From positions 186,001-250,000 of the forward strand of contig JAYWIR010000006.1 of the NCBI GenBank assembly GCA_036172245.1: a stretch of DNA of 64,000 bases, in the 5' to 3' direction. This DNA is from Raillietiella orientalis. Its lineage: Eukaryota. The first letter of the stretch is position 1; every line of letters starts with the position of its first letter. The notes below the pieces were generated by a model. The model did no database searches. It was not told the origin of the DNA and was given only the letters and a program-made list of their open reading frames with translations. This document shows, piece after piece, positions 1-64,000 of this stretch. Both the position numbers and the translations under genes were made by a program.

Positions 1-74
1 AAATTATTGTTAGGATGTTTGTTGTTTTCATTTTGACAGCATAATGTATTCCTTTCTTTCTTGAGAATCCTTAG

Positions 75-115
75 GAGATGAAGGCCCACTAAAAGACCAT
101 CAGTACGCTCGCTGA
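75..115 (+). CDS. Possible terminal exon of an upstream gene (…GDEGPLKDHQYAR*)
   Basis: TTAG acceptor at 71-74, short open frame to TGA at 113-115, AATAAA near 286. No family recognised. Confidence 0.25.
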
Positions 116-2665
116 CAGTCATTATCACCTTTATCAGCTGTGTGTGTATTTGTGTGTGTTTTCCATGTTGGATAGTAATAGGCGGAGAAGGCAACGCACT
201 TATGTGAACATTCTGAAGGATGGATTTTCCTAAATATGGCGGTGGGCAGAATGGAGAATATTTGTCAGTGATTACATTAAGCACTAATAAAATAAACGTG
301 GCAGTAAAAAGCATCTTCGGGTTGATGATGTATGTAGGTTAACATCGTTTTCGTTGATGTAAGCGTCTGGTTTGGTTTTCAACGGCGGAAGTGCATTGAA
401 TCAAAATTCTCTGAAGAATTCAAATGACTTGGCCTTGTCAACGGAAACATGAGATCCTGTTTGATGTTTTGCTTATTTGAGGAAAAAAAAAAAAAGCTGG
501 GAACTCTGCTAGCATATGCCGATCGAGTGTCCGATTTTTTATTCTCTATTTTCAGTGAAAATGGTTCCTTTGATTCTGCCGCCAACTGAGCCGTGTCTTA
601 GTTTCCGGCCTTGGTGTGTGCCTCATGAACTTTCGTTTGGACTGCACCCTGGACACCTTAATCAGACAAGGATGTCCGCCGACTGCTCACGGGAGCAGAC
701 ATGTAGCTCACCGCGTTGCCCGGTCGTTAGTAAAAAGTGATCTTTGCGTGATGTCAATGGCTTTCGGCGAAGTGCTCCTGAGAAAAGGACGAATCATTGC
801 GAGATAACAAAGTTAAGTTTGCCGTAACGAATAGAGGAGCCAGGTTTTTGTTGAAGATAACATTAAGAGCATTAACGTGCTATAATTTGTAGTGGTGAAA
901 AAATAGGTATAAAAAAAACGCCGTGTAGCACAGTGTAACGGATGCTGGATATGTACTTGAATGGAGGCATAGCTGTGACATTTGCAGGTAGGTATAACGA
1001 GCACGCAACCTAAGATGGAAAGTTTCTAGTGAGAGTACTTGGAATTGGCGAGTCAAAGTCCTTTTTTATTTGATCAGATGGGGATAGGGTATTTGATTGT
1101 TTCCCTGTTTTTTCTTCCCGTGAAATTTTTTTTTTCTTTTTTGCATGCTGTAAATATTATCAAGCTGTCCTTTGTTACAGTCACAAAGCCCATAACATGT
1201 GATTTAAATACACATTAGATTTGCCAGCTACAGTTTTTCCGTGACTACAGTTATCAAAAAGCGAAACAATTTGTTGCGGATCTCGAAACAAAGAATTGCT
1301 GGCATCCCTTGATTGCTCATGGTTTCCAGGATTGCTGGTTTAACAGAGTTGACCAACTTTGTTGAACTGAGTGCAATTCTGGAAGCGCGTGCTGCCCTTC
1401 CGAAATGGCCTTTAAAGAAAAAGAATGGCTACTTTTAGATCAATTTTGAATCTCGAGTAAACGTGCTCTCGTATTGTATGTACATGCGGCCTGTCCTGAT
1501 TATAGTAGGATTAATATTGGGCATAAAGTTTGAACGGGACAGTCATATAGCATCGATCAAATTTCAGAATTTCATGCCATATGAAACAATTAGGTGAGTG
1601 TATAATGGGTGTTTTCGTACGCATTTGCCTTGGGACTATTTTCAAGACGTTAACCAGCAATAAGTGCATACCATTAGTCTGGTGATGGAAAACTTTTACC
1701 GCCATCTCTGTTGAATGTGTTATTGGTGATTCCATTCATCAGTTTCTTTATGTGCAGTATAATGCATTCAAGGCTTTATTGGACTGCATGGTTGTGAAGG
1801 TTTCGGTGAAAATAAGCGAATGTTGCAAACAAAAACCCTGGCATTCATTACGTAGAAAAATGAAATGTGCGAGATGAATGCATGCTTGTGTTCAAACTGT
1901 TGATTCATGTTGTGTCAAACAATACAGTATTTGTGCAGTAGCATTTCTAGTGGTATTTAGATTCATTTCTATGTTCATTCACTGATGTGGCTACCTTTGT
2001 CTCAAGTTTTGTGGTCAGTCTTTGTAGTACTTTCCCCTAACCGTCGCTCTTTTTAACTTAGCTCTTGGGGAGGTCAACGTATCTTTATCTGATTACTTAG
2101 AGCAAGATAATTGACACTGCGAGCAAGCTTATTACAGTTTTTGCTTCCATTTCATATTTAATACAAGACTGATTATTTGGATATTTGGTTTTTGAAGAAC
2201 TGAGAATGAATAGCAAAAGTAATTCATGAAACTTTCTGTCTCAAATGAAGTTGCACTGTTCTTATTCCAAGATGGCTGCTTGCATGCATTTTACCACAAA
2301 GATTTGCATGTATTTCATCATTGTGACAAATGTGCTAAGGTTTGAAATAACCTGGGAAAACTAGGAACACAAAATGTCTTGTAATCCTGACATGCTATGT
2401 AAACGTGTTTTTTTTTGACGACGGTGTCAAACAAACAATGCACTCTTGTAGGTTAAAACTTAAATGGGTGTATCTTGTGTCATCACACAACATACACCCA
2501 TAGTTTACCATTTTTTTTAAAGGCTTTAAATATTCTACATGAATCTTGAATTATTGTTTCAATTTATTTGTCTTGATTATGGTGAAGTAAAGCATTTCGT
2601 TTTATTAAACTGCAACAAAAACAGTATACCTAATGAAACAGTCTATCACCAACACTTCTGTGAAA

Positions 2666-4207
2666 TTAGTGAGCTCTGCAAAAGAGTAAACTTTCTCCAT
2701 AATGAATCTTGAAATTTTACCTGTGTACTGGATGATTCCGAATACAGTCGATAAGCTCATTTGGAGCCATTTCTTTTGAGCAAATCTTATGCACTGCAAC
2801 CATGAGGGGGAATCTATCAGCGACAAAGTTGTGCTCTGTAATAACCTGTTATGTGTATGTACCTGTCTATTGCTTCTTGTTGACAGAGAGCTTCATATAC
2901 TTCTTCTGCTGTGGCTGGCCCTTGCAATTTCTGTCCATTGAGCATTTCCTGCTCCAGCTCACTGATTGTCTGCATTTACATAGTAAAAGTTGATATAACA
3001 CTGTTAAAATACCTTTCCTGTGAGGACAAAAGCCTCAGCTACTTTCCGATTGCGTCCTCCATAACAAGTAGTAACTAAGTCAGCCACTCCACAACTCTGC
3101 AGAAATGTGTCCAATTTTGTGCCAGGGTATAAGAGACGACAAAACTCCACCATTTCCATGAGACCCAAGCGTAGTACTGCTGCCTTTGTGTTATCTCCCA
3201 AGTGCAAGCCATCCACAAATCCAGCTCCTACTGCTACCACATTCTACTACACTCCTAATCAATGTTTCATTGTAACTACCCACTTTAAGGGCACCACACA
3301 TTTCCACGGCCTCCACATCATCACATACTACAATACGAAAATATGGTGTCTCAATGAGGGTTTTGAACACTGTTCCCTTAGTTGGGCACTTGCATCCTTT
3401 GGAGCAATGAATTACTGCAACAAGTTGTATCACATACCTATGGTGGTCTCGCAAAAATACTCAGCTGCCACTTCCTTAGCAATGTTAGCACCCATCAATA
3501 CACTAACATCAATGTGCAATAAATTTTCAATAACTTTGGAAATCAGCTGTACCCCATGTCCTGGTACTGTATCAAATCCCTATCAGCAAAATAATTTACA
3601 CATACAATTTTCATGTACGTTTACCTTAATTAATGATATACCAAAAGCTTTTGGTTTCAACTTTCCAACCAACTGTCCACAAATTGGTGGTACAAACTGA
3701 TGTGGAAGGACGAAAACTAAAATGTCTGCATCTTTGGCAGCTTCCACAACGTCTGTAATGGCAACCTGGTTTTGACAAAAATTTTCTTGCACATGCATGC
3801 TTTTCACAATACTTACCACATTGGCAGGGAGCTTATAACCGGGTAAGTATTTAATGTTTTCATGCTGTGTATTTATGATTTCCGACAAATTCTTTCCTGA
3901 GACAACCTCTTCATACACAAAAAGGTTCACTGCATTGTCGAAGTAATCGTGCAACGTAACATTGTGCCCTATTATTCGTGCGATTGCAGTACCCCTTTAT
4001 GGAACAAAGCATATGTTTCCTGTTACATTCGCATGATTTTTTTCACTGTGACTGTTAGCTAATTTCCAGGTCACAAGCATTTCGATTGTAGTTAATTCAT
4101 GCTGATCACTGCTCATGAAAGGAAAAATCTTACCAATTTCCTGATCCAATAACCGCTACTCTCAGTCTTGTTTGTTCATTAAACGTGATATCTTCACAGG
4201 CAGTCAT
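2666..4207 (-). CDS. Gpdh: NAD-dependent glycerol-3-phosphate dehydrogenase, 9 exons, 362 aa
   Basis: Exons 4207-4134, 3994-3817, 3765-3625, 3579-3438, 3396-3284, 3243-3013, 2969-2863, 2813-2721 and 2675-2666; all GT-AG and phase-consistent (1089 nt). Motifs: [68 protein letters not shown]. Minus-strand AATAAA near 2601. Confidence 0.97.
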
Positions 4208-6811
4208 ACCGAACCGTTAAGGTATTCAATCCTTTATACACAGTTCATGTCACTTTGGCCAGACCGTGTACCCGTGCTGTAGTACTAGAATATCCGTTCA
4301 CGCCTCAACCGTGCACTCCACTTTCACAACCACACTACGTCGAACGTTTCCATAAGTGTAGTGAAGAGGTGCGGACTTTATACCGAACAATTGCAAGGTC
4401 ATCTCGCCCAAGTAGGGGTGCGGTGAGGTACCGGAGAGGGGAAGCCTGCGAGTTGCAGTGGCTGCAGTTGTGCGTCTACTACTACCATCATTCACCGATC
4501 GGGGGGATCCTGGCTTCCGGAGTGTGCATTAAAAACCATTTTTTGAACCCGAGGGAGGAAGGAGCTCGTATGCCCGGACAACCCGTTCACGCTCCGATCT
4601 CCTGGATGGTTGAATCCCTGCAGCCGCTGCCTGCCCGGCTTGAGGTTGGGTTGCAGAGCACGGGAAGGAGGTAGTCAAGGCGACGCGCGGGAATCCCTGA
4701 TGCACTGCTGAACTCTTTTGGCGACCTCGTTTTTTCGTCGTCGAGCGTCAAAGCATGGTTCAAAAGAAAAAAAAACAGAATCTACCGAATGAGCGGGACG
4801 TAAATTTAAACGAGAAAGAACAAAACCAGAGAGAATTGAAATAGGGAAAGTGAAGCACGACGGCTGAGGATGAAGGAAAAACTGCTCTCAAGTTGTGGAA
4901 ATGGATGCGTTTCATGAAGATGCCAAGCGCTTGCTCGAAATGTCTGGCGGAGTAGCGAAGTCGATTGGAAACTTTTTTCTTTGAGGAAAGTCCGAGGACC
5001 GGGATTATATCAGCACTGCCGTGGAAGGCAAAGCGGCGCCATCCCAGAGTGGCAGAGTCACGTGATGGCGCTTGTCGTGTCACGCCAGTGTCGCAGTTCC
5101 GGGGCGGGTTATCTTCCACGTGCGCGTGCAGCACGCGTGCCCGAAGCTGCATGCGCGCGCGCCCACGCACGCGTTTCCCGCGATCGTGTGAAGACGACCG
5201 GGCGAACCCATGCTCTCCATCCCAGAGCGCGCGAAAACACCGCGAAGGTGTCTTTCTCCTACGCCCACGCACCTCCCCCACTCAGGAGACTGCTGATGCC
5301 TTGGGACTGGGAACTTCCCATCTGCTGCGATTCCTGCTTGCTGGATGGGCTGCACGCGTCGCCACCGTTACCGTTTCGGAACACCTCGCCGTGCGCTTGC
5401 CGGCGGCAAGGTGGAAAGTCTCCCGGAAAGCGGCTTTTCCGGTTCGATGGGGAGGGGCAGGCGAAAGTAGGAAGTGCGCCCATCCCGATTCGCTCGGGGG
5501 CGCCGCCTCCAGGGTCAGAGTTCATCCCCTACCACTTTCGAGCGGTTCTCTTCGATGACTCTCCCTCCCTGGCTCTCCTCCTTCCGGCCCCATCCTGGAA
5601 GGACTTCAGTAGCCGCTACCTCGTCAGTCCCGAGAGGTGCGGGAGGAGGAAAACAGCAGCAGACGCCGTGTTCCCGGTTCCTGGTAGACGGATGCCCCTT
5701 CAGGATGCGAGAGGATGCGGGCCGCCTCCGAAGCTGTGGCTGCGAGGGGCAGACCGGAGAGAATGGGGTAACGGGAGGGCAGGGAAGAGACCGCCACCGA
5801 AGCGCCCCTTGGCGAACTTCTACCGGGAATCATGGAGGAGGGAAGGCTTGCCGGAGCGAGCTCCCGCTCTCCAGGAATGGGGAGAGACCGAAAAGGAGGA
5901 GGATTTTTTTTCCACGCTCTGCAGGCGGCGCCTAGCGGTCGAAAGTCCAACCGTTCCTCGGGAAAGGCGGGGTACGGGGAGAGGGGTGAGGAAGGGGAGA
6001 GGAGGAGTGTGAACCCTTGGGAGCAGCCAACAAGTTCGGAACTTGCAGGGGCGCGTCCCTCCGGCAATTCCCCGGTGCTGTGTGCGCTTTTGCGTGAGGG
6101 GGAGGGGCCCAGGGATAAAGGATAAAGGGAGGGAGAAGGGGGAGGGAGAAAGGGGAGAAAGGAAAGTAGGGCGAAGGGAAGATGAGGAGGAAAGGAGGAA
6201 GGAAGGGAGGAGGAGGAGGAGGGAGTTCTGCGGGCGTACCTCAAAGGATTTTTTTCCGTGTCGCGGACGAAACCTGGGGGCGTTCCCCACGCGGAGCTCC
6301 CTGCACGGTCTCCCGCACCCTCTCCGGAGATCCCGCATCTTCCGTAATTACCGCAGCTTCCACCTTCACCCCCACTGCCACCCCTGCGCCATGCGGTGCT
6401 CTCCTTAACTGCCGCCACCCTGCAGGGACTCGGCGCCATCGTGCGCGCGCTATTTTGGTCTTCCCGCAGGCTCCTTCCCTCTTCCCCTCCTGCTTTCCTC
6501 GTCACCGGCTCTTGCGTCACGCTGCTGCCGCGGCGGGGAGACTGCGCCTCTCCCCCAGGGTCACGGCGCGCCGACTGAAGCGCTTTTTTCCCCCTTTGAC
6601 TTCTGGGTTTTCGCAGGAGCGCAGCCCGATGGATGTGCGTTCCCCAGCACCCCTCCATTGGGGGATGGAGGGGGGAAAGCACGAGTTTGCCCTTCTTTTT
6701 CACCTTAAGGACATCCCTGGACCCCGCCGGCTCTCCTTTAACAGCCTTTACAGCACACCAGGCGCCTCTTCGCGTCCCCGTCCTCTCCTCCCCTCGCCCG
6801 ACCTTCGATAC

Positions 6812-6885
6812 AGGTTCTGTGCACGGGTAATATCACGGTCTGGGATCGGAAGAGAGATGTGATTATTGCTAGTTGAAAACTTTCC
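6812..6885 (+). ncRNA. U4 snRNA-like 5' domain, copy A (variant or pseudogene; no Sm site)
   Basis: GATTATTGCTAGTTGAAAACTTTCC matches the metazoan U4 stem I/central domain. The 5' end resembles U4 stem II. The intervening part folds as the 5' stem-loop kink-turn: AUCAC/GUGAU, GUC/GAU, 3-nt bulge, tandem GA, UC-GGAA-GA. Confidence 0.75.
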
Positions 6886-7449
6886 GAACTTCACTGGGAT
6901 TGGATGGCCGTGGAACACCCTCCTTGGTCCTCTCCCCTCCTCCTTCCCAGTTTCCTGGGGACGAGCAGGACAATCAGCGAAGCGGCTTCGGAGCGAGCGG
7001 AGGCTCGGGCGACCGCGCACATTTTGCTCGCGGGCGGCTTTTGGGGTGGTTCCGCGCAACACTTGGACGACTCATCCACGCCCCGGGGTGGTCCCACTTG
7101 ATGGTCGATCCTCCCCGGGTGGAGATGGGGGCATGAGCTGGCACCCTTTCTTGTCCGTTCCCCCTTAACCTCTCTTTAGCTAAGACGCAATCCTTCCTCA
7201 TCCAGGCAGTCCAGGGGCTCCTCTCCGACCTCTTGAAGGCCGCTCGGCGCTCCCGAAGGAATCCGGGGGAACGCGCGTGGTTCCCTTCGCTGGGTGGACG
7301 GAAGGATCACGTAGAACGAAGGAAGCTGGGTCGTTGCATCCTCCGGTATTTCTTGTCCCGTCCCGAGGAGCTTCCCTGCGCGCGAAAGACCGACCCATGA
7401 GGCGTGTTCCCCGGGAACCGCGGGGACTCAGGACTTTCGCCTCAGCCCT

Positions 7450-7900
7450 TATCGAGACCTCAGCGTTTCGGAAGCAGGTTGGATGGAGACCTCAAGAAGA
7501 CGCGCAAAGGAAAGGACGGGTAGTGTTGGAACTGCGCGCTTTCTTTTATGCCTCCAGGGACCCCCTGCTGGGAATTTCGTCTGATCACCGCCAAGCAGTC
7601 GCGATCGCGGAGAAATTTCGAGGGAGCGCGCGAACCCAGTGAGCTCGGGGGACGGGGGACGACTTCCCGGGATGAAGGTCCAGGGAATTCCTCCGTCTTT
7701 GCTCACTTTGCCGTCCTGTTCGCGATCACTTCTGGGATTCCTCCTTCCTCATCGGACCCCTTCGTCGGGGGATGAGGCCCCGGTCTGCAACCCCAGTCCG
7801 CATCGAGGTTATGCTGGTTCCAGGGACAACCGCGAGGCGCCTCATTAAGTCGAGGCGTAGCCGCGAAACCTCCAGCTCTCGCGCCGCCCCGTCATTTCGG
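7450..7900 (-). mobile_element. Degenerate LTR-retrotransposon integrase remnant
   Basis: Frameshifted peptides GGIPEVIA, GIPWTFIP…PELTGFARSLE and RAVPTLPVLSFARLL resemble the integrase core motifs GxPxxIxSDNG, PQSNGxAER and SPAELL in order. Confidence 0.35.
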
Positions 7901-9849
7901 AGGCCCCGAGACCCCTCAGCGCCCACCGTCAGGGCTCTGACGGTCAATTCCGCGGTCGGCAGGGATGCGGGGTCTTGGAGCACGATGTCATCGTTCTCGG
8001 TCTGCTTTCTATGCGGTACCCTCCTGGATGCGTCAGAGCACCGCCAGGGGGAGAGGAGGCGGCCGAGAGGCAGCACCGTGCGCAACGGTTCGGCGCGAAG
8101 GCTCGTACCCGCACGCGTGGCGTCTTCCGCGTCTGAGTCCCTGCCTGTGTCACGCGATCCCCCTGACGGGGGACCTTCTTGAGCCGGACAGCGCGCATCT
8201 CGGAAGCCTCGTGGACCCGCTTCCCCCCCTCCTTCCTTTTTGGAGTTGGGAAAGCAGCTGGAACTCCTGCAGAGTCCGACACGCGACGCGACTCTTCCCT
8301 CTCGCGGCTGCGGCGCACGCGGCAACGACCTGCGGCCACCTTGCTGCCTGCATGCGACAGTGGCACTCTCCCCTCTTCTCCACAAGACTCCCGCAAGCCG
8401 GCGGCACCCTCCCAGTTCCCTCCCGGAGGTTTTCTGCAGTCGAGTCCCTCAGAAGGAGCGGCAATTCTGCCTTCTGCCTCCCCATCAGCTGGTCGAGGTA
8501 GGGCTTCGTCAGGAAGCGAAGCGGCGCTCTCCCTCGCTGCCATGGTTCCGCGGCGGCGGTGGCGGCTGCTGGAGTGAGCTGGCCGCCATCCGCGGGCGTG
8601 AAGAGCTCCCTCTTCGCTTCCCAGCTCTTCCGCTCAAGACTTCACACCTTCCCGCGCCGTCCATCTTCCCTCCAGTCCGCTCGACGAGGGTGCCGGCGGG
8701 CTGTTCCTGTCGGTCCCCTCCCTCCCTCGACTGCGTCACTCCGCGGGTTTCCCCGTCTCATCGCGAGGCCAGGGACATTCCCGCCCTCGAGGCCGACCGA
8801 CTTTCGCGCTCTCCTTTGCCCACTTTCCTCAGAAGCCGGGGCTGGCTGGAGGGAGTCCAGACGTGTCCTCGCCAGTCCTGGCGGGTCCCGACCGCGCGGA
8901 GTTGCGCAGACCGTCTCGAGGTATCCTGCCTCCGCAGCAGGCGGCTCTGTTCCGTGGGGGATTTTCTTCGCAGATGCTGCGACTCGAGGGAACTCTGCGC
9001 TCGGAGAGGTCACAAGGGCCGCATCTGCGCAGCTACGGCGCCCTTCGGAGCTATGCAAGGGGACGGCTGCTACGACTGAATGACCTTGGCGCGGACGATA
9101 ACAGCGGGCGCCGCGGGCCCCCTGCTTCACTCCTCCGAAGCGTGCCACTGGCGCAGAAGGATCGCGCGCGCGCGTTCCCTTCCCAGCTGTGCCCCTCCCG
9201 CGTTCGGGAAGCAGAAGCAGTAGCACGGACTCTGGGAGGGGGCGCGCGGGTTCTTCCTAGAGGCGAGTCCGCGCCGCGCTCTCCCCTCCCCCCTTCTTCT
9301 TCACCAGCCTTAGTCGGCGCGCGCCCTCGAGCAGCGGGACAGCGGGGCCTTTCGCAAGGGCGCCACCGACGACTTTGCGACCCACGATGAGCCCGGAACG
9401 CGTCGCTGCGCATCTCAGCTTCCACGGCTTGTTTCCGTCGCCTTGGTTCCGACCTTCATCCGCAACGTTTCCGGGTCCTTCTCGAGCTGGGGAGCTCCTC
9501 CGCCTCATCGGGAGGGACTCTTCGCCACCCTCCGCAAGGCGCTTGACTTTGGAGCGCACCGCTTGCGCCATCCTAGCGACGGTGGAGGCGGGCCTTCCGG
9601 GTCAACGCAACCCTGCGTCCCTACGGACGGAACCGCAGGGTGGAATGGGAGCGAAGAAGGGCGGCACCTCTCAGGAGCAGGACCGTTTGGCACCCGTTCA
9701 AGCGGCTCTGTCGAGCGGTGCTCCCCGCCAGCGGACGCGCGGCAGCAGCAGGAAGCAGGTAAGGGGCAGTGGCGCTTCTTTAGGAGGTCCCCGTCCCGCT
9801 CTCGCTGCGGGCAGGTTCTCCGGGTGTCTCCGCTGATGGCGAGGCTGAT

Positions 9850-10100
9850 TTCGGGACGGATGCTCGAGGAATATTCCTGCTGCTGGTGGTGGTGAGACCC
9901 ACCTTTTCGTCAGCGCCTCCCGCTTATCTCACCGGAATATCTTCATCTCGCTCTGACTGGCACGGAGGAGGATCAGTCAGGCTCCTCGTGAAGTCAGAGA
10001 TGGCAGCGCGAGAAGTTCCCATGCCGCGGAAGACTCGAAAGCTCTTCCGAGTGATTTTTATTGCCAGCATGGGAACATGGGGGGAAGGGGGGCAGTTTTT
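9850..10100 (+). mobile_element. Possible degenerate LINE APE-endonuclease fragment
   Basis: YLTGISSSRSDWHGGGSVRLLVKSEM resembles the APE motif GY..FRxDR..GGGVxLYVK. Confidence 0.3.
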
Positions 10101-13100
10101 CGTTCCTGACTACGAGTCGCTGCATCTTCAGTCTTCCTGCCATCCAATCAAAAGCACGATGTGCATCCTTCTCTATTACTTTTTCGGGGGGGGGGGGGGA
10201 CTCGCAAGAAGGGCATTACTGAGGTCTCAAGGTGTGCGCTTCCTTTCAGGTTGGAGTTCCTTTTTCCCGTTCCTTTTTCCAGACTCTCCATTACCTCTCT
10301 AGGAAGCAAGGCGTCAGCGTCGCCTGCCTGCCGACTTTGTCCTTCCCCCCTTGCTTTCCCCCCCTTTCCCCTTTTCCCCTTCCCTTTCACGACGCCGAGT
10401 CCACAGAGATGGGGAAGCTGTTCGGTTGGATTAAGTGATAAAAAAGTCCCGATGAATCCCGTGCGCTCCCCTCACCTTGGGGTCGCAGAACGAGCTCCTT
10501 GGGGAAAAGCATCCATCCCATCCTCAGGTGCTCCCCGTCCCATGGTGGCCGATCCTTCAACTTTGCGCCAAGGACAGAGGATGATGTCGATCCGATGTCG
10601 GGGAAAGGAATTTAGCCGCGGTCCGAACGGGCGAAGTGGATCAAAGCTTCGACAGGTGCTTCTTTTCTTCTGCTTCCGTGACCCATAAACTCCGAACGGC
10701 GACCTACAAAGAGAGTTAGGGGAAAGTGAATCTATAAATAATGAGTGGCATTAGATGCGCTACTCCCGTGCCAATTTTTTTCCTTATTCCTGCAGTGTGT
10801 ATGTTGATTTGTCTCGACTCACAACGGATCTGCGTCTCCGTCGAAGACGCTGAACGAGGGTACCGGGAACGCGCACCCGCTGCAGACGGACGAGTTCCTC
10901 TTCCAGGCCTTCAGCAGACATCGGAATGACGGCACGTCCTTGCACCGTCTCCTAGCCCGTCTCGGAGGTATCAGGAAGGGCGTAATGTGAACACGAAGCA
11001 TCAGCCACTTTGGTGCATGAAACATGAAGGTGCACAGTGGGTATCGTCTTTTTGGTTCGTTGCCCATCATGTTGGGTACTGAAACGGAAGCCACGAAGAG
11101 GAAAACGAGAATCTTTTGTATTGGCTCCATCCCCATACAAAAGCATCTTTCAGAGGAGCTTTCCAAGCAACACACGGAGGTCCCGGACTAGGGTGAAGTC
11201 ATATTGCAAAAGGAAATGAGAGAGAATTTTGCGTCTATGGCTCAGGAGGTGCCATTCCTTCTTCAAGTGCTGCGTGGTGCAACAAGCTTCGTAAAGCAAC
11301 TACGATAAGCTCATCGTAAGGCGGAAGAAGGGAACACGTGACTGCAATGGAATAAGATGCCATTCCATCTCAATGAACGGTTTCGGGCAATTTTTCTTAC
11401 GCAGCCATGACTTGCTGTCTACGAAGCGTGAACTATTAATAAACATTGGCATACTGTGTGAATGTCAGGATATTTGTGAATCAAAGAGCATTTTTCTGGT
11501 ACGTCTTTCTACAAGTACCTTCTACGGACTGGGAGCGTTCTGTTTGAACGTGCCTCATTCGAACAGAAACTTTTCGTGCTTGTGCGCATGCACTATCACA
11601 TGTCCACTTCTAGACATATAGACCCGTGATTTCAAAATGAATAACACCTGTGTTATTTATTTTGGAACCACGGGTCCAGTTCACACACGTGGGTGCTGGC
11701 CGCGTTTGAAAAGTTTGCCTCCACGCAGGAAAGCTGGTTGAAAGGCCATCTGTTGTGTTCACCGTGTTTACATTGAGGAGAACGTATTCTGCGTCCCTTT
11801 GGGGAGGGCTGAAGCCACGCATATGCAGAGTGCAACCACCGAACCAGAAATCCATGGCTCCATCCATCTTCCGTGGGAACTGTGAGCTCAGGGAAGCCGC
11901 CTCGCGTCGCGTTATGTTCTTCGGCACACCGGATCCGAGAAGGGAAGGAGTTGGGCAACCGCCGGCAGGGCCGTCCTCTTTCGAGTTCCTGGTACCTGCT
12001 GATGCCTACAACGTCAGGGCAGTTTGCGGTATCCTTCCTTGGTGCTTCGTTGACGTCCAGCAGAACATCATCGAGAGTGTTCCGCCGCTCTGCGGAGGAG
12101 GACGAGAGTTCCCGCAGGTTCTGTGTGGAAGAGGGCGCAGGGGGCAGTTTGTGCTCCTGGTGGAGCGGTGGTGGCAGAAAATAAGAGGATGCGAAACTTC
12201 CAACCTAAAAAAATAAAATGACTGCTAAACTGAAAAATCGATCTCAGTGTAAAGAACGAGAGAAATCGATGTTGGTTGTCATTTCGGCAACACTGGGACT
12301 CTCACTATTCGGGGTGGTCGAACGGGATCGAAATAGGTCAAGCACCGCTTCCCATTGAGGCACAGAGGGCGCCGAAGCACGAAGCAACGGGGAGAATGGT
12401 GGGAAGTTGGAACACGAAACACACCTTCTTTCCCCGTGAGGCACCGACGACAGAGTCGGTTTCTTCTCGAGCTCTGAACGGCAGAGACTGACCGGTTCTA
12501 CCGAACTGCCCAGCCTGACGTCTTCCAACAGCACTGGTTGAAGTGACGACCTTCAGCTACCTGGATAGTGGAAACAATCCACTAAAGTAAAGGAACGTAC
12601 GGTCAGGAAAGGGCGTGCCAGCACAGCAGGACCGATTGCCAAGAGTAAACAGCCTGAGGATTGGACGGCTGCTCGGTAGAAAAGAAAAAAAGGAAAAGCT
12701 CTTCTGTAAGAATACGAGAAGGAGCCGAAAGCTCTGGGAAGGGCGTTCAGATCACCCCTCATTGGTTTGTGAACAATCTTTTAAACTAAGCGTTCGGGAC
12801 TATGGCAAGATGATGGTTCCACGTATCCACTCCACGTATCCAGGTGGAGGTGCGCGCTTTTGACTTTGGCAAGTGAGGAGCGAAAACACCGCTGCGGTTT
12901 CCAGACGAGGCCGCTTTCGTCTGGACCTCCGCCTAGGACAAAGATGCTTGCTGTGAGCATCCGTCGGGAAGCTTCAGCTCTGACGAGACGCGATCATCAA
13001 TCCTGATTGCTGTATGTAGCGGTGGTGGCTAGAGTGTGTTCATCGGGCTCTGCGTGGGAAATTCCGGTCTTCGGAAGCGTGCCATATCCCCTAGTGGCCC

Positions 13101-13239
13101 CCCGGGGCGGTCGGTCCAGTGCCTGAATTGCAACGAGAACGACCGTTTGGCCGGATGTGATTTTTTTCTGCAAAACCCACGAAAATCGATGGCTGTAGGT
13201 AAAAATTCATCCTTGAAGAATTGTTTTATTTCGCTCTAT

Positions 13240-14790
13240 TTCTGATTCAGGTCCAAATGCTGCTAAGAAATCCTCGGGACACCAAAAGAGGCACGCATGC
13301 CATCGTCGTCCATGGAAATCAGACATTGCCAACTCGTTTACTTTGTTTCAGTGGTCACTTGTATCCGCAGGAAGACGTGTGTGCACGAAATGGACGGACT
13401 TTCTTCACCTCTTCGATTGCTTCAACGTCCCCCTTTTTCCTTTTTTTTTTAAATTGTTTTCTCCATCGCGCGTTGTTGCTGACCCTGGGTAACCGTTTGC
13501 AACTTTCTCAACAGGAAAACCAGAATTCATGATTTTTGCACCCACATCACCGCTCAATTTCGCAGCCTCTGCTTGTCTTTCCGTCTATGGACGAGAAAGA
13601 CGCATGTCACATGGAGGCTGTGACAGCACGGCTACTCGGATCGGAGATCTCCGTTGAGACGGAGTGCAAGGCACTGCTGCAAGTGGTTCAGCAAGTGCAC
13701 TGGAACTTAGCTCTTCAGACGAGACAGGCAGGAAGAAGGCGTGGGAGAAAAGGACCTTTGGCAAAGGCGTGCCAGTCCTTAGGAGAGGTTTTCGAGCTTT
13801 GGAAAGTGGTCAACAAGGAGTCCAAATTCCAAACCGCGCACACTTTGTCGGTGGCGTGCCTATCGGTGGCACGCGTGATAAGAACGAATCGCCGTGCATT
13901 TTGAAAACACGCACGCCCGCGCGCATATGTGAACTCAAAAGAGATCGCAACCTCCGCAAAAACGGACCATTTGCCCGGAGGATGAAGGGTGAGCCTTGAC
14001 TCGAACAAAGGGCGAAATTGGAAGAGTTTCCGCATACTACCAGTTCTTTCACACGTGCTTCGGGTACACTCGGATGGGGATCGCTACGGACACCTTCTGG
14101 TTGCGAACTTTATTTTTCACAGCTTCGGGGAAGAGCAAGATCCAACATCTTGGTGGGCACCAGTTAGTGAATGCTTCAGCAAATGGAAACGTTCTGCTAC
14201 TTGTATTCTGCCACGTACGAAGATTAAATCCCTCAGGTGCGGAGCATGCCGGCGAACTCCACCTTGAACCCCAAAGTGAGGAGAGATGACGCAGAGAGCT
14301 CGGCACCTTCATGAGTTGTGCACATTGCATTTGACTATTGATCATCCACTTAAACTTCCTTCCAACTCCTGGAAGGCCTTCGTAATTCAAGGAACAAAAG
14401 GAAGGCAATTCGATAGTGCGCAGAGCAGTGTTTTTTTCCCTTTCCGTTTCGCAGTGGGAACAGCGCGAGCAAGTTGGGTACCCAGTCTGAGAGGCAGAAT
14501 TGGAAGATGTTTGGTGGCTTTGGAATTTTACGGCTGCTTTTCCAGAGCGCAGGGAGGGCGCATGGGCCATTTCTTTCGAAGAAGACTGCATCACGAGCAC
14601 CCACGTCCGTGTGCTTATGCTGGACAGCATCCAACTCTACTCGAGTATTTTTAAACTCTATGGAAACAACGGACGCGAGAAACTCAGCATCAGAGTACGT
14701 GCGATTCCATCGACAGACTTTTATCAAACAGTCTGCAAATAAATCTTCACTCCTGAAGTGCAATGGGGAGATGAGATACAGGTTCATTCC
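13240..14790 (-). mobile_element. Decayed piggyBac-like transposase
   Basis: Colinear remnants: SPLHF..LFADCLI…NRTY (~SPLxFF.LF.D….TNxY), RKLFQFRPLF (~KLxKIRPL), HPPGKWSVFAEVAISF (~PxxxLSIDExMIPF), RRWHACLFW..D (~KW..KLF..LLD). Multiple frameshifts. Confidence 0.55.
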
Positions 14791-15479
14791 TGGTGTATTG
14801 CATCTCAGGTAGAAACGATGGGAGTGCGTAAGCTTTATGCATGATTTTTGCGTGCAGCTGATGCTTTACTTATTTCGAGGCGCTTTTTTTTTTTTTTTTT
14901 GGCGAACTTCGGGATCAGTACTTTAGTCGTGTTTATGAGCATCTTTAATTTCAGGACACGATGGCGCGGTGGATTCAACCCCGTCAATGTCAGCTCGCGG
15001 AGGAAAATCAAATGGCAATTTAGTGAATCCTCGTTATTCCTAGTGATTACAGAAACGCTCTTAAGGGACGCCTTTTCACGCTTATGTCCACGCGCATCCA
15101 TTTAAGACAACTCTGCTGGCGAAACCACGGAATTCAGGAAACACTCTGTTGCCATCTCGGGGGCTGCAGAGTGGCACCGTCAAATCCTCCGTGTCCAGGA
15201 GTGACGAGGTCCTGCCTCGTCCCCTAAAAACACGAGGGTAACTCTGCAAGTGGTTCCGATCCGCATCTGTTTCTCCGACCGGAAACAATCAAAAAATGGC
15301 TGAGATTCCGTGAGCCGCACTCTCGGGCTGGTTGCTATGCGACGCGCCGTTCCGAACTCGCGTTCCAGTTTCGGGACGCCCCGCGAGATGTCACGAGCGC
15401 AGCTCCTGAGTAGCGCCTACATGCTGCGCAAGCTGAGTCCCTGTCCCCAACTGTGGGGGTAAACGGTAAGAACGGAGTG

Positions 15480-15730
15480 AAGCGGAACCTTCATGAACCT
15501 GTGGGAAAGGTTTGCGGAAACTGACTGTTGTCCAGGGAAGCTCATGGAAAACGCAAGGATTCTAGGCGACCTTCTAGGTCCTAGCGTTCGTGGGTCGCGG
15601 ACTTTGCTGGACCCAGTAGGTGAGGGAACAACAGCGAATTCCCACGGCGCAATAGCATTCCATTTCTTCGTATCGCGAGGATTTCGTAGGCACAAGAGTC
15701 GAGAGCTCCGAAGAGAACTTTGCCAAGGCC
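15480..15730 (+). mobile_element. Second piggyBac-like fragment, inverted relative to 13240-14790
   Basis: 15637-15695 aligns with the reverse complement of 13258-13320 (shared CGAGGATTTC; both give LRNPRDTK in the antisense frame). 15490-15540 aligns loosely with the reverse complement of 13480-13535. Confidence 0.4.
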
Positions 15731-17504
15731 TCTGCTTCTAGGTGGTAAGTGGTTAAGGAAAGGATGAGGGTTAAGCAGAAAGATGCGTAATTGTGAAAGA
15801 TTCTACGTCGAAGCTCAACTTCGAAACGATTTTTTCCTCAGAGTGTGAAAAGTGGACCCAGGAGCCTTGAGTGATCTTAGTTTCTTTTAGAGAATGCTTC
15901 TTTCATGGGGATCCCGAGTTTGAGAAGCTTCACTGAAAACAAATTCTCCAGAAGCGCTTTCCAACTTTTGTGGTGGTTGGGAATTTGCTGAAGAATAAGT
16001 AAGGCGGCAGGACACAGGAGAACAGCTGCATTCTGATTAAGGGAACTCACTTGAGAGAGTGAAAGAGGATGGAACAGTGCCGTGGGGAATTCTTTTTTCC
16101 TATCTTCGAGGATCAGTGGGAGGATTTTGATTTTTCACAGACTAATGGCAAATCACTTTGTGTGCGACAGAAGAAATTTAGAATAGAATTAGCTAATAAG
16201 CAGTTTCCGAAAGAAACAAGCAACGAGGTTCCTCTGTCCCATGTACATGAAATCAACCTCAGCTTTCTTCTAGAACCACAAATATCCTTCGGACCCATGC
16301 ATCAGCATTGTCTGCTTTCATTCGTGATAAAACCGGGCCCGTTTTCCCTGAGTTTCAGAAAATCTGAGGCATCAGCAGAGTACGTTGCATTCCTGAAGAA
16401 ACTTTCGCGCTTTTCTGTTTCTACCTTGGATTGAACGTTATTTTCATGATCACCAGCGTGCGCCTTGTTAAGGATGCAAAAATCTTTTGGGTCAGCGATG
16501 ATGTTATGCGCAACGACATTAAAGATGACATTTCAGGAAGCAATCGCAAAGCATACTCCATCTTCTGGAACGAGGATGGAATCATTTTCAGGGGGTGCAC
16601 ATTTCCAGTTCCCCAAAAATCGACAGTAGTGAAGGAAACGTGTTTCAAGAAGCCGAAGACTTTCGATCTATTTCCTACCCGAACTATAAAAAAGGGCAGT
16701 CTATAGATTCGGAGTTTTTAATTCATGATGATTACAAAAAACGTGTTTTTGAAAAAGCAGACAATATATCTAGCAAAAAAAACAGGTGATCACTTTTGAA
16801 AGTGCACGAGGCCTCCAGTCATATTTTGTCTTTGAAGTGAAAGATCTGAGCAGCCAGGTTCCCTTCAGAAAACTTGTTTTGCAGGTTATCCGTGCCCTCA
16901 TGAGGAAATTTCTCAGAAAAGGAATTTCAACAATCTTTCTGGATGCTTTCAAGAGATGGCAGGTTCTTTGAACTTCGTTCTTTGAACAAGAGTTCCTTTA
17001 GAAAGCCCAAATATTTAGAAAGATCCCACGCATAGCTCATAGTATTTCATTTCAAGAGATCTGAAATGGAACAAATAGTTCCTCCAAGATAGAAGAAGGA
17101 CTTTCAAATGTGAAGGTTCTTGATGTCTCTTCGAAAAAAAAAAAAAGATTCCCCAGTAACTACTGTACACAAGTAGCAATAATTGCATGCAGTTGAATTT
17201 TTACACCGAAGCCAGCCATTGGCGGTTGCACGCACTTGCTGGCTGCTTGCTGGTTGATTACAACTCTTTCATTCTCTTTCAACAGATTGGAATATGGTGT
17301 GGTGCAAGAACGGTCCATGATTCTTTTATGTCCATGTTTCTAGTTCGTCTGGAGATCTGAAGTGAGCCGAGAGATGGTTCAAAATAACCGAAGTTGATTT
17401 GAAAGCAGAGAAGAACAGCATGTTTATTTGAAAGCAGAAATCATTCGATACTTTAATCAGGGCTGGTTGCTACATATTAAAGGACACCTGATGCTTTTTG
17501 AACA

Positions 17505-20500
17505 CTATCTTGTCAAACAGAGCCTGCTGAGCGTCAAGGTCCAAAGATATATGAGAAGAACCGAGGTGTATACGGCAATAGCTGCAGATACGTAATCGTC
17601 AGGACCATATTCCGCTTTCCTGCCTCCCACAATCATCTGGATGTGGTTCATGAGAATCTAAAATTCATACGTATGATGCATACCCGACATCAGATTTAGT
17701 AAGAAATTGTGGTCGTTTTCAAAACTAAAAGTCAGATGAGCAGAGCGATGTTTGGTTTGAGAAAGCCAAAACAGATTTTCCGGAGATACGCACATATCGG
17801 TGTACTAGATACTTTCGGTATTGGGGTATGATCGTATCGGAAGGCTTAGAGCCATGTTGTTTTCGTGTCCCAATTGATAGTTTCGCGTCAACCTACTATT
17901 ACGGCATTTTCATCATATTTCTGATCATCATCACGAAATGTGTCACGAAATGATAGCATTCCAGACAATGAGAAGAACACGAATTTTTCTTTCAAAAAGA
18001 GATGGAAGTCATTAGTCATAAGCCGTGTAATAGACATACTGATTTGGAATGGAGTAAGCACTTACTCCTGGAACACATCATAATAGAATGTTTGAAATCC
18101 AAATCTCTCCGACAAAAGACCTATTCTAAGAAGCAGATAAACTGGGAACATGTCTCCAGAAAGCCCACCGAATGGCAGACATCCTCTAGACTCGCGTTGA
18201 GCATAGATTCACTTCCACAATGTACCACTTCTCCTTCCTATGGAAAATTTCCTCAAAGCATTGTTTTAACGCAAAACGCCAGTATGAGAAGAAAAAACAG
18301 CTCCTGCTAAAGGCTGCTCATCAATAAACTACCATGTCGGAGGTAAATTTGCTACATCGGATTTAAACGTATAGGATGATGCTAGATTGCCTAGAACTTG
18401 CAAAATAGCAAAAGCCAGAAAAAAAAACTGATCAGAGGATATGGCCCACAACAACGCTTTTCAGAAAGCATGCTGATATTGTAGAACCAGCTCATGATGA
18501 AATGATGCTGCAATTGTTCTTCATGTGAAGTCCCCGAGCCATTCGAAAAGCTAATGCTTTACAGCCTACTTCTTGAACCATGTCGTAAACCAGCGGTGAC
18601 ACCTGTAAGGGCGTCTTCATCTACGAAACGAAGAACGCTTTCAGCTTCTTGACAACTTCCACAAAGCTCTCTCTCCATGGGAATGCCCTTGAACACATAG
18701 ACGTTGCATCCTGAAGGTACTAACTGCTGTAGGGAAAGATGCTCAAGAGCTTAAGAATGAACCATTTACTGGCAATGAGAAGATTGTCTCTCTATCCCTG
18801 GTGGTCTAAGAATTTTCTCTCAGCTATCGCAAGTTGACTGGTTGCAAGCACGAAGCGAATAAATGAGTACAGGTTTTGGCTCCTGAATGTTGGAAACAAC
18901 TGGCTGTAAGTCCCATCAAGAAAATTCGCAGGAGATTCAGATTCACGGAAGCAGGTACGTAGCATTAGGGAAGTGGGGGATAAATCATTTTCATACAAGA
19001 ATGCTATACTCGCAAAATACTAATCTAAAGTTCTTAGTTGGGGGGGAATGCTCTTGTGAATCTGTATTTAAAAACAAAAGACAAATCAACACAATTTATA
19101 AGAATAAATATAGATCAGCAGTTTTTAGGCAATTGCAAAGTAAACACTGAAAGTTCAGAGATGGTGCCTATTCATCAATAGGGTCAACAAAAAAGAAATG
19201 ATTCCAGAGGCTCTTCTCAAAGCGTTTGACAACCTGCTGCATATCTTCACATAGAGATGATTCATAAGAATACCTTTAAAGAATAATTTCGGAAGTTTGA
19301 ACGAACGATAGCTGTGTTTTAACGTCAATCTGTAGAAAACACGACAACATTAGCTTTTTGTGTCAAGCTTAGATTTGTCCATGATTTCGAAATCAACTGC
19401 GCATCCTGCAACAGCTGATTTTGTAAGGGAGGGGGAAACATGGGAACTTTTCTCGTTTCTCTGTCATCTCCCTTCAGTACACAAAGTGCTGAGAACGTCA
19501 ACAAATCGATAACCTGCAATTCAACCCGCAGTGCTGCTCGCTGCATTGCTTTTCACGTGTTTGCTACAAGAGTCCGAGCATCCTTGACTCCTTCCACTTG
19601 ATTTCTCAGTTCCACAAAAGTTACAGAGTTCACAAAGTTCATAACTGTGAATGCAATGCACGCCATTGTTCATGCATGGGGGTTCAGCGACTCATCAACA
19701 CTATCAGGCTTGTTTACCATTATTCGATCCAACTTTACTCTTGAGAACTGGCTTTTGATACACAGCAATGACAGTATTTCTTAACCGTCATTTCCACACT
19801 CCTTATTTAACCTCCTTAGTTCGGTTTTCTCCTTACCGTCATCAAGCACTTTTAGATCATTGCTTCTGATTTAGGAGTTGAACAATGGGGAAAAGACAAA
19901 AAAAAAAACCTTTTTACTTTCGATAATGGAGCTGCTGCTTCTGTCTTCAAAATTCATGCAAATGTCTTTCTGATTTGCTTCTTTGCTAACACCTACTATT
20001 GGTTTCATCTGATTCTGATGTTCTCTAAGTGAAATCCACCTTTTTCATATTGCAGACATACCCTACTGTTATTGGGCACTATTTCAAACTCTCCTAGAGT
20101 ATTATTCATCTCTTTAGCGATCGGTAGTCTAGCCAACCAAACGTTTCTGGGAGATCGGTTTGCTAAGCCAGAGGTGAGTAGGAATTCACGACGTACTATA
20201 TGTTTTTTGTGATCGACATGGAGAAGCTGTGGAGGTCTACTGTTTTCCATGTGCAAAGCTGTTATGAATCTGCAACAACAAAAGAGCTAAATTGCCAAAA
20301 AGCTGGGACGAGCCGAGTCTAAAGCTAAGAGTCTGCCATTTGTTTTGAGTTGGTATGGATCATGACATTCACATTTGGATTATGAAAAAAACCAGCACTG
20401 CGATAAGAACGCCATTTCCTATTTGTTCTCATTTGCGCCTTGTGAAATATATTGGGAAAATGGTACCAAGTAAACTTCTTGGAGCTTCTCGATTGCGTGA

Positions 20501-23500
20501 CTCCCAATGCGGTGAAACGCCTTTCCACAAAAAAATCGCGGGTGAATATGAATGATCATCGATATCGCAGGACCTGGTGATCGATGGATACATAATTAAT
20601 TTTCCCATCGCAGCTTCTATGCATGAATACTGCCTATGCAATGCGGAAGCTCATAACGAGAATTGGTTACATTGAAAATACTGAATTCACTTTCAATCAT
20701 CAAAAATCACTGCAGACTTCAATAGGATTTTGGAGCTTCTTTGATTGATACTGCTTGATTTTCACGCTTAAAGCGTTGAGTGACAAAGAAGTATTGATAA
20801 TACTTAGTTGGTACCGATTTGTTCGACACTTTATATTCAGCTTGCTTTTCAATATAAATAGGCTATACTCAAGAAATGTATACATCTTTTTGTTCAGCTG
20901 CATGTGTGTTTACGAAGCAAATAACAAATGTGAATGTTCGAATGTGTTCGAATTCCTCTTGAAGAGATTCCTTCTTTAATGATTGGTATAGGACTTGTCA
21001 TCAGCGATTAGGAATGTATCCTTTAGATTTATCCTTCAAATTGCAGGCTTTTCTTCATTCGTATGTTGATTCTTAGGGAATTTTGGTGCACGTGTATGTA
21101 TCTATCGTTCGTAACACTTCACTTGAGAGTCGCTTCCTGAGACCGCAAAAGGAAGCCAGCGAAGGACGCAGTATCCCGGCAAATATGCGAAACTGGAGAG
21201 AGTCACTCATTCCTGAGGCCTCTCTCGTTTTCATTCACCCCCATTGTGGTCCAGTTTTCTCACAGCAGGCTGAAGAGAAATATGGTTATGCTGATTTTGC
21301 AAATCTTGGTTTTGCGCGATTCACAGGTCTCTTAAAAGATCTCTTAAAAGTTCTTCGGTGGAGCCCCATCACATGTCCAACGTCGAATTGGTTTCCATTT
21401 CCAATTTGTTTCGTCCATGCCTTTGCGCTTTATACACAGGTTCGAATAGGAATCGAAAATCCTCTCTCGATGCTCCCTTATCAAGAGAATGAGTGCAATT
21501 TCAATGATGCATGTCATTCTCAGAAATTGAGCGGTTGTTTAACATACTAAACAACCACTCAATTTGTGCGAATTCTAGAAGCATTCTTATAAATTTTATA
21601 AACATCACACTTGCATGTGGTTCTACATATTTCGGCAATTTTCAATTCGTGGACCAAAGAGCGAGTTCTGGTTTCCACTTCAGACTATCCAGTCCCTACT
21701 GTGATCCGAGTTTGAAAGGTAATTTGAAGTTACGTGACAAGCATTCAGTACTTTTTATGTCAACCAAGAATTTTAGCCAAACTTCAGAGAAAGTCGCTCC
21801 AGATTTCTCGAAATTTGATTACTTTTACGTGGGAAACCATAGTGTTTTCACCTTCATGTTCGCATTCGATGGACACGAAAAATCTTTATAATTTCCGGCT
21901 TCAGCAGGGAATTTCAGTCTGGTATCGTTCGATTCAGTCAGAGGTTCTGGATTTTGAATCTAAGCTTTCCATTTTTGCAGTAATGGAAATAAGTATTTTT
22001 AAGGTGGTCATATCTCTATCGCTCAACTCATTATCTCAGCGCGAGTTTTTTCTTGATGTTGTTGCTCATTTTTTTCAAGTTTAAGGTACATTTTCGGAAT
22101 GATACTCATTTTTCCTGAGAAAAACTGAGAAGCAAACGATGAAGGGATTTGAAATTAGAGAGCTTCTATCCTCGAAGACATGTCGCTTGCAACTTTTGAC
22201 GACAGACAATGTGCCTTTGCTGAATGGTTGCAAAAATCAAAGAAGCTGGCTTGTTTTAAGGATCATTTCGGGACTTTACATAAGCCAGTTCCTCCTCCTC
22301 CTTTTTCTTTTTCTTTTTTAAAGATAAATACATGAACATTATTACGCACAATAATTCTGTAATAAAATTCTGCCAATATTACGGAATTCTGCTGTGTGAA
22401 GAAAGGTATGAATGAAACATGCAAAAATTTACCACACAAAATATGACTACAAATATCGCAGCGAGTATCATGTGCCAATAGGGAATGTATGCAGCCATTA
22501 AAGGAGTAATGATGAGGAACAGTAGCATCACCAAGATAATAATGAGCAGAGCTGCTGTCCACTTAGTGATATCAACCTAGAAAGGAAAAAAGACAAATAA
22601 GAAAAATGGATGTGCAATAAAAAATATGTATTAGACGACACACTGAATAATTTTCTCCTTAAAATAAAAGGATGTTTATATCTTAGACCAAGTTGCAGTT
22701 GAGCTGTAAGAGATCAGTCATCCTGAGAGAAGATTCCCAGTTATGCCAAGGGGGGAGTGATGAGATGAAGAACTTTTAGGGGGACTACAATCATTCCAAG
22801 AAACTATCCGTGAAACGGAATTGAAACAAAATTACGTTAACTTTCAATGAGTGATGCTTTTCTCGTGATGGAAAGAGGGAAAAGTCTTCAAGCTTCCTCG
22901 CAGAGGTTTGCAAAATCAGAAGGAGGAATAGGCTTTTATTAAAATTAGAGGAAATCTGTCTCGAAACCTTTGAATGAGTATGTATTGGTGGAGGTAATCA
23001 CTTGCCGTATGTGGTTGTTTGCATACACTTTTCCTGTCCCTAAGTAACGTACTAGGAGTATAATAGGAGCTGAGTGGCAGGTACCTGGTCTCAGTCTCCG
23101 AAACACATTTAAAGTATCCAGTGTTTGAGTGATGATAAGCTGTAAAGAGTGAAAAACTACAAGTAATATAACCTATGTTTCTCGTGTGTTTTTGGATTCA
23201 CATGATCTTGGGAAGAAGGTTTTCTCACCTAGAATTTTCATCAATGGAGGTCTAAAATTAGAGGAATTGGAGTTGGAATTTGCCCTCTGTTTACTATCTT
23301 GGCTGATAACGCACGTAAGAATTTTGTAAAGAAAGGTAATGCACGACAGAGCGTGATGATAGCATCGTCCAAGAAAAAGGCATGAGACGCATTCCTGCTG
23401 AGAGGGTTAATGAGCAGACCAAGGAAAGATTCATAAAGATTTTTTAATTTTGAAAAGTGGACCTCTTTTCAAGTTGATCTTAAGTTTCTAAAACCTAGTC

Positions 23501-26500
23501 CACTGAAACTAACAGCTCAACATTCAGAATCCCAACGAACTATTGATGCTTATTCAAAAGGAGATGCTTATTAAACGGTTTCATCGCAAGGATGTGTTTT
23601 CCTACTCATTGCACACAGATTTACCATGTGTAAGTCATGTGTTCCCAAATTTGTAGCTACATGATGGATCTCGTGAATCTCAGTAATTCCTCAGCTCAAC
23701 CTATTTCAATGCTAATTTTCCAGAACGAAAAGTTTGATTCGGGCTAGAGATGGTGAAATTTCTCCATGAAGTGAGTTGGAAACCATCGGACTCGTGGACC
23801 AGTTGGTTAATAATGTTTATCAGGAAAATGAATAACACTGAATAGCAAAGAAAATGCCTTGTGAACTCCTGTGAAAGAGAAAGAAGAAATTCTCACACGT
23901 CTATATTTCAGTGCTTTCATGAGTATTAATGGAAGAAGAGAAATACAATCCTTAATTGCTGTTGTTAGGTGCTACAGAGTTCCAGTGCATGTATGCTGCG
24001 AAAAGAGTAGGTAAAATACCATACAAATCAAGCGTCTCACTTTTTGATGGTGTTGTAACATTTCTTCCAGAGACCTTCTCAGCTGAACGAAACCCAGAAT
24101 CGAACGTTGTATTACCATTTTTCAGAAGTTCCAAGTGTACTAGAAACTTTGCCTTAAACTCCTCATTCCAACTTCGCCAGCATGCCTTACACTCCGTTAA
24201 AAAAGCATCGCTCACGATACGGTAACATTCACGTGTAATTCCCATTAGAAGATAGCAATTGTCCACCAAGCCAAAAATGTGGGCAAAAACAAATCCAGAA
24301 AAGTCCAGATAAAATGATAACACTTTTATGAAAGCGCATCCAGAGAAATTTCTTGTGCCGAGGAATTTTGCGAACAAAACTTATCACTCAAGGAAAAACA
24401 ATAACAACAACAACAACAAAAACACCCCCGGACAGCGGACTATGCTCTTGGAACAGTTTTAAACTGATCTTAATCCTAATGCAATCCGGTGTGCAGATGT
24501 GTGTGCAAGCGGTGTGCAATCTTAATGCTTCCGTGAATGTAGCGCAGCTGACATATGCAGATGCAAGCGATTTTCTCATTTTCTCAATAAATCTACGCTG
24601 GCCAAAAAGGTGTGTCATGAAATGAATGTGTAATCAGAGAGCAAAGTTGATGAAACGAATAACCTTAACGAATACAACTTTTACTGCGCCGTTTCCGACA
24701 ACGTATCTCTCGCCTGGAACCAGTTTGCGAAGAGTTGTTGTTTAGAGAGTTTTTACCGAAGACACCTTCTTGAGTTGTTCCGCCATTCTGTCGAAATATC
24801 GAAAATCTAGACTTTTGAAGGAAAAGGGACAAAAATTGTACCAAGGGAACGCGACACATGCAAAAAGGGAACTTTTTGCACGTGTCGCGTGTCATATGGA
24901 GGGAACTTCTGAAGAACATCGGAAATGATTGCAAAGTTCTAAGGTTTCTGAAGTTGATGCCAGCATTGAGCTTCATTTCAAAACTATGCAATAGATAAGT
25001 GCATATGCATTCTTCTGATGTTCAGTTCAATCTTGAATATTTCTCACCTTTGTTTGGATGGCGATGCAGATGACAGCCAAGCACGTTAAGGTTGTGACAC
25101 CGAAGGCTACAAGGACTACGTGACTATTGGTATATGCGCTTATGATCCCTACGCTCCAAGTCACCAAAAGTACCTGGAAAAATTTACACACTTTACTCGA
25201 AAGAATATGCTTCCTGAGCGTTTGACATCATGCAGCTGAAATGGGATGCTTTCATTAGTGGAAAGTGTTTTTCGAAGTAGATATGCAGAACGAGGAAATC
25301 TGGGAAATGGGTTTTCTATAGGATGGCCAACAAAAGTATGGGAGGATAGTTTTTGCAAACAGGTCAATTTACCAAGGAAATGAGTTCCGTTTGATCATAT
25401 TCAAGGCATTAAGTCAGAAGCTGAGGATGAAAGCAGTTGTTAACCCCGAGTAGTTTTGCTGAAGGACGAAGCGGAAAGTCAGCGAGAGGACGCCCACTCT
25501 AATTTTCGGTATTAGAGATACAGCATCTTGTACGTTTCATATCTTGCTGTTTCGAGATTGCCAGAAATTAGGGAGAACACAAGCATTAATACTGGTTGTC
25601 AGCAAAGAGTGCAAGCAAGGCAAACAACAAAAATGAATCAAATCTCTTTTCTTACTGAAGCTCTGTGTGCAAAAGGAGGAAAAAAAATAAAACATTGAGT
25701 TGAAAATGCAGCTGAAAGACAGCTTTGATGATCTTCGATAATGTTCCTGTAAAGCAAGCACTCTACAAACAAAGTCTATCTAATTAAGGAATGCCTATAG
25801 AAATTTCTCAACTCACGTAGCAAGTGTACAGGATGATGTTCACGGGAAATTTCTTTCGAGCGGCTTCAATGCATGATATCATTAGGCTGATACCCAAGGC
25901 AAGTATGCTAGAATGAGTCCATAATTATGAGTTACCAAAGAAGAGTGTGTACTCACATAGTGATATAGAAACTGTAGAAATGCTTTTTGCAAAATCTCTG
26001 GACTTCTTCGCTGATACGATTGGAAGTTCTCTGCTTTGATTATTAGTTTAGGGTACTCACACAAAGATAGTTGTCGCTATCCAACCAGAAGTGAATAATA
26101 AACTAAGAACAAGAATGGTAAACACCTTTTGTATGAATTGGTGTTTAATTTTTATGCTTTCAAACGGATTTTCCACGTTTTCAACGTTCTCCATGGGAAT
26201 CACTGTGAGTGGAGGTTGCACATAATTTTGGTTGTACTAGGAATACGTGCAATTGCATATCAGAAATCCAATAAATAACCATCAGTGATGCATGCTTGCT
26301 ATCAATACATACATCAGTTTTAATGAACAGATGCTCAAATATTCATACTGTGTAAATTAACATATGCAAATTATCAAAAAAAAAAAAAAAAAATCGAAAA
26401 TGGAAATGGTTAAAATTCAAACGGTGCGAATGAAATGAAGCTAAGTAACAGGATGAATATTCTAAACTCCCAGAGAATATGCTCTAAATAATTTTATTTT

Positions 26501-27907
26501 GTTAAATGTTCACAAAATCTTCTATTTTCATGCTGGTGTGTCTGATCCTTACAAGGTTCCACTAATCAAATCTTTCCCTTCTTCAAGGCATTTTTTTTTC
26601 CTCTTTCTAATGGAAGAATCAGCATCAGTTGCGGGAGTCCATTTTCCGTTTATGGGCAAATGCAAACGATCAAGTTCGGTGCTGGGGAGGAAATAGAATC
26701 CAGCCTGATCCCGATTCAAGAGAAGCACTCGAAACCAATGCTGATGTTTTCAGGATCCCGTACACCAAGTCTCTCTGCATTCAGCGCTCCGTGTTTTCTG
26801 AGAACCTTTCAAAACCCACCTTTTCGTATATGTAACGAAAACGTATCCCTGTTTATCTGGATTTAGAAGTTTGAGCGGTAGTACAAGACGTTTTTTTGAG
26901 TCCGAACAAAGAGGTGATTGGTATTTGTTTATGAAAGCTTAAGCCTGTCCCCCCCCCCCGCTCCAAAAAAGGAAGTTTTCGACTGAGTTCGTTGCCGATT
27001 CGCCAATTGCAATCAGATGTTTATTTAAATTTATAGGTTTTCGAGTGAAATCTTATCTTAAATCTGTTCTAAGAACGGTACATTTCTTTACTATATCCAA
27101 TTAGCAAGACCGAGAGAGACGGCAACTGCCGTAAAGGCCTACGTCCTCAACTACCGTAAAGGCCATCTTGAAATGGTCTATTCTGAAAAGACTACCGAAA
27201 AAAAAATCCGATGTTATTGATCATTCTTACTTTGAGAGATTTCAATTTGTGTAGGAAAGAAAACTAGAAGTGTTTGTTTTCCATTTACTTCTTCGTTTTC
27301 TCGAATGCCTTCTGGATTTCATCGTTTTCGCGAGAGTGAATAAAAATTCCACTTCTGCCTAACAGATTTCTGTTACACTCTAGATGGTGCTATGCTTTCC
27401 AAGATCAATTTTTTTTTTTTTGCAACATGCTCACCTCAATTCTATATGACAGCCGTTAAAACATCCGTAACTTAGAAAGCATTCAATTTTTATATTATAG
27501 GCTTTACGAATCCACCGACACTCTCGGTGGCGCACGGAATTTCAGCATAAAGGGGCGCCACAAAGGGAAATTCTTATCCATTCTGTTTCTCGCCATAAAT
27601 GAAAGCTTCTGTGTTTTTTGCTATCTATAGCATGCTCATTTTTCGCAATGAAGGCATCTCGATATGAGTTTCATTTTGCATATGACACACAGCAATTTAC
27701 AGGAGGCTACTCACTTGGTCTGGATAATATTGAGGGTACACCGTGGCATACCCATAACCTGGAGGAGGAGGTTGACTCGAGGGGTAAATAAATCCATACT
27801 GTGTCCTGTGATACTCTAAATACGCTCAGCTATAGCTACCCTGATGAGTATCTTTGCTCATACCTGGCTGTGGTACGTTTGCAGGTGGAACCGAAAAATC
27901 TGTCCGC
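17505..27907 (-). CDS. Protein lifeguard / TMBIM (Bax inhibitor-1 family) 7-TM protein; start codon not resolved
   Basis: Phase-consistent GT-AG exons: 27907-27864, 27815-27715 (PPPPGYGY), 26236-26061 (IKHQFIQKVFTIL), 26010-25957, 25907-25817 (ARKKFPVNII), 25173-25048 (VAFGVT…IAIQTK), 22576-22433 (VDITKW…) and 17657-17505 (IQMIVGGRKAEYGPDDYVSAAIAVY…stop). Minus-strand AATAAA at 17423-17428. Confidence 0.92.
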
Positions 27908-30900
27908 CTGAAATCTCTTTCGTGGTCACCCATTGCACAGGTTATTTATACCAGCATTCGCTATCTTGACCAAAAAAGCAAGCACAAAGGTTAGAACCCA
28001 CGTTTGTTCTCTCACTGCACTTAGGTGGCTGGGGAATCACTTACGACCAAGAAAATCATTCACGGAAGTGTCACTTTTTCTTTTTTTTTTTCCCCTTTTC
28101 TAAATAAAAAAAAAAAGGGGGAAAAAAAAAAAAGTCGATTTGTTACCTACTAATTCTTGAATTTCTTCGCGACTTTCTGCAGATTAGGAATTTACCGAAT
28201 CGGTGATAACTTCCATCTCACTGAAAAGTCGTGAAGCCCTTCTGATAACAATGGAAACCCTTCCAACAATGATGAGGTAACGCCAAAGCTATTTTGAGAA
28301 TGGCGCCATGTTTTCGAGGAGATTATTCCGGCAACCCACTCCCAAGCTCGCTGCGTTCCGATGGAGATCCTCATTAAATTAAACCTCCTTCATGAAAATT
28401 TGCTTCCGTCACGCGTTCGGATGCGTGCTTCCCTGCTCTCTCCCCTCTTCCCCCGGTTCTCTTTGGGAACGACGTGCTGAAAGTGTGTCCGAATTGCGTT
28501 TTTCTTGCTTCAAAATTTGCCAGTGAAGTTTTCGCGCTGTCCCGAACGGCATCCAGATTCCTGATCCCCCCTGCTTTCCTCATTTTTGTGTTCGAAAGGG
28601 ATGCATCTCCAGCGTTACTTGAGTAAATGAACAGTGAGCCCGGTTCAACCACTCGGAGATGGGAAGCAGTTTCCATGAGGACGTGCCGTATTTGCGGAGG
28701 ATGTCTTGTGCTGAAAGAGCGAGTCAGTAGCGCGTTGTCTTAGCCAAGTCACCATCATTTATTCAGCCCCGAGTTATTGGATTTCCTTTTTTTTTTTTTT
28801 TTTCTAAATTCTTCTCAGCGGCAAATTCCAATTTTCGGTTCGCCTTTTGTTTTGTCTGAAGATCGGGTCTCGTGACGTCTTGCAGCGTACGATTCTGGAA
28901 GCTTCCAGATCTCTTGAACCGAGATCCCTCCGAGGAGCTTTTTGTTCCTGGCTGCTGGTGATCCTACCCATTGCCTATCGGAGCTCTCGTCATGAGGGAC
29001 GCCTACTGCTCGGCCCAGAAGTGGAGGGGCTATCTCAGCGAGCTGCTGGCCTTGACCAGAAATGCACTCAGCTCCTCCGTGCCCGTTGCTGGACGGGGGT
29101 ACCACGCGTGGTCCACGAGGCGGGCGTGGTATGCATGTGGCTCGGGTGGCACCTTCCCCACCCGCGGATAGAGGTCGCCGCTCGGACCCCAGACCTTCAG
29201 TCGCCACCGTCCTCCACCGGAAGGAGGAACACAGCGCTGGAGGCAGGAAGAGGACGGCGGAGCACAGAGACGAGAGCCATCCTGGACTCCGCCGGCGGCT
29301 GCAGAGGGTCGGGAGTCAGAAGCTTTCCCGGCAGCGTCCCACGCGCTAAGGAAGGAGGGAAGAAGGGGTCGGAGGGGAGGTTCGGAACGAGCTGCCAGCG
29401 GCGACGCCGCCATGAGGGTCGCCTCCACCAGCGGCGGCGAAAGATCTTGACAGTCTCCTCGGAAGATGCAGAGGACCATCCCCAGTAGGATGCGGTCCCT
29501 ACCCCGCACCCTTCCCAATTTATTTATTTCTTTTCATTTTTGTTTTCGTTTTCTTTCTGTTTGGTCTTTCCCCTGTGCCGCCGTGGCAGACCTCGCCGGT
29601 CCGCGCACCGGCAACCCGGCAGCATCCGATCGAAACGGAAGCGGATGGACGACCAGTCCAACCACAAAACATGCAAACGTTCATTTTCATGGGGGGAACA
29701 CTCTGGAGCAGCCGCAGGTGGAAACCCGCCCGCGGCGGCCTCGGACTAAGAGCGCGGCTTTTTGGGCCAGAAGAGCCGGGCTGGGGCGCGGCGGCGCTGA
29801 GCTCGCTGCCGCCGGCAGCCGACAGGTCAGTTTGCCTGGTGGAGGGGGGAATGGGGGTTCTAAGGAGCACGAAAGTACCCCCGCTCTAACTTCTCTTCCG
29901 GCTTCTCCGTCCCTTCAGCTTCCTCGGCGAGAGGGGAGCGGAGCTGCCTCCGGACCAGCAGTCTCCCCCCCCCCCACCAGCACCTGCCGAGTGCTCCGCA
30001 CTGCTGCCATTTTCCTCCTTAGGATGGACCCTGTCGCGCATCCTATGGACCGAGGTGTGTGGCAGCCTACTCCCTCCCGGGGGCGAGGGCGGGCGGAGCA
30101 GAGATGCGGGTGGTGACCATCGCTTGCTCCGCGAGGACGGAAGTCTCCAGCGCAGTCCTCGCGCAGGAGTACGGGTGGGAGCGTTCGCCTCCTCCTCCTC
30201 CTCGCTTCCCTCCTCCTCCACTCTGTTCCTTCCTCCTGACGGCTGCGGTCGGAATCCGGAGGCGTGTGACGGTGGGGCGATCGGATCTCGGGCATGCGTC
30301 ACCGAGCAGCCTCCTCGCCGGGCTTGGAGGGGATCACAGACTCTGATAAGCTCTCGGTTGCTTGCGCAAGAGCTCTCTCGCTCCCAGGGAAGGAAGAAGT
30401 GCCGTCCGGGAGAGCCTACAAAAGCGCCCGCGGGCGCCCGTTCGGACCCTCGTGGTAGCGCATCCAGCCGAGCGTCGGAGTATCCCCAGGCACGCCGGAG
30501 GTCAGGACGGACTCTGAGGCGGCAGCATCCAGAGGGCGGAGCAGGAAGCTTGACTTGTCCAAGGTACGTTCCCGTCCGTTTCTCCACCCCCTTCCTTGCC
30601 TTGAGGGGAAGGAGGAGGAGGAGGATCAGGTGAACCTCTGTTTCCCTCCCTCTTCCCTTTGCAGTCGCAGCGCGCGTGCGCGGGAAGCTGCACCGTTCCG
30701 AGGGCGCAAGCGCACGACTTCCTCCCTCCCTTCCTCCCCCCCTCCCTTCCCTCAGCCCTGAGGCTGCCTCCCTCCGTCCCTCTGGTGGCGCGTGACCGGT
30801 CGTGGCAACCCTCCTCCGCATCGGTCCACCCCTTCTGGATGGCTCCCGGAAACGGCTCTCTGTCTGCCGCAACCTTCCTCGCTTGGCGAGAAGGACGGAC

Positions 30901-32249
30901 AGCGATCCCGAACTCCGGGAGGAGGCTGCCTGCTCTTCCCCTCTCCTGTCCTGCGTTTGCAGTTTGCCACGGACGCGGGCACCTTCCCTCCCCTCCCCCT
31001 CCGAGGGGCAGAGTTGTGGTGAGGGCCGCGAACGAAGGTCCAAACCGCATTCCCTCGAGTGAGTGTGGGTCGCGAGCCGAGCATCGGCGAGGTACCAACG
31101 GTCGCCGCTCCTCTTTGAACAGCGGCCGGCCTCTGCGAGGAATGCGGTTTGGAGTGGCGACCGTTGGTGTCTCGTCAACACTTGGCTCTCGACCCTCCCG
31201 CAGAACACAACGAGCTCATCCACCCCTTCGAGAATCCCTGGTGCGAAGATCTGGGGACAATGACTAAAGGGATAATGGGGGCAAGACACAAAGGACTTGG
31301 GTGAGCAGGTCCGCGGAGCCGGTTACCAGGATACGGAAGCAGGGGTGAGTCGGGAGTTTATGAAAAGACTTGCCTCCGTGAACTGAAAGGCTTAGCAAAG
31401 CATCGTGCAGTGTAAGTCACTTCGAACCGCTCCCTCCTGAATCCTCACCCTTCACAAGGAACTGGCCTGAGAGTGCTCGCCGCCTTCCTTCGGGCTGGCC
31501 GGACGGAATGGCTCGTTTCACGGCAGAATCTGCTGAAAGGACGGACTGGGCACACAAAAGAAAGCCCCTTTCCCAGTTGCTCTCGCAAGGTGAGCCACTT
31601 AAAACCGTCCCTCTTCAAGCTCCTCTGCGTTTCGCGCGAAGCCGAACTTCCGTCGGGTCGGCTTTCCGCTGCTCGCGCCGCATTTCCGGATTACTTGGTT
31701 GGGAGCCATTCTGGTCTCTCACGCTAACGTCGCGGTGCTCCCTGCCGGTTCATGGAGCGTATTTTTTCGAACTCTTTTCGGAAACAGCGAGGAAGAAGGA
31801 GAAAGATGTTAGGCACGGAGAGCCGGGAATTCACCCCACAGAGCGAGAATTTTGTGAGAGATTAAGAGTCGCAGTTTTGTTAATCTTCCTGTAACCGAAT
31901 ATGAGCCTAGGAAGAGACGATTATCGATGAAGCATTCATCGAGAGTAGGCCTCCTCAAGCGTCACCACGTCTCGTCTTCCCAGTCACTCTCGCCATGTTT
32001 TTAGCTTGCGATGCTGAGTGCCAGGACGATAGCTCACGCTCACTGCGAAGCCGGCCCTGTGGCGGGACTGCTTTTGGTGGTTCTCCCTCTAGAATGAAAG
32101 AGAGTGGAATGAGAAGGGGGAGGGCAATGTGGAATGAGGGTGGCTAGAATGAAGAAAGACCGAATAAAGTGTACGATGGATAGTAGAGACAAGGTACAGG
32201 AGAATGAGTAGGAAGAAGAGTTGAGTAGGTAGGAGTGGAGTCGATGGCA

Positions 32250-32950
32250 CTAGAAAGAGCATTAGGAGGTGGATGAGAGTTTTGATGCTTGGTCAAACCG
32301 TCGGATTAGCTTATCGTAAACTGCGAAGTCAAACGCCTTGCTCTGCAAGGGTCAACCACTTGACATGGATGAGAGCGCACCTGTGAGAAATAAAACGTCT
32401 TCTCTCACCCTCTGGGTGAGAGAAGCCTCTGCTCGTGCGAAGGACAAGCTCGTAAGAATGGAGACGAGTGTGCTCCGTTGCAAGCCCAAAGGGCTTCTCA
32501 TGGACCACCGAGAAGGTCTCGCCGAAGAGGCCTTCATCCTCGCTGCTTCGAGGGCAGGGAAACGGAGACGAGTCAAAGAGGGGAGGATTGTAACGAGTGG
32601 CTGGGTTTTCATGCGGGTGGAGAAGCATGTTCATCATTACAGATGAAGAGTGCCAGAAGATACTGGTCATAAAAGCTGGCCATTCCAAGAAAGTCCTGGG
32701 CAGCACCACGTGCGCCGAAGAATCAGGAAGTGAGTGTTTGACCCTTCACCCACCATCTGTGGCAGAATCGGAGCCGAGAGCGTGTGCTCTCCGGAGAAAG
32801 GGTTCAGCTGCTCAGCCATTCCTCCGATTCCACCTCCACCTCCTCTCACGGGATGGTCAAGCCCTCCTCAGCAATGTTTCACGCCCATTACGTCGAGAAC
32901 CTGTAAATGACCCATTTGGCCATTTCCTTTCTTGGAGGGTTTTCTGAATC
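32250..32950 (-). mobile_element. CR1-like LINE 3' remnant
   Basis: TRLHSYELV…RRRFISHRC…KWLTLAEQGV resembles the CR1 ORF2 C-terminus TRGHSxKL…RxxFFSxRVVxxWNxLP. Confidence 0.5.
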
Positions 32951-34649
32951 GGAGTTCCCCAAAGCAATTTGCAATCTGATCTTGCCTCGGGGGCGGTCAC
33001 TTTGCCTACATCCGCATTCGAGCAGATTCGATCCCGACATGTCAGCGCCGCGGTGCTGCTGCAATCAAAGAAAATCTCTCGGAACGAGTCACTAAAAAGA
33101 GAGGTCGTTCTTCCATGAGAGTCTCTGGAGGGGGCGCGCTCGGTGAGAGGCTGAAATGGATACTGACCGGTCGGGCAAAGTCCGGCGCAGATTAGGAATG
33201 GTCAAGGAACGGACAGGAGAAAGCATTCGGTAGACCATACGGGATGACGGAAGAGACGTCGTCGCTGGGGCGATGACCAAGGCTGGCCGAACTCGGCGGC
33301 CAGAGTGAAATTAAGCGGGAGCGATCCATCGGAAGGGGAAAGGGAGGCGTGGGTAGGTAGGAGTAACACACGTGCTTCCCTTCTTGGGAAAGAAGAAGGA
33401 GCGGCCTGGTCCCCCAAGAGATGTGAAGTGGGTCCCGGACTGGTGCTGTGTCCTCTGATGGAAGGGCATTCCCGACGGGGATGCTGGGTCGCACTGCCTT
33501 TCATCTAAGCTCCTGGATGTCGCGGCGCTCTTTTCATCGGAAGATGAAGATGCATAGGCGTCTCAGGAAGAACTGGAAGGTGCCAGAGAATTATGGCAGC
33601 TTCAGCGAAAACGAACAGCAATGGAATTGGCAGCAGCAGAGGACCTCAGGGAAGGCGGCGGAGACGGAAAACCTTGGAAGAACATAGCTTCTTCTTCAAG
33701 AACACTTCCTTCGCTTCGATATCTGCCAAACTCCCAATTCGAGCATCCAGTTCAGGTGTTTCTTGAAAGTCACGAAGGGCGCAAAGTCCTATTCTTTCTC
33801 CCGGCAAAGAATTTTAGCCTGCAGGCTCGGTGTCGTTTTCCGTCCCTCTCCCACACCTTCCCCTCTTTCCATCTGATCATCACTGCCATTCCCAGCCCTA
33901 GCAAAGGCCTCTCGGATGGCGGGACAATCTCGTGTTGACCCCCCTGGATCGTTTCCTTTCTCAGTCCGGCGCCCACTTTTCTTTCCATGCGACCTCCGTT
34001 TGGCTCACCCTTGGTCACCGGATGCCCGCGCGCCTCGCATCCCGGCCCGGGCGATGGTTCTCCCCTCCCTTCTCCCGTGGGCAACTGGCTCTCTTGCAAG
34101 TGTCTCCCGCAGAAACCGCTTCCTCCAAGAAGACGCTCCGCTCCCTCACTTCGTCTCGGAAAGTGAACGGGAGTGAGCAAGGAAGTCGGAGCAAGATGAG
34201 CACGTGGTCACATGCACATCGCCGACCCTCCGGCTAGTGGAGGGCAGCTAAGGGCGATCGGTGCCTCCCGGATCATGGGAGAATGCTGCTCCCTTTCTCC
34301 GCTGCCACCCCTTGGGCTGCTGGCGGTGGGCCGTTACTTTTATGTTCCCGCGGAGAACTGATGCGAAGTTCGCCAACGGGAAGATCCCGCCCTGTTAGCG
34401 AACGAAGCGGGATCGTTTGGCTGTTCCCGGTTTCCTCCTAAAAGAACGCTCCCTTTCCTACTCGTCTCCCTCCCTCTGCTCTTCCACTCTTCGATCTCGC
34501 GAAAGGGATTTACAATGGGAAACTGCGCGCCGTTTTCCATAGCTACGGATCCGCAGACGCCACGCAGATCTACCGGAAGAAATCCCAGGAGGAGGTCGGC
34601 TGATGTAGCCTCGCTGGGTCTCGAGGTGACTACGACAAACTCTCAGACA

Positions 34650-35250
34650 TCTCATTCATCTCTCGTCTTCCTCGCGTTATCTCGGTCTCATCATCGGCAC
34701 GTATTTATCTCCGCTGTTTTTCCCGTGATGCTCCCGATAGGTTTCTCCAGGATTGACATCCGGGTCACTCCTGAGCGCTGTCGCCCAGGCAGATAGGCAT
34801 CGAAGCATCTCAGCAGTAGTGCACGCAACATCCTCAAAGCAACCGCGAGAATGTCTCCGTCCTGCGATCGGATCTTGCCATGAAGACCGTTTCCACGGGA
34901 ACAAGCGCTTCCTCCACCGATCTCCCAGCCCAGACGGGAAACGGGAGAGCATCCATTCCACTTCCAGACTCGGTGGGCAGCGGAGACTGGAAATGGCAGG
35001 GGCAACTGTCCTTTCTTCGCGGTTCCTCGCCTTCGTCCTCCTCCCTCCAGAGGCCGTCCTGAGATGGAGCAGAATGGACCGCTCAGTCACGAGAAGGGGT
35101 GCGCACGCGCGAAGGGCCTCCTCCTCCACTTCCTTCCTCCTTGGCCAGTATTCCCGCTTCGTCCTCAGAATGGCCCAGTCACCCTGTAGCCATGCCCGTC
35201 GGTCCAGTGCCACGCCGGCACCGTCCAAGGACTCTCGACGCAACGTCAGA
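34650..35250 (-). mobile_element. Degenerate LTR-retrotransposon integrase remnant
   Basis: ILRTKREYWP…ALRAC resembles the zinc-binding region, followed by HSRGCFEDVACTTAEMLRCL (~HSKWPEV…STTAE). Confidence 0.35.
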
Positions 35251-36056
35251 GGCTCCTCCCTTTTGGGACGGCTCAAGGTTGCGCGCATGCTCAGGGGGAG
35301 CTCTCCCGAGCAGCGTGGGTCCGCGGGGGAAGCAGAGGCAGAGGAGGGAAAGGAAAGGGACAAAGCGGAACCGGCGGATCCTGAGAGCTGAATCCCAGCG
35401 ACCGCGGGTCTGCGTCCCGGCTGCCTCTCTCACTCCCCCTCGGCGATTTGTCCTCCTCCTCCCCCACTTCTCCCCCTCCCTCGCTGTCCCTTGTGCACGT
35501 GCGAAGAGACCTCGAGTGCACCACCTCCCCGGGGCATGCCCACCGCGACACCTTCCAGGGGTCTCCGACGCACCCCTTCCTGCCGACAGACTTCTTCCTC
35601 CCCCCTCTCCTGCTCGTCCCTAGCCGTGACAGCGGCGGCCTGTCAGGGTGGGAGAGTCCCAGAGCTTCCTCCGCTTGCCTCCCCACCAGGCTTTCCAGGC
35701 GAGAGGAAGGAGAGGAACGGGAGGAGGTGGTTAAAGGGGAGGGGAGTTGAGGGAGAAAAGAGAGATTTGCGTGTCTGCCACCGCCATCGCCTCAGGGCAA
35801 GAGAGAGCAAAAGGAAAGGAGGCTGAGGCAGGTGAAGGCGGTAGCAGCCCGGAGAATGGAAAGAGAGGGTAGAGAGAGAGAGAAAAAGTGGCTTCTTTCG
35901 GTCCAGCATGACGAGAGAAGGAAGAAGGGGGAGGGGAGAAAAACTCGGATCTCTCCGCCCGCATCCTTTCGACGGCGACAGAGTGCGCCGCTGCTTCCGG
36001 TGGTGTCCGACCGGCCTCTCCCTAGGGATCGCGCGCTCGCTCGTTCGCTCGCAGCC

Positions 36057-39000
36057 ATGGGAACGCTTTCCCCGCAGTGTGCTGGAAGGCCGACCGGGCA
36101 GTGCGCGCGCGCTCCCGCTCGGATGAAGGGGGCGGACGTGATCGCCGCCGCCGCCTGGGTGCTGCGGTGCGCCCTCGTGTCCGCTGGCGCCGGCGGCTCC
36201 GTGACGGCGCCGTCTTCCGGCGAGGCTCAAAACCGCTCCGCGCGCCTCTTCCAGTTCAACAGTCTGCTGCCCCCCCTCCTCCTCTGGAAGGATTCTCCCG
36301 GGAACCGTAAGTAAGAGGGAGGAGGGGAGGTCTGCAGACAAAAGGGAAAAAGGGGAGGAGGGTGATTCCGCCTCTTGGAAGCTGCGGCGTTCCGTCCCCG
36401 CTCGAACCGTCGCCCCGGCGAGTGAAGGTGGCTCCCGGGGGCAATGCGGACCACCAACTCGGAGAAGCCCCGACACAGGTTTCCGGCTCTCCCCGGAACG
36501 CTGTGTGCGGAGGGTCACCTTTCGACGGCAGAGCGGGGTATTCTTCTCCTCGCTTCTCATCCCTCACGCGGCTCCCTTTGGCAGGGCAGGCGCGGCTCTT
36601 TCTCCGGTGGTTTCGGAAGGGTGGAGGACCTCGTCGGCACTACGCCCGGGAAGGACTGCTCTGACCCTCGCCTCCCGCGGGAGTGAAAAGGGGAGGGAGA
36701 TGGACTCGAAGCGCAGGCAGCAGAGGCTACCGGATTTTTCCACCTCCCCCCCTTCCCCATCCCGCGATCACTGCGTTCTCCTCGCTTCGGCGAGGTGTCT
36801 CCCTGGGAGGAGCAGCCGCTTCCGGGACGCCCGGGAGGGCATCTTCTCGAGGGGGGGGGGGAGAGAACGGCCCAGGAACACGCGGAGCTCCACGGCCCTC
36901 TTCCTCCCCGAGCTCTTCCTTCCCCCCTCTCCCGGTGGTTGTGGATGGCCGCACCGCGTCGTTGCGGCGGCAGCTGCTGAACGTCCGTTGCGGGCTCCCG
37001 GACTTTTCTTCTTCTCCCTGCCCTCCCCCCCCCTCCCTAACGACCCCTCCTCCCGCATCCCGATGACTTGTCGAGGAACCGGGGGAAAAACGGACGAGGA
37101 AGTGATGCAACTCGAGGGAGGGACCACCTCGATGGAACTCGAGGGTGGAGACCTACGTCCGGGAACGCGTCCCTCTCGTAGAAAGCCGACAAGGCTCCTC
37201 GTCAGCGGCGCCATCCTCTCGGAGTCGTCAGAGCAGCGGAAGGGGAGGAGGAAGACGTGGGGGGGAAGGACGCCTCCTGAAAGACCCCAGGAACTGCCCA
37301 CGATGTCCCTTTTGCCTTCCCATTCCTCCGAGGAGCGCACGGAGGCCCCCCTCGTGAGAGGAAAGCGCGAGTCAACCCGAGCGAAAAAGACGCCCTCCGG
37401 CAAAGTCCTGACCGATCGGTATCTGGACGGCAGCGCGTTCGGTTTCTTTCAGGCTGTCCCCGTTCCCACGGCGTCCAGGATGGAAAGAGGGAGATCCTTA
37501 TCTGCCGCTGCTCCAGTTCGGACGTGCCTTTGGTCGGCTTCCGGGAGGACCCGCCATGCAAGGCGAGCGCTAGAGACCCCTCCACGGGCTGAGCCCTCCT
37601 TGAGGAGGCCATCAGGAGGCTGCAGGCAGCAGCCCCTCCCCACTTCGCACTGCAGCGCGAAGGGGGGGGGGAAGAAGGATGCATCCTTCCCGAGCGCTCT
37701 TCCTTCTCTTTCGCTCCCCACGCCGTCAAAGAAGCCCACCCTCCTTCCCAGATCCCTGAGGGTCGAAAAGGGGCCACAGAGAAGGCTTCCGCGACCCCTT
37801 TTTCCGTGCCTGATCGCGACGGTCCCAGTCCTGAAAGGACCAAGGAGTAGACGAAAGGGTCCTCGAGTCCATACCTGGAAGGACCCCAACTTCCTACTCC
37901 CCCCTCCTGGCGACTGCGGCCTCAACCATGCGGAGGAGGGGGGGAGGTGGCGATGCACCGGTGGGGATCTTGGCTACTCTAAAGGGGAGGGAAGAGTGGA
38001 TAGGGTGGTCACGAGGCGAAGTGCCGTCTTCGTTTCCTCCTCCTCCCTCCTCCAGCCCTTCGTCGCTGCACCCTCTTACCGAAAGTCATCGGACCGCAGA
38101 CGTCCCCCTTGCCCGTAGACGGCCGGACCCGCTCACCAGCCGCTGCTTCTTCCAGGGATTCACGCCTACTGCAAGACCGACGCCGACTGCCCGCAGCCAC
38201 TTTTGGGGACCGCTATTTGTCGTGGCAACGGTGAGAATGGAACTGGAAATTGCGAACAAGGTAAAGAGGGCGTTCCTTCGAGGATAGCGGCTCCTACTAT
38301 CGGCTCTTTTCCTTCTCCTCCCTTGCCTCCCTCTTTCTTCCCGCGTCGCTACGCAGGCGTGCCCGAAAGAGAAGTTTCCCCAGAGTGCCTTTTTTTTTTT
38401 TTCTCTGCGGGTGCAGGTGGAGCGACGCCGTCGAGCGCGCGCGACGTCATGATGGAGTGAGGACTCTGAGTGAGGAAAAGAAGTAACTGGGATGATTCAG
38501 AAGCTGTCCAGTGCCCTTTGCCTTCCCTGCCCCTCCTGACGGAGGGTGTTGAGTTGTAGGACTGGCGCGAGTCGCTGGAAAGGCGGATTGTAGTATGAGG
38601 GATGGGGGGGAGGGAGCACCTGGCTCGACTACCGGCAGCAACTAGAGAGGAGGGCAAAATTCATAGGGAGAAGCAGCTCTTGGAAGGCCGGGAGCAAGCC
38701 TGGGGAGGACCCAGAAGGTCGTGCCCTCATGTATGAAACCGCGTTAGCGGAACGCTCGGTGTCGGAAGTCAAGGACCACGACCGTAGGGGGGGGGAAGGC
38801 GCTCAAGGAGCAGCGTGCTAAGCTAGCCTCCGGAAGCCACGAAGGAGGCGAGGGGAAGGGGAGAACAGCAGAATGAATCCAGAAGGGGGAACTCCTCCGT
38901 AGGAGAACCCTACAGCTTCGCTGGAGAATGGGTACTGCCACCCGGAAGCGGTTCGCGTCCGGCCCGAGAAGGATCCAGGAATCGCTCGGTGCCGCCATCT

Positions 39001-42000
39001 GCGAGTTTGCAGGAAAGTGGACAGGAACTCGTGGGATGCTTGCAGACGAGCGCGAATTCCCTCCCCCGCTTCCCTTCTGGAAAGGGCAGGAGACACTGCT
39101 CGGCTTCTGGGGTGAGCCGGCACGCCCTCTCTCTCTCTTCGGGAAACCCAGTTGGCCTAAAGCCATTTTTCCTCCGCCGTGGTCATCGCCTCCACTAGGA
39201 CAAGCACTCTTGGAGGCTACCACGATCCCAATCCCGAAAACCGCCACTCACGCCTGTATACTTCCTGTATACTTCTTAACCTTGCTCACGGGCAGTATCA
39301 ACGCCGCTGAACTAAAGGGAGGTGAGATTATTGCTAGTTGAAAACTTCCGTCGGGTCCATCCATGACGCTCCTAATGCTCTCCCTCTTCAGCAGCCTTTG
39401 GGTCTCAGAGGAACAACTCCGAGGAAGGAGCTAACTCTCGTTTAGGGAAGAAAGGGGAGAGATACCTTTCCTAAAAACGACCGAAGATGACTCCGAAGGG
39501 CGAATAAGGACAGATGGGGCACCAAGATGACCTCTGAAACTTCTGAAGGGAATGGAATTTTCCAAAAAACTGTCTGGGAAGAACGGAAGGTTCCTGGAGA
39601 TGCCCAGGGAAACCGTGGTGCCCGTGGCACACACCGAGCGAGAATAGAATCTCCATGGATACGGGCGGAACCCTGGGATGCTCCAAACGAGCAAGAAGAG
39701 TTCCATCACAGGAGGGAAGACTCGCAACTTGTCCGAGATCGTGGCGTCCTTTGCTGGAACACGGTTGATGTGTCCTTCGATGAAACCGCGCGTCTGACCA
39801 TCCGGGTGATCGGGAGCGAGATGGCTCGGGAGAGCGAAGGAGATCGTGGACCACGCTCCGATGATGTAAGGACGGGGAAAATCGAGAATGCATAGCGGCG
39901 GAGACAACGTTCAGTTCCGGATGCTGGATGATGACAATTTGGGGCGTAACAATTCTGCCCACGTTCTCCATTTCTGGAATGCCCCACCTTCGCGACCTAT
40001 TCCGCGACGAAGCCTCGCGCTCAAGCCTCGAGCACTGGTGGGACCAAGGAAGCTTCGAAGAGGAGGCAGGAGACAGGATTTCCGAATTCCCATCCCGGCA
40101 TCCTGTTTCAAAGGCATTCCTGTCTCTCCTCCGGCGTCCTGTTCTTTGGGGCCCTTCCGCGATGCCCTCCAGGTTCCCTGGAGGTCCGACTGGACCAGCG
40201 CCCCGTCGAAACCATTTCGCCTCATCGAGCGCTCGTCGTCGTCGTCGGCTTGCATCCGGTCGCCCGCGGCTGAAAGCAGCGCCGAGACCCGCGTCGTTCG
40301 CTCGAGCTGACCTCTGCCTCGGTTCTCGAACTTCCTCGAAGACCAGTGGATGCGCGTCCCGGTCGTTTGGTCCGGTTCTCGAAACCAAACTTTCCAGGAC
40401 TTTCAACCACTTCGCGCGAGGTGGCTCATGGCCGTCAGTCTCCAGAAAAGATATCCTTCGAAGAGCGGGTTGGCGCTTTTTGAGAAATGATGAGCGCGTA
40501 GCATTTTTTCTTTTTTAGAATGAATTGTTTCTTAGATTTCTGGACGGTTCGTTTGGGAGCCGTGCGGGCTTCACGTTGCTCCTCTGTGAGGAGGGCAGTG
40601 TGAGTTTCGCGTTCCACTCCGACTCAGCAGTGGGTTTCTTGCAACGAATGTGTCTTCTACATTTACACGACCGGCTTTGCAATGCATATGTTCTGAAGTT
40701 CCACGCACTGCCACCGACTACTGTCTCTCCGTTCTTGTCTGTTCTGCCGTGCCGGCACACCTTTCATCGTCACACCCACATTTGACGACTTTGATTTCAT
40801 CGCAATCAGTTCACGAAAGGGAAAGAAAGACCCTTCACTAAGGATGCTCCCATTTCCTCAAGAACAATCGAAAGAGCTGGAAATTCTTTCTGGAGATCCT
40901 CGTTTACCTGTTACTATGGCACACTGGAGGAGGCGTTCTGCAGATCATTTTCAGTGAAGCTGTCCTCATAGCGGCGAAGAGGTTCTTGCTACGAGGAGGT
41001 GATGCTCACCGAAAATCTGTGCCAGTTCAAATCCTCTCGTAGGCTGTCTCCCCAGCGACCTTAGGTTCAAGGCTTGCCGACTTGCCTTCCTCAATAAGCA
41101 TATCGATTTCTCATTCCTGGAGTTTTGAATCATTGTGCTGCTAAAGGGAGCACAGAGTGCATCCGTGCAAATGAGCGTTCTCCATCACTGTGAAACGGAC
41201 AATCACGTCCATTCTCTTACGCCTTCAAGACGGAGGTTTGCTTTCGACATCTGCATCCGCGATCGCAAAACTTGGCATCTTTCCCATCAGGAACAAAACA
41301 ACAAAACTTTCTTCTTCGGACTGCCTTCTTTTGCTTCCTGATGAAAGCTGGTACCTCTTCGGTATGACATCCTAGGACTCGCTGAGCACTCCAAAAAGCG
41401 TACACTTGATTGGAACGCTTGTTTCATGCTGCTTAAGCACGGATTGCAGATTCTCATGCTCGCTTTGTCGGGAAACTTCGTGTCCAATCACGCATTGGGT
41501 GAGAGCCCTTGTGGTATAGGAGAGCTGGAAGAAGAGATGAAACCCAAGAGGAAATTCTACATTCCAGAAAGGATTAGCCCTCCCAGGGTAGCGCATGGAT
41601 TCAGTACCTGAATTACATCTGCAAGAAGAAACAGACAACAGTTCGTTTTCATGGGGATTTAGATGGTTTTCAGTCTTCGTGGAGTATAAACTCCTTGCAC
41701 CGGGAGAGGTGTTAGCGCTTGTGGGATGTGGCGTGTTCCGGGTAGAGAGGGAAGATTTCCGGTCTTCAGCGCAACCTAAACAACTGAAATTCAGGCTTCT
41801 CGTTGTAATCCTCGTAACTCGCGATTAGAAAATTTCGACGATCTTGTTTAAACCTCTCCAAAAGAACGCCGAAACTGTGCTCCCTTGAAGGAACCATTTG
41901 AAGCCTTCCTTCCGTTTCTCCATGTCCTGTTCCCAGCGAATTCCCCAAAGATGCGATTTCGTTGAGATTCCCTCGAGGCGGCAAAAGCTGAGATCTCTCA

Positions 42001-45000
42001 GAGCAAATGGAACATAACCTTCAAGGAGTTTCTGAAAGAGGGTCCGGTTTCGACGTTCCTACACAGAATTTCAAACCAATATCCTGCAGGATGAGACAGC
42101 ACGCATGATGGCAACAAATCTTCGCCTAACTCCCGTTTTGCCGAAGCGTCTCTGCACTCGCGTTGTCTCCCGACGTACCAGTCAACTCAACAGTCCCAGC
42201 ACCCTCCGAATCCTTTCTTACGTCTACCCGGTACATTACCTGTCGGATTCTGCGGGTTGTTTCGAAACTCGGTCTGCGCTCCAAGGAGCCCTTGTCATTC
42301 TGGAAGAGCTCTGACGTCAACCCGCATGTTCCCAAGGTGGTCGCGTGCGGAGGACTCTGCGTCACAGCTCCAGCGATGCTTTCGGATTCCGATTGTTTCC
42401 TGATTAAACCAGACCGTGTCCCGAAGGTCCCAGATCTGTTGAATCCCTTGCTTTCCTGACTGTAGGTGCTCTCATTTCAACATGGCCCCGCTCCTGCAGG
42501 CAGAGCCGTCCCGAGTCTTGTCCTTCTCTTGGTGTCCAAATGATACAGAGTTCCCGATTTTCGGTCTCGACTCCAGGTTTCTGTAACCAGCGTGAGTCGA
42601 CGTCTTCTTTATAACATGTAAAATATACCTTTTGCCGATCGGGGACTAAAGATGAGGATCGGATCGAGTATTTGCACGTGCGATACGGGCTTCATGGCTG
42701 CCAATCTCTGTGAGAGAGACCCACAACGTACGTCTCGTCTTTTCAGCAAGAAATATGTACACTCCATGCGAATCAGATGTACAGTGCTCCCATCTGACGA
42801 AGAATTCATTCTGCTGGTTCATCTGCCTGTGTCCCAGAGGAACGTCGTTATCGAAAGGCCTGAAGAAGCAAGAGTGCACAAGAAAAGGTAGGATGCAAAA
42901 AAAAAAAAAAAAAAAAAAACACTCCTTGCGTGCCTTGCTTAGGGGAGGGATCTTGCCGTGCTGGGAGGGCGGGAGACGTTCTCGAACGCTGTGCTGGATA
43001 TCCAGGAACCGTGCGATCGACTCTTGTCAAAAGTGCTCATCCTAGTCGTGCGGAGGGACACGCAGTGGCTTGCACGCGTTAAAACGCAAGGCCGCACACT
43101 CGGTAGAATTAATCCAATTCCTGGGTGGCTCTTTCGTCCACTTGCGCTCAAGACTTAACTTGGAGGACAGTCGATCCACATACCGTTCCAGATTTTTCAC
43201 GTCTCCATAACCGAGTATCCATCTTCAGAATAATTTGTCTCTTTGTCTGAAGAAGCTTGAAATGATGCGATGTTCCTGGTACTCTCCAAAGGTGATTCCT
43301 CTGTGTATAGTTTTGACACCAGAAAATGCACGACTACGCAGTACTGTGACGAACTTCCTTTCAGCGTACCGGATATATTCTGTCTGCAGATCTTCTCGAG
43401 GGGAGGAGTCGCGATGCGAGGTCGTGTATCATGCGATGGTCCAATGTGGTCTTCCATGAAATCATGGTACAAGTCTTCACTCGAAACAAATGCCGGCTAC
43501 ATCCTCTTGCGTTTTCTACCGCTGCGGACACTTCACAAAACCACTGCTTTTTCAGAATATCGCGGCTCGAGGTGCACCACAAACCCTACAATCCTAAAGG
43601 GTGAGGCACTTAAAATCGGCCCGAATTCGACCCCGCTAAGTGTCACCGCAAAGCCCCACTCAAGGTGGGCCGCTTCTAAGTCGCTCGCCCGGTATTTTTG
43701 GATTGTTCGCCACCATGCTCATCGCACACGTTGACCTCTGATGCCCCAGCCCGAAGACGTACTTGGTGCGGAACGGTTTTAAGGGACTCACACCACAGTC
43801 CATCTATAAAATGTTTCTGTAATCTATATGGTCCTCCGAAGCAAAATTTGGTCAAATGGTTTTCCCTGGCCCTCATTGCATGGATACATCGAGTGCCATC
43901 GCCTGGGTCTCTGCATAAAATCATTCTTTCTCTAAGACAGTAATCTGGGTTTCCTCGTGCATTCCTTCTATCTCAGATCGTTAGAAGATCGTGGAAGTTG
44001 TATTCTCTGTTTCCATAGCACGTGCAACCTGCTGATCATTAGGGAAAAGCTGCTTACGAGGGAGGAGTAAAAGAAAGGATAGAAAGAAAAGAAATGGAAA
44101 GAGGCAGCCCAAAGCAGCAAAAAAGAGAGGGAAAAAATTCTGTTGGATTTTGTGCAGCAGGGAATGGTCCGTTTCTGTGTTCCTGCGGGGTGATAATGTT
44201 AAGGATGAGGAAATCTCTGTCTAGGAAGTGCTTCCTGAAAAAGGGGGATGCAAGAGTGTTCCGCATCGCATGCGGACAGTAGCAACAGGTCCAATCGATG
44301 AGGTGATCGATGCACTCCTCAAGAGTTACAGGGCCACATTATTCTCTTTAATCTTATCACAGATCTTATCCCTTCGTTTCATCTGCTTCCCTTCGTAACT
44401 TGATGCTGTCCTTTTCTTCCTCTTCCTCACTTTTCGTGCTTTCGGTTTCTCTTCCGGATGCTACGGTTCTGTTCCCATTGTGAGACAAAGAACTCCTTCC
44501 ACCGCTTTCTCCATGACGACGAGTTGAGGATTCAAACTAAAATCAGTGCAAGTGGACAAGGGCGACTTCTCATTCTCTCTGTTCCTCCTCTTTGCTTTCG
44601 TGTGAGTCTGGCTCCAGAGAGATTATAGGAGAATGCGACGCAATCACCCAAACCCCAAGAGGCTAGTGTTCAACCGGAAACGGGAACCAGAACCCTGGAA
44701 TAGGAGCACGTACTTCGGGCTCGGCAGAAAGAAAAAAAAAAAAAAACGAGTAGAATTCGGACTCGATGAAGATTTCCTCCCGCTTTGGAGGATGTGGGAA
44801 ATAAACGACGGCACCACCTTCAAGAAGGCTCCATTTTGAAGGCCTTTCCGAAGAGGCCAGAGAGGGTCACCTGAAGATTGGATTTGAATGCTCAGAGTGG
44901 GTCAAGCATGCTCGTTTCTTGGCGTCCGTCCTTTGTCGACTGCTTGTGCGGAGGTTCCCTCCAGGATGAGGGAGGTCGGTAGATGCGGGCGTGGCCAACA

Positions 45001-48000
45001 TGCCCAGCAAATGCGGATAGAGACGGGAGAATGCAGCCGTCTGCAACTCCTGCCTCGACCCAGGAACCTGCTCTTGAAGGATGCTGGGATTAGGCGACGT
45101 CATCGGCCCCGTGGGAAGCGATCTGCTGGTTGAACACGTCGCAGACGGCCATCTTGCTGTCGGCGTGCAGAGACAGCCGCGACAGCGGCGAATCCCGGAT
45201 TCCAGACTATCTATTCCGCCATTCCTCTTCTTCCTTTCACGTTGAGAGTATCTCAGAATTACTGAAAGCGATAGCAGCTTCCGGAAACTTTCTCTCTCTG
45301 GGCTCCTTCGACCAACGAATGGAGTGCGCGGAGGACCTCAATCTGAGCATTTCGCTGGTTATTCAGGAAACGCGTCGACTTGACAGTCAACGGGGGGAAG
45401 ACGAAGGATGCTTCCTGGCTTGAACGTCCAGCCTCTAGATCGAATATCCAAGCATCTTCTCTTGTCGCATTCTCCCCCCTTTCTCCCCTCCTTCCCCTCA
45501 TAACTTATCCATATCTTTAGTTGAATTCGATTTCTTAGAGCTTCCCAGATGTTCTTGAGTCTCACCTACTCACAGGCATGTCATCTTGCAAAGGATCGCG
45601 TGCCCCAGTCTGGTTTTCCTTAACGATCTCGAGGCTTCTCGGCAGACGCTCCCACCCCGTTTCCCAACCGGTCCTTTCTCGATCGCTGGGCAGTCGTCTC
45701 TCGGCCTTGAGGCCAAAATTATCCTGGAGAAGGGAATTTCCATTCCGGCGCGGTGCCCGCGTCTCCGCTGGCCGAGTTTTTCCTTTCACTTCCGTTCCGC
45801 CGCTGCACTGCCGTGATTCGCGTCCTAGAACTCCAGCCTTGGAGCATCCTCCAGCCTCGGTACTTCCGGGGTGACCTCGGCAGCTGCCAGTCAGACACAG
45901 AAATGGGCGGACTGGAGGCGGCTTGCATCGGCGGCATCGAAATCGTCGTCATCGTGCTCAGCCCCGTGTCCCCCCCCCCCCCCCCCCCTGTTGACACTGC
46001 GTCCGTGGAAAATGGCACGTCGGGAGGCGTGCACCGCTGCTACACGGAGAACCACGAAAAGCCGCCCGTTATGCAATGCCCCGGAGGGGGAGGAGAATTG
46101 GATAGCGATATGCGCCCTGCCGAAGTCATCTTCTTTCCCCGCTCCACGTCTTCCGGGCCAAATCACGCCGAGTCGCCGCCGTTCTTTCCTTCACGAACCA
46201 GAGGTCCGCACATTTTTGCTCACGCCGCGCTCTCCGGAACTTCCTCATAAAAAGGGGGAGGGGGAGGGTGGGAGAGGAAAGCGGGTCGGCGCAGAACTCA
46301 TTCGATCCGCCGGCTCGCTGGGCGGGTGCGATCCCGGTCCCAGGCAACCGATAGCACATCGGCAGTCTCCAGGCAGGGACCTGCGCTCGCGTCACCGCTG
46401 GACAGCCGCATCTCGCGGGCAAACTTGGCGGTGGTGGGAGTTTGGGTGGCTCTGGAACGTGGCTCGGTTTCCTCTTCCCCTTCTCTTCCGATGAACATTC
46501 TTGCGGGTGCCCAGAGTGAGTGAGCATCCCCCCCCACCTCGGTCATTCACCGGGAGCAAGGTGGAGTCGGTCGCTTGCGCTTGGAGGGACAGGCAGCGGC
46601 GGTGGGCCGGCAAATTGCGCCGGCGGTGCTGTCGCGACGCCGAAGCTGCAGGGAAGGAAGGGGATGTTTTGGGAGCATTCCGCCACCTAGCCGCAGAAGA
46701 GAAGGCTTCAGGCTTTTGTGGGGATGGAGATGCGACGGTAGGTCGGCTTCGCGCGTTTTCCAACCAGCAGCCGGCATCGTTGGCATATCGGTGATAAGCA
46801 TTGGTATATGAGGTGCTCATGGGTCGGCTGGTCTAACGGAGGGGGGTTCCTATTTGCGAGGAATAGGGGCCAGGTCCGTTCCGTTGATGGGGAGACTCTC
46901 ATCTTGCACTGAAGGAGCAGCGGTCTCCGCAGACGCTCCCACGCTTACCCCAAGTGCTCGTCTTGTCTAAAATTAATGCGACACATTAATTTCAGATAAA
47001 CTAGCTATACATACATTACACATCGGTCTCAAAAGAGGCTAAGTCATCTGAAATTTTCACAAAGCTGTCCCCGGGCTCCTGGAGCAGAGGCGGCGGGGGG
47101 GTCGCTGCCGGAGGTGCAGTAGCGGAGAGTGGCGGCCGGTGGATCTTCGCGCGCACCATCGAGCGGCCACCGCATTCCTCTGCAAGCGTCCGACTCACCC
47201 TGCCCCCGCAGCAATGCCCAGGTGGCACACTGCCGGCAGCTAAGCCTGCACCCGTCACTGCCAAGGCCTTGTGCCTAGAGGGAGCAAGCTGGTCTGCTTG
47301 TCCTCCTACTTCCGAAAAGGGGAAGGGTCGCGCCCTCCCCCTGAGTTTGCCCTTCCGGCCTCCAGCGGCTGCGCGCTTGACTCTTTCACTTTCTGCGGAA
47401 GCGGGGCGAAAGCGCAGGAAGGGAACTTTCGCTCCGTCCGGTTCCCGGACGCGAGGCGCCGACTCGCCTCCTCTCCCGGCCGGAGCAGGGCGCGCTCCCT
47501 TTCTACGGTCCAACTGGAGCCGCCCGGCGGCAACTGCCGGTACCTGGGCACCTCGTGGAAACCGGAAACTCTTCCTTCCCCACTCCCCCTCCTCAGGCCT
47601 CGTGGCTGCTCTCCCCCAGTGGACGCTGGAGAGGTGCTGAGACTCCCAGAGACGCCATCCGTCGCCATCGGCGGACCCGAGTTTGGAGTAATGAGGGAAA
47701 TGCATAAGCTGGAAGGTCATGAGGCTTCTCGGAAAAAGTCGCTTGCCCCTCCTCCTCCTCCTCTTCCCCTTTCTCCTGCCCTCTTCTTCCCTCTCGGAAC
47801 ATCCTCTCGTTCCTCCTCACTTTCGAGTCGCCCGGGCGCCGAAGGCGTTTTCAAGCACTGTTGGAGCCAGCAGAGAGTTCAGGCGCCAGAAAAAAAGATT
47901 TCCCGGGGTTTCCCTCCCACGCTTCAGTGGTCTCGACATCGAATCCATAGGGCAAGTGATCGAAGGGGTGGAGGGAAGGCGGAGGACGGAAGAACGCGGT

Positions 48001-51000
48001 TCATTGCATTCCCTTCGGCGCGCAGCTTCCCGGATACAGAGACCTTTTTCCCCTCTCCCACTCCCTCCAACTCTCCTCTCCTATTGCCTACCGTCCCTTT
48101 GCTCTCGAGGATCTCGAGAAGCACTCCATGGAATCGCCGTCGAAAGCAGCGGCCGCTGGCAGGCCAACAAACAGTTCGCAGAGAAATGGCAGACGCCGTT
48201 TTGCATGCGCCTCCCCTCTAGCGGAATTACTGCGGAGCTTCATTCTCTTTCCCTCGACAGAGGGGGGGAGTGGCGATGCTCGGCAATTACTTCTCTCGGC
48301 CGCTCGTGAGCTCGCGAGACTGCACGGGAACCGCCTTTTAGAAGTTTCCCTCCCCTCTCCATCACTCCACTTCTGAGAGACCCTTCTTCTTTCCCTGCGT
48401 CATTTCTTGCAGCGACCGCCAACCCGACGGGAAGGCAGAGAACCCGATATACCCTCCCTCTTCCCAGTCCAGACAATTTTTTGTGCAGACGAAATACTCT
48501 CCCCCCCCTTTCCCTAGAGTCTTCTCTTCCCCAAGAGTTCCCCAAGTCCGCCCCCTCCTCCTGGGAGCAGAGGAGTCAGAGATTTCAGTCTCTTGTTCCT
48601 GAGTTTCGAGGGTGGGGGTCTTTGAGAGAAGCGGGGCCAAGGTGTGTCTGTGTGCTGCTGCGTGACCTCTGGAAGATCCCCCTGAACCCTCCGGTTTTCC
48701 GGGCCGGGCTTCCCGAGTAAGTGGCTACGTCTCCCTCTGCTGCACCTCAGAGGATGCTAACCCCCCCCCCCGAGCGCGCGAAGGATTTCCTTGGCTGCCT
48801 TTGCTTCGAAGGCCGTCTCCTCCTCTGAGTGGAGAAGAGGGGAAGCTGGGAGAGAGGATGCTCTCTTTTGGGATGTGCTTCTCGAATCGTCGAAGGGGGT
48901 GGGCGTGGGGGTGGATCACCTTTCCAAAGGAAAAAACCCGGTTGCCTTTCTTCCGTGGGTCGATTGCTTGCTCGGAGTCCGTCGTTGGCAGCGAACGCGA
49001 TGGCTACCTCCGGCCGGCCGGCTATTCCTCTGTCTCCCCCCATCCCCCCAGCGAGTTTCGCGTTTGTTTGCTCATTTCACCGTCTGCTCCTCCTGACCCG
49101 GACACTAGTCCTTTCGCTTGTCCAGTTCCTCTGCTCCTTGTACCTTCCTCCTCATCTTTCCTAGTTCCATCCACAAGAAGATCAAAAAGGCATCCTCCTC
49201 CGGGATGCTTTCCGGGTGCGTGCCCGGAAGGATTGCTCATGACGGGTTGTGAGGTAGGCTTCCGGAAGGAACAGGTTAGCTGCTGACAGCTGCCCGTCAG
49301 GCGGACTGGCCACTGCAGCCATGTTTCGGAGTCAAGGGTGACCCGCGGCCCCTACGGCAGCAGATCCTTTCGCTCAAAACCACGACAGATACGAACATCC
49401 CACCGTGGAATCTCAAAGGTCATCCTATGGCAATGAGAGGGCCACAGGATGCTTCCCTCTCCTTTTGTAACCCTCGAGGATGTCTCATCTAAGGATAGCT
49501 AGGACTCATGACCTTTGAACCCTTGCTGAGGAGGAGCGCTGCACGAGTGTCGCATGCTCTTTGCCGCGGCTTCTGCTCACGTTGGCATTCTGTGCTCCCA
49601 TCTGGCCCATCCCGGCTTCTAGGCTGTGAAGTCCCCACCAAACTCAAGTGTTCTCACTATCCAAGAAGGAAGTCCTGCTGTTCTTGTCTGAACCCGGGAA
49701 GGTGCGTGTCTTCCTGCCCAGTCTACAGGATGCAGACCGACAATAGTTGTCCATTTCGTGGCTGCAACGACACACGCTGGGAGCTGGTTCCGGTGCGGCT
49801 TTGAAGAAGCTGGCGACAGAAGGTCATGGAATGGAAGAGAAACAGGTAGCCGACAGCCCGCGTCTCTGTGTTGCGGTCTCTGCGCGTGGCATCATCAGGC
49901 GTCGCTGGTTCGAATACTCAGAAAGAATCGACGCCGAGAAAATAGGTGCGCCGTGGATTCAAGTTCCACCTACAAGATGACGCTAGTTGACCCACATTCA
50001 TTCGGGTGCGGCACTGGTAGCTGAAAAACTGGATGCCCCGATGAGTGGCCGGGATTTGGGAGTCGACTTTCCGAGGTCCTTCCAGGAAACAGAATCAAGG
50101 AGCCCGATTCCTTTCTGGTTCCCTTCCGCTTGTGCAAAGGAACAGTCCCTCCCACTTCGTGGGGGACCCTCCGTCTCGTACCATGGAGCTGGTGGATTGA
50201 TGATGCCTCTCCAGAGTGCAAAGAAGAGTGCCGCATCCTTAGGGGAGCACCCTTGAGAGAAAATCCAGAAGCGTCCCTCCGGGGTTCTCTTCAGAGGAGC
50301 AAACAAGGAGCGGTTCCCTTGCGGGTTCCCTCCGCAGACGCAAAAATAGAGCGATCCCTTTCGGGGGTCCTTCCGGAGAAAACCAGAGTGGAGGGCTCCC
50401 TTCGGGCTTCCTCTTCAGGAGCGGACTCCCTTCTCCGGAGCCCTTCCTGGAATCATGGGTGATCCCCTCCCAGGGAATCCCTTATCTTGAAGAATTACGC
50501 TCATTCTCGGGCGCGTTAAAGAGCTATGCAAGCCGCCAGGTGTGCCAAGGTTCTTTAGGCAATTGGAGAACCAACTAAATGAAGACCCGAAACAAAACAA
50601 AAAAAAAGGCTGGAAAGAAAACAGTGAAGACAGTAGAGAACCCCAGAGGATTTTCCATCATCCAATAGCAACAACCTCCTCGTGGGGTCTCTACTGGCCG
50701 TAATTGTTAAATAGGCAGGCTACGGTTCCGGTTGTTGCTTGGTGCATTCAAAAAAGGCGGATCAAAAGAAAAGGATGCCTTCAGATGTGTTCGAGCGAGG
50801 AACAGCATCTTGAATTTCGCCATCCTGCATCTGTCGCCTTTCCGCGTATCTCACGAGGTGAACAATTCCGGCGCCGCCTTTTTCCGACCGACGAGTTTCT
50901 CTCGGAGGGTTCCTCGGATTACCGAAGGGAAGGATTTTCTCTCCTGGATGGCCGAAGGACATCGGTGGTCTCCGATGCCGTCCTGCGTGAAGAGAGCGAA

Positions 51001-54000
51001 TGAGTGAACGTTTTGCTTTCCAAGGACTGGAAGCAGAAAAATTTACGGACCGCACCCAGAAAGAATGCATTTCTCTATTCCTACGAAAGTGAAAGGATGG
51101 TCCTTCTCATCCTCAGAGATCACAGAGAGAGGCAAAGAAGACATTTTGCTTTTGCAGCGAATCCCCAGTGGCGTGTGGAACGAACTCAACACTGCCCATC
51201 CGTATCTTCGAAGAAGAATGGAGAAAGTATTCTCCACTGGCATGGGATCAGAGAAGAGGATCTCCTGCTCCTGACTATTTCAAGTGCCTTCTTCATATAG
51301 CTCTTGTTGAACTTCCTTTTTTGCTGAGAGTGGTAACTGCTACTTCTGCTGCTGCTTCTGCAACTGTCTTTTATCGTTTGAAAGCTCCCAGGCCTCTCAA
51401 GGAAGCAGGCACGCGTCGTGTTCAAGCACTCCGAGAGTCGAAAAGAAGGCAGTGAAGGCAGTAGCCCACAGCGGAGGCCATGACTGAGGACAAACGGCGT
51501 TCCCTCAGAGATTAGAAATGAGGGCGCGAGAAGGTCAGGAAAGAGGAGAAGCGTCCGAAGTCGAGTGGTCACATAAATCTATCCGGTGCCATTAAGAGCT
51601 GCTGCAGTTGCCAACTCAGACTCTCCTTTCCGTGTCCCTTTGGAATTATAAGAGTCTTCTCGAAACATTCAATAGGGAAAATGCGTTCCTGTACTTCTCG
51701 GTGCTTCTCGCAGAGCAGGAGACGCTTTGGTCTTCTGAAACGCATGCGTCTGCTGTTCCTAGTCGCTGTGCAGGAAGGGACTGCGCCGTCTATGTTTCAC
51801 ACCTTCAGTTTCCCTTTTTTTTTTCTTTTTTACATCTGCCTCCTTGTTCCCTGCAAAAATTTGAATTTCTTGCATTCCATCCCCGAAAGCAATTAGAAAA
51901 GAGGTGCGCGCAATCGAGAGTGCAACGTTGACCGACACTGGTTTATACAGCCGCATGGGTGTACACATCCACATCATGACATGGGTGCATAGCACACGCA
52001 GGTTTCAAGCACTGCTCAGTACGAGACCGTTTTTGGATATCCGCAGGAGAGCTCAGGGAGCACCAGGAAAGAGGTGAGGTGAGGAGGGCTGCAGGCAGAC
52101 AGTTTCCGGGGTCCTGCTGCTTCTCGTCTTTGGTCCACCATTCTAGCCAGACCGGATCTTCCTGCCGTGCAGGATTGGCGCACTGACGCTCGACAAAGTC
52201 ACTGACGCTTCTCTGGTCTCGGGCAGTTGCCGTTGCTAACGCGTGCTGGTTGACGATCATAACTTCCTAACTCTGTCCGAGCCCGTCCGCACCGCGCAGG
52301 ATGTGCCGTCTATTCTTTCCAGAAGGATCCACCGCTGAGCCGGACTCGCATTGATCAGGTTCCGCGTGCAGGCTGCTTTTTGGAAGTTCAGTGACGCACG
52401 AACCGGGGGCACGAGCTTGCACTTTGCTTCTGATAAGCTCTCAGACTCTGAGTCAGTACTTCTATCACGCACCGGTTCCCACCAGGCGGAGCCGCTGTTG
52501 TTCGTGTTCTCCCGTGAGGGGAAAGAGATCCCTTTTTCGAAAGGGCTGCAGTCTGCGAGCCGAATAAAAAAGTGCACCCCTTCGCCCCGCCTCGCTCCTC
52601 CCGGGCATCACTGGTTGCTCTCCGCTCGCGGATTCATTCCAGCGCTTGCTTCTGAAATGACCCTGCATCCTCATCTGGACGAGGTACGTTCCCTTTTGGT
52701 GTTGGGTTCTGCGTGCTGGACGGACAGTACCGCGGTGTGCTGGTGGAGTGCGTGCGGAGAGGGCTCGCGCCTGCTCGGTGTCTTCCTTTGAGTGTCGCGC
52801 ACACCGGAGGGAGCGAGCAGAGATCCGTTCGAAGCGCCACCGAGCTTCGCTCGCATCCGTCCCCAGAGAGCACCTTTCGTTCGCAGGGTCCCGTTCGCGG
52901 GGGCTTGGAAACGCGTCGGTCAAGAGATGGTGCACCTTCGCTCTTTGCGAACCGCGCCGATCACGCATCCAAGGAGTTCGGGAAGCCGCCAGACTTGTTC
53001 CTACCGGAAAGAGCGTCTTCGCGGTCTTGGGGAGCCTTCCAGATGTTTCAACACTCCAAGAGACCAAGGAGCACTGACGTTCTGAAACGGGGACCTCAAT
53101 TCACCTGCCCCGCTGGCGGACAAGGGACTGCAGCGAAAAAGCTCTTCCTCGCCCCTCAGCATGTTGACCACCGAAACAAACTGAAAGAGGATGCAGGAGT
53201 GAAAAAGTTTCTCGGGAAACTCAGGAAAAAGAAAAAAAAAGAGAGGAAAGCGGAGAGAACGTTCCGCTCCCCTGTTTGCTGATGACGGACTTTTCTTTTT
53301 CCGATCCAGTCGTTGTTTTCTCCACCCACCCATCTCGGATAGCCCGAACGTGCAATTCTTCGAATAGCTCTCGAAACGCAAATTGCACCTGTGAAACCCA
53401 CAGGTGCTGGGGTCAATAGTGGACAAATACGAGTCGGCAGAAATATTAGGGATTTGGGCTGTTTCCTCTTCAGAGCTTCACGACGCGTGCAGCACCTCCG
53501 TGGAGCACTGAGGCTCGACAAAGTCACTGACGCTTCTCTGGACCAATGCGAATAGTCCGATTCTCGGAGAAAGCCGCAGCGGCGCTTTCCCCAGAGACTG
53601 GGAGAAAGCTCGCAGCCACGGTCGCGGGGATTCAGGAAGAGGAAGGCCGCGCGAGACCGAGCACGAGGTGCTCTTCCGACGGTAGAGCTCTTCATCCCTG
53701 CTGATAGAGGTCGATACAGCGTCCAGAACCAGACGTGACGGCAGCTACCAAAGGCTCGTTCGAAACGTAGGAGAAATGCTATCAGCTCTAGTGAGCAAAG
53801 CGTATCAATCCTTCTGACCAACTCTACATTTGATCACCTGGGAAGAATACATCGGAATCAGACTTAGTCATCAACTTGGTCATCATCTTCAACGCTTTGA
53901 ACTTCAAGTCACAGGATGACTTTTTGATGACGTCGCCGTCAAGCTTTTAGTTTCGTCACCATTCCCCTACTTTCATTCTGTATCCCTTTTATCATTCCGC

Positions 54001-57000
54001 AGTGTTTGCTCCATTGACTCATACCGGCATCGTTCCGTACCGGATGAAGCCCCTTAACGACAGATTTCTCTGTCTCTTCCTTACTTCAGGATGCCTGTAC
54101 CAAAATTTCTGAAAGCGGAAGCAGAAGGCACACTTTTCGAGTTTCCACTCCCGCATCCTGTTCGAAGGGCGTCCCTCTTTCTTCTCAGACGTCCTGTTCT
54201 TCGAAGCCCTTCCGCGATACCCTCCGGTTCTCCAGAGGTCCGACTGGACCAGAGCCCCGTCGAAACCACTTTGCCTCATCGAACGCTCGTCGTCGTCGTC
54301 GGCTCGCATCCGGTCGCCCACGGCTGAAAGCGGCTCCGAGACCCGCGTCATCTCTCGCGCCGATCTCTGCCTCGATTCTTGAACTTCCTCGAAGACCAGT
54401 GGATGCGTGTCCTGGTCGTTCGAGCCGATGCTCGACGAACCCTGCTGGCTCCAGACTTTTCGGGTTTCCTAGCTGCTCCATGCGAGGTGGCCAAAGACTG
54501 CGAGGAAGCGGTTCAGGACGCTTTTAATTGGTGAGTTAAGGGCACTCCCACCAGCTTGTTCAGTGGATCTCCCGGTTTTCTCCCCGTGAATTCATCCTTG
54601 AAAAGCTCCGCATGCCAAAACGGTGGATTTCCTGGTCAGCCAATGAGCTTTGGGGGAACACAAAATGAACGGGAGAGGGAAAATGGCTTAGCAGCCGTGT
54701 GGCTGCGGCCGCCGCGCGTGGAACGGATCGTTGCGGGTTCGAATCCTGCCCAGGAAGGATCGATTCCGAGAAATAGAGTGCGTCGCGGGCTTCGAGTTCC
54801 TTTCCTTAAGATGGTGCTGGTTGGCTCATGGTCTTTGGGAATGGCACTGGTGAAAACCGGATGCCCCTGTTGACTGGCTGGGATTGGGAGTTGACCCTCC
54901 GGGGTCCTTCTAGGAATCAGGGAGTCGGTTCCTTTCTAGGCTCCTCCCTCTCCAGTTGTGAAAGTGAAGCTGTACTAAGGAGCAGATGGATCTGAGGGGC
55001 AACCCCTTGGGGGGTTGTCCCTCAGAGAAACTTGGGAGCATCGCTTCGAGTTCTCTTCAGAGGAGTAAACAAGGAGCGGTTCCTTCCCGGATTTCCTACG
55101 GAGATGAAATGAGGAACAGATCCCTTTGGGGCTCCCTTGGGTGACAACCAGGGCGAAGGTTCTCTTCGAGGTCCCCTACCAAGCGTAAGAAGAACGGACT
55201 CTCCTTCCTAATTCGCAGCGTGGTCCCTCCGGGGTCGCCCCCTAACTTGAAGAGCTCCTATGCTTACCATCGGGTGGCATGCACGGTGTTTAAAGAGCCT
55301 CCTCGACCCCTCATAAGGACGCGAGCGGTTCTTCAGCACTTTGCGAACCAAAAAAAAAAAAAGAAAAGCTGCGAGGAAAGGATCGCAAGGGATGTCCACC
55401 GTCCTGGGCTAATGAAGAATCGGTTTCTTTCCTAAAATGAACCTCTTTGGGTGAAGAAATCTTACAGGACTCCAATCTCTTGTAGGAACATTAGAGGAAG
55501 ACCCCACCGGTTCGTGATGATCCCGCCCGCGGGAGGAAGGGGAGGATGGAGCGAAAGCGCTCGAGTTCTCTCTCCGCAGCAAGAGCTGTCTTCCCTGAAG
55601 GATCCGGTAGAATTAGACCAAGGTGCCCCCTCGAATAAGCCGCTGATGCATTTCTGTTTCTTGTGCATGCACTTGCCATTTTTCGCGGGTCTGACTGTTC
55701 ACGGAAGCGGTAGGCTTGGCTTCTTTTCCTTCGAAGAACCAACGTGCTTGATCCTCAGATTTCTGCGCCCTCAAGGCTGGTCACGTTTGCTCTGGTTCTC
55801 ATTTTCAGCATCAGCCACAGCCCGAGTTCAGTTTTGCATGCCTTCAGCTGGCGCCTTTCGTCCGCCACTCCCACAGGTTGACCGCTCCTCAGCACGTGAT
55901 CGAGGCGTTCCGTGGCAGATCCGAGCTCTCATCGCGCGGATGAGCCGAATTTCGCTCGCGTTCGCCTTGCTTGCTTCTAGCACGTTGATACACGAAGCTG
56001 GGAAGAAGATGACCCGTTGGATTCCTCGGAGCGCCGCGGCGCGCTGGATGTTTCGCTCTTCCTGGAAGCAGTTCGCCTTTGCGGCATCTCAGAAAGGGTC
56101 AGCCCAAACTCTCTAGGGATGTTTCCGCCGTTCGTTGACTCCATCAGCCGGATGCTGGTTTGGTTCCGCGTAGAGTGTTGTCTAAGAAAGAATCAACGCC
56201 TGAGAACCCGGATCTCCTAGAGATTTCGCTCCCTCCCTTCGTTGAGGTGAATGCCACTTGTGAGATGAATATGGCTCTCTGAACTTCGGCGTCTTAGGGC
56301 TAGGGGGGCGCACCTCTTGTAAGAAGGGACCCAGACTGATATCTCAGTCACATTTTTGTGATCCCTGGATGATGTCGTGTTTGGCGATTTTTTTCTCTGA
56401 CAGATTAGAGGGTTCCTTTCTGGGGTACAGTCCAAAGCAGAGTGTCTCCTTTGGGAAAAATGAAATTTTTCTCTCCACGAATGAGGTCGAAACCGTTTCC
56501 AGGGAACGTAAGGACTGGCAGCGCTGCGGAGTTGTATTTCTTCTTAGGGAAGGAGGCGGAGGGTCGATTGGCTATGGAACCTTGGTTCAGGAAATTTCGG
56601 TGCGGGGGGATCATTCGTGCCGCTGTTTGCTGATCAGCTGGAACAATTCCTCACGTGCTTGTAGTCCGAGTTCATCCTTCGCCTACTATCTTGGTATCAT
56701 CTCCTGAATTTGATTCTGGGATGTCTCTCTTCCATCTCCACAAGAAAGGACAAGTGCCAAGAGTCGGGTTCAAGAGAATCGCTCAGTCTGGATGAATAGG
56801 ACAAGTGACTCTTGGGCGTTCCTCTCGTCAGTCAGCATGACATCACTTTTGATTTTTTTTTTTTTTCCCTCCAACATCGTCGCAGGCTCCCTTTGCAAAA
56901 GAATAATATTCCTAGATCACTGTTTTTCCCTTTCATTTCAGTGATGAAGGCTGAGAAATGTAATTTTTCCATTGAGTGCCCAACAAACGCCGAGTGCTCG

Positions 57001-57386
57001 GACGGATTTTGCGCCTGCAAGAGAGGAAGTTTCCTCATTGGTGACATATGCTTCGACAATCTGAGTGATATCGATTACGCCATTGCAAGTTGGGTGGCCA
57101 TCGGAGTAGCTCTTTTGCTCCTACTCGTTCTCGTGTTTACAGTCATGTGGAATCTGTGTCCGTGAGTATATAGTGCATTTTCCCATTCCCTTGCTTACTT
57201 CGCCGAAGAATTTACAGGAGAGGAGAGCGAACGAATATTCCTTACAGAGAAAACGAGAACTTCGTGTCTGCCTGCATTCGACCAGAGAGTCCTCCCAAAT
57301 ATGAAGAGATCTTCTGCCCTGGACGAGAACAAACAAAGCCACCTCCATCTTACGAACTCGCTGTGCTTGAAGTTCCACACATAGTG
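36057..57386 (+). CDS. Single-pass membrane protein with Cys-rich EB-like modules and cytoplasmic PPxY motifs; 3' end uncertain
   Basis: Exons 36057-36306 (hydrophobic N-terminus, GTAAGT donor), 38156-38260 (CKTDADC…C…C), 42747-42887 (CESDVQC…C..ICLCPRG…C), 56942-57161 (C…ECPTNAECSDGFCACKRG…C plus TM helix) and 57248-57386 (PPKY, PPSY). Phases are compatible (1/1/1/2). The end is either read-through to the stop at 57461 or a further exon at 57679-57828. Confidence 0.75.
39278..39349 (+). ncRNA. U4 snRNA-like 5' domain, copy B (variant or pseudogene; no Sm site)
   Basis: AACCTTGCTCACGGGCAGTATC…GCCGCTGA…GAGGTGAGATTATTGCTAGTTGAAAACTT is colinear with about the first 70 nt of metazoan U4. It shares an identical 22-mer with copy A. 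Confidence 0.8.
39880..40425 (-). mobile_element. Gypsy-like RNase H remnant, copy 1
   Basis: HPLVFEEVREPRQRSARANDAGLGAAFSR has the spacing of PVLAFPDFSKPFILHTDASDxGLGAVLSQ. Downstream RSRRWG…NVVSAAMHSR resembles RLxRW…NVVADALSR. Confidence 0.55.
40950..41650 (-). mobile_element. Possible decayed LINE reverse-transcriptase fragment
   Basis: LFFQLSYTTRAL…VPIKCT and QMSKA weakly resemble LFNxSLxxGxVP, YRPISLT and DFSKAFD in order. Confidence 0.25.
49835..50607 (+). mobile_element. tRNA-headed SINE-like element, copy 1
   Basis: B-box GGTTCGAATAC at 49907; colinear similarity to 54671-55367; terminal GGTTC…GAACC hairpin followed by an A-rich tail. Confidence 0.7.
50631..50696. repeat. Imperfect inverted repeat / hairpin
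   Basis: CAGTAGAGA-ACCCCA-GAGGA … TCCTC-GTGGGG-TCTCTACTG. Confidence 0.7.
50750..51260 (+). mobile_element. CR1-like LINE 3' remnant
   Basis: VRARNSILNFAILHLSP (~VRPxLEYAxxVWSP), FSRRVP, and KGWSF…QRIPSGVWNEL (~RGHS…QRVVNVWNxL). Confidence 0.4.
51950..52950 (-). mobile_element. Gypsy-like RNase H remnant
   Basis: LGTDASEARW, then ASPAQRWILL…VRTG, then ALATATARDQ, in the expected pol order. Confidence 0.45.
54099..54491 (-). repeat. Direct repeat of about 40043-40425 (Gypsy RNase H-derived), copy 2
   Basis: Near-identical core (GAGGTCCGACTGGACCAG…CTTCCTCGAAGACCAGTGGATGCG); the peptide DAGLGAAFSRGRPDASRRRRRAxDEAKWFRRG appears in both copies. Confidence 0.9.
54671..55367 (+). mobile_element. 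tRNA-headed SINE-like element, copy 2
   Basis: A-box-like TGGCTTAGCAG near 54684 and B-box GGTTCGAATCC at 54736; body colinear with copy 1; GGTTC…GAACC hairpin followed by poly(A). Confidence 0.75.
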
Positions 57387-60300
57387 GTAAGAGTGGTTTC
57401 GAAGACCAACCCCCATTTGTGGTGGCTTTCATTCTTGGGTTCTTTCGTGAGTAAGGTCTGAGAAACGAGGAAACATTCTGTGCCATTCCTTTCGTGATCT
57501 GCTTGATCCCTTCATCCTTAACATTTCACCCGTATGGACTAGACTAATGAGGAGCCAAAGAATAGGTTCTTTAGCTTAAGATGCCTACACGGTTCTTCAA
57601 GCACTGGCATGTCATGTGTTCGAGAAGATTTTTTATTTTTTTTTAGTTCCTGTGGTTTTTATTCTTCTTCCTCTTCAGTATGTCTCATCGCGTGTTCTTT
57701 TACATAAGCAAAGTTCGTCATCTTCGCTCAGCAAAGCATCCAGATTCAGAAACCGAAATTCCAGCTTCCTCTTTTTCCTCTTTTGTGTTCGCTGCATTCG
57801 CACTTCTGCAGTACTTATGACGTCTTAGCAGTTTGTCGGCTCGGTAAACGCCGACCAGAAAGGGCTTTCGCGCTGAAGCTGCGAATAGGTAACTCTTGGA
57901 TAATTGAGCATGAAAGGTTGGCTGCTACCATGGTAACGGGGAATTCATTCGTCACTGCTTGCCAAATGTCGATAAGGAGAGAAAATAGCTGGGTGTGTTT
58001 TCCTTTTTTTTTTTTTTTCCTACTAAGGATCCGAAGCTTGTTATCAACCTTCAAGAAAACATTGCGAAACAATTCCAGAATTATGGCAGCAGCACCAAAA
58101 AAAGACATGTTCCTCCGTGTGGACGCATCTGGGAAATCGTTCGGAATTCGTCCGAGGGTTTCCCTGCAGGAAGGGTGGCAGGGGGCGTCGTTTGGGGGAG
58201 CAGCCAAACACGAGTCGTGGATGGTGGACCGAGGCGTGCACACTTCGAATAACGCCCCCGTGTTGCGTTATAGGTCGCAGACTCAAGCGAATGAGGCGGC
58301 TGCGAACCAAGAGCAACTGTCCTTGGAATGTTTACTCCTCATTCACGGGAGGGAGGGTAAAGTGTCAATCCAAGAGCAGCGAGTAGATAGGAAGCGAATG
58401 CCCGCAAATAGGTTATCAGTGAGTCTGCACTTGCGGTAGCACTTCAAGGCCCTCCTCCGACGGCTGCTTCCACAAATCGTTCACGCTCAAGAACTCTCTT
58501 TCTCCTTTTTTTTCCTTTTCTTTCTCTTCCGAGGAACACGGGACCTTCTGAAACCTTCGCCGAAATCAGCTGTTGTTACGCGGAGTCAGCGCAGGATTCC
58601 GCGCGCAATCTTTGCGCCCAGTTCGCCGAGTGGAGGAGAGACGACTCGGGAAAGCAGCACGCAGCGTGCAGTACCGACAGGAAGAGGCTTGCATTCCCCT
58701 TTCTGTTGCCACCAGGGAATTCGTGCGCGCGCGCGCGCGTCTTTTTTTTTTTTTTTTTGGTCCTTTTCACGGCGGGAAAAACACCGTCCATACTGGAGAT
58801 CTTCCCCAGCAGGGCTATTCATCTGAAAGCAAGACCCTGTTTCTGCAGCGATTCCAGCTCCGTCGCAGCGCAGCAACGGTTCCTGTTCGGGGTGCACTAC
58901 CAAATACCTGTTGAGTGTTTCGGGTTGCGCTGCTCGGGTTCCCGCCCAACTCTTGTGTTCCCCTCGGCCAATTACTCGTGAGGATCGTTGAATCATCAGG
59001 CGCTATTGCAGCACATACCTTTTCGTACGTCTTCGTGCTCGCTGGCCGCGCATCCCGCATTTCGAGAGGAATAGCTGCTTGCTGCCCTGGAGTCCCCTCG
59101 CACCTCTGCTGAGACTGGAAAAGGAGCAGTGAAAGCACAGGAGGAGGAGGAGCTCAAGAGAGGCTTTTCCATGCTGGCGTCTACGGAAAGAGGCACCTCG
59201 CCGCGTGTGGAACGAGAAAGACGCTTCGCTTAAGAGACGGATTTTTCTGATTCTGGACAGCAAGAGAAGGTTGCTGATCGAGGTCAAATCAAGGCGGCGA
59301 AGTTGGGAGCCGATCAAAACTTAGGGGGATTCCGAAAAGGGGGAACACGATTTGAAAAAAAAAAAAAAGAAAAAGGGAATGGATTCAAAGAGGGACTGGA
59401 TAGCACAGCGAGTGTGGTACAACTCCCAAGATCTATCCTGAGAGCTCTAGGCATTCGCATCTGCCTTGAGGAAAGGCGAAAAGCGACACCGCCCCCATCC
59501 GCCCAAGGGAGAAATTTCAAAATTCGGTTGTTGCCAGAGAAAGAGAGAGAGAGAGATGCAGATGGCCGTCAGATGTTCAGCTTTGCACTGAGGCTGCCGG
59601 ATAGCTTAGTACATGGGAGGTCAGTCATGGTTCAGCCAGTCTTCAGAAGAGAATCCAGAAGGTCACTAAGAAGAGGAAGCCATCGCCACAGTCTCGAAAC
59701 ACGAGGGGATCGCATCTTCCGTATGGGCCTTCCTCGTTCAGGGGGAAGGGGAGGTCGAGGCACCAAAGACACGAGCTCTTGCACGGGGATCACGTTCTTT
59801 CCCGGATCTCGTCGTCCTGTCACGTGCTTCTTTCCTTTCATCCCTTCCCATGCTGCAGCGGGGGGGAAAGGGGGGAGCAAAGCGAACTTCGAGGAGGCTT
59901 TGCAGCGTCTGGAATTCCGTCCTCATTTGGGAAGTTTGCTCCGGAAATGAGCATGCTGTGTCCGTCTCATCTTCCAAGTCGTTGCTTCGGAGGAGCCCAG
60001 AGCTCATCCTCGTTCGCGGGCAGGTCGACGGGCACTGCACCGCACGCTTGCGTCCTGCGAGGAAATCGCAGTCCTCTGCATACGAAGTAGAGAGAGAGAG
60101 AGAGGGCTGGGGGTGGGACAGATTGCTGCCAGCCCGATCGAGGACGTCGTGCATTTTCCGCGCCCCCGCAGCAGCGGCTGCAGGAGCGGGCACATCGAGG
60201 AGCAGCTTCCAAGCCTGAGGCACTCTGAACGGAGGGTCGAAGCTGTTCCCGGTCTGCGCGAACCCACGGGACTTTCCACACGCCAGGTCTGGGGTGCGCT

Positions 60301-63300
60301 CTCGCGTTTCCGCGTCGAAGAAATGCGGCCGGAAGTCGCGAGGACGCGTGGTTGCGCAAGCGCGGCCCATCCTCCGCGTCCGACTTTTTTTTCTCTCCCC
60401 CCCCTCCTCGTTCTCTCTCCCTCTGACAACGATCCTGCCGCCGGAGGTGAGGGAAAACCGCGCGAACGGGAAGGGACGCTGGAGGAGGCCAGTGGCGGCT
60501 GCTCTGGACGAGCACCGGGCAGACGAAAAAGGGAAGGAACCCGAAGGAGAGGGCAGGCTGCCGTCTGCAGTGGCTGCGCTCGCCAGGCGCCAACCCTCAC
60601 CTTCAAGGTGGCCGCCAACGTCGAGGAAGGTGCCTTTGCCACGGCTCACTTCCTCTCCTGCGCAGCGAAGAGGGTTGCGTGGTTCGCATCCAGTCGCGGA
60701 GGAAGCCGAACGAGCGCTGCCTTGGCAAGGATACGCTCGTTTGCAAAGAGTAACTGAAGTCGAGACGAGGAGTTTCAAGACAACGTAATCCCCTCTGGGG
60801 GACGATAGCAGGCGTTCTTTTTAAAATAAACAATTAAATAAAGTAAATAAGCAGCCAAATCCCATCCTGTTTTATAACTTTGAGACCAACCACTCGCCCT
60901 CTTCGCAATATGCACAGAGAACACGGAAATCACGTGTGCGAGTGACGCTCACGAAAGCGACGCGCGCCTACAGCGCCGTGCCCGTTACGCGCTGTTTAGC
61001 AGTGAGCGTTTCTTCTGATTGCTGTCTTTGATGACCTACGTAAAGTTGGGGAGGTTTTCCGGGTCACTTAGGAAATCCCCCCAGGTCCGCTGTCTAGCCT
61101 CGTCCCGTCCTTGCTCTCAGGGGGGTGTACCCACCGCGTCTCCCTCGTCCTCGCCATGGAGTGCGGAAGGGGCATCATCGGCCATCGGAGCCAGCCTCCC
61201 TGTAGACCAGATGGCCGGTTCCCCGCAGCTGCCGAGGGTGCGCTCCGCTTGGGAGGCGCCTTCGAGGAGGGAGGGTCGGATCCGGACCGGGTCATGCGCG
61301 ACTTGCGCGCTCCCGCTGCCCGTTGCTCCACGCACCTTGAGACAAGCGGACGGAAGAGCTCGCTCCCGTCGCCACGGACCCTCCGAGTCTCAGGGATGCA
61401 ATAGGGAGCTGCTGAGTCGCTGCGCCAACCGAAGCAGGTAGGGTTGCCACGTCCCGGGCGTTCCGGTCTTTCCCGTCCGTCCGGCTGGCGATGACTTGGA
61501 CGGCCAGAGATGCCTAAGACCTGGGGAGCTGCACCCTGCGGCGTGAGGTCCCTCGAGCCTGCAAGCGCTTTCGTCTGACCTCTGCTGTGGCTTAAAACTT
61601 GAAGAAGCGAGGCGCGTGCCCGTTCGAGTAGTCGAGGGCGACCCGAGAGTCGTCCGGGAGACCGATTCTGGATGGGGGAAACCCCAGCGCTCGTGGGTTC
61701 GATTCGTCCCCCTCTCTCCTGAAAAAAAGTAGCCGCAGGTCACGAATCCCGCCATGCCAGCACACCCACGAGCTGAAATGCGGTCTCGGGGGACTTGCAG
61801 AAGCAGGGACATCTTCTCCGGGAGCGCGCGCGCCTTCAAGGAAGAACCGAACGCAGTGCTGGGGTCCGGAACTCCCTCCCTCCATCGGCTGATACTGTCA
61901 GCCAAGTCGCCGTAATCGGACAAGGCTGCACCAGAAGTGGTTCTGCGGTGCCGCCGCAGGCGAATGCGCTTTCGGAGCTGCTGCTTCTCGGTCCGCCCTG
62001 GCACTCATTCGACCTGAGAAGTCGCCCAGGTGACTCGTGACGAACGCGCTTTGTGCGCCTCTCTCATACTCCGGGAAAAGAGTGGGCGAGATAGTGGGAG
62101 AGCGGAGGGAGGGAAATCTAGAAGCAGGGAGGAACAAGGAGAAGAGGAAGAAATCGGGAGGCAAAAAACCAGAAGGATAAGCAGAGAAGGATGAAAAGGG
62201 CGGGGCGAGGTGAGTTCCCGTGACACCACTCTGGGAAGCAGACGAGGAAGGCATTGGTCAGATCGGTAGGTCGCCGACGAGGCTCCTCAGCGACTCCAGG
62301 GAAGGGGCAGCCGTTCCCGGGTAGACGAGCGAGACGGAACAGCAGTGGATGCAGGAAGACGAGGAGGGAAGCGTGACGAAAGGGCGGTCTGTGCCTTCCT
62401 CGTCTGGGGAACGTGCCCTTAAATGGTTTCCGTCCCGAAACCTCGGCGAAGGGAGATTGTCCCGAGATCGGGGGGAAGGGAAGGAAAGCTCAATGAAGGG
62501 AGGAGAGAGAAAAGTCCCGGGAAGCCCTGCTCCCTGGATCAGCCATCGCAACCCGACTCCTCGTCTTCCTCTCATTCTTCTTTCCCCTTTCGCCTCCTCC
62601 TCCTCTTCATAAAAGTCTTCCTGAAAACGGGAATTGGGGGAAGAGGAAGAGGATTTGATCCTAGTCCATCTTCTCGCATCTCGGAAAGGAGACCACGGAG
62701 GAGATCTGCGGGGAAAGGTCGCGCCTTGGAGATGACTGACCGCCGAGACTGTGGCCGTCTTCGGTCATGCGGGGGTCTACGGAGACGGATCCCTCCCTCG
62801 TGAGACGAAGCGTTTCTCGCCGTCCCTAGTGAAGAGGGAGGGACACGAAGGGCGTGCTGATGCGAACTCTTGTTCGCCGCTGACCGGCTGGGGGAAGAGG
62901 GGGGGTGAACCTCCTCCGGAGACCCAGGATCTTCTTCCTTGCTCTGCAGGGAAGAGCATGCCCTCCTTCCCCCATTGGCGTTGGGTAGCAGGAGAAGTAA
63001 GGGGGTGATTTTCAGCTGTCGTCGTTAGAGTGTGCTGCTACTCCTTGCATGCCCCCAGGGCAGCTCCTGACGCTTCTCTTAATTCCAGGCGCCTCTGATG
63101 CGGAGGACCAACCCGCAGGACGGAGTCGTCAACGCAGCCTTCCAGGGAGGCAACATCTGAAGCGGGACGCCCTTGCAGAGGAACAAGAGCTCTCTTCCAG
63201 CCCCTCGTTGCCATGGAAACGGTTCTGAGGCGGCCGGTCCCCGCCACCGAAGAAGATCCGGCAGATTCGCCTAATAAAGGAAAAAGGCCACTGGTGCCAC

Positions 63301-64000
63301 GGACACCGGTGTCATCTTTTTGTCCACCTACCCCACTCCCTGGGAAGTACTGTCCGGAAGAGATGGCAGGGAGAGAGGCAAAAGGGGAGAGGGGTGAAAG
63401 TTGTTTTCGCCCTTCGGGAGGAAGCAGCAGCTGCGGTGCAGCGGAAAGAGAAGGCAGGGATCCTCCCGTTCCGCCTTTCCTGAAGGGTTTTCTTGCTGTG
63501 ATCGCTTCTTCTCCCTCCCCCCTTTCCCTTTTCCCTACCTCTTCCTCCCCCTCCGGATTCTTCCCGGCATAGCTGCGGCAACACCCCCTCGCTGCTAGGA
63601 AACGGCTCCCGTTTATTGAAATTTCTCCGTGGGTTTCTCCTTCTTTTTTCATTCCCCTTTCTCTCCCTTTTTTTCCTCCCTGCCTCCGGAAAAGGTCGCC
63701 GATCGGGACGCGCATCTCCTGCCACCCTTCGGGAGGGAGAGGGGAGTGGGGGACGGGACGCCGCGTCTCCTGGGGAGCGGGCCGATGCTCACGCGTCGAG
63801 AGCCTCCAGCCCGATGCGGAAGAAGGGCTGCTGCTGCTCCCGGTCTGCCAGTGGGAGCAGTGGCGGTGGGACCAAGGGGAACCCGGGAATCTGGAGATCG
63901 AGGGGCTCCTGCTTGACCACCACGATGACCGCATCCTCCTTGCCTGCGGCGGCCGCACGCTTCTGCGGCGCCTGTGGGTTGGAGGGCTTGCGGAACGCGG

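Follow-up and report, generated by a model that had tools for sequence, protein, structure and literature searches.

Two U4 snRNA 5' halves without an Sm site in a 64-kb eukaryotic DNA window

A U4 5' domain at 6812-6885

The DNA analysed here, called the window throughout, is a single stretch of 64 kb that contains two loci resembling the 5' half of the U4 snRNA. The first of them (copy 1) is read as a U4 5' domain on the plus strand at 6812-6885. The reference U4s used for comparison are 60 metagenome loci retrieved by a generic 22-mer, which is identical in all of them, and all are animal-type U4s. The parts of copy 1 are:

6812..6831, plus strand: stem II strand, 20 nt (Rfam alignment; alignment to 27 distinct reference U4 5' parts)
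6832..6863, plus strand: 5' stem-loop with kink-turn (read from the sequence; 10/10 pairs standard)
6864..6885, plus strand: stem I strand and central single-stranded segment (Rfam consensus; match in copy 2)
6886..6928, plus strand: stretch aligned by Rfam to the U4 3' domain (only two weak hairpins)

Copy 1 is the 5' half of a U4 snRNA, with both U6-pairing strands and the kink-turn hairpin between them. The hairpin begins with a 5-bp outer stem (AUCAC 6832-6836 with GUGAU 6859-6863) and a one-base bulge (G6837), and continues with a 3-bp C-stem (GUC 6838-6840 with GAU 6856-6858), a 3-nt bulge (UGG 6841-6843), the tandem G.A pairs (GA 6844-6845 and GA 6854-6855) and a 2-bp inner stem (UC 6846-6847 with GA 6852-6853) that carries the loop GGAA (6848-6851). 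Kink-turn residues are numbered after the available part of PMC2952850. At the third bulge position, copy 1 has G, while copy 2 and at least 95% of the 27 distinct reference U4s have U.

These elements have known roles in a real U4, where Snu13 and, after it, Prp31 bind to the kink-turn hairpin. Snu13/15.5K recognises the flipped-out U in the third position of the bulge, and Prp31 gauges the 2-bp inner stem. The stem II strand presumably pairs with the conserved U6.

The initial annotation had described the stems and the fold of this hairpin, an intact stem I segment and an overall likeness to U4, and all three descriptions hold. Every stem and fold feature is found within 6812-6885, and 6864-6883 (the stem I and central strand) is identical to the Rfam U4 consensus. 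Concerning the likeness, the whole Rfam U4 covariance model (RF00015) aligns to 6813-6928 on the plus strand with 45.2 bits, with an E-value of 1.1e-8 in a 1.1-kb search and 6.2e-7 across the 64-kb window. Such low E-values indicate that the U4 likeness is real and not due to chance. It should be noted that the curated threshold of RF00015 is 46 bits and that neither copy reaches it; a default Rfam scan of the window is empty because copy 1 falls 0.8 bits short. The alignment owes its score to model positions 1 to about 85. With canonical U4 (RF00015), the window copies have in common the stem II strand, the kink-turn with its 3-nt bulge, the tandem G.A pairs, the 2-bp inner stem, stem I and the GAAAACU segment. 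They differ from it in their scores (45.2 and 40.4 bits) and in having neither 3' stem-loop homology nor an Sm site, and copy 1 differs also in its third bulge base.

A second U4 5' half at 39278-39353

A 25-mer from the conserved segment of copy 1 matches 39326-39350 with two mismatches and was matched in 0 of 100 shuffles. This match lies in a second U4 5' half (copy 2), missed in the initial annotation, whose parts are:

39278..39353, plus strand: copy 2, second U4 5' half (Rfam 40.4 bits, E 1.9e-7)
39278-39296, plus strand: stem II strand (alignment to reference U4s)
39297-39328, plus strand: kink-turn hairpin (canonical GCU bulge, tandem G.A pairs, 7/10 helix pairs)
39326-39347, plus strand: conserved 22-mer (identical to copy 1 and to the Rfam consensus)

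The Rfam alignment of copy 2 takes only the first 72 model positions (whole-window E 1e-5), and its U4 likeness ends near 39349. The kink-turn core is kept, including the canonical U at the third bulge position, and copy 2 is nearer to the reference U4s than copy 1 in the 3' strand of the hairpin and in the bulge. In its helices, the 7 of 10 pairs that are left are compatible with random change (P 0.14-0.20), and by its sequence copy 2 looks decayed.

A search of the window with a 19-mer, allowing up to three mismatches, returned just copies 1 and 2, both exact, and no decayed intermediates. The Rfam search of the window revealed neither a U6 gene nor any further family of interest.

Directly upstream of copy 2, at 39253-39274, there is a perfect tandem duplication of the 11-mer CCTGTATACTT. 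The final bases of copy 2 (TGAAAACTTCC) match this unit at 9 of 11 positions, a likeness that could be microhomology at an insertion junction.

Absence of the 3' half and the Sm site

Both copies are devoid of the U4 3' stem-loop, the Sm site and the terminal hairpin. The strict Sm motif RAUUUUUGR and the looser AAU[AU]U.U are both absent from the 100 nt after the conserved segment of each copy, in agreement, for copy 1, with the initial annotation, which had reported that no Sm site follows. Among the 54 reference loci with at least 75 nt downstream (six of the 60 were too short and were left out), the looser motif is found in 53 and the strict one in 43. The one reference locus without the looser motif, L014, carries GAUUUUUUG; it was considered as an example of a truncated pseudogene and rejected on account of this motif and its score of 79 bits. 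In the whole window, RAUUUUUGR has only two matches, at 16613 and 20700, both on the minus strand.

Searched with a profile HMM of 39 distinct reference 3' domains, the downstream sequences of both copies gave no hits, with filters off and E-values up to 1e6 accepted. Sequence support for the Rfam alignment of copy 1 is absent beyond about 6897, and the two hairpins that can be drawn downstream are not better than those of shuffled sequences (21 and 16 of 200 fold as well). Moreover, of 200 shuffles of the 119-nt unit of copy 1, 197 fold better than the unit itself. A long U4 whose Sm site lies farther away was also considered, in the form of a 186-nt extension reaching an AUUUUG at about 7013. 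It was rejected because the extended fold is unremarkable (z -0.81) and the motif is buried inside a helix. A limited literature search found no described U4 without an Sm site.

Divergence from reference U4s and signs of constraint

Regarding the scores, 12 of the 60 reference loci were run against the Rfam model and gave 69.1-129.4 bits, versus 45.2 and 40.4 bits for the window copies. Compared with 58 reference U4s, the nearest reference is alike at 34 of 49 positions for copy 1 and at 33 of 48 for copy 2; among themselves, the reference U4s are alike at a median of 41 of 49 positions.

The most conserved Rfam U4 stretch is a 22-mer located at 6861-6882 in copy 1 and at 39326-39347 in copy 2, and the two copies show no differences in it (0/22). 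Outside the 22-mer they are 41% different: in the 49 nt 5' of it, 29 positions are alike, 19 are different and there is one gap. This contrast is unlike plain decay from one parent and calls for either two different parents or continued constraint. Part of it is ascertainment, because copy 2 was found through the 22-mer.

The conservation alignment comprised 27 distinct reference 5' parts (57 loci) and had 45 columns conserved at 95% or more, 22 of which are invariant by construction because they are the 22-mer used in the search. Outside the 22-mer, 7 of the 23 conserved columns are changed in each window copy; inside it, 0 of 22 are. An untouched 22-mer next to seven other changed conserved columns, taken together with the ten standard hairpin pairs of copy 1, shows that U4-type constraint shaped the sequence. 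Furthermore, since neutral decay from an animal-type U4 would not be expected to spare the 22-mer twice, functional parents seem probable; to judge from the copies, the parent or parents would have been functional U4s already strongly diverged in the 5' 49 nt.

Three of the changed columns lie in the stem II strand in each copy, and copy 1 has one inserted base there in addition. Both copies carry in this strand the same G-to-C change, which produces the form CACGGG and falls in a column conserved at 95% or more in the references. This common change points to a lineage-specific parent. A search with the lineage-specific U4 pattern gave 0 loci, both in metagenome contigs and in contigs of prokaryote genomes, and a 20-mer of the conserved segment gave 0 loci in viral contigs.

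As to the surroundings of U4 genes elsewhere, about 130 nt separate a U4 gene from a U1 gene in one metagenome contig (L006, 430-549, minus strand), and in another (L051, 323-405, plus strand) a U4 gene lies near a tRNA gene.

Compensatory changes in the copy 1 hairpin

The initial annotation held that the copy 1 hairpin had been rebuilt by covariation. When compared with two common reference U4 forms, the helices of copy 1 differ at 8 or 10 of 20 positions, with 3 or 4 pairs altered on both sides, and nevertheless all ten pairs are standard. Under random substitution, this has a probability of 3.2e-4 or 1.1e-4, and of 9.5e-4 or 6.6e-4 if the observed numbers of transitions and transversions are kept. 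The claim thus stands for the hairpin as a whole, where 10/10 pairs are kept despite 8-10 changes (P about 1e-3), but it is not supported for the two stems AUCAC/GUGAU and GUC/GAU, which are compatible with chance. The four changes in the outer eight pairs are all transitions, and 8/8 pairs survive by chance with P 0.17, so that the compensation signal is confined to the 2-bp inner stem, with its four transversions. This inner stem is also variable among genuine U4s, where it appears as GG/CC, AG/CU or CC/GG.

The folding energies of both hairpins are ordinary and not better than those of shuffles, which is to be expected because nearest-neighbour models give kink-turns no credit.

An internal duplication in copy 1 was tried as a candidate and rejected. 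It would consist of CTGGGATCGGA (6840-6850), the kink-turn strand of copy 1, and CTGGGATTGGA (6894-6904), 54 nt apart, and this recurrence is marginal (P 0.054 versus shuffles).

Flanking sequences and marks of insertion

The likeness between the copies, and of both to U4, ends within a few bases of a common point, just after GAAAACUU. Beyond the U4 part, the flanks are unrelated: the 250-nt upstream flanks of the two copies align with a score of 18.0 (shuffle mean 18.6, sd 2.8) and the 250-nt downstream flanks with a score of 16.0 (shuffle mean 17.0, sd 2.1). A common promoter element, as is usual among paralogous snRNA genes, is thus not recognisable in these flanks. Comparison of the window with itself by BLAST gave three repeat pairs, none of which overlaps either U4 copy.

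Copy 1 is bracketed by an imperfect direct repeat of 16 nt:

6780..6795, plus strand: upstream unit (ends 16 nt before the U4 5' end)
6927..6942, plus strand: downstream unit (14/16 identical; starts at the end of the Rfam alignment)

Besides these two units, the 16-mer has no further occurrences in the window with up to two mismatches, and an equally good repeat in the same geometry was found at 3 of 400 control positions in the GC-rich blocks. The repeat is CT-rich, and its downstream unit starts 41 nt past the end of clear U4 homology. It is suggestive in that it fits an insertion, though not in the textbook position. For copy 2, the best flanking repeat has 11/16 identities. No oligo(A) is present at the divergence point of copy 1 or copy 2, and no retrotransposon was identified in the window.

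The initial annotation had also raised the possibility that the U4-like sequence is carried by a mobile element. The bracketing 16-nt repeat gives this idea some ground as regards an insertion. On the other hand, the copies are alike only in their U4 part and therefore are not copies of one longer element.

Origin of the two copies

Both loci may well be 3'-truncated dispersed copies of the organism's own divergent U4, and on the sequence features described above we give this reading about an even chance. Copy 1 is most probably a member of the familiar class of 3'-truncated U4 pseudogenes or variants and not a new kind of U4 mimic. The two copies would be processed pseudogenes or "truncated U4 variant genes" of the organism's own, strongly diverged U4, and we infer for them an origin by retroposition or capture, a parent gene and, for copy 1, a silent locus. 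The intact hairpin and stem I segment of copy 1 would have been inherited from the functional parent gene, and selection would have acted on the parent U4, not on the copy 1 locus. This locus would most likely be silent; if it is transcribed, its RNA would have no Sm ring and would be short-lived, though it could still pair with U6. Of the two copies, copy 1 would be either younger or better preserved. Several observations speak against truncated copies: the 22-mer contrast, the absence of decayed intermediates in the window, the CT-rich composition and offset of the direct repeat, the poor flanking repeat of copy 2 (11/16 at best), the absence of oligo(A) and the fact that the parent U4 was not seen.

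Loci of this kind have been described in the human genome, where, according to the available part of Mabin et al. (2021, RNA 27:1186, PMC8457000), 51 of 97 annotated U4 loci are without the 3' half. These truncated loci match U4-1 up to position 68, where the U4/U6 interaction region ends, and diverge completely from there on; the Sm site is missing, promoter and processing elements are missing in many of them, and oligo(A) is often found at the divergence point. The few that are expressed reach less than 0.1% of U4-1, with half-lives of 17-21 min, and have an unaltered stem I; U4-82P is reported in snRNPs and spliceosomes and is able to pair with U6.

The window copies resemble human U4-59P, -82P and -91P, as far as the available description goes, in that U4 sequence extends from nucleotide 1 through the U4/U6 interaction region and gives way to unrelated sequence at its end. 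As in the human truncated U4s, the 3' stem-loop and the Sm site are absent, stem I is unaltered and stem II is mostly intact, and the loci are dispersed single copies with no recognisable promoter elements. However, the human loci described there are close to U4-1 up to position 68, whereas the 5' 49 nt of the window copies are at best alike at 34/49 positions and the hairpin is rebuilt. In addition, the U4 likeness in the window runs a few bases further, to about nucleotide 72-85, without oligo(A), and the case is non-mammalian.

Tailless 3'-truncated retropseudogenes of small RNAs offer a second comparison. In the available part of Noll et al. (2015, GBE 7:889, PMC5322556), these are attributed to LINE-1, which primes internally where the RNA is single-stranded and A-rich, and they have flanking duplications of 8-35 nt with at least 70% identity. 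Copy 1 is similar to them: it is 5'-complete and 3'-truncated, ends beside the A-rich single-stranded GAAAAC and has no A tail, and its 16-nt repeat is within the range of length and identity given. Unlike them, its repeat is offset by 16 nt on the 5' side and 41 nt on the 3' side, where the tolerances stated in that source are 5 and 15 nt. Moreover, the class is described there for therian mammals and LINE-1, whereas the window has no identified retrotransposon and copy 2 has no repeat.

If the loci are truncated copies of this ordinary type, they only show that 5'-half U4 loci, of which the human genome is full, occur outside the mammals as well, and they hint at an unusually diverged U4 in an unsampled lineage.

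Alternatively, copy 1 (6812-6928) could be a working U4 gene, short (about 115 nt) and fast-evolving, whose 3' domain and Sm site have degenerated, with copy 2 as an older pseudogene. In its favour, the full RF00015 model is aligned end to end with a score only 0.8 bits below the threshold, the hairpin has kept its ten pairs, its tandem G.A pairs and the U4-specific 2-bp inner stem, neither of the strands that pair with U6 is missing, and two hairpins are possible downstream of the conserved segment. The 3' strand of the hairpin and the bulge of copy 2, being nearer to the references, are also as expected for a fossil with ancestral bases, and divergent genuine U4s with the same 22-mer do exist (L044, 69 bits). 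Nevertheless, this reading is unlikely, since the Sm site and the 3' homology are missing. An Sm-type motif is absent, though a predicted Sm site is described, in the available part of PMC3510501, even for the U4 of Giardia, which is very divergent. The 3' part of copy 1 is unlike all 39 distinct reference 3' domains, its hairpins and its overall fold do no better than shuffles, and 45 bits compares with 69-129 bits for all 12 reference loci tested. The G at the third bulge base, the inserted base and changed conserved pairing position in the stem II strand, and the direct repeat that brackets copy 1 also argue against a working gene.

A further explanation, close to the one favoured in the initial annotation, is that selection maintains copy 1, and perhaps copy 2 as well, as an Sm-less U4-like RNA outside the normal snRNP pathway, which would pair with U6, bind Snu13/Prp31, act as a decoy or as a variant di-snRNP component and maybe spread by retroposition. 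In a more specific form, copy 1 would be an expressed Sm-less U4-like RNA of about 115-131 nt (from 6796 or 6812 to 6926), or a retroposed copy of one, with both U6-pairing strands and a rebuilt kink-turn of the Snu13/Prp31 type (2-bp inner stem, GNRA loop) kept by selection and a function as a decoy of U6 or tri-snRNP proteins or as a variant di-snRNP RNA in an animal-related lineage that has been little sampled, and copy 2 would be an older member of the family. The pattern is indeed non-neutral, with the 22-mer untouched in copies that are otherwise 41% different, and the inner stem of copy 1 is compensated. The direct repeat would make the inserted unit 6796-6926, including the non-U4 3' part, and the human truncated U4-82P, as noted above, is reported in snRNPs and spliceosomes (PMC8457000, available part). 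We consider the general form improbable, and the specific one equally so. No promoter was recognised, and the scans of metagenome, viral and prokaryote-genome contigs returned 0 loci for relatives. The compensatory signal is 2 bp wide and could be inherited from a parent gene, the helices of copy 2 are decaying, and the copies are alike only in the U4 part. The human counterparts, too, stay below 0.1% of U4-1 and turn over in 17-21 min in the same source. The selection proposed in the initial annotation is not borne out, as nothing places it at the copy 1 locus instead of the parent U4 gene, and a new kind of mimic is not needed because 5'-half, Sm-less U4s are a described class of loci, as far as the available part of PMC8457000 goes. 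If it were true, that is, if the hairpin were specific to the locus and the RNA were made, the locus would provide a natural U4 module without an Sm site that can engage U6, Snu13 and Prp31. It would then be relevant to how truncated U4 variants are tolerated or put to use in cells, an issue that has been raised for human U4-82P but not settled.

Finally, a chance likeness in GC-rich non-coding DNA is hardly credible: the scores are under the Rfam threshold and the hairpin energies are no better than shuffles, but the whole-window E-values are 6e-7 for copy 1 and 1e-5 for copy 2, the 25-mer was matched in none of the 100 shuffles, and every kink-turn element is present in the right order.

Genomic context of the window

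The window is eukaryotic, with a CpG observed/expected ratio of 0.6-0.99, and is a GC mosaic in which blocks of about 38-40% GC (1-4000 and 16000-28000) alternate with blocks of about 60-66%. The main features outside the U4 copies are:

4500-10000, 28500-39000, 46000-49000 and 60000-64000: blocks of about 60-66% GC
about 4020-2723, minus strand: glycerol-3-phosphate dehydrogenase gene, the sole clear gene in the window (Pfam)
56809-57162 and 42656-43042, plus strand: EB-module (cysteine-rich) open reading frames (Pfam 27.1 and 20.0 bits, cut-off 24.3)

Both U4 copies are in GC-rich blocks, which show neither codon periodicity nor third-position bias. Coding exons were recognised only in the AT-rich part of the window. 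Non-coding DNA that is much more GC-rich than the genes is unusual.

A Pfam scan of 436 open reading frames of the window detected only the glycerol-3-phosphate dehydrogenase gene and the two weak EB-module matches, which may be exons of a secreted repeat protein. The dehydrogenase gene has in-frame interruptions of about 45-48 nt that resemble very short introns. The proteins most similar to its product come from diverse animals, with 58-60% identity, so that the organism is animal-related but without a close relative in the protein collection. At 50942-51027 on the plus strand, ARAGORN calls an 86-nt tRNA-Arg(CCG), for which the Rfam tRNA model reports nothing at E up to 0.5; the call is either false or due to a tRNA with an intron. 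A dispersed repeat of about 325 nt, whose units at 54113-54435 and 40058-40382 are 83% identical, is the only one of any size in the window.
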